A stretch of DNA of 64,000 bases, taken from NCBI GenBank assembly GCA_964016885.1, contig OZ024740.1:114762001-114826000 (forward strand), read 5' to 3'. The position numbers and the translations under genes were made by a program. Below, piece after piece: positions 1 to 64,000 of the stretch. This stretch comes from Eledone cirrhosa (Eukaryota). Within the stretch, counting starts at the first letter, position 1; each line of letters opens with the position of its first letter. Below the pieces are notes generated by a model, which was not told the origin of the DNA, made no database searches, and saw only the letters and a list, made by a program, of their open reading frames with translations.

Positions 1-539
1 AATTTCACTTTTAATATCGACAGAAATTAATTATAGATTACAATGATTTGTTGCCATTTTTATGCTTTTCTTTTCATATGATTTAATGTGTTTGTGCCTT
101 TTCTTACAACTATTGTGTTTTTCCCGACATTTTTTCTCTCCCTATTAATTGCGGTAATTTTTTTTGCCCCGTTATTTATTCTATTTCTTTCTCTCTCCTT
201 TGTTAGCGTGAAAAATATTTGTGCCACAAATAATTAACGGAGACTTAATGACGCTACTAAGTATTCATATATCTATTTATCAGTTATAATTGATTTCTTA
301 ATAATTATAAATGTCTCTTTTTTCTCCCCCCATCCCTATATTTATTTTGTGTGTTTCCCTTCACTTTTTTTACTTTTAATTCATCTTTTAATCTCCATTG
401 TTTTGTATAGTACTCTAATTCTTTACTGTCCTCCTGTTACGATCATGTTCTGCGTTCCTTTATTGCTAGACAATTAAGAATAGTGCTGACGAAGGATTAT
501 TTATATACATACATATATATATATGTGTGTGTATGTATG

Positions 540-585
<46 letters not shown>

Positions 586-795
586 CGTATATCTTACATG
601 ATTTTAATTACGCATCGGCGATAACAAATGTTCAAATATCATGCAGATGAGTGATGATAAATTAGGTTCTAAATGATAATTAGTTTCTAAAATCGTATTT
701 GGTTTTTACAACCAAACACTCTATCCATGAACTAGATGTTAAATTATGCCTACGCTGCAAGTCATCAACCAAACCTATTAACACGATATCAATTA

Positions 796-855
<60 letters not shown>

Positions 856-870
856 CGTGTGTGTGTGTGT

Positions 871-920
<50 letters not shown>

Positions 921-1066
921 GGTAAACAGAAATAACAACACAACCAGTACAGTATATGGAAGGAATATATTAGATTAACGCTTGAAATAGCAAGAGGAGG
1001 GTCTTAGCGTTTCGGACGCTAGTCCTTCATAAGAAAAAAGAATGAGGAATAAGATAGATTGAAGGG

Positions 1067-1134
<68 letters not shown>

Positions 1135-1149
1135 ACGCACACTCACACA

Positions 1150-1233
<84 letters not shown>

Positions 1234-1869
1234 AACATAATATATTATTCCTTTGCGAACATATGCCACGTTCGAATTTACATTACAATTCCGTTTCGAC
1301 ATTCTCTAATATAGTTCTAATGATCAGAAATCATGTAAAATAGATATATAGTGTGCAGTATTTTATTAATAACCTAGAATTAATGGCTTCTAATTTAAGC
1401 TCAATGCCAGCAATTTAAAGGAATGAGAATGTCGATCACAACGGCTCCAGCTCTTGATCTGTATTTTCTTTTATCGATGGTCAAACATTTTGGCCTCGTG
1501 CCTAAATCAGAAACCATCATTTTATAAATTCTTACCAATAGAAAGCTGGTTTCTAACATAGACACGATACTCCTTTCATTTGGATTTGGACAACATAAAC
1601 TAGGTAAATATGTAAGCACATGTATCTTATTGTAGAAATGGATCTGTATGCTTTGAGTTATATGTTTGCATGTGCATATGTTTTATATCTATACATATGT
1701 AGATATGCAGTTATTACATGCAGAATTTTGGGAATCTTTTACATATTTTTTATAGTTCAATTAATGGATTGTAATTGTAACTTCCTAACTAGTCCTGTTC
1801 TTTATGGTTCTGTGAAACTTAGCTTCACAAGATTTGTACTGAGACAGTTACTAACATATCCTAGAGCGC

Positions 1870-3130
1870 CAGTGATCACAGGTATAAATCTGAAATCATA
1901 GTCAGGTTGGCATATTTGCATAGATGTTCTCCTTTCCGCTAATTTTTAATATTATATTGACATCTAATGTGTAGCTGACATTGACTACTCTCCTGCGTTC
2001 TTTTCCCCCTATCCCATATCACTATACCAGGTCTATCATGCTTGCATTTTGTTGGGCTTTTCAGTGAAACATTCCACCAGTACTCAGTCATATTATGTAT
2101 ATGCCTTCCACATTGCTGTAACTGAATATCTTTACTGTTGGGGCTATCTTCTCCACAGATTTCATTCATTAGTGTCTGGGCTACTACATAATGCCTCATA
2201 GGGAGATAGTATAGTGATGACATCTTTGGACAGCTGATAATGACATATGTGACATATTCAATATTAATTCTACATAGCCTGCATTTGTTTTCACATCTAC
2301 GTGTTTTGCCTACACCCCTGCCTCTTTTGTGAATCAGGAATTTTGTATTGATTTCCTGTTCTTGGACTACAAAAGCATACCCGTCAAAGTGAGAACCAAT
2401 ATTGCTGTTGTTGGTCCAAAATAGATTACTTTGCTTATTTATATTACGCTTTTTGCTGGGCAATTTCTTGTAGGCGAGAGTATTTGTTATGATCATGCAG
2501 CAGGGAGCATTTCTCAAAGAGGTCCTTCCCAACTCTTATGACCTTATCTGCCTTATGTAGACAGACTTGCTCAATATATGGGCACCTAAGCTTGATGTTT
2601 TGTAGATGGTGTCGGTGAGAAACGAGACACTCAAATTTTGTCTGGACTGATGTTAAACCTCTGTTTCCCTGTTTACGCTTCAGGGAGAAGTGGTCTATGC
2701 CTCTCTTTTGATGTGGACATTTCCAATTTATCTTCTTTGCATAGAGTTTCAGGTCATCCACAACGACGTTATGGGTTAGGTGTGTATTCTTGTCCACACG
2801 TGAGCCAATTATTTATCCTTCATATTTCTTAAGCAGGAAAGAAAGAGGGATTAATGACAGTATAAATAGTAACAGAGAGTGACATGGCAGAACCTAATGT
2901 ATAAAATATATACAGTCTGCCTAAGTGACCTCCCTTTTCACTTACACTATCTAAAGTGCTTGCTATTCATAGATAATTTCGGGGTAACCTATATTTAGAA
3001 CTCTCCTGTAATTTCTAAAATCTCCATGGCGGAAAGCCATTTTTCTTTTTATGACAGGCTGAATGAGTTGGGTTAATCAACCCAACAAAGCCTAAGTACC
3101 TGTACATCTTACTGTTGTAACTAATTATAT
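1870..3130 (-). mobile_element. Decayed R4/Dong-like (restriction-like endonuclease) non-LTR retrotransposon fragment
   Basis: Fragmented minus-strand frames give VDDLKLYAK (RT DD motif), YRYLG near 3096, KCRLC...SC...RHYVVAQ (CCHC/RHD remnant) and WWN...HDRPGIVIWD (RLE PD..D motif); stops and frameshifts present; ends approximate. Confidence 0.7.
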
Positions 3131-3478
3131 TCAACTCGTCCTATGGACTGAGTGCTTTAAACTCTTGATATTTATACCAAATTTGTACTGCACTATATAT
3201 ATATACATACACATATATATATAGATATATTGATTTTATATATAGATATTTCCATCCACACTTACATGCACACGTACACACAAACCTACCAATAAACACA
3301 CACACATATATTCATACACACTCATACAAATCGTATCAATCATTTATGTAACCGACATTCGGGACACTTCAAAGCGTTCCTGATTTCAATCGCAGTGACC
3401 TCTTGCATGAAGTCGTGAAGCATCCACATTCATTAATAGACACAGATAGGCAGGCAAATGCATACGTACATATATACA

Positions 3479-3528
<50 letters not shown>

Positions 3529-5912
3529 TACACATATACATACTTAGATGCAGACAAATATTCATTCATATATATATATACATAAATCCATGCATGCATA
3601 CATACTTTCGACTGCGCGCACATACATACACGCACACACATTCACATACGCATATAGATACATTAAAACACATATGTACGTATCTACACCACCCTCTGAC
3701 ACATTACACCACACTGCATGTATGCATAAATAATGTTAAGCTGCCATAAATATATTTCTGTTACAATAAAGTCTTGTCAAAATTATTTACCGCAATAGAT
3801 TCCTTGAAGCTTTATTTATATTCCCATTTCTTTGGTTCTGCTATTCTATTTGGAAATTCCTACAGAATAAGATATATATGATATATGAAAAATAATTCCC
3901 AGACGTAACTAAAATATGAGGAAAACCTTTTGAAGATTTTGCTAATCAGGAAATGGTTCATTTCGTGTGTATATATCGATATGGTCTATTATAAGTGGAG
4001 AGATCATAAGTGAGAAAGAGAAAAAGAGAGAAAATCACATTGAGTTTTGAGAGAGAGACAGAAAGAGAGAATTTTAGTGAATGAATCTCTGTACGTATGA
4101 GTAAATATGTGTATGTTTGGTTTTGTGGTTTTGTGGTTTTGTGTGTGTGTGTGTGTGTGCGTGAGAGTGTGTGTGTGTGTGTATGTGTGTGTGTGTGTGT
4201 TTATTAATATGTGTATGCAAGTGTTTGGACGTATGATCCTTGCTTGTGTGGATGTATAACAAAGAGAAGGTAATTTGTCAAATTAGGGCATATAACTGTC
4301 TACAATGATACATACCGGCATACACATATACATGTTTAAACCCACACACACACATTTATGTGTTTGCGTATTTGCGTACGTATACTAAACAGTCGTGTTT
4401 ATATTTACGTGAATGCCTATATATATATGAATGTATGTGTTTGTGTGTTTGTGTTTGTGCATATATACATGCATGTATATGTGTGTGTGCGCGCGTGTAA
4501 GCGTGCGTGTGTGTGTGTGTGTGTGTGTGTGTCTGTCTGTGTGCGTGTGTGTAAATTTATTCGTGAAGGTAGCAGTCAGTGTTCATAAGCGAAAATAACT
4601 TTTGAATCGTCCGAAGGAAGTTAACGATACATTACATTCCATATTTTAGTTTGCTATAAATGTAACTAAGTGTTCCTTCTGATGTTCTTTGATCTCTGAT
4701 GCCTCAGTCAAATATAACCTATAATTCTATATATGAATAGACATCGTTTGTATGCGGCGGGTATATTTTTTTCTTCTTCATTCATGTTATTCTTACATCT
4801 GAAGCAAGCAAGTGCGGATTTATATATAGATTTATATACAAATCCAGCTCGAATTTTCTGCTTTTTGTTTTCATATATTGAAATTACTTACTTTCATTTA
4901 TTGATATTACTTTTTGTTGGGCATTTGTCTAACTCTTAACAGCCACATGAAACTTACTTAACAACATAGCTTGAAACGTACAAATAAGCATATGAACCTC
5001 TTTATTCTAATACTTCAAATGTTCACACTGATCTGTGTACTAGTAAAGGTACTATAAACATATAAATAAACAAAACCATTTTTATGTATTTTCTGCTTTA
5101 TTATTACAAAATGTTAAGAGATAAGTGTAAGAAGTCAAACATCTATTACAGCATGAATTTTACGGATTTTAGATTATTTGAACTGGACCACAAGGTCTCT
5201 TGAATATAATATTTACCATAATATATAGCGGGGTCGAAAATATCGATCTCCTCTCAGTGGGCCTTGGAAACTCATCACAGCTCCCTGATCTTGATCGGTT
5301 GAACCGATACCGTCTCATGTTCAAGAAGAAGCATATAATGTCCAAATCAACAATGATACGAAAGTTAACATATTTGTATTTCTGTCAGTGGTGTTAGAAT
5401 GTTAGTGTTAGAATGAGTGAACATTTCTTTTGTTTACTTTCAGATCAGATATACCTCACTCCACGGTTCTAGTTCGTAAAATCCTGGCCTTAATTTATTG
5501 TAAAATATGAAAACTACCCCCTTCATGTTGATTCTCATCAACAACTTGTTGTATTCATGGTTAAATAGTAGAGGTGGAATATATTGAGCAAAGAGGGAAA
5601 TATATATTTGTTCCACAGTATGCTATATGTATCTTTAAATCAAACTAATGCTAAAAGGATATTTTAAAACGTTTATTAGTTACATTACGTTTCTTTATTT
5701 TACTCGTTGCAGCAACAAAATTGTGGCTACGCTGGGACACAACCTTAGAGGTAGTTAGCCAATTCTATCGACCCCAGCACTGATGTTATCGATATTTTTC
5801 TGTATTCGTTAAGTTATAAAAATTAAACACGTAGATTCAAACAAATACGGACACATGCAAACACAGTACACACACACCGCAAACACACGCGCACACGCAC
5901 ACGCACACACAA

Positions 5913-5976
<64 letters not shown>

Positions 5977-6057
5977 CCATATATATATATTTTTTTATTA
6001 AGGCTAAATAGTGAGATTTGTTATTCTGGTGTTTTGCCTCGCCTGTTTATATATATA

Positions 6058-6114
<57 letters not shown>

Positions 6115-6117
<3 letters not shown>

Positions 6118-6312
6118 AAAAAGTATGACCCCGATGACAGAGCTCAACCCCTTTCGACGGCTATTTCTAGAGTCCAGAAATAGCCGTCGAAACGGCTCGA
6201 GCTTTGCCGTCGGGGTCTTGAACATTTTCCTATTACCCACTCTACTACACTACGTATTGAGTACTCTGGTGAGTTATGGTCCAACTGGTTCCTTACCACA
6301 CTTCCTCCGTTA
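6115..6312. mobile_element. Fold-back (Penelope-like terminal-repeat-derived) short element in (TA)n
   Basis: Imperfect hairpin 6115-6231 followed by an ~80 nt unpaired tail; homologous to 20066-20185 and 58765-58968. Confidence 0.6.
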
Positions 6313-6361
6313 TAAAAACATATATATATATATTTATATATATATATATATATATATATAA

Positions 6362-6860
6362 ATATGATGGCTGCAAACTCTGCGAAGAGTATTGCAATCG
6401 CTTGTCTGATTATACAGTTTAGTGCACTTTTAGATTACGGCCAGCCACACGAGCCTGTAACATATCCTGTACATGCAATGCTTGTGCTTTGAAGATTTTT
6501 AAGTGTGGAAAGGCCTGGCGCTCGTCCAATCTCACCCTCTGAGCATCGAAAACACTACTCAAAAATGAGGACTGGTCAACATCATTGGATGATTTCGAAG
6601 CTGCAGGGTTTTTTTTTTTCAGAGTTTTCCTCTCCTAGAAAGGTGTTGTGACAACAACTGGGGACCTTATACTCCCAGGTAAAAAACCCCACTACTATTT
6701 GTATGGCCGTTTACTCTGCTGAGTTCCTCCAACCTTTGCCGGGTCTTTTATTTCATCCCGCAGGGTGTCCAAATATCACCCCCCTCAACAACCAAACTTG
6801 GTAGGGTTGCCGCTTTAGACGCCGAGGACCCGATCCTGAGACAGGTTGTACTGGGTTACA
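6362..6860 (-). mobile_element. Diverged interspersed repeat, probably the 5' region of an RTE-type LINE
   Basis: Reverse complement shares cccagtacNacctgtctca, ggcaacccNaccaag, ttctaggaga..gaaaactctga and atccaatgatgttgac with 15134-15415; family assignment is inference. Confidence 0.4.
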
Positions 6861-6862
6861 TT

Positions 6863-6959
<97 letters not shown>

Positions 6960-7769
6960 CCAAGGGATTCTTCAATTTCGGTCTCCAAAAATTTCTCTCA
7001 CGTCACAGAGGCCAACCGAACCCCATAGTAAAAGTCTAATCCCCAAGGTGCCGTTAAATATAGGTGAACCCGAAAACAGCGAATATCCTACACACATAAC
7101 TATGCCCACGCTTGGTTGTTTATTTATATTTATATTTTTATTTCTTTGGTCTGTAGATGACTTTCTCATATTGCTTTTTCCCAAATGGAAAACCCTCGAA
7201 GTATATCAAACTATTTTGATATCGTATATCAAACTATCTTGATATCATATATCAGTAATTTTGATACGGAGGCGATCCGATTTTATATTTATTTAAGTAT
7301 TTGTATATTTATTTATTTATTGATGTATTTCCAGCATACTCAAGTGTAAAGCTGAAGCTATTTTATGGATATGAGTGTGCCTTCTTAGCCGCTGAGGGTT
7401 ATCGCTTTCATTGTTTTTGTTTATAGAAATGTGTCGGTGCTGCTTCAATGATTTTTACTTTGATATTCATCATTTCTTATTTTGTCAGTGTCAGAGTTAG
7501 ATTATTGGGGTTCAATAGTAATATTCAAAAATTCCCTCAAGAATATTTACTTGTCAATGAGCTAGTAATTGTATTATATGAATATCCAAGATGAACATGA
7601 ATTTTGTCATTTTTCAATAGTTTTTTGTATAGAAATTCATTTTTCTTCCCCTGGCTGCGTTGTCCGAAATTATTAGACCGATCTCCTTTTCGCAAGCGAG
7701 TCTGAATTTACTCCTAATCAGTTTTAAAAAGATACATTTCCAATATTGCTTTTTGGATTTCCTTATTAT

Positions 7770-7922
7770 ACATAATCTTATGATCAAACTTATATATCGA
7801 TATCGGAATGGTGACAAGCAAAGTTTACCTCGAAGGGATTTGAACTGTAAGCGCTGACAGCCGGAACGAATTGCACCAAACATTCTATCTAACGTCCGTA
7901 TGACTCTCTCAATCCACCGGTT
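7770..7922 (-). mobile_element. Old diverged copy of the tRNA-derived SINE
   Basis: ggtggattg head and gttcaaatccc..gaggtaaactttgc (B-box plus central domain) match the younger copies. Confidence 0.55.
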
Positions 7923-8715
7923 GAGGGAAAAGATAGCTAATTTCAGTGCTGTATAAAAGGTTGATTGTATAGATGGGTAGAAGACATAAGTTCTAAGATA
8001 TACTTATCTGTTTATTTCATCATTAGGTGGTTGCATGATGAACTTGGTAGCATTAATTAGTGTGAATATTTCAATTGTATTCAGACATATACCACCATTT
8101 CCTTGGTCAATATACCTTAAATATCATTATATACATAATAGGCTAAGCTAAGATAATTTCCAAAATACTGAAGTCAGTTTCTCAGAATATATTCTGTGTA
8201 TTTCTCACTGAAAAATCAGTTCCAATGGATATCAATAGATGGCTCATAAAATTATGTTTCTCTGTTTGACTAGAATAACTAACAACTGTCATACAGTATT
8301 GAAATGAAGGGAGAGCACACAAGCAGCGACGTATTTCGGGAAATACATAACCACCCAAGTGATCGACGGATCCGATCTATATTTGGTGCGAACTCTGGCG
8401 TCTCGCATTTCTGATATGAGATATCTATGCATTACCTCAATTAAAATAACTCGTTGTATGTTGGTTAAATTGTAAATAATTTATTGTAGATTTCATGGTC
8501 TTTCCAAAGAATTTAGAACCCGGCATCCGTATGCCTCATGCATAATCTAGTTAGATTTGTAATCAGTTATATTGTAAATATAATACCTGAGAATATGGAG
8601 AAATTTATCAGCTAAATAGTGATAAAGAAATGTCTGACTTTAAGGTGGAGGCACTAGCATTTATTTGACACGCAGCTTTTGCTAGGTTATGGATACGATA
8701 ACCAAAGATGGTGTT

Positions 8716-9338
8716 CATTCATTCATCATTCATTATATCCCCCTCGTTCGCTATGTTGTATAGACCATTGACGACCCTCCGCCCTCTTATACGATCCTGG
8801 GCTGCTCTTGCAACACCACTCCAATTGGTTTCCAGTATTCTTAATTCAGCCTCAGTGTCACGCCTCCAACTGCCATGAGACCCGCTTCTCTTCCTCTTAC
8901 CCTACAAGTTCCTAGTCAGGGTGTGGTGTGTGGTGTTGAATGCTGATTTCTTGAGAGTATGTCCAACCCAGCTCCACTTCCTCCGCAGAATCTGCTTTGC
9001 CACTAGTTCCTGTCCTGCTCGCTCCCACGGATCTTCGTTTCTGATTTTCTCCGGCCATTTGATGTTGTAGATACGCCTCAGACAGGTGTTGAAGAATGCC
9101 TGGATGTTCTGATGCATCTTCTTTTTTGTCCTCCATGTTTCACATCCGTACAGGAGTACCACCTACACGTTGGAGTTGAAGCTGCGAAGTTTAGTTCTTG
9201 AGCAAATATCTTTGGTTGCCCAGGCGTTCTTTAGCATGATGAAAGTTCTCATGCCTTGGTCTTGCCAGTCCTGGCTGTGAAGTCTGGGTCGGCTCCCTCA
9301 CGTCGCCCTACCACACTACCCAGGTAGACGAATGACAA
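8716..9338 (-). mobile_element. 3' fragment of an RTE-clade LINE
   Basis: VLLYGCETW...FFNTCLRRIYNIKWPEKIRNED...RRKWSWVGHTL is the typical RTE C-terminal region; FVYLGS upstream; short (GAAT)n tail near 8716-8735. Confidence 0.8.
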
Positions 9339-9659
9339 ATAACACATGATGTTACCAATAATGAATATCAAAACAAGGTGCTTGAAGCGGCTGCAATCCA
9401 GGTTTCTATAGTATCTCGGCTACATTTTTTCGACGTCTATAAAATAAAAATAAAGTGTGGGTTGATGTAGCTAGAGATAACTTATGTTTAAAAATGACGG
9501 ATGGTTACATCTAGTATTCATTTGACAAACGTTTTCTCCATCACGACTAACAACAACAACTTCACACAATAAATAAATTAAAAATATATAATAATGGATA
9601 AAATAAAATAAAGAAAAGGCAAAATAATAGGTCATGAACGGAATTCTCAATAGTTTATA

Positions 9660-10062
9660 ATCCTGCCTATTAATCCGTATGGGGAGCAAATGGGGTCCGA
9701 CGTGCTGGCCTCCCCACAGCCCCGGCGGACAGGATGGAGAAGGTGTTTCCAGGGAGGATGGTGAGGGAGATGCGCTGGAAGGCCATTCCAACTCGCGAGG
9801 CTCACACCTGCGGCTGGTCAGCTCAGCACCTATGGTGGTAAATAGGGAGGTAGCCCTAATGCCAAGGAAACCAGAAGTCTCCACAGCCAAGGGCACGACC
9901 ACGAACCTGTCGGAGAGCTACCGGTACTTGGAGAGTTTGGCCTCCTCAACCCGACGTGCAGCAGTACCTGGGTTAGTCTTAGTGTCGCTGCAAGTGGCAT
10001 CCCAGACGAGGTGTTTGCCACCGTGGAACGGGAAGATGGTCATACCGTCTTGTGGCTCTATC
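9660..10062 (-). mobile_element. 3' fragment of a CRE-like RLE non-LTR retrotransposon
   Basis: PQDGMTIFPFHGGKHLVWDATCSDT...AARRVEEAKLSKY...VVPLAVETSGFLG matches the PD..D..K RLE region seen in CRE-type elements; in-frame stop present. Confidence 0.7.
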
Positions 10063-10157
10063 AGTTCGTCTGTGTGCATATATTCATACAAATATAGTCG
10101 TCGCTCGAAATCGTGTGTAACTTGGTTGTATATATACCTTGCTCTCTCTCTCTCTCT

Positions 10158-10219
<62 letters not shown>

Positions 10220-10243
10220 CACGCACACACACACCCACACCCA

Positions 10244-10310
10244 TTTACCACTGGTGAACACATCAGAGTATGTATATAATACATACTCTGATGTGTTGAC
10301 CAGTGGTAAA
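10244..10310. repeat. Near-perfect hairpin with a degenerate hammerhead-like core
   Basis: tttaccactggtgaacacatcagagtatgtat / atacatactctgatgtgttgaccagtggtaaa; contains ctgatg followed by a gttgacc-agt-ggtaaac stem. Confidence 0.6.
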
Positions 10311-11564
10311 CAAGCAATGGAGATCGATTGACGCAACCTCAATCGATTAGCGAACTCTAGACGCACCTGATCAACGAAACAATTGTCAGTACTTTAAATA
10401 AAGCCCTCATTGTACAGCCAACCATGTTACTCTTCTTTCTTTAAGAATTTTTACTCCAACTATAACCTGCATATAAATTACCGGGATCACGCTGCATAAC
10501 CATGGAAACATCTTGTTGAGTCAAACAAAGCCGTACGTTAAAACTATCCACGACGCGGAGTACTCATAACCTCTAACTGGATTACCTATAACGATAACTT
10601 GTTATCCCATATATATATATATATGCTAAGGCTTAGAATTAGTCAAGTAGTTGTCGGTTTTAGACAACACAGTATCTGGTTCATATGTACACCGTGTTTA
10701 ATTAACATTAATGGCAGGTATTATTATTGAAAAATTTGATATGGCACAACAGTATTTATTGTCTACTTGTAATTGTGTGTATAGATTATCCTATTATTTA
10801 ATAAAATAGTATTCATTATCTTGATAGTATAACTGGATGCTTATGTATATCATAAATATTATCTCACACACCCTACCAAATCCATCATCCATACTTTGAT
10901 ATCTATAGCTACATACAAAGACACAACACATTTTAACACACAAAGCACGCTTATATTTATCTATATTTGCCTATATATATATATATATATAAAGAGAGAG
11001 AGAGAGGGCGAAAGAGAAAGAGAGAAAGAGTGATGGTTAAAGACAGAGAGGGAGAGAGAGGGAAAAAGAGAGAGTGGGAGTGAGAGAGGTATATTACCAG
11101 TTGAGTCATACGTATTGAGTCATCCTTATTGGGAAATCAAACTTTCTCCATAATATGGTAAATATTTACTAAGTATATGCACACGCTGGCAGAAGTGTAG
11201 AAAGAGAGAAGATTCTGAACTACTGAATCCTTAAGTAGCTAACGAAGTGATATGACTTGTGGTGTTTAAACTATATTATGTGTGTTATTGAGTTGGACCT
11301 CTGTCAATTCCAAAGACGAGGGTTCCAGATGTTTGATCAGCTTTCTCGAGAAATCACTCAGCACTTATTTTATCTGATAACTGTGTTCCATTTATAGATT
11401 AAAGAAAGAAGTACAAATAATTCCTTATGTTTATAATTATCTATATTTCTACGGTATGATATACTAAAATTTATAATCACCTCGTTTGAATAAATTTTCG
11501 AAAATATGTGCAAATTACGCCAAAATATTTTACTTGTTCTTAAAGGGCCGTGATTCAAAATAAT

Positions 11565-11751
11565 TGTTTCTACTTTTGGCATAAGACCAGCAATTACCCC
11601 AGTGCATTACTGGTGCTTTATTTTATCGACCCCGTAAGGATGAAAGACAAAGTTAATCTCGGCGAGATTTGAACTCAGACCGCAAAGGGCCGTGACTCTA
11701 TACTGCAAAGCTTGGTGTCCAACTCTCTACCGATACTGCCAATCCACCACC
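11565..11751 (-). mobile_element. tRNA-derived SINE with target-site duplication
   Basis: A-box/B-box-like head (tggcagtatcgg...gagttcaaatc), central ctttcatccttacggggtcgataaaataaag motif, tail ...aaagtagaaaca; gtgattcaaaataat duplicated at 11550-11564 and 11752-11766. Confidence 0.9.
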
Positions 11752-11972
11752 GTGATTCAAAATAATATTGGAAACACTGCGTTGACAACTCATCATGACC
11801 ATAAATAATCTATTGAGGCGACAAATCGACAGAATTTAATCCAGCCGAAGTCAACTTGATAAAAGAAAGTATCAGTCAAACGGGCGATTAATTGGCGGGA
11901 ACGTTAGAGTTTTCGAACCTGTGCGTTTTGATTCTCATGTGCCTACACTAATGCAAAACATATCAGGCTTAC

Positions 11973-12113
11973 CTTTAACATTGAACGATACTGGTGGTGT
12001 GCAGAAAGGATAAATGTGTGCATAACTGCCTGTTGATCTTGTACAAACCTCCACTCTTAGGCTTGCACCATATTGAGGAACTTTTCCAAGTATAAGCATA
12101 ATGTCAATCATAA
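11973..12113 (-). CDS. Candidate internal coding exon of an unidentified host gene (phase 1-1)
   Basis: Acceptor ctttcag|, donor AAAG|GTAAG, 141 nt, open frame MIDIMLILGKVPQYGASLRVEVCTRSTGSYAHIYPFCTPPVSFNVK in non-repetitive sequence. Confidence 0.5.
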
Positions 12114-12246
12114 CTGAAAGACTCCTTTAAACACCTGCAACGAAATTTTCGATGTATACCGTGGCTTTGTGATTAGGATATTCGGTAACCATCATCATAA
12201 GGTCATGTTTTTTTATCGTTATTCCAATCCACACACGTGCACAAAC

Positions 12247-12322
<76 letters not shown>

Positions 12323-12427
12323 AGAGAGAGAGAGAGATGGGATGGGAATACCTGAATTATAACATACAACTACATGATCTAAAAAGAGAAATCTTTATGA
12401 CACATTGTAAAATATAATAGTAATAAT

Positions 12428-12814
12428 TGTTTCTACTTTTGACACAAGTCCAGCGAATACCCAGTACATTACTCTATTTAATCGATCCGACCCCGTAAGG
12501 ATGAAAGGCAAAGTGAACCTCGGCTGGATTTGAACACAGACCGTAAAGGGACGTACTATGCTGGAAAGCATGGCGTCCAACTCTCTACCGATAGTAATAA
12601 TGATTTCTGGTATAGACACAAGGCCAGTAATTTGGGGGAGGGGAAAGTGGATTAAAACGGCCCCAGTGCGTGACTGGTACTTTATTTTATCGATCCCATA
12701 AGGATGAAAGGCAAAGTTAACCTCGGCGGGATTTGAACTCAGATCATAAAGGGGCGTAACTCTATGCTGCAAAGCATGACGTCTGACCCTGTACCGATAC
12801 TGCCAAACCACCAC
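12428..12814 (-). mobile_element. Two tandem copies of the tRNA-derived SINE joined by (ATT)n
   Basis: Two sets of B-box/central domain/tail motifs (about 12428-12592 and 12602-12814) separated by aataat. Confidence 0.85.
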
Positions 12815-13296
12815 TCTTATATATATAATAGTAATAATAACTGATCGAAGAAAGATGGTAGATTCCCAGTCAGACAAGGAAATAGTGGAATAGGGACCAC
12901 ATAAAAATACAAATAATAAATCTTCACGTGATGTTTGCAACAAAACAATCTCACCTAAAATAAAGTAGGAGAAACAACTAGAAAATATCGTTATATCAAT
13001 ATCTTGACAAATCTATCAATCTTACTAAACTGATAAACTCGAAATATTATTTCACAAGTATATACCTGCTAGCTGAAAATCATTTATTCCTTTCATCGTG
13101 TTGTATTTACTTCAAATCCGCCATCTATGACCGATGGCAAGTTCATAGGGACAGGAAACATTAATTTTCATTATGTACTATTCATTTTTACATTAAAATC
13201 CTTTGAAGTAACACTATTATAGAGAGTTTATATATATATATATATATATACATATGTATATGTATATATATATATTACATATATATATGTAAATAA

Positions 13297-13365
<69 letters not shown>

Positions 13366-13368
13366 TAT

Positions 13369-13466
<98 letters not shown>

Positions 13467-13849
13467 GTATAATAAAATTAATACAAATAACCTTGTTTTT
13501 AACCATCAAAGATGTTATTCTATAATTGTGTTTTTGATAATGAAAACGAAATAATAGTATAAAGAAAAGGTAATTAGGAATACCAATATAGATTTTGTCT
13601 AACAGATAAATATGTATAGTTGAAAGGGGAAAACATACCGAAAGATGATAATTTGGAATAATAAAATCGCAATAACCGCTTCTATGATATTAGTTGATAA
13701 GGATTAAGCTGAAACTGCAGATAGTGGAGACAAAAATGTGAAATTTTTCAAAAAATAATAAAACGGAAATAGTTTTTTTTTAACATATGAGTAAATGAAA
13801 AACAATAAAAAAGAAAATTGGTTGATAAAAGGGCCTAGCCTGTCCCTTT

Positions 13850-14078
13850 AAATTAACGTGAAAAATGCTGTACATTCCAATGAGAGATAAGTCTCAGGGA
13901 GATTCAGCGTAAACGAGTGTGTTTAGCAATGCAGAACTTTTGAATTAGCGGTACCACTCATTTTTCCGTAATGAGTGAACTTGAACAAAATTAGGCAAAG
14001 TGGCTTCTAAACAGGAGTCGAACTTTCTAACTTAACGTAGGGGCCGAACAACCTAACCACTGAACCAGGCACCTTCAC
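13850..14078 (-). mobile_element. Diverged tRNA-derived SINE (second family)
   Basis: Reverse complement begins ggtgcctggttcagtggttagg...agttcgactcc (A/B boxes). Confidence 0.5.
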
Positions 14079-14187
14079 ACAAACACAGGAACACTTGCAC
14101 GCACGCATATTTAGATGTCCAATTTATGTCAGGGTATAACCACATTTAAAAAGGAAGTATATAGGCATCATTATTATGGTGGATTAT

Positions 14188-14438
14188 AATAAAGTACCAG
14201 TGATGCACTGGATTATTGCTGGCCTTGTGTCTAAAATAGAAACAATTATTATGGTGGATTGGCAGTATCGGTAGAGGGTCGGACGCCATACTTTCCAGCA
14301 TAGTTACGTCCCTCTGCGGTCTGAGTTCAAATCCCGCCGAGGTTAACTTTGCCTTTCATCCTTACAGGGTCGTTAAAATAAAGTACCAGTAATGTACTGG
14401 GTGATTGATGGCCTTGTGCCAAAGGTAGAAACAATTAT
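14188..14438 (+). mobile_element. SINE 3' fragment followed by a full-length SINE
   Basis: aataaagtaccag...tagaaacaattattat, then ggtggattggcagtatcggtagagggtcgg...gagttcaaatccc...tagaaacaattatta. Confidence 0.85.
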
Positions 14439-14478
14439 TATATATATACGTTATATACATTATATACATACATATATA

Positions 14479-14598
<120 letters not shown>

Positions 14599-15030
14599 AG
14601 TGTGTAGTTCGGAATAACAGAAAACAAAAAAACAGACAAACGCAGGAGTAAATGTTACAAATATTATTAGTTTCACGCTTGCTGAGAGTGGGGTGTGTGA
14701 TTGCGATATTTCGGGCATACTCCCTTCATGAGGGGAGTGGCGGGCAGGAACTCAGAGAAGGAGTGAGGGAGAGTTAGCGGGAAAACTAGAAAAAAAATAC
14801 ATATACATCATATATATACATGTATATATATATACAGATCAGAGCAAACAGCACGGACACTCTATCTCAAAATTATTTTTGAAAAGCATTTAGAAATGCG
14901 CAACCGGTAAAAACTTAAAAACTTAAAACCACAACTGAATACTAACCCATACAATCACTAATAGTCTTTTATTCCTAATTAAACCATTTTTCAACTGTGA
15001 ACAATTTGTCAGCATTTTCTATTCCGTTTA

Positions 15031-15109
<79 letters not shown>

Positions 15110-15133
15110 GTACGCATGTATATATATATGGTC

Positions 15134-15415
15134 ACCAGTTGGTGCTACTGGTAACATGTATCCCAGTACCACCTGTCTCATGGTTGGGTCGTTGGCGACT
15201 AAACTGGCAACCCCACCAAGGTTTCTTGGTGAGGAGGGTGACTTTGACTAAAAACAAAACCTGTCAAAGAGCAAAGGAGCTCTTAAGAGTCAATTGCCAT
15301 CCAAAATCACCGGGAGAGATGACCCCTTAGCCTTTGTCAAGGCAGAATTCTAGGAGAAGGAAAACTCTGATATAACACCTGCAACCCTGATGGTATCCAA
15401 TGATGTTGACTTGTT
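15134..15415 (+). mobile_element. Diverged interspersed repeat related to 6362-6860 (probable LINE 5' region)
   Basis: Shares several motifs with the reverse complement of ~6575-6860. Confidence 0.4.
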
Positions 15416-15774
15416 CTTCTTTTTGGTAAATATCAACTTGGTTAAGAGAGTAGGACTGGCTTTGTGTAGTGCCTTTGCTCACTATAAAAGCTTCACGACA
15501 CAGGCATTGCTTTATATCTAGAGATCTCTCTGCACTTGTCATCACATGGTACCATGGGCCCACAATATGTGTCAGTAATTGTCACAATTGTAGTGTTTGT
15601 ACCAGAGTTTTCAAGTCGCTGGCTACTAAAATGTCACACTCGTTCAGCGCATCGGTAGGTGTTCTCCTACATGGATATAAAGTAGTGGCCGTACTCGAAA
15701 ACGAGTTGGCAGCCACCATATATATATCAGCGAAGGAGACAAATGACTTCTACAGGACGAGAACTGCTTCATTC

Positions 15775-15851
<77 letters not shown>

Positions 15852-16546
15852 CTCTTTATGTTTTGTTTGATGATCGTAGTCCGCAGTTTCGTTTATTTTC
15901 TCAATTGTTTTCCTTATATAGCTTTTTGTTACTGTTCGTCACCTTTTTTCTTGCTTTCTTCCATGTATTTTCAATAGATTTGTTTACAAGTGTAGAAAAC
16001 ACAAATTTCTGATTGTGTCCTTTTGGGGGGAAATTTCATCCACATTTTTCTCTTATATTATCGTATAATTATTTGATATATCATAACTGTTTTTGTTATG
16101 ATTTATATTTTTCTGTTTTTGTCATAATGAAATTTCGTTATGTATGAAATAAACGTGATACCTTTTATCGTCGTCTCTGATGTTGTTTACATATATCCAT
16201 CCCACACCGTTAATTGAGTTCCGGAATTAATTATCAAGCCTTTTCATATCGTGAATAACAGTTTATAAATAAATCCTAGACATCAAAGAAAGCAGAACTT
16301 TAAGCGAAGGAAAACAAGAGGAGTAATAACAAACATTTAATGTAAAATGTGTGTGGGCGCCTGTGTGTGTGTATGAGAGAGAGATAGAGAGAATGTGTGT
16401 GTGTGCGTGTGTGTAGTGGGTGTGTGCTGTCATGTTTTCTTGTTAAAATATATTCATATATGTGCATATATGAAAGACTCTCCTCCCTATTCTTGTAGAT
16501 ATCATATCTTGAATATATATATAAATGCATACATACATACACATAC

Positions 16547-16699
<153 letters not shown>

Positions 16700-16714
16700 A
16701 ATGCATACATACAT

Positions 16715-16778
<64 letters not shown>

Positions 16779-16785
<7 letters not shown>

Positions 16786-18240
16786 TTATAAGAATCAAAG
16801 ATCTGTTCAAAACATTTTTTTTTCTTACAACTGTTTCCTCCAAACCGAGCTTTGGACTCATCGGAGCAATTTATTAATGAATGAACATTTATATGACCTC
16901 CTTTTCAACCCAAGAGGCATACCGATATATATGCAAACATTGTTGCTTGGTGGGTCGACATCCATTACACCATTTAGTGCGGCAGTATACATTTAGAGGT
17001 TACATTCATATTAAAAGAGGATAAAATCAAAAATACAGGTTAAAATTCAACATGAAATTAATGCGATAGGATATTCTTAAGCAGTTATTGAGTGCAATAG
17101 TTACACGTGTGGCAAGCACGTGCGTCTTGTCTATATAATGCTATAGTGTGGCAGAGTGTTACATGTAATAGAAGCACCTAAACAGGTGATCTAGAGTGTT
17201 AGGGGGGTTGAACTGGTAATTAATCCTTTACATGATTGTTATAGCCTGTGCGTGGAGAAATAATATAAGCATTAAAAATATTGGAAATGCGTAGCAAAGC
17301 GATGATATGGATTCCATGTACAGCACCATTTTCTCAGTCCGGGTAGCGTATTATTCAGATTATATGCTCCTCACATAATCTACGACGATTCGATATTGCG
17401 CGTTTGACGATCCTGTTAGAGAATCGTAGTTTGTTGGTCTTTAGCTCAATACAGCAGGTTGTTACGTTGCGAGAATCGACATCGAATTATTTTCCGGAAA
17501 TGTATGTGTGACTAAGGGGAGTTAATGCGTGAGGGGAGGTAACTCAGTGGTTTCTATGACTAACTATTAAATGGTGTCTCAAAATAGTCCCTAACTTATA
17601 TGGTTATACACAGTTTCTAAAAATTTAAAGTGTCTTAACTATAATGTAGTCTATCAAGCAGTATTAAAGGTGTTCATACTAGGGTGATTATCCTCCATTC
17701 TAGAGTGCCACAATTTAATATTTTACACGATGAGCGAGATTTCTAAATCTAAATAAGGTGCTTCTATTACATGTAACACTCTGCCACACTATAGCATTAT
17801 ATAAACAAGACGCACGTGCTTGCCACACGTGTAACTATTGCACTCAATAACTGCTTAAGACTATCCTATCGCATTAATTTCTTGTTGTATTTTAGCCTGT
17901 ATTTTTGATTTTATCCTCTTTTAATATGAATGCAACCTCTAAATGTATACTGCCGCACTAAATGCTGTAATGGATGTCGACCCACCAAGCAACAATGTTT
18001 GCATATGTATCTGTATGTCTCTTGGGTTGAAAAGGAGGTCATATAAGTGTTCATTCATTAATAAATTGCTCCGATGAATCCAAACCTCGGTTTGGAGGAA
18101 ACAGTTGTGAGCATAAAAATGTTTTGAACAGATCTTTGATTCTTATAACTTATATATAACTGCTCTGTAAAACATCTGATGTTATTACATTGAGCTATTT
18201 AACTTACTGGTAATAAGGTAGTAATATATTACTGCATATC
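16779..18240. mobile_element. Penelope-like element with ~400 bp inverted arms and a degenerate hammerhead
   Basis: 16779-17183 is the reverse complement of 17754-18156; arms contain tgct-ccgatga-(tccaaacc/ggtttgga)-gaaa-cagttgt; unpaired tail follows the right arm; inserted in (TA)n. Confidence 0.7.
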
Positions 18241-18316
18241 ACTATTTAGGGTTTGTAAAAATATATATAACTACAAAAGGTTTTTGTATTTGCATGACCA
18301 TAAATAGTATCCTTAA

Positions 18317-18349
<33 letters not shown>

Positions 18350-18354
<5 letters not shown>

Positions 18355-19530
18355 GAAAAGAAGGAAAAGAATGACTTCACTTGTAGTGTTAAACATTTTT
18401 TTGATTTAATGTTATAATATAATATTATAATATTATGAGTTGGTATAAAGTACCAGTCATGTACTGGGATAATTTCTGGCATTGTGTCAATAGTAGACAC
18501 AATTAGGAGTTGGAAGATCCAGTATATAGGGGTATTGTTCTTTTCCGTTCAGTACACCCATCACAAAAAGAACATTCCTTTTAACATGGCTAGACACATC
18601 TGCCCCATAGTGACACACCCCACACTACAGGAAAAAAGATTATATGAATTAAAAAAGTTCCTTAAGAGACAAGAATATCCGGTGAACCTCATCAACACAG
18701 GCATCTCCAAAGCCCAGAACATCAAAGCAACAAAATAGAATGGAAAAAACAGTTAACCCTTTTGTCATCACTCACAATCCAAGGAACTTCAACATTGTAA
18801 AAGCCGCTAAATAATATCTCCCGATTCTCCACCAGTCCCTCCAAATGAAGCCACTCATAAAAGACGCACAAATTATATATAGTAGACGCCAAGCACCCAA
18901 CCTAAAGAAACTGGTTACCAAGGCAATATTTACGTATACTAATGAAGCAATGCAAGTTAAGAAATGCGGGGACCCTCGATGCGAAACTTGCGAACTCATT
19001 GAAGAGGGTGGAGAAATCTCCTTTAATAACAACCAAATCATTTACAGTTAATGCAAACATGAATTGCAAAACAAAAAACTTGATTTACTGTGCAACCTGC
19101 CCACAATGTAAAGAATACTACATCGGTGAAACCGGAACGGGTCTACATGACAGAGTTCGAGTACATAAACAACAAATTAGAGACCTCTCTGTCAGAAACA
19201 CCACATGCAGTGAACACTTCGCAACATGTGGAAAGGGATATTTCACAATTTTCCCCTTCTTTAAGATATGGTAATAACACCAGAACCAGATACAACTACT
19301 ATCAAAACCCCAAGAACAGTTACCAGCGGCAAAATCGGAGGCATATGATGACCGAACGGAGCAGCAGAAGAACTAGTCCCCCATATACTGGATCTACCAA
19401 CTCATCATATTATAATGTTATATTATAACATTAAGTCAAAAAAATGTTTAACTCTACAAGTGAAGTCATTCTTTTCCTTTTTTTCAAATATACCTAACTG
19501 TACCAAGGATTTCACACATTTTCCAATACA
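18350..19530 (+). mobile_element. Penelope-like retroelement 3' part (RT thumb plus GIY-YIG endonuclease, frameshifted) with inverted terminal repeat
   Basis: HHKKNIPFNMARHIC, CGDPRCETC and NLIYCATCPQCKEYYIGETG...RVRVHK (GIY-YIG); 18350-18535 is inverted relative to 19378-19490; left arm interrupted by a short SINE tail fragment (~18447-18504). Confidence 0.85.
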
Positions 19531-20065
19531 TATTTTTATTCATATGTAACCCATTTGCAACCACGCAGCACGCCATTTTTTCATATATTTATATATTTTC
19601 CTCCACTGTGACCCGTCCGTTTCTTTCTTACTGCTTCCCCTTTCTCTGTGTCTCTCACTTTCTTTTTACCCCTTGTGCCAGTCACCCTCTCTATGTTAGC
19701 CTCTCCTCACACTTTCACTCACTCACTCTCTGCTAGTCCCTCTCCATCACTTCTTCCTGTCTGACCTGTGCGAAATTCTTTCCTCGCTCACATTTCGACC
19801 AGGTTGGATGGTCTTTATTCTCTCGTCTACGATTTCACAGAACATATGTTCATCGATTTCAGGCTTGACTCATTCTTCCTCACTTTTCGTTGCATTACCA
19901 TCTTTGTTTGCTTACTATCTCGCTCGTTCCCCCTATTTACGTGTCCCACCGACTTTCTTTAGCCGTTGCTCGCACCAACCAGAGGTATATGGTCTTTAAA
20001 GCGATGAAATACCAATGAAGGCTGGAAGATCACTGATGAAGGACTAATTTTATTTATATATATAT

Positions 20066-20185
20066 AGGAAAAAATATGACCCCGACGGGTTCATACTTTT
20101 TCCTATTTCCCACTCTACTACCTTAAGTATTGAGTACTCTGCTGCGTTATGGTCCATCTGGTTCCTTACCACATTTCCTTTGTTA
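20066..20185. mobile_element. Short fold-back element, same family as 6115-6312
   Basis: Short hairpin 20066-20104 plus the same tail (cccactctact...ggtccatctggttccttaccaca). Confidence 0.6.
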
Positions 20186-20346
20186 TATATATAGATAGAT
20201 TTTGAGTATATGTTGGTTGTATACCAACACCTCAGTATACAGGCTGGAGCACTCGACGAAATGCGCAGGTTGGTTTGGTTACTCCGGAGTAATGTAAAAT
20301 AAAGTTAAATAAAAAGTCAAATGTTTAAAATTTAGCTTCGTTTATT

Positions 20347-20401
20347 ACTGCTATATATATTTCAGTGACAGCCATCTTTGGCTGTGACCTCTTCAGGCAG
20401 T
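20347..20401 (-). ncRNA. Mirror copy of the hammerhead ribozyme
   Basis: Reverse complement of 20632-20686 within the palindrome. Confidence 0.75.
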
Positions 20402-20631
20402 CCGAATTAGTGTGGTATAGACAAGCACATATGTTGTTGAGGTGTATAATTTTGTCAATATTCTGATATGTCCAGTTCCTGGTTAGGTTGTTATTTCTCT
20501 GAGGAACTGGAATCATATGATTCCAGTTCCTCAGAGAAATAACAACCTAACCAGGAACTGGACATATCAGAATATTGACAAAATTATACACCTCAACAAC
20601 ATATGTGCTTGTCTATACCACACTAATTCGG

Positions 20632-20686
20632 ACTGCCTGAAGAGGTCACAGCCAAAGATGGCTGTCACTGAAATATATATAGCAGT
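20632..20686 (+). ncRNA. Type I hammerhead ribozyme (Penelope-type)
   Basis: Stem I actgc/gcagt, core CUGAAGA, stem II ggtcacagcca/tggctgtcact (one mismatch), GAAA, short palindromic stem III (atatatat), AUA cleavage triplet, followed by AATAAA. Confidence 0.75.
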
Positions 20687-20912
20687 AATAAACGAAGCTA
20701 AATTTTAAACATTTGACTTTTTATTTAACTTTATTTTATATATATATAATATAACACGAAAAATCAATGATGCATCTGAAATCAATTTATTGAGTTCAGA
20801 TGCATCACTCATTTTTTTGTTTTATATTATATATTACCTGCTCTGTAAGAGCATAGAGTGCTCAACCGGCATACCGCCTATGGAAGCATCTTAGCTACCT
20901 TCAGACACACAA

Positions 20913-20945
<33 letters not shown>

Positions 20946-21060
20946 ATTTGATATGCAGGCGTCCCGGACTATAGTCCCGGACTATCCGGGAGCTTCCAAC
21001 AGTAATGGTTGCATTCTTTATGGGTATGTCAATATTTATAAAACTGATCTTTATTATATT

Positions 21061-21114
21061 TTATCTGATGAAAGCACACCATAATTTAACTTGGTGTCCT
21101 TGAAATATGTATAA
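21061..21114 (+). ncRNA. Degenerate hammerhead ribozyme
   Basis: CUGAUGA, stem II aagcacacca/tggtgtcctt (9 of 10 paired), GAAA; stem I ttat/ataa; cleavage triplet looks mutated. Confidence 0.5.
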
Positions 21115-21496
21115 TGAAATAAATATGGTTTTATAAATATAGTTTCCATTTGTTAATATCGTATTTTTACTCCAAATATGCGTGGTGCTTTATATCAGTT
21201 ATATAAATATTTGCTTGTTGTATCCCAACAATTGAAATAGAACTTTTATATATATATATATATTTATACATGTATATTATAAGGGATGTGCATGAAAGCA
21301 CATACAATATGTAATGAGTGTTTACAAAATGATTCAATGCGGTCGAAATGTTGAAATGTATAAAAAGGCAAAGGAAGATCAATTAATGTAATGCTTGAAC
21401 CGTTTCCGTTTCACATTTGAAGAGAGATATTAACCCTCAAATACTGGGTCAAACGTTACATTTTTTTTATTTATTTGTCATCTTATTTATTTGTCA

Positions 21497-22538
21497 CTAG
21501 CAGTAAAACCCGGCGTTGCTCGGGGTCGCTCAGTAGCTGTGTTAAAGTTACAATGTTAAGTTTCTTTTTTGGCTTAAAAACTGTAGTGTCTACTGTGCAG
21601 ACTTGCATGTGGTGTTTTTGATTAATATTCCCTCAACCAACAATATGCCTTATGAAGTTAAGAAAACATAACGATAACCCGCATGTTATAACAAAAGAGG
21701 ATGCTGGGGATAAAAACTGCACTGGTTATTTATTAACAAAGATCGAAAATGTAAACACTGCAACGCAGAGAAAAACATTAGCGTAACCAAATTATCAGTT
21801 ATGTCTGTCTGCACGCCTATATCACCTCTCTGCACGACTGTCTGTCTGCACGCCTATATCACCTCTCTGCACGACTGTCTGTCTGCACGCCTATATCAAC
21901 TCTCTGCACGACTATCTGTCTGCACGCCTATATCACCTCTCTGCACGACTGTCTGTCTGCACGCCTATATCACCTCTCTGCACGACTGTCTGTCTGCACG
22001 ACTGTCTGTCTGCACGCCTAACGAAATTTACAGATACATATATTTTAAATAAACTTATATAATTTTTGCTTTTTTTTACGAAATATTTGCTTGTTTTGCG
22101 TAGTCTTTAAATAGACTTGTTTTCAAGTAAAAATATTGTTTTAAAAGGCTTTTAAATGGAAATGAAGCAAAACGGAAGCTTGGTGTTCGAACTGATGAAT
22201 TTTGCAGGTCAAAATTTTGCTGGCTCGACAACTGTTCGTGTATTGTGTTAATGTCATTTTAAACGCTGAGAAAGCCAGCGTAATTTTTTTAATTTTTGCA
22301 CGCTCAATGTAAATAGAACAAAGGGAAATAACTGATCACTTACGTTAAAAAATCGATGCATTATATTCGATTTCGTCAGATAGGGCGGGTCAATTTGAAA
22401 TATTTATTTTCCGATGTCTTCGCTAGGGCTCAATGTACAAGTATAGCAATTTCGGTGCAATTCCGTGAGAGATTCTAAGAGGAGATGTGTGCCAAAAATC
22501 GATAGACAGACAGACAACCTCAGTTTTATATATATAGA
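21497..22538 (-). mobile_element. Non-autonomous Helitron-like element
   Basis: On the minus strand it starts A|TCtatatatataaaa with (ctgt)n and ends with GC hairpin cccgagcaacgccggg then CTAG|T; inserted in AT, no TSD or TIR. Confidence 0.75.
21802..22020. repeat. 37-bp minisatellite inside the Helitron
   Basis: Unit tgtctgtctgcacgcctatatcacctctctgcacgac starting at 21802, 21839, ...; about 5-6 copies. Confidence 0.95.
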
Positions 22539-23039
22539 TATATATTACATTTTTCTACCACATTGTACCGGTTTCTTAAAACCTATCAGTCATTTATGAC
22601 ATATCTCACAATGCTTCTTATTAATTATACTACTTTATCATCATACATAATATGTTTAAATATAAAAAAACATACATGTGTCTCACTGTGGTGGTGTCAC
22701 AGCTATCTCACTCAGTAGCTGTGTGTGAATGTTACTTTGCGTTTCGGGATATTTATCCATCTTAAGTAATGTTTGTTTGGCGGCAAAATAAGCTATTGCT
22801 TATCTCTAAGTTTTGCTTATGAAGCGTCTCCTGGGATGTGGGCTTGACTAACTGATAATAATTATGAAAAGCACTAACATTACATGATTCACGATCGATG
22901 TTATATAAAAGCATATGCAATAATTTTATGTATAATAAACATACCTAAGTATCAGTCCAAGTGTTTTAATTCGTGGTTGTATCACAGACACTTCACCAGC
23001 CGTGTGTGATCGACAAATATACCTCAACCACAACCAGAG

Positions 23040-23530
23040 TCTTTAGGAAAACTCCAACTGCAGTGCTCATCACTGGTGTCCACCAGAGCTGCCTTCTCTC
23101 ACCCCTTCTATTGCTATTAGCCTTGAGACTTTATCATGTAAATGGTAACGAATGGCGACGCGGCAGGAATGTCGTGGAAGAGTAGGGAAAATTTTGTGAT
23201 TTAAATAATTGTTTCTATAATGCCCATGACATTGCACTACGGGCAGAGTCCGGAGGGAACTAACCTTTAAACTAACCCTTAAACTAACGTTTAAATTAAA
23301 AAGCTCAGCAGAAAAGATTGGGCTCAGAATTAGCTCTGAAACACCTAAAGATTATCCAAGTAAACTCACCCACAACATAACTCCCACCTCCTATCCCCAT
23401 CCTTAACGGACAACAGCTTGTGAAAGACGACAATTTCTGCTACCTGTTACGTGTGCCTAGTAGTGAATGAAGCGTTGAAAATGTTGCGGGGAGCAGAATT
23501 GACGAGGGAAAAGTATTATTCGAGGGCACG
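23040..23530 (+). mobile_element. Highly decayed LINE RT fragment (RTE-like)
   Basis: TGVHQSCLLSPLL (GVxQG..LSP) and YAHDIAL (YADD remnant at ~23216-23240). Confidence 0.55.
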
Positions 23531-23731
23531 CAACAAATAAAGGGTTACCATTAAATGAGAGTAAAATTGATTACCTGTACAGGCAATATCTATTAGAATG
23601 TTGTTGAAGAGTGTATACATTTTTAGGGGACACCCTTTATACACATATATGTGGGTGTGTGTGTGTGTGTGTCTGTGTCTGTGTGTATGTGTGTATATGT
23701 GTGTTTGTGTATATATGTATATAAATATACA

Positions 23732-23846
<115 letters not shown>

Positions 23847-24098
23847 CTAATAATATGTGTCAAAGTGTTACATTTATAGTGGTCACTCTATAGAAAGTTG
23901 TCCAAATATTTCGTTTCTCTATCCATGTGCGACATATGTTTAGACTATAAAATAGGATTTAGGAAGGCTTTCGGGGATTATCTTACAAGAGATAAAATGA
24001 TAATTTGGCAATAAGGCGCTTTAAACGATATGACAAATGTGTGATACCAAATATTGATTTTAATGGAAGTAATAATTTGCCAAATCGTGTGTTTGAGG

Positions 24099-24137
<39 letters not shown>

Positions 24138-24395
24138 GTAATAATGATTTCTTTATTAACCACAAGGGTTTACATAAAGTAGACATTAAGGACAGTGCAG
24201 GACAATGCAGGACGGTACAAATGGGCATTTCTGCGTGTAAAAAACAAAAACAGAGGATGTAACAAAAAATAACAATGAAAAATTCCCCAATAGGGGGCAG
24301 ACTTCGGAGGGACATTTGTGGAGAAAGCCCAGTAAAAAGCCACAATGACCCTGACCACCAAGGCAAGTGCCCTCTCCCAGTTTCCCACCTTTAAT

Positions 24396-27300
24396 TTACA
24401 GATATATACTCAGAGTAGGCCCATTCACTCGGGCCATTCTTGCTTCTCTCACCCATCTTTCAACAAAATGCTGGGAAGAGAGCACTTCCCTCTCTACTCT
24501 GATTTTCCTTTTCAAATGAAATTTGAAAAAGTCAATCAGAGCATCACCGAAGAGGTAAGTGCTCGTCTTCAGCGCTTTCAAACGTGTCCACCATACTATC
24601 TCTTTCGCCATGGCCACCAGACAGATAAAAACTGCCTGCCCTTCCCGGCTAAAGGAGGAGGGCGGGGCAATCCTCACGATGGACTCAGATGATAGCTGGA
24701 TTCGTCCTAAACGCGACAGCAGGTGTTCGACATAAACCCACAAGTCAGCAATTTTCGGACACTGGACGAGTGCGTGCAGGACGGTTTCGTCGCCCTGCGC
24801 GCATCTCGGACATGCCCGGCTGACGGCACCTCCATGCCTGTAGAGTTTATCCCGAACTGGCAAGGCTCCTCGGTAGCACTGCCAGGCCAGAGATTTCTGG
24901 AAGTTGTCCATAGGCCCCGGCCCGAAAGTTCTTCCGAAGAGATTGGCTAGTTGATTTTCGTCGACGCCTAGAGTTTCCCCAAGTACGTCGTCGCTCTTCC
25001 CCTCCACTAATCCTCTATAGAACGCCGAGGTGGAGTTTCCACCGATCACACTGCCCGATTGGTCGAGGGCTGTGAGCGCCTGAAGACATTCCAGTCTCCA
25101 GGCGCTCCCTCTCGGTCTTCGCTTGACCCAGGACTGCAGCTCCGTCAAGGAAACGAGCTGGGGAAATACGCGCCTAGCAAACGGCGACCACACCTGATCA
25201 CCGTCGAGGAAGAGGTGGAGATGTCGTAGCCTGAGCGCGTGCCTGCGCATCATCAGCCACGGCATGCCCAGCCCTCCACGTAGCGGGTGTTGACAACAGA
25301 TGGACCGCCTGACCATCGGAGCACGTCCCTTCCACAAAAAGCGAAAGAGCAAACGCTCCAGCGCAGTCAGGCGAGGCTTAGGACAAGGTACGACGGTCAG
25401 GCGGTAGCAGATGACAGACGCGATGTACGCGTTAGCCACCTCCGCTCGACCTTTCAGGGATAGCTTCCTCTCCGCCCATTTCTGGGTGAGAGAAGCCACC
25501 CTGCTCGTCACCTCGTCACAGTTTTTGTCCGTCTGGAGGTCCGGACCGAACCAGACCCCTAGCAATTTAACCGGTCCGTCCGTCCAGCGCCCGACGACGC
25601 TGTTGGACGGCATGGACCTGCCTCTCCAGGTGCCGAGCTGCAGGCCCACTGACTTTTCCTGATTGATCATTGCTCCTGTCACCGCTTCGTATTCTCTTAG
25701 TGTAGTGCCAATCGCCTCGATGTGTTTGGCGTTCGACACCACTACGGTGACATCGTCCGCATATGCTGACCCGGATCTTCCGCATCCTAGTTCGCGCAGG
25801 ACTCCCCTCAACGTCTCCAGTTTGTGCAGTAATGGCTCGAGAGTCAATACGTACAAGAGGGACGAGAGGGGACATCCTTGGCGGACCGAGCGCATGATGT
25901 TGAACGGTTCCGACAGGTGACCGTTGACTCTCACCACAGAGCAGATGTCGCTGTGCATGGCAGCGATCCAGCCTCTGAAGACGGGCCCAAAGCCAGCCGC
26001 CCTCAGGACGGCCGCTAGGTAACGTTGGTCGACCCTATCGAAAGCTTTCGACTGATCTAAATTGATCAAGGACCCACCCGTGCCAGGTTCCTTAGCTACC
26101 GTCTCTATGATGTATCGCATGAGGTGGAGGTTGTCGTGGATGGATCTGTCGGGATTGGTGCATGTCTGCGCCTCTCCCACCAGACCACCAACGACAAGCG
26201 CCAACCTCTTTGCTAGCACCTTGGCCAAAATCTTGAACTCTGTGTTTAGCAGAGTTATGGGCCGGAAATTGTCTATGTTATCCCCCTTGTTCGGATCCTT
26301 TCTCAGCAGTGCCACCGCTCCTCGGCTCACAGAACTGGGAATTCTCCCGTTCTGTTGCCAGTTGCAGTAGACGTCCGCCAAGAGGCCTCCGAACAAGTCT
26401 GGCATCTGTACGTAAAGTTCATAGGGCAGACCATCCAAACCAGGCGATTTACCCCTTGTGCAGCCAGTCATTGCCTCCCTTACTTCAGCGGCTGTTATCG
26501 GCTTTTCGCAACACTTCGCCTCAGTGGCCGAGAGCCGCGGCAGTCCGTCGAGGTAGACACTAAAGTCCATCCCTCTACCCGGCCCCCCGCTGCCCCCGAA
26601 CAGCTGAGCGAAGTGTCGCTGAAAAGCTTCACACATTTGCCCGGGATCGAGTAGCATGCGCCCGTCGTGGTCCACCAAAGACCGGATCGTGGCTTTGTTG
26701 CCACGACGCGCCTCCGCCACTCGGGCCCATTGAACGGCTTTCGTCCCCTCGTGTCTGAGAGCACGCACCCTAGCTCTGACAACGCAGCCTTCGTGCTTTG
26801 CATTGAAGAATTGGTCAAGGGCCAATTTCGCCGCAAGCACGTCGGTCGCAATGCCTTTGCTAAGCGCCTCGTCTAATTTTCTAACTAATTCTCCCTCTGC
26901 TCTATTTTTCTCTATTGCTAAAGCCTTACTAAACCTAATCGATTCTATTCTAATCGCTCTTTTCAGAGCAAACCACCACTTGTTGTTGACGATGGCCCCC
27001 GTCAACGCCCGCTTAACTAGTTCGCTAATCCGGTCTCTGTAGGCCTTGCGCGCTGGTAAGGACGCGTTTAGCTTCCAGTAGCCGGGTCCTCGTCTATGAA
27101 GCCTATCTAAGTCAAGCACACAGATCACGAATTTGTGGTCCGTGTAGCTGACTATCTTGAATTGTGGACAGCCTATGCTAGACCTATCTATTTCCCTACA
27201 AAATACTCTATCTAGATATGATCTGGATGACCCTATGCGGTTTGTCCAAGTCCACATTGGCACATTCGGGAAATCCAATCGGTACCTGTCAGACAGTTCA

Positions 27301-27815
27301 AAACGCCTGAGCAGGTTGGTGAGGCTCTTGCACCCTCCACCCCTATCCGCTAATCCCACACAGTCCCAGCGTGCATCTAAGATCCCGTTCCAGTCGCCCA
27401 CTAACACTAAAGAGCGGGACATTCCAAGAAAGGTCTCCAGACGCCGGAAGAAATCAGGCCGCCCTGCTCCTGTCGGGGCATAGACGGCCACTAGCCTGAA
27501 AGCTTGCCCGTCTCCGCTGGTCACGTCCAGCACCACCAGCTTACCCTCTGGGTCCAGGAAGATGGCCCGTATGGCGAGATCCAAACCTCTCCGAAAAAGC
27601 ACAGCAACTCCTCCACCCGATCCAGGACGGCTGGGAGATACGTACACATCGTAGCCGACGAAGATCGGTGCGAAGGCCCGTGCTTCGGAGATTCTGGTCT
27701 CGCTGATGGCCACTACATCTATGTTTAGTGACCTGAGGTCGTTGAGCAGGTGACCCTGCTTCCATGACGACCCCAAGCCACGCGCATTTATGCTGCCTAT
27801 TCTGAGTGAGGTCAT
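24396..27815 (-). CDS. ORF2: APE endonuclease, reverse transcriptase and C-terminal zinc finger (1139 aa, open)
   Basis: SINARGL, VAISET, VYAP, GDWN, SYLDR, TDH (APE); KSPGLDG, FRPITLLN, KAFDRV, QGCPLS, YADD (RT); CPRC...ETVLHALVQC. Confidence 0.97.
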   Translation of the reverse strand: MTSLRIGSINARGLGSSWKQGHLLNDLRSLNIDVVAISETRISEARAFAPIFVGYDVYVSPSRPGSGGGVAVLFRRGLDLAIRAIFLDPEGKLVVLDVTSGDGQAFRLVAVYAPTGAGRPDFFRRLETFLGMSRSLVLVGDWNGILDARWDCVGLADRGGGCKSLTNLLRRFELSDRYRLDFPNVPMWTWTNRIGSSRSYLDRVFCREIDRSSIGCPQFKIVSYTDHKFVICVLDLDRLHRRGPGYWKLNASLPARKAYRDRISELVKRALTGAIVNNKWWFALKRAIRIESIRFSKALAIEKNRAEGELVRKLDEALSKGIATDVLAAKLALDQFFNAKHEGCVVRARVRALRHEGTKAVQWARVAEARRGNKATIRSLVDHDGRMLLDPGQMCEAFQRHFAQLFGGSGGPGRGMDFSVYLDGLPRLSATEAKCCEKPITAAEVREAMTGCTRGKSPGLDGLPYELYVQMPDLFGGLLADVYCNWQQNGRIPSSVSRGAVALLRKDPNKGDNIDNFRPITLLNTEFKILAKVLAKRLALVVGGLVGEAQTCTNPDRSIHDNLHLMRYIIETVAKEPGTGGSLINLDQSKAFDRVDQRYLAAVLRAAGFGPVFRGWIAAMHSDICSVVRVNGHLSEPFNIMRSVRQGCPLSSLLYVLTLEPLLHKLETLRGVLRELGCGRSGSAYADDVTVVVSNAKHIEAIGTTLREYEAVTGAMINQEKSVGLQLGTWRGRSMPSNSVVGRWTDGPVKLLGVWFGPDLQTDKNCDEVTSRVASLTQKWAERKLSLKGRAEVANAYIASVICYRLTVVPCPKPRLTALERLLFRFLWKGRAPMVRRSICCQHPLRGGLGMPWLMMRRHALRLRHLHLFLDGDQVWSPFARRVFPQLVSLTELQSWVKRRPRGSAWRLECLQALTALDQSGSVIGGNSTSAFYRGLVEGKSDDVLGETLGVDENQLANLFGRTFGPGPMDNFQKSLAWQCYRGALPVRDKLYRHGGAVSRACPRCAQGDETVLHALVQCPKIADLWVYVEHLLSRLGRIQLSSESIVRIAPPSSFSREGQAVFICLVAMAKEIVWWTRLKALKTSTYLFGDALIDFFKFHLKRKIRVEREVLSSQHFVERWVREARMARVNGPTLSIYL

Positions 27816-27849
27816 GTTTAAATAGAGTGGAAAAGATGGGAAAGACCAC

Positions 27850-29945
27850 TTACCGTACTTTTGGTAGAGGAGGGATGGTTTTTACATCCCTTTTCACTTG
27901 ATCGTCTGGTGAAGGGACCGTTGAATCGTCCCTTCGGCTGGTCGTCGGCTCTTCTAAGAGAATGTCTGAATATACTCTTCGATTGATGGTTCCTCCTAGG
28001 TCCCTGAAATCACCAACTGCGTTGGGGAATTTCGTTTTAATGTTTGTGTATTGTTTCTGTGCTATTTTTAGCAGTCTTATGTTAGTTGGCGTTTTGATTG
28101 GTGCTGGTATTATGTAGTCCTGTTGTGAAATGTCTGTGTGTTCAATTATGTAAGTCATTAGTTTCTTGTTGTGTGTGTTTATTGCCGTGCATTTGTTTTT
28201 CTGGGGGTGGGGTGTGGTTCTGCTATTTTCTTGTCGTTGTTGCTGGGTGTGTGTGTTTTGTTGTTGTGTTTGCGATGTTGGTGCTTGTGGTGGTGGTGTT
28301 GAAGGTGTTGTTGGCGGTGGGGTTGTCGCCGGTGGTGATGGTGGTGCTGGTGTGGGTGGTGATGGTGTTGGTGGTGTTGCTGCTGTGGGTCTCTTTGCAG
28401 TAGACTTTACCCTTTTCTCATTTCTTTCCTCCCTTTTCAAAGGCGACGATGCGCTGCTTCTGCGTTTGTGCCTTCTTGCGACCTTTTGCCATCCCTCTCC
28501 CACCTCACACTCCATGTCTGATTCTGTAAGGTCGGGGAGGGGTACCAGCTCCACTCTTTCACTTGTTGTTGTTGGTGATGTTTGCACTGGAGTCTCTGTT
28601 GCAGCTGCATTTGGTATTGCTGTTGTTGTTGTTAATATTTCCACTGCTGCTGCTGTCTTTGATTTCCGTGGAGTGGGTATGGGTGCCACGGCCCTATCGT
28701 TCCTGGTTGCCGCTTGTCCTGTTGCTGGTAGCCGTGGAACCGGATTCGGAAGGAGGGGGGTTTTCTCCTTTCTCAGGGTCTTCTCGTTGCAGAAGGCCCT
28801 GAGGTGAGTCTTCGATCCACAGCGAAAGCATTTCGGGCGTTTGCCCTCAACACTTATGGGCAGTTGAGTGCCGTTATCGAAGTCTATCACATCCGGGATA
28901 GCTTCGATGCACTCCTGGTTGGTTTGGATTAGCATCTCAATGGAGGAGCCGACCCAATCTTCTCTTACTTTTTTCTGTACTTGCAGTACAGTTGTTTTGT
29001 CCTCGATTCCGACGAGGACAGACGCGGCCAGCCAAGAAGGGGTCATTCCGGGGGGGACGTGGGTCAGTTTGACCCTCACAATTTTTTGCCCGCAGTAGGA
29101 GGGCACCAACACCATTTCCTCGCTCCTTAGGGTCACTACTGATTGGGCCTTTGCCTCCTGGGGTGTGGCAAAAAGTACGTCTACGGTGGCATATTTTTTG
29201 CCTCGGGTGAGTGCGTTTTCCTCTGCCACACAGACCCCAAGGCTTTTTGTATTTGGGCCTCTGTGACTCTTTCCACCCTACGGGATTTTGTTCTTACTGT
29301 ACGGTACGTGACCGTACAGTGCTCTTGGGTTTCGAAAAATTTTTCCCCTGCCTTGCAGATTGCTCGGTGTCCCTTCTTTGTCACCATCTTCTTCGCTTCC
29401 TCTAATTCCTCATTTGTTATGAGGATTGTTTCCAAGTTTTTCGCAATACCTGCAAATGAGATTGGTTTTTCTCTGCTGTTGTTGTTGTCGTCAGAGCTGC
29501 TGGTACTTTTGTTGTTGCTGCAGGTACTACGACTACTGCCTCCGCCGCTGTTGCTGTGGTTGTTGTTGGTGTTGCTGCTGCTAATGCTGTTGTTGTTTAT
29601 GCTGCTGGTGATGCTGTTGCGGCTGCTACTGTTGTTTTCATTGTCACTGTTGCTGTTGTTATTACGGCTGCTACTGCTATTATTCCTGACGTCAGACGAA
29701 TGAACTGGGTTTTCGTATTTCCCGCACACCTGTTTCGTCGCTGTCGTCGTCGTCGTGGAGAAACCTTGCACGCTTTGCACGAGACTTTTCTTTTCTTTCG
29801 TCACTTGCGAAAGAGAAGGGAGGGAGAGAGACACATTTAAAGAAGGGAGGGAGAGAGACAATCTTCTCTCTGCTGTAGTGATGATTGAGGAAGAAGAAGA
29901 TGGAATGAGTGGGAGTGACATATGAAATTTCTTTTTCGTAGCCAT
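27850..29945 (-). pseudogene. ORF1 (gag-like, CCHC zinc knuckle) split by a 1-bp deletion
   Basis: gggtga-gtgcg at 29210/29211 versus gggtgatgtgcg in the other copies; CFRCGSKTHLRAFC knuckle present. Confidence 0.9.
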
Positions 29946-30198
29946 GTTGTTTTTTGTTTAAAATGAATATTGGGTACAAAACCCCAATAACTGGTTATTT
30001 AACTCCGAAGGGCCAAATAACGGACAGAAAGACCCCTCTCACGAGGAGGAGGGTGTCTTTATCAACAATTTGGTTCAAGTTTTAAACAATTTACAATTGT
30101 TTTAACGGTTAAAAATTACTATACCTTACAGAGCCGAGCCTCCGTCAACCATGGCATTCAATAATAATAATAATAACAATAATAATAATAATAATAAT

Positions 30199-30381
30199 TG
30201 TTTCTACTTTAGGCACAAGGCCAGCAATTACCAGTGCATTACTGGTACTTTATTTTATCGACCCCGTAAGGATGAAAGGCAAAGTCAACCTCGGCGGGAT
30301 TTGAACTCAGATGGTAAAGGGACGTAACTACGCTGGAAAGCATGGCGTCCGACCCTCTACCGATACTGCCAATCCACCGCC
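30199..30381 (-). mobile_element. Young tRNA-derived SINE between Tx1 copies 1 and 2
   Basis: ggcggtggattggcagtatcggtagagggtcgg...gagttcaaatcccgcc...gcctttcatccttacggggtcgataaaataaagtaccag...cctaaagtagaaaca(att)n. Confidence 0.92.
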
Positions 30382-30668
30382 CTTTATAATAATAATAATA
30401 ATAATGATTTCTTTATTAACCACAAGGGTTTACATAAAGTAGACATTAAGGACAGTGCAGGACAATGCAGCACGGTACAAATGGGCATTTCTGCGTGTAA
30501 AAAAACAAAAACAGAGGATGTAACAAAAATAACAATGAAAATAACAATGAAAAATTCCCCAATAGGGGGGGAGACTTCGGAGGGACATTTGTGGAGAAAG
30601 CCCAGTAAAAAGCCACAATGACCCTGACCACCAAGGCAAGTGCCCTCTCCCAGTTTTCCACCTTTAGT

Positions 30669-33600
30669 TTACAGATATATACTCAGAGTCGGCCCATTCA
30701 CTCGGGCCATTCTTGCTTCTCTCACCCATCTTTCAACAAAATGCTGGGAAGAGAGCACTTCCTTCTCTACTCTGATTTTCCTTTTCAAATGAAATTTGAA
30801 AAAGTCAATCAGAGCATCACCGAAGAGGTAAGTGCTCGTCTTCAGCCCTTTCAAACGTGTCCACCATACTATCTCTTTCGCCATGGCCACCAGACAGATA
30901 AAAACTGCCTGCCCTTCCCGGCTAAAGGAGGAGGGCGGGGCAATCCTCACGATAGACTCAGATGATAGCTGGATCCGTCCTAAACGCGACAGCAGGTGTT
31001 CGACATAAACCCACAAGTCAGCAATTTTCGGACACTGGACGAGTGCGTGCAGGACGGTTTCGTCGCCCTGCGCGCATCTCGGACATGCACGGCTGACGGC
31101 ACCTCCATGCCTGTAGAGTTTATCCCGAACTGGCAAGGCTCCTCGATAGCACTGCCAGGCCAGAGATTTCTGGAAGTTGTCCATAGGCCCTGGCCCGAAA
31201 GTTCTTCCGAAGAGATTGGCTAGTTGATTTTCGTCGACGCCTAGAGTTTCCCCAAGTACGTCGTCGCTCTTCCCCTCCACTAATCCTCTATAGAACGCCG
31301 AGGTGGAGTTTCCACCGATCACATTGCCCGATTGGTCGAGGGCTGTGAGCGCCTGAAGACATTCCAGTCTCCAGGCGCTCCCTCTCGGTCTTCGCTTGAC
31401 CCAGGACTGCAGCTCCGTCAAGGAAACGAGCTGGGGAAAAACGCGTCTAGCAAACGGCGACCACACCTGATCACCGTCGAGGAAGAGGTGGAGATGTCGT
31501 AGCCTGAGCGCGTGCCTGCGCATCATCAGCCACGGCATGCCCAGCCCTCCACGTAGCGGGTGTTGACAACAGATGGACCGCCTGACCATCGGAGCACGTC
31601 CCTTCCACAAAAAGCGAAAGAGCAAACGCTCCAGCGCAGTCAGGCGAGGCTTAGGACAAGGTACGACGGTTAGGCGGTAGCAGATGACAGACGCGATGTA
31701 CGCGTTAGCCACCTCCGCTCGACCTTTCAGGGATAGCTTCCTCTCCGCCCATTTCTGGGTGAGAGAAGCCACCCTGCTCGTCACCTCGTCCCAGTTTTTG
31801 TCCGTCTGGAGGTCCGGACCGAACCAGACCCCTAGCAATTTAACCGGTCCGTCCGTCCAGCGCCCGACGACGCTGTTGGACGGCATGGACCTGCCTCTCC
31901 AGGTGCCGAGCTGCAGGCCCACTGACTTTTCCTGGTTGATCATTGCTCCTGTCACCGCTTCGTATTCTCTTAGTGTAGTGCCGATCGCCTCGATGTGTTT
32001 GGCGTTCGACACCACTACGGTGACATCGTCCGCATATGCTGACACGGATCTTCCGCAACCTAGTTCGCGCGGGACTCCCCTCAACGTCTCCAGTTTGTGC
32101 AGTAATGGCTCGAGAGTCAATACGTACAAGAGGGACGAGAGGGGACATCCTTGGCGGACCGAGCGCATGATGTTGAACGGTTCCGACAGGTGACCGTTCA
32201 CTCTCACTACAGAGCAGATGTCGCTGTGCATGGCAGCGATCCAGCCTCTGAAGACGGGCCCAAAGCCAGCCGCCCTCAGGACTGCCGCTAGGTAACGATG
32301 GTCGACCCTATCGAAAGCTTTCGACTGATCTAAATTGATCAAGGACCCACCCGTGCCAGGTTCCCTAGCTACCCTCTCTACGATGTATCGCATGAGGTGG
32401 AGGTTGTCGTGGATGGATCTGTCGGGAATGGCGCATGTCTGCGCCTCTCCCACCAGACCACCAACGACAAGCGCCAACCTCTTTGCTAGCACCTTGGCCA
32501 AAATCTTAAACTCTGTGTTTAGCAGAGTTATGGGCCGGAAATTGTCTATGTTATCCCCCTTGTTTGGATCCTTTCTCAGCAGTGCCACCGCTCCTCGGCT
32601 CACAGAACTGGGAATTCTCCCGTTCTGTTGCCAGTTGCAGTAGACGTCCGCCAAGAGGCCTCCGAACAAGTCTGGCATCTGTACGTAAAGTTCATAGGGC
32701 AGACCATCCAAACCAGGCGATTTACCCCTTGTGCAGCCAGTCATTGCCTCCCGTACTTCAGCGGCTGTTATCGGCTTTTCGCAACACTTCGCCTCAGTGG
32801 CCGAGAGCCGCGGCAGTCCGTCGAGGTAGACACTAAAGTCCATCCCTCTACCCGGCCCCCCGCTGCCCCCGAACAGCTGAGCGAAGTGTCGCTGAAAAGC
32901 TTCACACATTTGCCCGGGATCGAGTAGCATGCGCCCGTCGTGGTCCACCAAAGACCGGATCGTGGCTTTGTTGCCACGACGCGCCTACGCCACTCGGGCC
33001 CATTGAACGGCTTTCGTCCCCTCGTGTCTGAGAGCACGCACCCTAGCTCTGACAACGCAGCCTTCGTGCTTTGCATTGAAGAATTGGTCAAGGGCCAATT
33101 TCGCCGCAAGCACGTCGGTCGCAATGCCTTTGCTAAGCGCCTCGTCTAATTTTCTAACTAGTTCTCCCTCTGCTCTATTTTTCTCTATTGCTAAAGCCTT
33201 ACTAAACCTAATCAATTCTATTCTAATCGCTCTTTTCAGAGCAAACCACCACTTGTTGCTGACGATGGCCCCCGTCAACGCCCGCTTAACTAGTTCGCTA
33301 ATCCGGTCTCTGTAGGCCTTGCGCGCTGGTAAGGACGCGTTTAGCTTCCAGTAGCCGGGTCCTCGTCTATGAAGCCTATCTAAGTCAAGCACACGGGTCA
33401 CGAATTTGTGGTCCGTGTAGCTGACTATCTTGAATTGTGGACAGCCTATGCTAGACCTATCTATTTCCCTACAAAATACTCTATCTAGATATGATCTGGA
33501 TGACCCTATGCGGTTTGTCCAAGTCCACATTGGCACATTTGGGAAATCCAATCGGTACCTGTCAGACAGTTCAAAACGCCTGAGCAGGTTGGTGAGGCTC

Positions 33601-34088
33601 TTGCACCCTCCACCCCTATCCGTTAATCCCACACAGTCCCAGCGTGCATCTAAGATCCCGTTCCAGTCGCCCACTAACACTAAAGAGCGGGACGTTCCAA
33701 GAAAGGTCTCCAGACGCCGGAAGAAATCAGGCCGCCCTGCTCCTGTCGGGGCATAGACGGCCACTAGCCTGAAAGCTTGCCCGTCTCCGCTGGTCACGTC
33801 CAGCACCACCAGCTTACCCTCTGGGTCCAGGAAGATGGCCCGTATGGCGAGATCCAAACCTCTCCGAAAAAGCACAGCAACTCCTCCACCCGATCCAGGA
33901 CGGCTGGGAGATGCGTACACATCGTAGCCGCCGAAGATCGGTGCGAAGGCCCGTGCTTCGGAGATTCTGGTCTCGGTGATGGCCACTACATCTATGTTTA
34001 GTGACCTGAGGTCGTTGAGCAGGTGACCCTGCTTCCATGACGACCCCAAGCCACGCGCATTTATGCTGCCTATTCTGAGTGAGGTCAT
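30669..34088 (-). pseudogene. ORF2 with premature stop (GAG>TAG at 32985-32987)
   Basis: 367 aa and 760 aa ORFs in the same frame; gcgcctacgcc versus gcgcctccgcc in the other copies. Confidence 0.92.
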
Positions 34089-34123
34089 GTTTAAAATAGA
34101 GTGGAAAAGATGGGAAAGACCAC

Positions 34124-36202
34124 TTACCGTACTTTTGGTAGAGGAGGGATGGATTTTACATCCCTTTTCACTTGATCGTCTGGTGAAGGGACCGTTGAAT
34201 CGTCCCTTCGGCTGGTCGTCGGCTCTTCTAAGAGAATGTCTGAGTATACTCTTCGATTGATGGTTCCTCCTAGGTCCCTGAAATCACCAACTGCGTTGGG
34301 GAATTTCGTTTTAATGTTTGTGTATTGTTTCTGTGCTATTTTTAGCAGTCTTATGTTAGTTGGCGTTTTGATTGGTGCTGGTATTATGTAGTCCTGTTGT
34401 GAAATGTCTGTGTGTTCAATTATGTAAGTCATTAGTTTCTTGTTGTGTGTATTTATTGCCGTGCATTTGTTTTTCTGGGGGTGGGGTGTGGTTCTACTAT
34501 TTTCTTGTCGTTGTTGCTGGGTGTGTGTGTTTTGTTGTTGTGTTTGCGATGTTGGTGCTTGTGGTGGTGGTGTTAAAGGTGTTGTTGGCGGTGGTGATGG
34601 TGGTGCTAGTGTGGGTGGTGATGGTGATGGTGTTGTTGCTGCTGTGGGTCTCTTTGCAGTAGACTTTACCCTTTTCTCATTTCTTTCCTCCCTTTTCAAA
34701 GGCGACGATGCGCTGCTTCTGCGTTTGTGCCTTCTTACGACCTTTTGCCATCCCTCTCCCACCTCACACTCCATGTCTGATTCTGTGAGGTCGGGGAGGG
34801 GTACCAGCTCCACTCTTTCACTTGTTGTTGGTGATGTTTGCACTGGAGTCTCTGTTGCAGCTGCATTTGGTATTGCTGTTGTTGTTGTTAATATTTCCAC
34901 TGCTGCTGCTGTTTTTGATTTCCGTGGAGTGGGTATGGGTGCCACGGACCTATCGTTCCTGGTTGCCGCTTGTCCTGTTGCTGGTAGCCGTGGAGCCGGA
35001 TTCGGAAGGAGGGGGGTTTTCTCCTTTCTCAGGGTCTTCTCGTTGCAGAAGGCCCTGAGGTGAGTCTTCGATCCACAGCGAAAGCATTTCGGGCGTTTGC
35101 CCTCAACACTTATGGGCAGTTGAGTGCCGTTATCGAAGTCTATCACATCCGGGATAGCTTCGATGCACTCCTGGTTGGTTTGGATTAGCATCTCAATGGA
35201 GGAGCCGACCCAATCTTCTCTTACTTTTTTCTGTACTTGCAGTACAGTTGTTTTGTCCTCAATTCCGACGAGGACAGACGCGGCCAGCCAAGAAGGGGTC
35301 ATTCCGGGGGGGACGTGGGTTAGTTTGACCCTCACAATTTTTTGCCCACAGTAGGAGGGCACCAACACCATTTCCTCGCTCCTTAGGGTCACTACTGATT
35401 GGGCCTTTGCCTCCTGGGGTGTGGCAAAAAGTACGTCTACGGTGGCATATTTTTTGCCTCGGGTGATGTGCGTTTTCCGCTGCCACACAGACACCAAGGC
35501 TTTTTGTATTTGGGCCTCTGTGGCTCTTTCCACCCTACGGGATTTTGTACTTACTGTACGGTACGTGACCGTACAGTGCTCTTGGGTTTCGAAAAATTTT
35601 TCCGCTGCCTTGCAGATTGCTCGGTGTCCGTTCTTTGTAGCCATCTTCTTCGCTTCCTCTAATTCCTCATTTGTTATGAGGATTGTTTCCAAGTTTTTCG
35701 CAATACCTGCAAATGAGATTGGTTTTTCTCTGCTGTTGTTGTTGTCGTCAGAGCTGCTGGTACTTTTGTTGTTGCTGCAGGTACTACGACTACTGCCTCC
35801 GCCGCTGTTGCTGTGGTTGTTGTTGGTGTTGCTGCTGCTAATGCTGTTGTTGTTTATGCTGCTGGTGATGCTGTTGCGGCTGCTACTGTTGTTTTCATTG
35901 TCACTGTTGCTGTTGTTATTACGGCTGCTACTGCTATTATTCCTGACGTCAGACGAATGAACTGGGTTTTCGTATTTCCTGCACACCTGTTTCGTCGCTG
36001 TCGTCGTCGTCGTGGAGAAACTTTGCACGCTTTGCACGAGACTTTTCTTTTCTTTCGTCACTTGCGAAAGAGAAGGGAGGGAGAGAGACACATTTAAAGA
36101 AGGGAGGGAGAGAGACAATCTTCTCTCTGCTGTAGTGATGATTGAGGAAGAAGAAGACGGAATGAGTGGGAGTGACGTATGAAATTTCTTTTTCGTAGCC
36201 AT
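34124..36202 (-). CDS. ORF1 (692 aa, CCHC knuckle, N/S-rich and P/T/Q-rich low-complexity regions)
   Basis: Open frame with C-x2-C-x4-H-x4-C; short in-frame deletion in the Pro-rich tract. Confidence 0.92.
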   Translation of the reverse strand: MATKKKFHTSLPLIPSSSSSIITTAERRLSLSLPSLNVSLSLPSLSQVTKEKKSLVQSVQSFSTTTTTATKQVCRKYENPVHSSDVRNNSSSSRNNNSNSDNENNSSSRNSITSSINNNSISSSNTNNNHSNSGGGSSRSTCSNNKSTSSSDDNNNSREKPISFAGIAKNLETILITNEELEEAKKMATKNGHRAICKAAEKFFETQEHCTVTYRTVSTKSRRVERATEAQIQKALVSVWQRKTHITRGKKYATVDVLFATPQEAKAQSVVTLRSEEMVLVPSYCGQKIVRVKLTHVPPGMTPSWLAASVLVGIEDKTTVLQVQKKVREDWVGSSIEMLIQTNQECIEAIPDVIDFDNGTQLPISVEGKRPKCFRCGSKTHLRAFCNEKTLRKEKTPLLPNPAPRLPATGQAATRNDRSVAPIPTPRKSKTAAAVEILTTTTAIPNAAATETPVQTSPTTSERVELVPLPDLTESDMECEVGEGWQKVVRRHKRRSSASSPLKREERNEKRVKSTAKRPTAATTPSPSPPTLAPPSPPPTTPLTPPPQAPTSQTQQQNTHTQQQRQENSRTTPHPQKNKCTAINTHNKKLMTYIIEHTDISQQDYIIPAPIKTPTNIRLLKIAQKQYTNIKTKFPNAVGDFRDLGGTINRRVYSDILLEEPTTSRRDDSTVPSPDDQVKRDVKSIPPLPKVR

Positions 36203-36703
36203 GTTGTTTTTTGTTTAAAATGAATATTGGGTACAAAACCCCAATAACTGGTTATTTAGCCCCGAAGGGCCAAATAACGGACAGAAAGACCCCTCTCACG
36301 AGGAGGAGGGTGTCTTTATCAACAATTTGGTTCAAGTTTTAAACAATTTACAATTGTTTTAACGGTTAAAAATTACTATACCTTACAGAGCCGAGCCTCC
36401 GTCAACCATGGCATTCAATAATAATAATAATAACAATAATGATTTCTTTATTAACCACAAGGGTTTACATAAAGTAGACATTAAGGACAGTGCAGGACAA
36501 TGCAGGACGGTACAAATGGGCATTTCTGCGTGTAAAAAAAACAAAAACAGAGGATGTAACAAAAATAACAATGAAAATAACAATGAAAAATTCCCCAATA
36601 GGGGGGAGACTTCGGAGGGACATTTGTGGAGAAAGCCCAGTAAAAAGCCACAATGACCCTGACCACCAAGGCAAGTGCCCTCTCCCAGTTTTCCACCTTT
36701 AGT

Positions 36704-39700
36704 TTACAGATATATACTCAGAGTCGGCCCATTCACTCGGGCCATTCTTGCTTCTCTCACCCATCTTTCAACAAAATGCTGGGAAGAGAGCACTTCCTTC
36801 TCTACTCTGATTTTCCTTTTCAAATGAAATTTGAAAAAGTCAATCAGAGCATCACCGAAGAGGTAAGTGCTCGTCTTCAGCCCTTTCAAACGTGTCCACC
36901 ATACTATCTCTTTCGCCATGGCCACCAGACAGATAAAAACTGCCTGCCCTTCCCGGCTAAAGGAGGAGGGCGGGGCAATCCTCACGATAGACTCAGATGA
37001 TAGCTGGATCCGTCCTAAACGCGACAGCAGGTGTTCGACATAAACCCACAAGTCAGCAATTTTCGGACACTGGACGAGTGCGTGCAGGACGGTTTCGTCG
37101 CCCTGCGCGCATCTCGGACATGCCCGGCTGACGGCACCTCCATGCCTGTAGAGTTTATCCCGAACTGGCAAGGCTCCTCGGTAGCACTGCCAGGCCAGAG
37201 ATTTCTGGAAGTTGTCCATAGGCCCCGGCCCGAAAGTTCTTCCGAAGAGATTGGCTAGTTGATTTTCGTCGACGCCTAGAGTTTCCCCAAGTACGTCGTC
37301 GCTCTTCCCCTCCACTAATCCTCTATAGAACGCCGAGGTGGAGTTTCCACCGATCACATTGCCCGATTGGTCGAGGGCTGTGAGCGCCTGAAGACATTCC
37401 AGTCTCCAGGCGCTCCCTCTCGGTCTTCGCTTGACCCAGGACTGCAGCTCCGTCAAGGAAACGAGTTGGGGAAAAACGCGTCTAGCAAACGGCGACCACA
37501 CCTGATCACCGTCGAGGAAGAGGTGGAGATGTCGTAGCCTGAGCGCGTGCCTGCGCATCATCAGCCACGGCATGCCCAGCCCTCCACGTAGCGGGTGTTG
37601 ACAACAGATGGACCGCCTGACCATCGGAGCACGTCCCTTCCACAAAAAGCGAAAGAGCAAACGCTCCAGCGCAGTCAGGCGAGGCTTAGGACAAGGTACG
37701 ACGGTTAGGCGGTAGCAGATGACAGACGCGATGTACGCGTTAGCCACCTCCGCTCGACCTTTCAGGGATAGCTTCCTCTCCGCCCATTTCTGGGTGAGAG
37801 AAGCCACCCTGCTCGTCACCTCGTCCCAGTTTTTGTCCATCTGGAGGTCCGGACCGAACCAGACCCCTAGCAATTTAACCGGTCCGTCCGTCCAGCGCCC
37901 GACGACGCTGTTGGACGGCATGGACCTGCCTCTCCAGGTGCCGAGCTGCAGGCCCACTGACTTTTCCTGGTTGATCATTGCTCCTGTCACCGCTTCGTAT
38001 TCTCTTAGTGTAGTGCCGATCGCCTCGATGTGTTTGGCGTTCGACACCACTACGGTGACATCGTCCGCATATGCTGACACGGATCTTCCGCAACCTAGTT
38101 CGCGCGGGACTCCCCTCAACGTCTCCAGTTTGTGCAGTAATGGCTCGAGAGTCAATACGTACAAGAGGGACGAGAGGGGACATCCTTGGCGGACCGAGCG
38201 CATGATGTTGAACGGTTCCGACAGGTGACCGTTCACTCTCACCACAGAGCAGATGTCGCTGTGCATGGCAGCGATCCAGCCTCTGAAGACGGGCCCAAAG
38301 CCAGCCGCCCTCAGGACTGCCGCTAGGTAACGATGGTCGACCCTATCGAAAGCTTTCGACTGATCTAAATTGATCAAGGACCCACCCGTGCCAGGTTCCC
38401 TAGCTACCCTCTCTACGATGTATCGCATGAGGTGGAGGTTGTCGTGGATGGATCTGTCGGGAATGGCGCATGTCTGCGCCTCTCCCACCAGACCACCAAC
38501 GACAAGCGCCAACCTCTTTGCTAGCACCTTGGCCAAAATCTTAAACTCTGTGTTTAGCAGAGTTATGGGCCGGAAATTGTCTATGTTATCCCCCTTGTTC
38601 GGATCCTTTCTCAGCAGTGCCACCGCTACTCGGCTCACAGAACTGGGAATTCTCCCGTTCTGTTGCCAGTTGCAGTAGACGTCCGCCAAGAGGCCTCCGA
38701 ACAAGTCTGGCATCTGTACGTAAAGTTCATAGGGCAGACCATCCAAACCAGGCGATTTACCCCTTGTGCAGCCAGTCATTGCCTCCCTTACTTCAGCGGC
38801 TGTTATCGGCTTTTCGCAACACTTCGCCTCAGTGGCCGAGAGCCGCGGCAGTCCGTCGAGGTAGACACTAAAGTCCATCCCTCTACCCGGCCCACCGCTG
38901 CCCCCGAACAGCTGAGCGAAGTGTCGCTGAAAAGCTTCACACATTTGCCCGGGATCGAGTAGCATGCGCCCGTCGTGGTCCACCAAAGACCGGATCGTGG
39001 CTTTGTTGCCACGACGCGCCTCCGCCACTCGGGCCCATTGAACGGCTTTCGTCCCCTCGTGTCTGAGAGCACGCACCCTAGCTCTGACAACGCAGCCTTC
39101 GTGCTTTGCATTGAAGAATTGGTCAAGGGCCAATTTCGCCGCAAGCACGTCGGTCGCAATGCCTTTGCTAAGCGCCTCGTCTAATTTTCTAACTAGTTCT
39201 CCCTCTGCTCTATTTTTCTCTATTGCTAAAGCCTTACTAAACCTAATCGATTCTATTCTAATCGCTCTTTTCAGAGCAAACCACCACTTGTTGTTGACGA
39301 TGGCCCCCGTCAACGCCCGCTTAACTAGTTCGCTAATCCGGTCTCTGTAGGCCTTGCGCGCTGGTAAGGACGCGTTTAGCTTCCAGTAGCCGGGTCCTCG
39401 TCTATGAAGCCTATCTAAGTCAAGCACACAGATCACGAATTTGTGGTCCGTGTAGCTGACTATCTTGAATTGTGGACAGCCTATGCTAGACCTATCTATT
39501 TCCCTACAAAATACTCTATCTAGATATGATCTGGATGACCCTATGCGGTTTTTCCAAGTCCACATTGGCACATTCGGGAAATCCAATCGGTACCTGTCAG
39601 ACAGTTCAAAACGCCTGAGCAGGTTGGTGAGGCTCTTGCACCCTCCACCCCTATCCGCTAATCCCACACAGTCCCAGCGTGCATCTAAGATCCCGTTCCA

Positions 39701-40123
39701 GTCGCCCACTAACACTAAAGAGCGGGACGTTCCAAGAAAGGTCTCCAGACGCCGGAAGAAATCAGGCCGCCCTGCTCCTGTCGGGGCATAGACGGCCACT
39801 AGCCTGAAAGCTTGCCCGTCTCCGCTGGTCACGTCCAGCACCACCAGCTTACCCTCTGGGTCCAGGAAGATGGCCCGTATGGCGAGATCCAAACCTCTCC
39901 GAAAAAGCACAGCAACTCCTCCACCCGATCCAGGACGGCTGGGAGATGCGTACACATCGTAGCCGCCGAAGATCGGTACGAAGGCCCGTGCTTCGGAGAT
40001 TCTGGTCTCGCTGATGGCCACTACATCTATGTTTAGTGACCTGAGGTCGTTGAGCAGGTGACCCTGCTTCCATGACGACCCCAAGCCACGCGCATTTATG
40101 CTGCCTATTCTGAGTGAGGTCAT
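36704..40123 (-). CDS. ORF2: APE, RT and zinc finger (1139 aa)
   Basis: All APE and RT motifs present (GDWN, TDH, QGCPLS, YADD). Confidence 0.97.
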   Translation of the reverse strand: MTSLRIGSINARGLGSSWKQGHLLNDLRSLNIDVVAISETRISEARAFVPIFGGYDVYASPSRPGSGGGVAVLFRRGLDLAIRAIFLDPEGKLVVLDVTSGDGQAFRLVAVYAPTGAGRPDFFRRLETFLGTSRSLVLVGDWNGILDARWDCVGLADRGGGCKSLTNLLRRFELSDRYRLDFPNVPMWTWKNRIGSSRSYLDRVFCREIDRSSIGCPQFKIVSYTDHKFVICVLDLDRLHRRGPGYWKLNASLPARKAYRDRISELVKRALTGAIVNNKWWFALKRAIRIESIRFSKALAIEKNRAEGELVRKLDEALSKGIATDVLAAKLALDQFFNAKHEGCVVRARVRALRHEGTKAVQWARVAEARRGNKATIRSLVDHDGRMLLDPGQMCEAFQRHFAQLFGGSGGPGRGMDFSVYLDGLPRLSATEAKCCEKPITAAEVREAMTGCTRGKSPGLDGLPYELYVQMPDLFGGLLADVYCNWQQNGRIPSSVSRVAVALLRKDPNKGDNIDNFRPITLLNTEFKILAKVLAKRLALVVGGLVGEAQTCAIPDRSIHDNLHLMRYIVERVAREPGTGGSLINLDQSKAFDRVDHRYLAAVLRAAGFGPVFRGWIAAMHSDICSVVRVNGHLSEPFNIMRSVRQGCPLSSLLYVLTLEPLLHKLETLRGVPRELGCGRSVSAYADDVTVVVSNAKHIEAIGTTLREYEAVTGAMINQEKSVGLQLGTWRGRSMPSNSVVGRWTDGPVKLLGVWFGPDLQMDKNWDEVTSRVASLTQKWAERKLSLKGRAEVANAYIASVICYRLTVVPCPKPRLTALERLLFRFLWKGRAPMVRRSICCQHPLRGGLGMPWLMMRRHALRLRHLHLFLDGDQVWSPFARRVFPQLVSLTELQSWVKRRPRGSAWRLECLQALTALDQSGNVIGGNSTSAFYRGLVEGKSDDVLGETLGVDENQLANLFGRTFGPGPMDNFQKSLAWQCYRGALPVRDKLYRHGGAVSRACPRCAQGDETVLHALVQCPKIADLWVYVEHLLSRLGRIQLSSESIVRIAPPSSFSREGQAVFICLVAMAKEIVWWTRLKGLKTSTYLFGDALIDFFKFHLKRKIRVEKEVLSSQHFVERWVREARMARVNGPTLSIYL

Positions 40124-40158
40124 GTTTAAAATAGAGTGGAAAAGATGGGAAAGACCAC

Positions 40159-42252
40159 TTACCGTACTTTTGGTAGAGGAGGGATGGTTTTTACATCCCT
40201 TTTCACTTGATCGTCTGGTGAAGGGACCGTTGAATCGTCCCTTCGGCTGGTCGTCGGCTCTTCTAAGAGAATGTCTGAGTATACTCTTCGATTGATGGTT
40301 CCTCCTAGGTCCCTGAAATCACCAACTGCGTTGGGGAATTTCGTTTTAATGTTTGTGTATTGTTTCTGTGCTATTTTTAGCAGTCTTATGTTAGTTGGCG
40401 TTTTGATTGGTGCTGGTATTATGTAGTCCTGTTGTGAAATGTCTGTGTGTTCAATTATGTAAGTCATTAGTTTCTTGTTGTGTGTATTTATTGCCGTGCA
40501 TTTGTTTTTCTGGGGGTGGGGTGTGGTTCTGCTATTTTCTTGTCGTTGTTGCTGGGTGTGTGTGTTTTGTTGTTGTGTTTGCGATGTTGGTGCTTGTGGT
40601 GGTGGAGTTGAAGGTGTTGTTGGCGGTGGGGTTGTCGCCGGTGGTGATGGTGGTGCTAGTGTGGGTGGTGATGGTGATGGTGTTGTTGCTGCTGTGGGTC
40701 TCTTTGCAGTAGACTTTACCCTTTTCTCATTTCTTTCCTCCCTTTTCAAAGGCGACGATGCGCTGCTTCTGCGTTTGTGCCTTCTTACGACCTTTTGCCA
40801 TCCCTCTCCCACCCCACACTCCATGTCTGATTCTGTGAGGTCGGGGAGGGGTACCAGCTCCACTCTTTCACTTGTTGTTGGTGATGTTTGCACTGGAGTC
40901 TCTGTTGCAGCTGCATTTGGTATTGCTGTTGTTGTTGTTAATATTTCCACTGCTGCTGCTGTTTTTGATTTCCGTGGAGTGGGTATGGGTGCCACGGACC
41001 TATCGTTCCTGGTTGCCGCTTGTCCTGTTGCTGGTAGCCGTGGAGCCGGATTCGGAAGGAGGGGGGTTTTCTCCTTTCTCAGGGTCTTCTCGTTGCAGAA
41101 GGCCCTGAGGTGAGTCTTCGATCCACAGCGAAAGCATTTCGGGCGTTTGCCCTCAACACTTATGGGCAGTTGAGTGCCGTTATCGAAGTCTATCACATCC
41201 GGGATAGCTTCGATGCACTCCTGGTTGGTTTGGATTAGCATCTCAATGGAGGAGCCGACCCAATCTTCTCTTACTTTTTTCTGTACTTGCAGTACAGTTG
41301 TTTTGTCCTCAATTCCGACGAGGACAGACGCGGCCAGCCAAGAAGGGGTCATTCCGGGGGGGACGTGGGTTAGTTTGACCCTCACAATTTTTTGCCCACA
41401 GTAGGAGGGCACCAACACCATTTCCTCGCTCCTTAGGGTCACTACTGATTGGGCCTTTGCCTCCTGGGGTGTGGCAAAAAGTACGTCTACGGTGGCATAT
41501 TTTTTGCCTCGGGTGATGTGCGTTTTCCGCTGCCACACAGACACCAAGGCTTTTTGTATTTGGGCCTCTGTGGCTCTTTCCACCCTACGGGATTTTGTAC
41601 TTACTGTACGGTACGTGACCGTACAGTGCTCTTGGGTTTCGAAAAATTTTTCCGCTGCCTTGCAGATTGCTCGGTGTCCGTTCTTTGTAGCCATCTTCTT
41701 CGCTTCCTCTAATTCCTCATTTGTTATGAGGATTGTTTCCAAGTTTTTCGCAATACCTGCAAATGAGATTGGTTTTTCTCTGCTGTTGTTGTTGTCGTCA
41801 GAGCTGCTGGTACTTTTGTTGTTGCTGCAGGTACTACGACTACTGCCTCCGCCGCTGTTGCTGTGGTTGTTGTTGGTGTTGCTGCTGCTAATGCTGTTGT
41901 TGTTTATGCTGCTGGTGATGCTGTTGCGGCTGCTACTGTTGTTTTCATTGTCACTGTTGCTGTTGTTATTACGGCTGCTACTGCTATTATTCCTGACGTC
42001 AGACGAATGAACTGGGTTTTCGTATTTCCTGCACACCTGTTTCGTCGCTGTCGTCGTCGTCGTGGAGAAACTTTGCACGCTTTGCACGAGACTTTTCTTT
42101 TCTTTCGTCACTTGCGAAAGAGAAGGGAGGGAGAGAGACACATTTAAAGAAGGGAGGGAGAGAGACAATCTTCTCTCTGCTGTAGTGATGATTGAGGAAG
42201 AAGAAGACGGAATGAGTGGGAGTGACGTATGAAATTTCTTTTTCGTAGCCAT
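40159..42252 (-). CDS. ORF1 (697 aa, CCHC knuckle)
   Basis: Open frame; 35-nt spacer to the ORF2 ATG. Confidence 0.93.
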   Translation of the reverse strand: MATKKKFHTSLPLIPSSSSSIITTAERRLSLSLPSLNVSLSLPSLSQVTKEKKSLVQSVQSFSTTTTTATKQVCRKYENPVHSSDVRNNSSSSRNNNSNSDNENNSSSRNSITSSINNNSISSSNTNNNHSNSGGGSSRSTCSNNKSTSSSDDNNNSREKPISFAGIAKNLETILITNEELEEAKKMATKNGHRAICKAAEKFFETQEHCTVTYRTVSTKSRRVERATEAQIQKALVSVWQRKTHITRGKKYATVDVLFATPQEAKAQSVVTLRSEEMVLVPSYCGQKIVRVKLTHVPPGMTPSWLAASVLVGIEDKTTVLQVQKKVREDWVGSSIEMLIQTNQECIEAIPDVIDFDNGTQLPISVEGKRPKCFRCGSKTHLRAFCNEKTLRKEKTPLLPNPAPRLPATGQAATRNDRSVAPIPTPRKSKTAAAVEILTTTTAIPNAAATETPVQTSPTTSERVELVPLPDLTESDMECGVGEGWQKVVRRHKRRSSASSPLKREERNEKRVKSTAKRPTAATTPSPSPPTLAPPSPPATTPPPTTPSTPPPQAPTSQTQQQNTHTQQQRQENSRTTPHPQKNKCTAINTHNKKLMTYIIEHTDISQQDYIIPAPIKTPTNIRLLKIAQKQYTNIKTKFPNAVGDFRDLGGTINRRVYSDILLEEPTTSRRDDSTVPSPDDQVKRDVKTIPPLPKVR

Positions 42253-42767
42253 GTTGTTTTTTGTTTAAAATGAATATTGGGTACAAAACCCCAATAACTG
42301 GTTATTTAGCCCCGAAGGGCCAAATAACGGACAGAAAGACCCCTCTCACGAGGAGGAGGGTGTCTTTATCAACAATTTGGTTCAAGTTTTAAACAATTTA
42401 CAATTGTTTTAACGGTTAAAAATTACTATACCTTACAGAGCCGAGCCTCCGTCAACCATGGCATTCAATAATAATAATAATAACAATAATAATAATAATA
42501 ATAATGATTTCTTTATTAACCACAAGGGTTTACATAAAGTAGACATTAAGGACAGTGCAGGACAATGCAGGACGGTACAAATGGGCATTTCTGCGTGTAA
42601 AAAAACAAAAACAGAGGATGTAACAAAAATAACAATGAAAATAACAATGAAAAATTCCCCAATAGGGGGGAGACTTCGGAGGGACATTTGTGGAGAAAGC
42701 CCAGTAAAAAGCCACAATGACCCTGACCACCAAGGCAAGTGCCCTCTCCCAGTTTTCCACCTTTAGT

Positions 42768-45700
42768 TTACAGATATATACTCAGAGTCGGCCCATTCAC
42801 TCGGGCCATTCTTGCTTCTCTCACCCATCTTTCAACAAAATGCTGGGAAGAGAGCACTTCCTTCTCTACTCTGATTTTCCTTTTCAAATGAAATTTGAAA
42901 AAGTCAATCAGAGCATCACCGAAGAGGTAAGTGCTCGTCTTCAGCCCTTTCAAACGTGTCCACCATACTATCTCTTTCGCCATGGCCACCAGACAGATAA
43001 AAACTGCCTGCCCTTCTCGGCTAAAGGAGGAGGGCGGGGCAATCCTCACGATGGACTCAGATGATAGCTGGATCCGTCCTAAACGCGACAGCAGGTGTTC
43101 GACATAAACCCACAAGTCAGCAATTTTCGGACACTGGACGAGTGCGTGCAGGACGGTTTCGTCGCCCTGCGCGCATCTCGGACATGCCCGGCTGACGGAA
43201 CCTCCATGCCTGTAGAGTTTATCCCGAACTGGCAAGGCTCCTCGGTAGCACTGCCAGGCCAGAGATTTCTGGAAGTTGTCCATAGGCCCTGGCCCGAAAG
43301 TTCTTCCGAAGAGATTGGCTAGTTGATTTTCGTCGACGCCTAGAGTTTCCCCAAGTACGTCGTCGCTCTTCCCCTCCACTAATCCTCTATAGAACGCCGA
43401 GGTGGAGTTTCCACCGATCACATTGCTCGATTGGTCAAGGGCTGTGAGCGCCTGAAGACATTCCAGTCTCCAGGCGCTCCCTCTCGGTCTTCGCTTGACC
43501 CAGGACTGCAGCTCCGTCAAGGAAACGAGCTGGGGAAAAACGCGTCTAGCAAACGGCGACCACACCTGATCACCGTCGAGGAAGAGGTGGAGATGTCGTA
43601 GCCTGAGCGCGTGCCTGCGCATCATCAGCCACGGCATGCCCAGCCCTCCACGTAGCGGGTGTTGACAACAGATGGACCGCCTGACCATCGGAGCACGTCC
43701 CTTCCACAAAAAGCGAAAGAGCAAACGCTCCAGCGCAGTCAGGCGAGGCTTAGGACAAGGTACGACGGTTAGGCGGTAGCAGATGACAGACGCGATGTAC
43801 GCGTTAGCCACCTCCGCTCGACCTTTCAGGGATAGCTTCCTCTCCGCCCATTTCTGGGTGAGAGAAGCCACCCTGCTCGTCACCTCGTCCCAGTTTTTGT
43901 CCGTCTGGAGGTCCGGACCGAACCAGACCCCTAGCAATTTAACCGGTCCGTCCGTCCAGCGCCCGACGACGCTGTTGGACGGCATGGACCTGCCTCTCCA
44001 GGTGCCGAGCTGCAGGCCCACTGACTTTTCCTGGTTGATCATTGCTCCTGTCACCGCTTCGTATTCTCTTAGTGTAGTGCCGATCGCCTCGATGTGTTTG
44101 GCGTTCGACACCACTACGGTGACATCGTCCGCATATGCTGACACGGATCTTCCGCATCCTAGTTCGCGCGGGACTCCCCTCAACGTCTCCAGTTTGTGCA
44201 GTAATGGCTCGAGAGTCAATACGTACAAGAGGGACGAGAGGGGACATCCTTGGCGGACCGAGCGCATGATGTTGAACGGTTCCGACAGGTGACCGTTCAG
44301 TCTCACCACAGAGCAGATGTCGCTGTGCATGGCAGCGATCCAGCCTCTGAAGACGGTCCCAAAGCCAGCCGCCCTCAGGACTGCCGCTAGGTAACGATGG
44401 TCGACCCTATCGAAAGCTTTCGACTGATCTAAATTGATCAAGGACCCACCCGTGCCAGGTTCCCTAGCTACCCTCTCTACGATGTATCGCATGAGGTGGA
44501 GGTTGTCGTGGATGGATCTGTCGGGAATGGCGCATGTCTGCGCCTCTCCCACCAGACCACCAACGACAAGCGCCAACCTCTTTGCTAGCACCTTGGCCAA
44601 AATCTTAAACTCTGTGTTTAGCAGAGTTATGGGCCGGAAATTGTCTATGTTATCCCCCTTGTTCGGATCCTTTCTCAGCAGTGCCACCGCTCCTCAGCTC
44701 ACAGAACTGGGAATTCTCCCGTTCTGTTGCCAGTTGCAGTAGACGTCCGCCAAGAGGCCTCCGAACAAGTCTGGCATCTGTACGTAAAGTTCACAGGGCA
44801 GACCATCCAAACCAGGCGATTTACCCCTTGTGCAGCCAGTCATTGCCTCCCGTACTTCAGCGGCTGTTATCGGCTTTTCGCAACACCTCGCCTCAGTGGC
44901 CGAGAGCCGCGGCAGTCCGTCGAGGTAGACACTAAAGTCCATCCCTCTACCCGGCCCCCCGCTGCCCCCGAACAGCTGAGCGAAGTGTCGCTGAAAAGCT
45001 TCACACATTTGCCCGGGATCGAGTAGCATGCGCCCGTCGTGGTCCACCAAAGACCGGATCGTGGCTTTGTTGCCACGACGCGCCTCCGCCACTCGGGCCC
45101 ATTGAACGGCTTTCGTCCCCTCGTGTCTGAGAGCACGCACCCTAGCTCTGACAACGCAGCCTTCGTGCTTTGCATTGAAGAATTGGTCAAGGGCCAATTT
45201 CGCCGCAAGCACGTCGGTCGCAATGCCTTTGCTAAGCGCCTCGTCTAATTTTCTAACTAGTTCTCCCTCTGCTCTATTTTTCTCTATTGCTAAAGCCTTA
45301 CTAAACCTAATCGATTCTATTCTAATCGCTCTTTTCAGAGCAAACCACCACTTGTTGTTGACGATGGCCCCCGTCAACGCCCGCTTAACTAGTTCGCTAA
45401 TCCGGTCTCTGTAGGCCTTGCGCGCTGGTAAGGACGCGTTTAGCTTCCAGTAGCCGGGTCCTCGTCTATGAAGCCTATCTAAGTCAAGCACACAGGTCAC
45501 GAATTTGTGGTCCGTGTAGCTGACTATCTTGAATTGTGGACAGCCTATGCTAGACCTATCTATTTCCCTACAAAATACTCTATCTAGATATGATCTGGAT
45601 GACCCTATACGGTTTGTCCAAGTCCACATTGGCACATTCGGGAAATCCAATCGGTACCTGTCAGACAGTTCAAAACGCCTGAGCAGGTTGGTGAGGCTCT

Positions 45701-46187
45701 TGCACCCTCCACCCCTATCCGCTAATCCCACACAGTCCCAGCGTGCATCTAAGATCCCGTTCCAGTCGCCCACTAACACTAAAGAGCGGGACGTTCCAAG
45801 AAAGGTCTCCAGACGCCGGAAGAAATCAGGCCGCCCTGCTCCTGTCGGGGCATAGACGGCCACTAGCCTGAAAGCTTGCCCGTCTCCGCTGGTCACGTCC
45901 AGCACCACCAGCTTACCCTCTGGGTCCAGGAAGATGGCCCGTATGGCGAGATCCAAACCTCTCCTAAAAAGCACAGCAACTCCTCCACCGGATCCAGGAC
46001 GGCTGGGAGATGCGTACACATCGTAGCCGCCGAAGATCGGTGCGAAGGCCCGTGCTTCGGAGATTCTGGTCTCGCTGATGGCCACTACATCTATGTTTAG
46101 TGACCTGAGGTCGTTGAGCAGGTGACCCTGCTTCCATGACGACCCCAAGCCACGCGCATTTATGCTGCCTATTCTGAGTGAGGTCAT
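42768..46187 (-). pseudogene. ORF2 with premature stop (CGA>TGA at 44694-44696)
   Basis: 497 aa and 639 aa ORFs in frame; tcctcagctc versus tcctcggctc (CpG transition). Confidence 0.92.
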
Positions 46188-46222
46188 GTTTAAAATAGAG
46201 TGGAAAAGATGGGAAAGACCAC

Positions 46223-48319
46223 TTACCGTACTTTTGGTAGAGGAGGGATGGTTTTTACATCCCTTTTCACTTGATCGTCTGGTGAAGGGACCGTTGAATC
46301 GTCCCTTCGGCTGGTCGTCGGCTCTTCTAAGAGAATGTCTGAATATACTCTTCGATTGATGGTTCCTCCTAGGTCCCTGAAATCACCAACTGCGTTGGGG
46401 AATTTCGTTTTAATATTTGTGTATTGTTTCTGTGCTATTTTTAGCAGTCTTATGTTAGTTGGCGTTTTGATTGGTGCTGGTATTATGTAGTCCTGTTGTG
46501 AAATGTCTGTGTGTTCAATTATGTAAGTCATTAGTTTCTTGTTGTGTGTATTTATTGCCGTGCATTTGTTTTTCTGGGGGTGGGGTGTGGTTCTGCTATT
46601 TTCTTGTCGTTGTTGCTGGGTGTGTGTGTTTTGTTGTTGTGTTTGCGATGTTGGTGCTTGTGGTGGTGGTGTTGAAGGTGTTGTTGGCGGTGGGGTTGTC
46701 GCCGGTGGTGATGGTGGCGCTAGTGTGGGTGGTGATGGTGTTGGTGTTGTTGCTGCTGTGGGTCTCTTTGCAGTAGACTTTACCCTTTTCTCATTTCTTT
46801 CCTCCCTTTTCAAAGGCGACGATGCGCTGTTTCTGCGTTTGTGCCTTCTTACGACCTGTTGCCATCTCTCTCCCACCTCACACTCCATGTCTGATTCTGT
46901 GAGGTCGGGGAGGGGTACCAGCTCCACTCTTTCACTTGTTGTTGTTGGTGATGTTTGCACTGGAGTCTCTGTTGCAGCTGCATTTGGTATTGCTGTTGTT
47001 GTTGTTAATATTTCCACTGCTGCTGCTGTTTTTGATTTCCGTGGAGTGGGTATGGGTGCCACGGACCTATCGTTCCTGGTTGCCGCTTGTCCTGTTGCTG
47101 GTAGCCGTGGAGCCGGATTCGGAAGGAGGGGGGTTTTCTCCTTTCTCAGGGTCTTCTCGTTGCAGAAGGCCCTGAGGTGAGTCTTCGATCCACAGCGAAA
47201 GCATTTCGGGCGTTTGCCCTCAACACTTATGGGCAGTTGAGTGCCGTTATCGAAGTCTATCACATCCGGGATAGCTTCAATGCACTCCTGGTTGGTTTGG
47301 ATTAGCATTTCAATGGAGGAGCCGACCCAATCTTCTCTTACTTTTTTCTGTACTTGCAGTACAGTTGTTTTGTCCTCAATTCCGACGAGGACAGACGCGG
47401 CCAGCCAAGAAGGGGTCATTCCGGGGGGGACGTGGGTTAGTTTGACCCTCACAATTTTTTGCCCACAGTAGGAGGGCACCAACACCATTTCCTCGCTCCT
47501 TAGGGTCACTACTGATTGGGCCTTTGCCTCCTGGGGTGTGGCAAAAAGTACGTCTACGGTGGCATATTTTTTGCCTCGGGTGATGTGCGTTTTCCGCTGC
47601 CACACAGACACCAAGGCTTTTTGTATTTGGGCCTCTGTGGCTCTTTCCACCCTACGGGATTTTGTACTTACTGTACGGTACGTGACCGTACAGTGCTCTT
47701 GGGTTTCGAAAAATTTTTCCGCTGCCTTGCAGATTGCTCGGTGTCCGTTCTTTGTAGCCATCTTCTTCGCTTCCTCTAATTCCTCATTTGTTATGAGGAT
47801 TGTTTCCAAGTTTTTCGCAATACCTGCAAATGAGATTGGTTTTTCTCTGCTGTTGTTGTTGTCGTCAGAGCTGCTGGTACTTTTGTTGTTGCTGCAGGTA
47901 CTACGACTACTGCCTCCGCCGCTGTTGCTGTGGTTGTTGTTGGTGTTGCTGCTGCTAATGCTGTTGTTGTTTATGCTGCTGGTGATGCTGTTGCGGCTGC
48001 TACTGTTGTTTTCATTGTCACTGTTGCTGTTGTTATTACGGCTGCTACTGCTATTATTCCTGACGTCAGACGAATGAACTGGGTTTTCGTATTTCCTGCA
48101 CACCTGTTTCGTCGCTGTCGTCGTCGTCGTGGAGAAACTTTGCACGCTTTGCACGAGACTTTTCTTTTCTTTCGTCACTTGCGAAAGAGAAGGGAGGGAG
48201 AGAGACACATTTAAAGAAGGGAGGGAGAGAGACAATCTTCTCTCTGCTGTAGTGATGATTGAGGAAGAAGAAGACGGAATGAGTGGGAGTGACGTATGAA
48301 ATTTCTTTTTCGTAGCCAT
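46223..48319 (-). CDS. ORF1 (698 aa, CCHC knuckle)
   Basis: Open frame homologous to the other copies. Confidence 0.93.
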   Translation of the reverse strand: MATKKKFHTSLPLIPSSSSSIITTAERRLSLSLPSLNVSLSLPSLSQVTKEKKSLVQSVQSFSTTTTTATKQVCRKYENPVHSSDVRNNSSSSRNNNSNSDNENNSSSRNSITSSINNNSISSSNTNNNHSNSGGGSSRSTCSNNKSTSSSDDNNNSREKPISFAGIAKNLETILITNEELEEAKKMATKNGHRAICKAAEKFFETQEHCTVTYRTVSTKSRRVERATEAQIQKALVSVWQRKTHITRGKKYATVDVLFATPQEAKAQSVVTLRSEEMVLVPSYCGQKIVRVKLTHVPPGMTPSWLAASVLVGIEDKTTVLQVQKKVREDWVGSSIEMLIQTNQECIEAIPDVIDFDNGTQLPISVEGKRPKCFRCGSKTHLRAFCNEKTLRKEKTPLLPNPAPRLPATGQAATRNDRSVAPIPTPRKSKTAAAVEILTTTTAIPNAAATETPVQTSPTTTSERVELVPLPDLTESDMECEVGERWQQVVRRHKRRNSASSPLKREERNEKRVKSTAKRPTAATTPTPSPPTLAPPSPPATTPPPTTPSTPPPQAPTSQTQQQNTHTQQQRQENSRTTPHPQKNKCTAINTHNKKLMTYIIEHTDISQQDYIIPAPIKTPTNIRLLKIAQKQYTNIKTKFPNAVGDFRDLGGTINRRVYSDILLEEPTTSRRDDSTVPSPDDQVKRDVKTIPPLPKVR

Positions 48320-48580
48320 GTTGTTTTTTGTTTAAAATGAATATTGGGTACAAAACCCCAATAACTGGTTATTTAGCCCCGAAGGGCCAAATAACGGACA
48401 GAAAGACCCCTCTCACGAGGAGGAGGGTGTCTTTATCAACAATTTGGTTCAAGTTTTAAACAATTTACAATTGTTTTAACGGTTAAAAATTACTATACCT
48501 TACAGAGCCGAGCCTCCGTCAACCATGGCATTCAATAATAATAATAATAACAATAATAATAATAATAATAATAATAATAA

Positions 48581-49163
48581 GCATTTTGACCTGCCCCATC
48601 AAAAGAATTGGTGGGAGCATCAACCACCTCCCATACTTGAAAAAGATCACATCTCAATCTTGTGGAACTTTAGCATCCAAACAGACCGAAAAATAGATGC
48701 AAACAGACCTGATATAATATTGAAAGACTTTAAAAATAGGGTATGCCTGCTAATTGATATGTCTGTTCCAATAGACAAGAATGTATCTATAAAAACATTT
48801 GAAAAATTGAGCAAGTATAAGGACCTGGAGATAGAAATTGGAAAAATGTGGAAATTGAGAACTAAAACAATACCAGTGGTTGTAGGCGCTCTAGGAATGA
48901 TACCTAAGGGGGCTAATGATTACTTATCGCAAATCCCAGGAAACCCGCGTATAGGAGAAATACAAAAGATAGTACTAATGGGAACTGCCCATATACTAAG
49001 GAAGATTCTGTCAATATAAGTACATCACAAGTCTAAACACTAAGGATGCATGTGTGAATATGTATGTTCTTTCTTGAACATGGCGGACCTTGTTGTCTCT
49101 TGAGGTCACTGGTTGTGACTTGGTGATAACTCGTATGAACATAAAGCAAGATAAACGCAACTG
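48581..49163 (+). mobile_element. 5'-truncated Dong/R4-clade element (RLE domain, 3'UTR, (TAA)n tail)
   Basis: WWEHQP...ILWNFSIQTDRKIDANRPDII...LIDMSVP...EKLSKYKDL...PVVVGALG...GTAHILRKIL*; (AAT)n on both sides; Dong elements are known to target TAA repeats. Confidence 0.85.
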
Positions 49164-49207
<44 letters not shown>

Positions 49208-49212
49208 GTAAT

Positions 49213-50270
49213 ACTGATTTCTTTATTAGCCACACAGGGCTCACATTAAGGAAACATTAAAGACTGCACAGCATGGTACAGGATGACACAGTACGTTACA
49301 GTGTTGATTTTTCTTTGTGTAAAATAAAATTTATAAAATATACTACGAAAATAAACATTTAAAACAAACAACAAATTCCCCGAAGGTGAGGAGACTTCAA
49401 GGGTCATTTGTGGAAAAATCCCACACAAGCCAGGGTCACCCTGTCCACTAGGGCAAAGTGTCTCTCCCAGTTATTCTCCTCCAATCTACAGACGCATGTT
49501 CAAGGCAGGCCCATTCATACGGACCATGCTCTCACCTACCTTTCAACAAACTCGTTGGAAGGCAGCCCTTTCCTCACAGCCCTGATTTTCCTCTTCAAGT
49601 GAAACACGAAAGAGTTAATCAGGGCTTCGCCGAATAGGAAGATGACTGTCCTTAATCCTTTCAAACGCATCCACCACATAATCTCTTTCGCAATTGCCAC
49701 TAGGTAGATAAGAATTGCCTGTACTTCAGGCAGGGCAATCTTCACAATGGACTCAGTTGATAGTCGAATCCGTCCTACATGCGATAGCAGGTGCTCGACA
49801 TAAACCCATAGATCAGCAATACTAGGACACTCGACGAGTGCGTGCACGACGGTTTGGTCGCCCTGCATGCACCTCGGACAGGCCCGACTGACGGCACATC
49901 CATGCCTGTAGAGTTTATCTTGAACTGGCAAAGCTCCTCGGTAGTACTGTCAGACCAGGGATTTCTGGAAGTTATCCATGGACCTGGACCGGAATTCCAC
50001 TAGAAAAAGTGGCTAGTTGATTTTCGCCAACACCTAGAGTCTCCCCAAGGACATCATTACGCTTACCCTCCGCCAACCCTTTATAGAACGCTAAGGTGGA
50101 GTTTCCACTGCCCGATTGACTGAGGGCTGTGAGTGCTTGAAAATATTCCAGTCTCCTAATGCTCCCTCTCGGTCTTTGATTGACCCAAGATTGCCGCCCC
50201 GTTAAGGAGATGAGCTGGGGCAAAACGTGTCTAGCGAACGGGGACCACACCTGTTCGCCATTGAATAAAG
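49213..50270 (-). mobile_element. Older diverged Tx1-like 3' fragment
   Basis: WSPFARHVLPQL...LYRHGCAVSRACPRC...FHLKRKIR homologous to the ORF2 C-terminus, with stops and frameshifts; ends gctaataaagaaatcagt(att)n. Confidence 0.9.
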
Positions 50271-50275
50271 GTTGG

Positions 50276-50400
50276 AATAATGACGATTTCTTTTTTTAGG
50301 ACTGCACTGCATGGCACAGGATGTCACAGGACGGTACAGTGTTGGTTAACAAAAACAGGCGAAAACCTGTAAAACTTCTAACAAAATAAATTCCTCAGTA
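50276..50400 (-). mobile_element. Further decayed Tx1-like 3'UTR remnant
   Basis: aataatgacgatttctt...ggactgcactgcatggcacaggatgtcacaggacggtacagtgttg resembles the 3'UTR at 49260-49305 and 24189-24220. Confidence 0.55.
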
Positions 50401-52016
50401 GCAGAGACCTCCCACTTGCGACACATGAAGAAAGCTTTACTCCTGAAAGAAATTAAGTCGAAAAGACATAGAAACACGACAGCAATATGTTTTGATTCTA
50501 CAAGTATACTGAACAAGAACACTATACCTTAAAAATGAAAACAGATTTAAACAAAAAAATATCAGACATGAAACTAGAGTACTCTAAAAGAACAAATATA
50601 CCAATTAACTAATGATCATAAATATATTGGGAATTTAAACACGAAGATAACACCAACATATCCAAAACAGATAAAGTAAACAACACAACACAACAAACAC
50701 CAAGCGTAAAAGAAATACATAATATTTAAAAAGCAAAAATATATTCAGGACATCACAACCAAACCTACAAATGAAAAGAAATATGAGGAGAAAGATGGAG
50801 GAAAAGAACCAGTAAAAACGAAACTCAAGACTACAATAGGATAAAGCTGGAAATAATCCACGAACTCCAAACAATAGAAGATAATAATACACCTCCCGAT
50901 AATAAAATAGGAATAATTATATAAAGTGCCTATCTAGCCAGCATAATCTTATACACGAATAGAAACCTTCAAATCACAGGGCTAAATAACATTAATATAT
51001 GCAACAGCTATTACTGTTGTTTATATATTCGTTGTAGTTATAATTGTATGTATTTATCTTTGTTTTTATCGAATGACACCCGTAAATGTTCTTGTCCATT
51101 GTTATCGTTTCACATGCCTCATAGCAACAGAGTGGTTTTCCAGTCTGGTATAATAAGTGCACGCCAGCAAATAGCTGACACGGTAGAGACATAATACACT
51201 GTTTGTCTCATGTAACGTAACTGTTTTCTGTGAGCATTTCCTGCTGCTCGGTTCCTGCATCACACTAAATTACAAGCGCTCGTTTACGGCAACTCTCTGA
51301 CTCCGAACAACTCTCGCCACTTTGTTGATCTGGGCAGTCGACCAGCACACTAGACGTTAGCCTCCGTGCCACATTCATCGACGCGTATCATCGGGCAGTG
51401 AATCGGTTTAATTTCCACAAACGCTCCAAAAGGACCTTGATAACATCGTTATCAAACCGTCTGTCAAGTGGGATGTTGTGGTTGTGTGGAGCGCTGATCT
51501 CTGATTATTTGTCAATGAAAAGTTATCTTATACAAAACCACACAAACAAAAATAATATCCTAAATCAAATTATTTCCTTGTAAGGTGTTGAAGTAACCAA
51601 CGTCCGAAAACCTATTAAAAGCATTCCTACTGTACTTCCTCTTCTTTCTCCAGCCTTAGGAACAATTTTATTCATTTAAATCATATGTACTGCAGTTTCC
51701 AAATTGACACATTTTTGAAGGCGAAATACCATCTTTATACAAGATAGCTTTATTCCGGACTCTGAGCCTTTGAATTAATTAGATTTTTTGATTGAAATCC
51801 TGTAATCTGTGCTTTAGTTTTTATATAAGGCTCAATTCTACACACATTCTTAAATGCACAAACACGCACGCACGCACACACACATACACCCCCCCCCCAC
51901 ACATAGAGCTATTTACATTTGTAGACAGAATTGTATGCACACAAACGCCCACAGACAGAGATATATACGTATATGTAAATATGAGTGTGTATATATATTG
52001 GTACACCCCCCCCCCC

Positions 52017-52072
<56 letters not shown>

Positions 52073-52112
52073 TATGTTTAGGGCAAAGCGCTGAATAAGA
52101 CATCTGACTCAC

Positions 52113-52230
52113 CAAATTTCGCAGTGGATGAGGTTAATTTGCAGCAACTATTGCAGTGTATCAGATTGATGAATGTTAATCCAGCCAATAGAATCGTTAT
52201 ATCCCTATAATCCCTCGGTTGTAGAGACAT
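52113..52230 (-). CDS. Candidate first coding exon with a signal-peptide-like N-terminus
   Basis: ATG at 52230, MSLQPRDYRDITILLAGLTFINLIHCNSCCKLTSSTAKF, then phase-1 donor TTTG|GTGAGT; unique sequence between microsatellites. Confidence 0.4.
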
Positions 52231-52411
52231 ACATTGAAGAGCTGTATTTCTCAGGTGGAAGCTGATGCTAGAAGCAATACGTCTTAAAATTCATCATTGA
52301 TTTACTGTATTTCTTCAGCAACCATCACTGTCATATATGTAGAGACACATACACACACAACACACACAAACACATACAAACGCGCGCGCACACACACACA
52401 CACACATACAA

Positions 52412-52473
<62 letters not shown>

Positions 52474-52488
52474 ACACATACACACATA

Positions 52489-52520
<32 letters not shown>

Positions 52521-52608
52521 CATCTATATATATTGTTAATGAAGGAAACCAGAATAATCATGTTTAAGTCATTAATTAAATATATATATATATATAGTTA
52601 CATGCGTG

Positions 52609-52650
<42 letters not shown>

Positions 52651-52657
<7 letters not shown>

Positions 52658-53118
52658 TAAAATAACAGATTAAAGTTTAAGCAAAGAATCGCTGCTTTCA
52701 ACCTTAAGGGGATCTTCTAAAACTCTCCCTCGGTTGAGCACTCTATTGACTTATATTTATCATGCAGAAACAACATCTGAATATTTCTACAAAGAACATA
52801 CCCGTACCAAGCAGGAAAACATACCTAAATCTCCTGATACAGAATTTCCCGTTCTTTGCCAGGGAACGTTTCCACGAACCAAAGTATCGTCTTCCTGTCT
52901 TCGTCCGGCTGCAAAATGTTTTGAAATATTCACTTCTGCGTTTACAGATTGACTTTGTTAGTTTCAGAAGATCCCGTTAAGGGTGAAAGCAGCGATTCTT
53001 TGCTTAAACTTTAATCTGTTATTTTAATAAATATTTGCTCTTCGGTTCTTATATATTTGATATATATTTATCCTTATCGAGCCCTCTTTGGATTTTAGTC
53101 TTCAAATTTATTATTATT

Positions 53119-53120
<2 letters not shown>
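52651..53120. mobile_element. Fold-back Penelope-like element in (TA)n
   Basis: 52651-52724 inverted versus 52960-53034; cagaaga-tccc/ggg-gaaa hammerhead remnant; unpaired tail to ~53120. Confidence 0.6.
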
Positions 53121-53178
<58 letters not shown>

Positions 53179-53179
53179 A

Positions 53180-53278
53180 AGGCATAGTGGTTACAGTGTC
53201 GGACCTATAATCCTGAGGCTCTAAGTTCGATTCCCGAAACGGGCGATGCGTTGTGTTCTTGAGCAAGACACTGTAATT
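53180..53278 (+). mobile_element. tRNA-derived SINE head (second copy at 59678-59778)
   Basis: tagtggttacagtgtcgg...gttcgattccc A/B boxes followed by gcgttgtgttcttgagcaagacact. Confidence 0.65.
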
Positions 53279-53362
53279 GTATACATATATTCATGAATAG
53301 ATGAATGATTAATTACATATATACATATATACATGTATTCATGACTCATGTTTATGGTTATT

Positions 53363-54001
53363 TGGTTTATATAGAAGACCCAAGACATCTACCAAGCCAC
53401 ATTATCTTGAAATAAACAGAAAAGAACGAACTATGGTTTATATAGAAGACCCACGACATCTACCAAGCCACATTATCTTGAAATAAACAGAAAAGAGCGA
53501 ACTATGGTTTATATAGATGACCCACGACATCTACCAAGCCACATTATCTTGAAATAAACAGAAAAGAACGAACTATGGTTTATATAGATGACCCACGGCA
53601 TCTACCAAGCCACATTATCTTGAAATAAACAGAAAAGAACGAACTATGGTTTATATAGAAGACCCACGGCATCTACCAAGCCACATTATCTTGAAATAAA
53701 CAGAAAAGAACGAACTATGGTTTATATAGAAGACCCACGGCATCTACCAAGCCACATTATCTTGAAATAAACAGAAAAGAACGAACTATGGTTTATATAG
53801 AAGACCCACGACATCTACCAAGCCACATTATCTTGAAATAAACAGAAAAGAGCGAAGTATGGTTTATATACAAGACCCACGACATCTACCAAGCCACATT
53901 ATCTTGAAATAAACAGAAAAGAGCGAACTATGGTTTATATAGAAGACCCACGGCATCTACCAAGCCACATTATCTTGAAATAAACAGAAAAGAGCGAACT
54001 A
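53363..54001. repeat. 71-bp minisatellite, 9 copies
   Basis: Unit tggtttatatagaagacccacgacatctaccaagccacattatcttgaaataaacagaaaagaacgaacta at 53363, 53434, ...; few substitutions. Confidence 0.97.
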
Positions 54002-54179
54002 ATCAAAAGAAGACGAAGACAGTTTAGTCTTATACTGTGTTTTAAAAAGTTAGGACAACGCTGAGGATCTTTGATCATCAGTTTGATAATTCAGATATGA
54101 CATGGGATTCAAATCGTATCGGCATGGTGTCCATGATGGGGACAATATTGAGCGACAAGCTGGTTATAATAAGGGATAT

Positions 54180-54349
54180 GAAAGCGATGATGATAATGAT
54201 AATGGCGATGTTGCGTACGATAATTATGATAATGAAAAAGGTTAATAGTGATAAAGTGTTGTTAACTCGTATGATGATGTTGATGATCATGATAATTATG
54301 ATGATAATGATAATGATAATGATAATGATAATGATAATGATAACAGTGA

Positions 54350-54383
<34 letters not shown>

Positions 54384-54730
54384 GGTGTTGCTGGATCAGG
54401 TGACGAGGATGTTGATAATGAAACTAAAGCGGTAACGTTTGGTGACAATGATGAAAATGATACTGTTACTAACCATGAATATGATGATGATGTTGATGAT
54501 GAGGATGATGATGATAATGATGAGGATGGCTATGATCGTAATTATTATCACTGGTTTTGTGCCCAAAGTAGATACAATTATTATTATAATAATTATTGCA
54601 ATAACGCTGATGCTTATGATTGCTATGATGATGATGGTGATGATTCTGATCATTATGAAGATCATTATGATGATGCTAATGAAGATGATGACAACGATGA
54701 CAACTATAGACATTATGATGATGATGATAT
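54180..54730. repeat. Degenerate (GAT/AAT)n microsatellite
   Basis: Runs of gatgatgat and gataat; source of the spurious Met/Ile-rich ORFs. Confidence 0.9.
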
Positions 54731-55029
54731 TTACAGTATCTGTTACTAGGTGGCAGAAATAACTGCTGAAATTAAGCATTGTGCTTGAATTATGGAAAGG
54801 TGGTGTTGAATTGGTTAAACATGTCGATGTGAGTATTTCATAGTTTAGTTTTAACTTTTACTATCGCTTTACTGTCGGTTTATTCCAACTAACTGTAATT
54901 TAAACGTGGGATTTCACATAGATAGCTATTTTCACTTGGAACATTATATATTAGTCGATCAGTTTATAGCTTCGCAATGCCATTAACACGCCAACAGTAA
55001 ACATTCGATATAATGCAACTATCACTTCA

Positions 55030-55072
<43 letters not shown>

Positions 55073-55928
55073 AAGCCCTAGGCATGGAGAAGACGAACTG
55101 GCCAACCTGTTCGGTAGGACATTCAGCCCGGGACCCATGGATAACTTCCAGAGGTCCCTGGCCTGGCAATGCTACAGAAGGGCTCTGCCCGTTCGAGAAA
55201 GGCTCTACAGACACGGGCGCCCGGGTAGGGACCCATCGAAAAAGGTCTGTCCCAGATGCGTGTGCGACGAGGAAACCGTTGCACACGCATTGGTACACTG
55301 CTCGGGCATTGCCGATCTGTGGGGCTATGTCGAACAACTGCTGTCAAGGGTGGGACCGATCCGGTTGACCACCGAGTCTATTGTAACGATCAAGCCGCCT
55401 CCCCTCTTCAAAAACGAAGGAGAGGCGGTGTTTCTGTGCGTAATAGCCATGGCGAAAGAGGTTGTATGGTGGACGCGTCTGAAAGGACTGAGGTCAGACA
55501 CCTTTCTCTCTGGCCAACAACTGGTCCGTTTCTTCCGATATCATTTCGGAAGAAGGATCAGGATGGAGAGAGAGGTGCTGCACCCCAGCCGTTTCTATGA
55601 AAGATGGGTGAAAGTGGCGAGAATGGCCCGTGTGAATGGGCCTTCACTCTACATCAGACTATAGGTGAGGAAGATGAAAGACCAAGGGAGCACCCCTTCT
55701 CTGTGCTCCTGAGGAGAAGGGTTGCACACTTTTTTCGGGGGTGTGTGCGACCCCCCAAGGCGCCTCCTCTCTATTGAGGACTTTGTTATAAATTTTATTT
55801 TTTGTTATATTTTATTTTATTTTTATATATTGTTATTGCCTCCTCCTTATTGAGGATGCCTTGTTTTGTAAACTCCCCCCATTGTACTTGTCCCACTTTT
55901 GATGCCCTGGTGGCAAATAAAAGAAACA
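55073..55928 (+). mobile_element. 5'-truncated Tx1-like element of a related family inserted in (ATCT)n
   Basis: MDNFQRSLAWQCYR...CPRC...ETVAHALVHC...ARMARVNGPSLYIRL* homologous to the array ORF2 C-terminus; ends aataaaagaaacat(atct)n; (ATCT)n also at the 5' junction. Confidence 0.92.
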
Positions 55929-56021
<93 letters not shown>

Positions 56022-56066
56022 GTCTGTTTCTCTCTCTATCTCGCACTGTGTGTGTGTGTGTGTGTA

Positions 56067-56170
<104 letters not shown>

Positions 56171-56586
56171 CCATACCACCTGTAGAATAAGCTCAAAGAT
56201 TTGAAGAAATAGATCTGAGCATTTATTAACATTATATATATATATATACAACAATCCATGAATATATACAGCTCTCTATTTATCCAAAAATTTACCTATC
56301 AGATGCATATATGCATGCAATATTTCCTTGTTTCTTAGTTACGGAAATACGTTAATTTTAATATCTATATATGCAATAATTAACTGAAATACAATATAAA
56401 AACTATATAAGATTTCAACTATATATCACACAAGCTGTAACATATGGTATTAGTTTTCCTTATAATTATCTAAGTTATATTTTTAGCACTAAATAGAACC
56501 AAGTTTTCTCCACTTAATGTCGGTAATTCGCTCTCTTTATGCATCTCTCTGTCTGCCTCTCACAATATACACACACACACACACTC

Positions 56587-56666
<80 letters not shown>

Positions 56667-57220
56667 TTTATTTATGTTTGTTTAATAACGTCTAATCGAG
56701 AGCTTGTTATACGGTTTGTGCAACGGAATCAATTCCTTTGTTCACACTTTTAATTTACCCGCCAAAACCCGAGGAAAAGGTACGTGACAGTGACTGCTAC
56801 CATTAGTAGCGGCCTACTGCTCCACATCACACCGGTTTGAGGCACAGACGGAAATCTGTTGATAACGTTGGTCCGCGTTTCGGTCATCAAATACAATAAA
56901 CTTGCTTATTGCGTAAGTAGAATTGTTGATTTTGATTACATAGAAACCTATCGGAGATATTGCACAATACCCTTTTAACGGTCCAGGTTGATACCATCTA
57001 AGCTGAATGTATTGTCGTTGCTTTGGTGTATTATGTGGCTAGGTTTGCTTGCCGCAGCTTTCAATTTGTCACGATATCTAACGTATGTTAATTACTCTAA
57101 GGAGATACACACTTTTCCAGCGCTTTCACAGACCTAATTGTATCTCGTTATCTTGGCCACCGCCAAAATTTCGATTTTACTAACCTTCCATTTATATATA
57201 TAAACATATATATATATGAC

Positions 57221-57304
<84 letters not shown>

Positions 57305-57353
57305 ATAATACAGGGAAAAAACCACCAGTGTATGGAATCTATAACTATATAAC

Positions 57354-57536
57354 TGTTTCTACTTTAGGCACAAGGCCAGCAATTCCCAGTACCTTACTGT
57401 TACTTTATTTTATCGACCCCGTAAGGATGAAAGGCAAAGTCAACCTCGGCGGGATTTGAACTCAGATCGTAAAGGGACGTAACTATGCTGGAAAGCATGG
57501 CGTCCGACCCTCTACCGATACTGCCAATCCACCGCC
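57354..57536 (-). mobile_element. tRNA-derived SINE (same family as 30199-30381)
   Basis: Near-identical head, central domain and tail. Confidence 0.9.
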
Positions 57537-57579
57537 TAACACACGTACAAATCCAAAGATATGTTTCACCAAAAATTTG

Positions 57580-57907
57580 TTGAAAGAAATGGGTTAGTCT
57601 CGGTTCATCAGCGTGTGTAAGGCAATACATTTCAGTCAACACTAAGAGAATTTTAAAGAGCTCAGGATCTCTTCTCCTTTGAGCACATTATTTACAGGGA
57701 ATGGCGAGGGCCTATGCCTCCGTTAATTTATCGTGATATTTCGCTCCTAATAACAGTCTTTCCTATCTCTGTTTGGTTGAGCACACTTCTCTGAGTGGCT
57801 TTTGGCTGCCCTTTCTAGCAGTTCGTCCCTCAGAGGCATTGTGTTGTCTGAAATGTATAGCCTTACACACGCTGATGAACCGAGACTAACCTATTTCTAT
57901 CAACAAC
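57580..57907. mobile_element. Inverted-repeat element with CUGAUGA remnant (Penelope-like)
   Basis: ~57580-57640 inverted versus ~57843-57907 (ccttacacacgctgatgaaccgagactaacc). Confidence 0.5.
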
Positions 57908-58740
57908 TATTCTCAGCTAAGTTTCCGGCAATGCGTGGACACAGGGAACTTATACAAAAATAATTCAGTGGATAGAAAAAAGCAAAGCGTGGACTAAGTT
58001 CCAAGACATTGAAAATATCACTGCCTACTCGGTCGGTGGCATATTCATTGCCTGGAAACTTAGCTGAGAATAGACTTCCATGATGACGAATGGATTTCTC
58101 CGTGCGTTTCTACGGAATTCATGTTTATTCCATTTCAGAAACTAATAAGTTGGAGTGAAATTTTAGTAAGTAAGTTAATTTTAATAATTTTCTTATTTTA
58201 CGTCTTTCATATTATTGTTCTGCATCCCCTTGCATTGAACCACAAAGTTACTAAGACAAAACCTATATATTTGCTAGCATAGGTATGCATCTGTATATAT
58301 ATGTTAGTAGATATACTAATTCTTTATAATTATCTCCAAATTATTTTGTTGAGCAAAAATTTGCCAAAATTGCTACTATAGTTCATAGTAATGGTTCTGC
58401 TGCTGTCTTCTTAACACACCACTCCTCACTGATTAACCTCGATGTCACGTGATTGATTCTTTTGAATTTGCGACCGACCGAGTAGGCAGTGATTTTTTCA
58501 ATGTCTTGGAACTTAGTCCACGCTTTGCTTTTTTCCATCCACTGAATTATTTTTGTATAAGTTCCCTGTGTCCACGCTTTGCCTGGAAACTTAGCTGAGA
58601 ATAGACTTCCCTGATGACGAAAGGATTTCTCCGTGCGTTTCTACGGAAACCATGTTTATTCCCTTTCAGAACTAATTAGTTGGAGTGAAATTTTAGTAAG
58701 TTAATTTTTATAATTTTCTTATTTTACGTCTTTCATATTT
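57907..58740. mobile_element. Penelope-like element with an inverted arm and duplicated terminal repeat; another copy at ~59330-59595
   Basis: 57907-58037 is the reverse complement of ~58473-58604; the tail (gcctggaaacttagctgagaatagacttccctgatgacg...) occurs at ~58050, ~58580 and ~59430. Confidence 0.6.
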
Positions 58741-58764
58741 ATATATGTATATATATATATATAT

Positions 58765-58965
58765 GTGAACGAGTAGGACCCCGACGGCTGAGGTCAAGCC
58801 GTTTCGACGGCTAATTGTGGACTCACTGCGTCCAGAATTAGCCGTCGAAACGGCTTGAGCTCACCCGTCGGGGTCCTACACGTTCCTATTACCCACTCTA
58901 CTCCCCTAAGTATTGAGTACTTTGGTGCCTTATGGTCCATCTGGTTCCTTACCACATTTCCTTCG

Positions 58966-58968
<3 letters not shown>
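58765..58968. mobile_element. Fold-back element, same family as 6115-6312
   Basis: Hairpin 58765-58887 plus the conserved tail; in (TA)n. Confidence 0.6.
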
Positions 58969-59017
<49 letters not shown>

Positions 59018-59224
59018 CGTTTCTGAATTTGTTTAGCAAGATTCTTTCTCTGAAAACGTGTGTTGAAACCGATATTGTTATACTTTGGGAGGGTCATGTT
59101 GGCAATAAGAAACACACGCACCATTGCTTTCACTTCAATTTATTATAATAAATTTATAAATTTAGGAATTTATAAATTTCCGGTTGGTTGGTTGGTTCCA
59201 CAACCAGATGGCTGTTTATATATT

Positions 59225-59267
59225 GTCAAAGTTCTTTCGTCACACATTCTGTGACCTCTTCAGTGAC
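59225..59267 (-). ncRNA. Hammerhead ribozyme motif
   Basis: gtca-CUGAAGA-g-gtcaca/tgtgac-GAAA-gaac-UU-tgac: stems I and II paired, minimal stem III. Confidence 0.6.
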
Positions 59268-59594
59268 TGGGGATTCTTTTCTTTGTTTTTCTGCCTCTCC
59301 TAGGTTTTTTAGAATCTGTCACTGACGAAATAGGCAGTGAATTTTTTCAACGCTCTGGAATTTAGTCCCCGCTAGCTTTATTCCATCCACTGAATTATTA
59401 TTTTTATAGGGGTTCCTAGTGTCCGCGCATTGCCTGGGAACTTAGCTGAGAATAGACTCCCTGATGACGCAAGGAATTCTCTATAGTTACGTTACGTAAC
59501 TATATTTGTTCCCTTACAGAAACTAATTAGTTGGAGTGAAAATTTTAGTAAGTTAATTTTTAATTTTTTAAATTTTCTTATTTTACGTCTTTCA

Positions 59595-59633
<39 letters not shown>

Positions 59634-59846
59634 GTATATATATATATACATATAAATATATATATATATATATATAAAGGGATAATGGTTACACTGTCGG
59701 ATTCATAATCCCGAGGCTGTAAGTTCGATTCCCGAAACGGGCGATGCGTTGTGTTCTTGCGAAAGACATTGTAATTGTACCTCGGAAAGGAAAGTTTCTA
59801 GCTGCAAATTTCATGGCCATTCGTGGCCGAAGGGGAGGTCTTCACG

Positions 59847-59907
<61 letters not shown>

Positions 59908-60804
59908 TACCTATGGACTATGTGTAGGCTTCTACATAACCTGGACATTATTTTCCCAACTTGTAGAAAACTTATGAAACGATCGTTTGGAAAGAGGGAT
60001 GTATTTAATTTTGTATCATAAAAAATAATACAGCTGGCTATCCGCAAAATACGGTCGGTATTGCTTGAAGCTTTCTCTGTTAATGTATTAAATATTATAC
60101 TCTTGAATTGGCCAGAGATGAAAATTTACAGATTTTTTTGGTATGACTTTCTTTATTTATTCTTTGTATGAAATATTGATTGTTTTTCCAGTATCTTGTC
60201 TCTGTTTTTAGCCTGAGAAAATACCTATATGCATGTATAAATATTACATTCATATATTTATTTTTTTATATTCCAATTGAGTTCTTCACGCATAGTTAAA
60301 ATTCTTGACAGAATTAATTGACCTGCGTGCATATTATTTTATCTTTTTATTTTGTTCGATGACCTCCCCTTCCCAATTGGTGACGGTGTGTGATTTCTCT
60401 TTGTGAGACTGCTGGAATTTCAAATTTGGCGGTCACTCTAACACTGACGGGTACCATCGCTGAATGTTAATATTGCTAGGGTTTTTTTATATCGATATTG
60501 TTGGGCATCCACTGATGATTTATAAGTGCCCACCTGCATATATTCCTATAGACTATGTGTAGGCTTCTACATAACCTGGACATTATTTTCCCAACTTGTA
60601 GAAAACTTGTAATGAAACGATCGTTTGGAAAGAGGGATGTATTAATTATGTCTCATATAAAATAATATAACTGGCTATCCGCAAAATATGTATAGTTAGC
60701 ACCCCAAAGGTATAATTGGGATTATACTAAGGTATATCCTAATGGTTGTTGAGTGAAACTGAAGTCGGTCGGAGTATTGCTTAAAGCTTTCTCTGTTAAT
60801 GTAT

Positions 60805-60810
<6 letters not shown>
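59908..60810. repeat. Direct repeats of about 180-260 bp flanking a decayed (probably Penelope-like) core
   Basis: gactatgtgtaggcttctacataacctggacattattttcccaacttgtagaaaac...ctttctctgttaatgtattaaatat at ~59910-60095 and ~60545-60810. Confidence 0.6.
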
Positions 60811-60888
<78 letters not shown>

Positions 60889-62407
60889 CTGTAGAAACAA
60901 ACATGGAGAACATTTACAAAATATATTATGTTCGGACTTGTATGAAATGGAAAAAGTAGTCATCAAATCATCATACGTTAATCTTTCGTCAGGAAAAGAA
61001 CGAGGGTAGTAAAGAATTTGGGAGTGAAAAGATGTTAGGGAAAATATAGGTGTCATCGGGCGGGGTAGAATGATTTGGAGTGTAGCGGTGTATTAGGGTG
61101 TGTATGCAGAAATTGTGTTAGATCTCTTGGCTTATTCGTGGTATGTAAGTGTGGTTGACGTTCACTGTGTGAGTGCATTCTTCTGTTAAAGGTTTGTGTC
61201 TGTTTGTGTGTGTCGATATAACCGTGAGTGAGTATATATTTGTATGAATATGCGCATGCGTCAAATGTGTGTGTTTATATGTGCATAGTATAGTAGGCTT
61301 TCGGATTGTTATGGGGCATTAAATTGTGTGCGTGCTGGTTTGTGTGTTGTTTTTGTGTACTAGTCGTAGCATGTAAGAGTGTGAGAGAATACGTGTACAC
61401 GGGTATGGCTAGTTATCAAGCATGTGGTTATCTATGGTTTTTCTGTATAAATATGTATGTATTATCTGTTGTGTTTAGGTCGGAAGTATGAGTGTATGCT
61501 TGTGTATGTGTACGGGCTAGTGTCTGTGTGTATGTATGTGTGTGTGCCAGTGTTTGTGTGTGTATCCAACGTAGAAGGACCAAGGTGTAAGAGTAGCTGC
61601 TTAATCTACTATATGTGTATGGAAGCTGACATCATTCTGTCTTATCACCAACCAATTATAATGATAAATATGGCTTCTTATAAGAGGCCGCAAGAAGACA
61701 GGTTATAATATGTGATAGGAAATGAAAAGGAAGAACATGAAAAGAGCTGTAAATCCACGTGTTTTCCATATGTAGCTTTCATGTTGTGGAAACGAAACAG
61801 GTCGATTAAGGAGAATTGTGGAGGGCTAAAAATAGTATACCAGTCAAAAATTCCGTTCTCAACTTATATTTCCTCAAATGCGTTTACAATATCAGATGTG
61901 GAAAGGATTGGTATATTGACTAGATTATAGAGGGTATGTTTGATGGAAATTAATGCTGGTAGACTTTTAACTTCAAACTGAGCTAGTGATATTGACAGTC
62001 GGAATGGAAGGGCAAGGTTTGAGATCACTCTAGTCAGCTATTAACCACCTATCATTTTGTGACAGTTACATGTGTATTGCCATAACAGTATACAGGGCTT
62101 TCATTGGTAACGTTTTTCTCCCAACCCTTATATTCTCTCGTAGGCTTTTAATAAAGTATTCTTTGTAGGATGGATTACATAATTGGCATGTTTTGGATCC
62201 ATAATTGGCATGTTTTGGTCACTCAATGTTGATATTGTGTCATTTGTTTGTACAGAAATATGCAATCTTGTTCGGTTACATATCGCAGGTACACTAAATA
62301 AAGATGTAACCCCATTATTGGGAGTGAAAAGATGTTAGGGAAAATATGTTAGCGAATAAAGGTATAATAAGATGGCTATATCCAAAATGGTATTATATAT
62401 ATATATT

Positions 62408-62516
<109 letters not shown>

Positions 62517-64000
62517 GACTCATTTCGAAAACGTTTTCAAAAATGTTCAAATATGTGAACTAAGAAATATCAATCACTACTTACTTAAGTATAATCATGT
62601 ATTCTTAACCAGAAACCTTCAAAACCGTTATAGATAGAAAAACCAATAGAAAACAATACATATCTCTATTACATTAATGTGCTAGTAAGATTACTTACAA
62701 CTCGAAATCCGCTAATATGAGATTACGCTGCCACATAACGTGGTTCGCACCTTCTTTTTATATTATTATTAATTCTAACAACACTAAATCAAATTAGTCT
62801 TAATATACCAGCATTTCGAATCACTGAAGAATACAGACAACTATTGAATAGAAAAACCTCCTAAGCTGAGTTATATCTATACTAATATGAGAAGTTAAAT
62901 ACCATGTAAAAAAAATAAATACAAACACACCCCTACACATATAACGCAGAAGTCAAATCTGTCATTAACATCACACACTAATAATATGTAAGTATAGTGG
63001 AAAGTTCTTTTAAACAAAGATATTATAACCATAGTTTGTCCCCAAGATTCTATAGAAAAGATGAATACAGCAAAATTATAGTTATATATGTCGCTTGAAA
63101 AAACATGCCACTGATTTTAAGATAAATTAAAAATACTCAAAACACATAAGCTCTTACATAAATGGGAAAAACCTGCAGAGCTGAGGAGCGTCATATAATT
63201 TGAATAAATTCACAAACTTTATAAATATCAGTTGAATGACCTACACCAAGTGCCATTAATTCGCAAAGTACCTCCTTGCACACTGTGATATCATGCCTCT
63301 ACCCTGTTGAAGGGAATATCTCTTAATTATTTTCCAGAAACAATTACAGTCTCTATTTGCATATTTAATATTAAAAGACAAATAATTGTTTCTACTTTTA
63401 TAATTGTTTCTACTTTATTTATTAAAAGACAAATAATCACACGTGTTCTTGCTATAACTGATGTTATCAACACTTTCTATTTCCATTATAAATTTCAAAC
63501 AATAAAATGTGATCACTTAGTTAGAAAAATCATGCAGTTTCCATTCCTCTCTTCATGTTTAACCTACTCATGGAGGGTGGCGAACTCAAAACTTCATACA
63601 AAAACATTGTCACTTCAATGGCGCAGTCTTTTAGTAGCATCTCTTTATCACTCTTCAATAATCATATTGTGTAGCTATTCAATATCCTGTAATGCTCTGA
63701 TCCTTTAGTTTCACCCATTTTCAAATACACAGAGACATAATGCACCCATAAAAAATATTTATTTGTAAACATTTACCCGAAATGCGATACTAGAAACTCT
63801 GCCTCGTGACAACCTTATATGTCGTGAAACTTTAAATTATAATATATTATCAATAGCGGAATGTATGTGTGTGTGTGTGTGTGTGTGCATGTGTGTCTGT
63901 ATGTATGCATGTATATATGAGTGTGTGCGTATGTATGCATATATGTATGCATGTATATGTGTATGTGTGTGTATGTATGTATGTATTATGCATGTATGTA

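Follow-up and report, generated by a model that had tools for sequence, protein, structure and literature searches.

Among Tx1-clade LINEs of vertebrates, the teleost elements Kibi and Koshi are described from (TC)n and (TTC)n, respectively, and the crocodilian Tx1 group 2 from (TTCC)n or (TTTC)n (PMC4494074). That account already establishes that related Tx1 families can change their repeat unit; it attributes target choice mainly to the endonuclease and applies, as its criterion for microsatellite targeting, the same repeat flanking more than 20% of copies. The endonuclease of Xenopus Tx1L (Tx1L-EN) nicks almost only its own site, a Tx1L loop grafted into L1 did not transfer target specificity, and integration of the chimeric element LTx was unlike its own nicking profile, with RNA–target pairing raised by the authors (PMC1950540). 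The outcome of the graft makes loop swaps a weak test compared with swaps of whole domains or tails. In the I and L2 clades, elements with repeat tails but no site specificity have been described (PMC3747384), and for RTE elements a link between the 3′ microsatellite and the target site has been proposed (PMC6007223). In the available text of three octopus accounts, LINEs are counted or described without Tx1 targets (PMC13282606, PMC8967140, PMC9115989); one of them lists, for Octopus vulgaris, 13 L1-Tx1 families of recent activity, together accounting for 421 insertions (PMC13282606).

A LINE 3′ end between two ATCT tracts

The window, the whole 64-kb stretch of DNA that was analyzed, contains at 55073–55929 (+) an 857-bp 3′ end of an L1/Tx1-type LINE, which we named family F. 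This copy is 5′-truncated, starting inside ORF2, and carries the ORF2 C-terminus of 192 aa plus the stop codon (55086–55664, +; stop at 55662–55664), as indicated by BLASTN/TBLASTN, alignment and Pfam. A CCHC zinc-binding zf-RVT domain lies at approximately 55155–55322 (+; Pfam, E = 2.9e-6), and the 3′ UTR (55665–55929, +; sequence and alignment) ends in AATAAAAGAAACAT (55916–55929), with AATAAA at 55916–55921. Since zf-RVT is the only part of the L1-group layout present in the F copy, its assignment comes via its 64% identity to the full-length family A described below. A four-residue insertion at 55207–55240, just N-terminal to the zinc-domain CxxC, is absent from eight of eight aligned relatives and, judging from this alignment, is a handy diagnostic of family F.

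The copy is preceded by CA(TATC)10TAT (55028–55072, +) and followed by about 23 ATCT units, (TATC)23 (55929/55930–56020, +), bearing out the initial annotation, which had placed the fragment in (ATCT)n on both sides. Upstream of the left tract the DNA is unique and non-element, with only two bases of element-like sequence, while the right tract continues into TGTCTGTT, a TC-rich stretch and (TG)n up to 56167, together forming a compound microsatellite. The F truncation point abuts the left repeat, as the nucleotide alignment between F and A extends to the tract edge. We rejected an assembly artefact on the grounds that homology reaches this edge and that other sequencing runs contain family F. 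Simple repeats are dense in the window (211 TRF rows), and other tracts comprise 52 AT, 24 AC/GT and 11 AAT/ATT; TATC/GATA runs of at least two units occur only twice in the whole 64 kb, both times flanking the F copy. Elsewhere in the window, at 53363–54001, nine copies of a 71-bp tandem repeat match at 97%.

Because F is 5′-truncated, the left tract cannot derive from the 5′ end of the RNA. It may be the left half of the target microsatellite or a 45-bp target-site duplication, and the longest left-flank suffix recurring at the F 3′ end is indeed 45 nt, CA(TATC)10TAT. We rejected the duplication as an established fact: it is allowed but inseparable from a split microsatellite, with CAT being a family end. 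The initial annotation had also pointed to a shared 'cat-atct' start of the two tracts, which is present on both sides but amounts to a two-base match beyond the repeat (P about 0.07 under local base composition) and was therefore rejected as a recognition motif. CAT also terminates family A (AATAAAGAAATCAT-TATT), so the right-hand CAT is probably element sequence.

The ATT-associated array and the kinship of the two families

Family A comprises four full-length copies in a head-to-tail array (24146–48533, −). From A4 (42506–48533, −), which has a stop within ORF2 and an ATT tract at its 5′ flank, the array runs through A3 (36441–42466, −), with both ORF1 (697 aa, one CCHC knuckle) and ORF2 (1139 aa, APE–RT–zf) open, and A2 (30406–36416, −), with a stop within ORF2, to A1 (24146–30159, −), with ORF1 split, ORF2 open and ATT tracts on either side. 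Pfam assigned Exo_endo_phos (22–210), RVT_1 (511–754) and zf-RVT (974–1026) to A3 ORF2, giving A3 the L1-group layout of an ORF1 followed by an ORF2 with N-terminal APE, RT and C-terminal CCHC; the APE loop region reads MWTWKNRIGSSRSYLDR. No Pfam family matched A ORF1, which carries the CCHC zinc knuckle CFRCGSKTHLRAFC. An ORF1 with such a knuckle is a feature of the Tx1 clade. A decayed, 5′-truncated relative, B (49216–50262, −; 75% nt identity to A), ends in AATAAAGAAATC plus an ATT tract.

All five 3′ ends of these families in the window (the four A copies and B) show AATAAAGAAATC followed by an ATT tract; a sixth match of this pattern, at 5696, is not an element copy. ATT likewise precedes all four full-length A 5′ ends, where the same interrupted tract, GTT(ATT)5, recurs (30160–30198, 36417–36446, 42467–42505 and 48534–48578). 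Given this shared tract and the low divergence among copies (26–76 differences per about 6000 sites), the A copies are not proven to be four independent targeting events; the common GTT(ATT)5 suggests either that the RNA carries the 5′ repeat along or that duplication enlarged the array. The 5′ tract of A1 adjoins a SINE-like repeat and that of A4 an unrelated element fragment, neither being another Tx1 end.

Several neighboring elements share these tracts. The SINE-like repeat between A2 and A1 (30194–30381, 188 bp) has ATT tracts on either side and is 96% identical to 57349–57536, with more copies at 11559–14459. Between A4 and B, a fragment at 48581–49164 (+) encodes a PD..D/ExK-like C-terminal domain and lies between two TAA/AAT tracts that are common to the A4 5′ end and the B 3′ end. 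The domain resembles the restriction-like endonuclease end of Dong/R4-type LINEs; searches of 48582–49016 against Pfam, PDB and Atlas returned no name. One ATT site may be collecting two unrelated element types, inserted on opposite strands. Directly upstream of B, a degenerate Tx1-like 3′ end (50287–50347, −; 42/48 nt to the B 3′ UTR) is followed by a short GTCATTATT and then by B, constituting another head-to-tail junction.

F matched each of the four A copies at 122/191 aa (64%) and at 68–69% nt over 567–575 nt (BLASTN/TBLASTN), in agreement with the 'roughly 60%' ORF2 identity to the array family estimated initially, and matched B at 50% aa. Over the C-terminal domain, A and F are 65% identical, compared with 77–79% between A and database proteins P0001–P0004. 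A C-terminal-domain tree of F, B and 44 of 127 proteins (those aligned over at least 150 residues) contained a cephalopod-like clade of ten rows (99/98), in which an Argonauta protein branches first and F next (98/82 for F plus the rest), while A and B with three other pairs form a group without F at weak support (83/62). With A closer to other proteins and F outside the A group, the two families appear to be cousins within an octopod radiation and are not proven sisters; of the original description as a closely related sister family, the homology stands and the sisterhood is overstated.

The Argonauta hians protein is the only named close animal relative (69% to A ORF2) and points to an octopod as the likely host; one other close match is filed under a Herbaspirillum MAG, presumably through host contamination. 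The best functionally named relative of A ORF2 is Xenopus Tx1L ORF2 (P0096; 29% over 83%, E = 5e-92, 327 bits), and human L1 ORF2 scored 181 bits in a separate phmmer search. In a quick RT tree of A and 36 proteins chosen from the 127, the cephalopod RTs and their marine-metagenome relatives formed a branch of their own (SH-aLRT 100), apart from the fish and Xenopus branch; the cephalopod and Tx1L branches join at an open fork (SH-aLRT 82) in a tree lacking a verified L1 outgroup. Assignment of the A/F lineage to the Tx1 clade is probable from these comparisons.

Other copies and distant relatives

Of 16 public runs listed, 12 contain the stretch or part of it, five of them with half the words or more. 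We used four runs on 55057–55945, namely X7 and X14 (which carry one species label), X10 and X11, and left out X2–X6 (word share under 0.2). Family F is multi-copy, and its copies diverge to varying degrees: X7 yielded 5520 contig pieces, 1284 at ≥99% and 976 at <90% identity, counts that include sister families in conserved segments. Raw-read depth in X14 reached 1885 at 55928 and averaged 1415 over 55927–55945, with depth across the first 16 nt of the 3′ ATCT averaging about 70% of that at the element end. At least about 39% of the X14 reads at the element end passed right through these 16 nt, assuming that approximately 41 of the 780 reads overrunning an end of the stretch do so at the left. 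An equally long ATCT piece in the left-end bin had a depth of 41, so stray microsatellite reads are not an evident cause of the 3′ depth, and 100 start places at 55857 indicate that the 3′ reads come from many molecules.

Across reads and contigs, 5′ truncation varied and the 3′ end stayed fixed: seven start points other than that of the solo copy share one 3′ end. Among the 12 joints listed (of 16), nine connect an ATCT tract to the element at these seven distinct points: 55219 (55 reads), 55273 (31 reads), 55449, 55482, 55548, 55563 (two rows) and 55605; the remaining three consist of one skip and one go-back pair, both internal, and one variant inside the tract. Of the seven points, four are in F-typical sequence: 55219 coincides with the 12-nt insertion peculiar to F, and 55273, 55548 and 55563 lie outside sister-family pile-ups. 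The other three (55449, 55482 and 55605) fall in segments also covered by sister-family reads, and two of these joints include 13–18 nt of sequence outside the repeat; the copies concerned may therefore not belong to F. Because repeat letters overflow between the two sides of the joints, the ATCT joints are probably head-to-tail, with a previous copy end, ATCT and then a truncated copy. Such joints are also expected from template jumping or from targeting of the element's own end, which makes them compatible with microsatellite targeting and not decisive.

Of the 24 loose ends listed (with 483 further ones), 14 are on the 5′ side, and most of these read as upstream or sister-family element sequence; those at 55088–55089 continue into upstream element sequence, showing that longer copies of family F exist. 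At 55596, four X7 contigs show an A-type 3′ end fused straight to a truncated copy, the repeat being absent from the junction, and at 55092 two X10 contigs (agreement 0.67) have sequence that is not ATCT.

Set against the 20% criterion, the 3′ side shows the same repeat at a higher share (at least about 39%, mean about 70%, X14). On the 5′ side, the rows listed offer one solo locus and seven joints, which are counts of ATCT junctions and not a share of copies; the 55073–55929 copy is the only solo insertion seen with both flanks. The initial annotation had held that heterogeneous flanks at other copies would speak against a family-specific target. Here, the 3′ depth and the seven ATCT start points, four of them F-typical, favor homogeneity, and the repeat-free junction at 55596 does not. 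Similarly, its proposal that the families occupy separate microsatellites, ATT and ATCT, gains from the ATCT at the 3′ ends and joints of other F copies and from the five-of-five ATT ends of A and B, but is tempered by that same junction and by 5′ evidence consisting of counts and not of shares. On balance, the assignment of family-specific repeats to F and A is probably right.

The F endonuclease (APE) was not recovered, and three protein searches, one of which used A and not F as the query, yielded no F-family protein (best relative, 68%). The C-terminal alignment found no related locus in metagenome, genome or viral contigs, and the F 3′-end pattern had zero matches in viral contigs. Scanning with the ORF2 alignment revealed no related locus in metagenome and viral contigs and only relatives of 41–52% identity in genome contigs. 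Those at approximately 41% comprise 38 loci in one marine MAG and a single locus in a second, mostly in tandem head-to-tail, and none of the 34 scorable 3′ ends in these 39 loci has a 2–5-bp repeat within 15 nt of AATAAA. Arrays therefore occur without microsatellites in relatives, and tandem joints alone are no proof of targeting. No RNA gene was found at the Rfam gathering threshold in the nine of 39 outgroup loci examined, so the arrays in those nine are not in tRNA or snRNA clusters.

The main source of these loci, a MAG labeled 'uncultured Arenicella' (L001–L038; CAXXMW01 contigs 2–18), has many contigs that are long head-to-tail arrays of eukaryotic Tx1-like LINEs. Several subfamilies are represented, and in each of them AATAAA is followed by a short sequence particular to that subfamily, with no microsatellite. 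These arrays, which show a self-arraying habit, are a probable case of host contamination in a genome collection.

Possible routes to an ATCT target and comparison with described elements

We think it likely, with some reserve, that F is a multi-copy LINE family preferring (ATCT)n, that target-primed reverse transcription placed this copy in an ATCT tract that was already there, and that A prefers (ATT)n. The targeting case rests on one clear solo insertion, the tail data and compatible joints. In the best reading, which we also hold as reasonably probable, the endonuclease leads the targeting, and pairing of the repeat-bearing RNA end assists it. By analogy with Tx1L, the putative F APE endonuclease would nick the AGAT strand of the tract and act as the main determinant. 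The RNA end, ...AAACAU(AUCU)n, probably produced by read-through into the donor repeat, would pair with the freed strand and fix the register. Reverse transcription would stop after about 860 nt, and the 5′ end would be joined inside that tract, so that repeat flanks the copy on either side and conceals any duplication. Every copy's tail would then offer a new target, giving rise to head-to-tail arrays.

Pairing might instead make the choice. If the A and F endonucleases were alike and loose, the RNA 3′ repeat (AUU versus AUCU, one added C per unit) would select the primed nicks, and the apparent target switch proposed by the initial annotation would be a change of tail, self-perpetuating as transcripts read through into the same repeat. 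The A and F ends agree through CAT and diverge solely in the repeat that follows, the RNA end and the left flank correspond across CA and the repeat, and both the LTx mismatch between integration and nicking (PMC1950540) and the link proposed for RTE (PMC6007223) agree with such a role. We nevertheless regard it as unlikely: the Tx1L endonuclease is sequence-specific by itself (PMC1950540), 64% identity leaves the A and F enzymes ample room for divergence, and the CA match, with the chance probability given above, is to a predicted RNA. A bolder version is more doubtful still, namely that the target is written in the RNA, with the read-through tail as a guide and one added C (ATT to ATCT) having moved the family to new sites while the endonuclease changed little, from an ancestor building microsatellite-free arrays.

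Two further explanations dispense with targeting. ATCT could be a 3′ tail only, with no genomic microsatellite preference. Tandem joints would then arise when the template jumps or when copies insert at element ends, and the left tract would be a short jump product or a duplication. This would accommodate the outgroup arrays (0/34), the A-type end joined directly to a truncated copy (X7, 55596), the position of B behind another degenerate 3′ end and the repeat tails of I and L2 elements (PMC3747384); it fits poorly with a left tract that has unique DNA upstream and only two element-like bases, with a right tract that grades into a typical compound microsatellite, and with 5′ tracts of A1 and A4 that adjoin no Tx1 end, and we judge it improbable. 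Chance, meaning the accidental arrival of a tailed LINE in an ATCT tract of a genome rich in microsatellites, draws on the density of simple repeats in the window and on the single solo locus, but it is very improbable given that the 64 kb hold no further TATC tract and that seven more ATCT-to-element joints were found.

If the two families do target these repeats, microsatellite targeting by Tx1-type LINEs would extend beyond vertebrates into cephalopods, and both targets appear to be unreported. Families A and F would form a natural pair in one genome, A3 having both reading frames open, for asking whether targets are set by the endonuclease or by the RNA tail. The answer is relevant to site-directed retrotransposon tools and to why octopus microsatellites gather mobile elements; were the RNA-tail reading true, an APE-type retrotransposon could be retargeted by its tail. 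The general phenomenon is known, and the gain would be a test system, not a new principle.

We found no ATT- or ATCT-targeting cephalopod Tx1 element in a literature largely outside subscription journals, Repbase and Dfam, and the target lists in Figure 3 and the supplements of PMC4494074 may name ATT or ATCT. The 13 L1-Tx1 families of O. vulgaris could include A and F; the available text of that account has no mention of 'target site', and its sole 'microsatellite' passage is a figure legend (PMC13282606). Like F and A, the repeat-tailed LINEs of other clades (I with TAA, UnaL2 with TGTAA, and RTE) have a family-specific microsatellite after the 3′ end, but there the repeat is described as a tail, with no matching 5′ flank in the descriptions available (PMC3747384, PMC6007223). 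Xenopus Tx1L shares the APE–RT–CCHC layout with A but targets the DNA transposon Tx1D and not a microsatellite (PMC4494074). Kibi, Koshi and the crocodilian Tx1 elements (PMC4494074) are compared here by description. These are APE-type Tx1-clade LINEs in microsatellites, as A and F probably are, with related families on different units; A and F differ from them in their apparent targets, (ATT)n and (ATCT)n, in their mollusc host and, for the RT of A and its cephalopod relatives, in an RT branch of their own.
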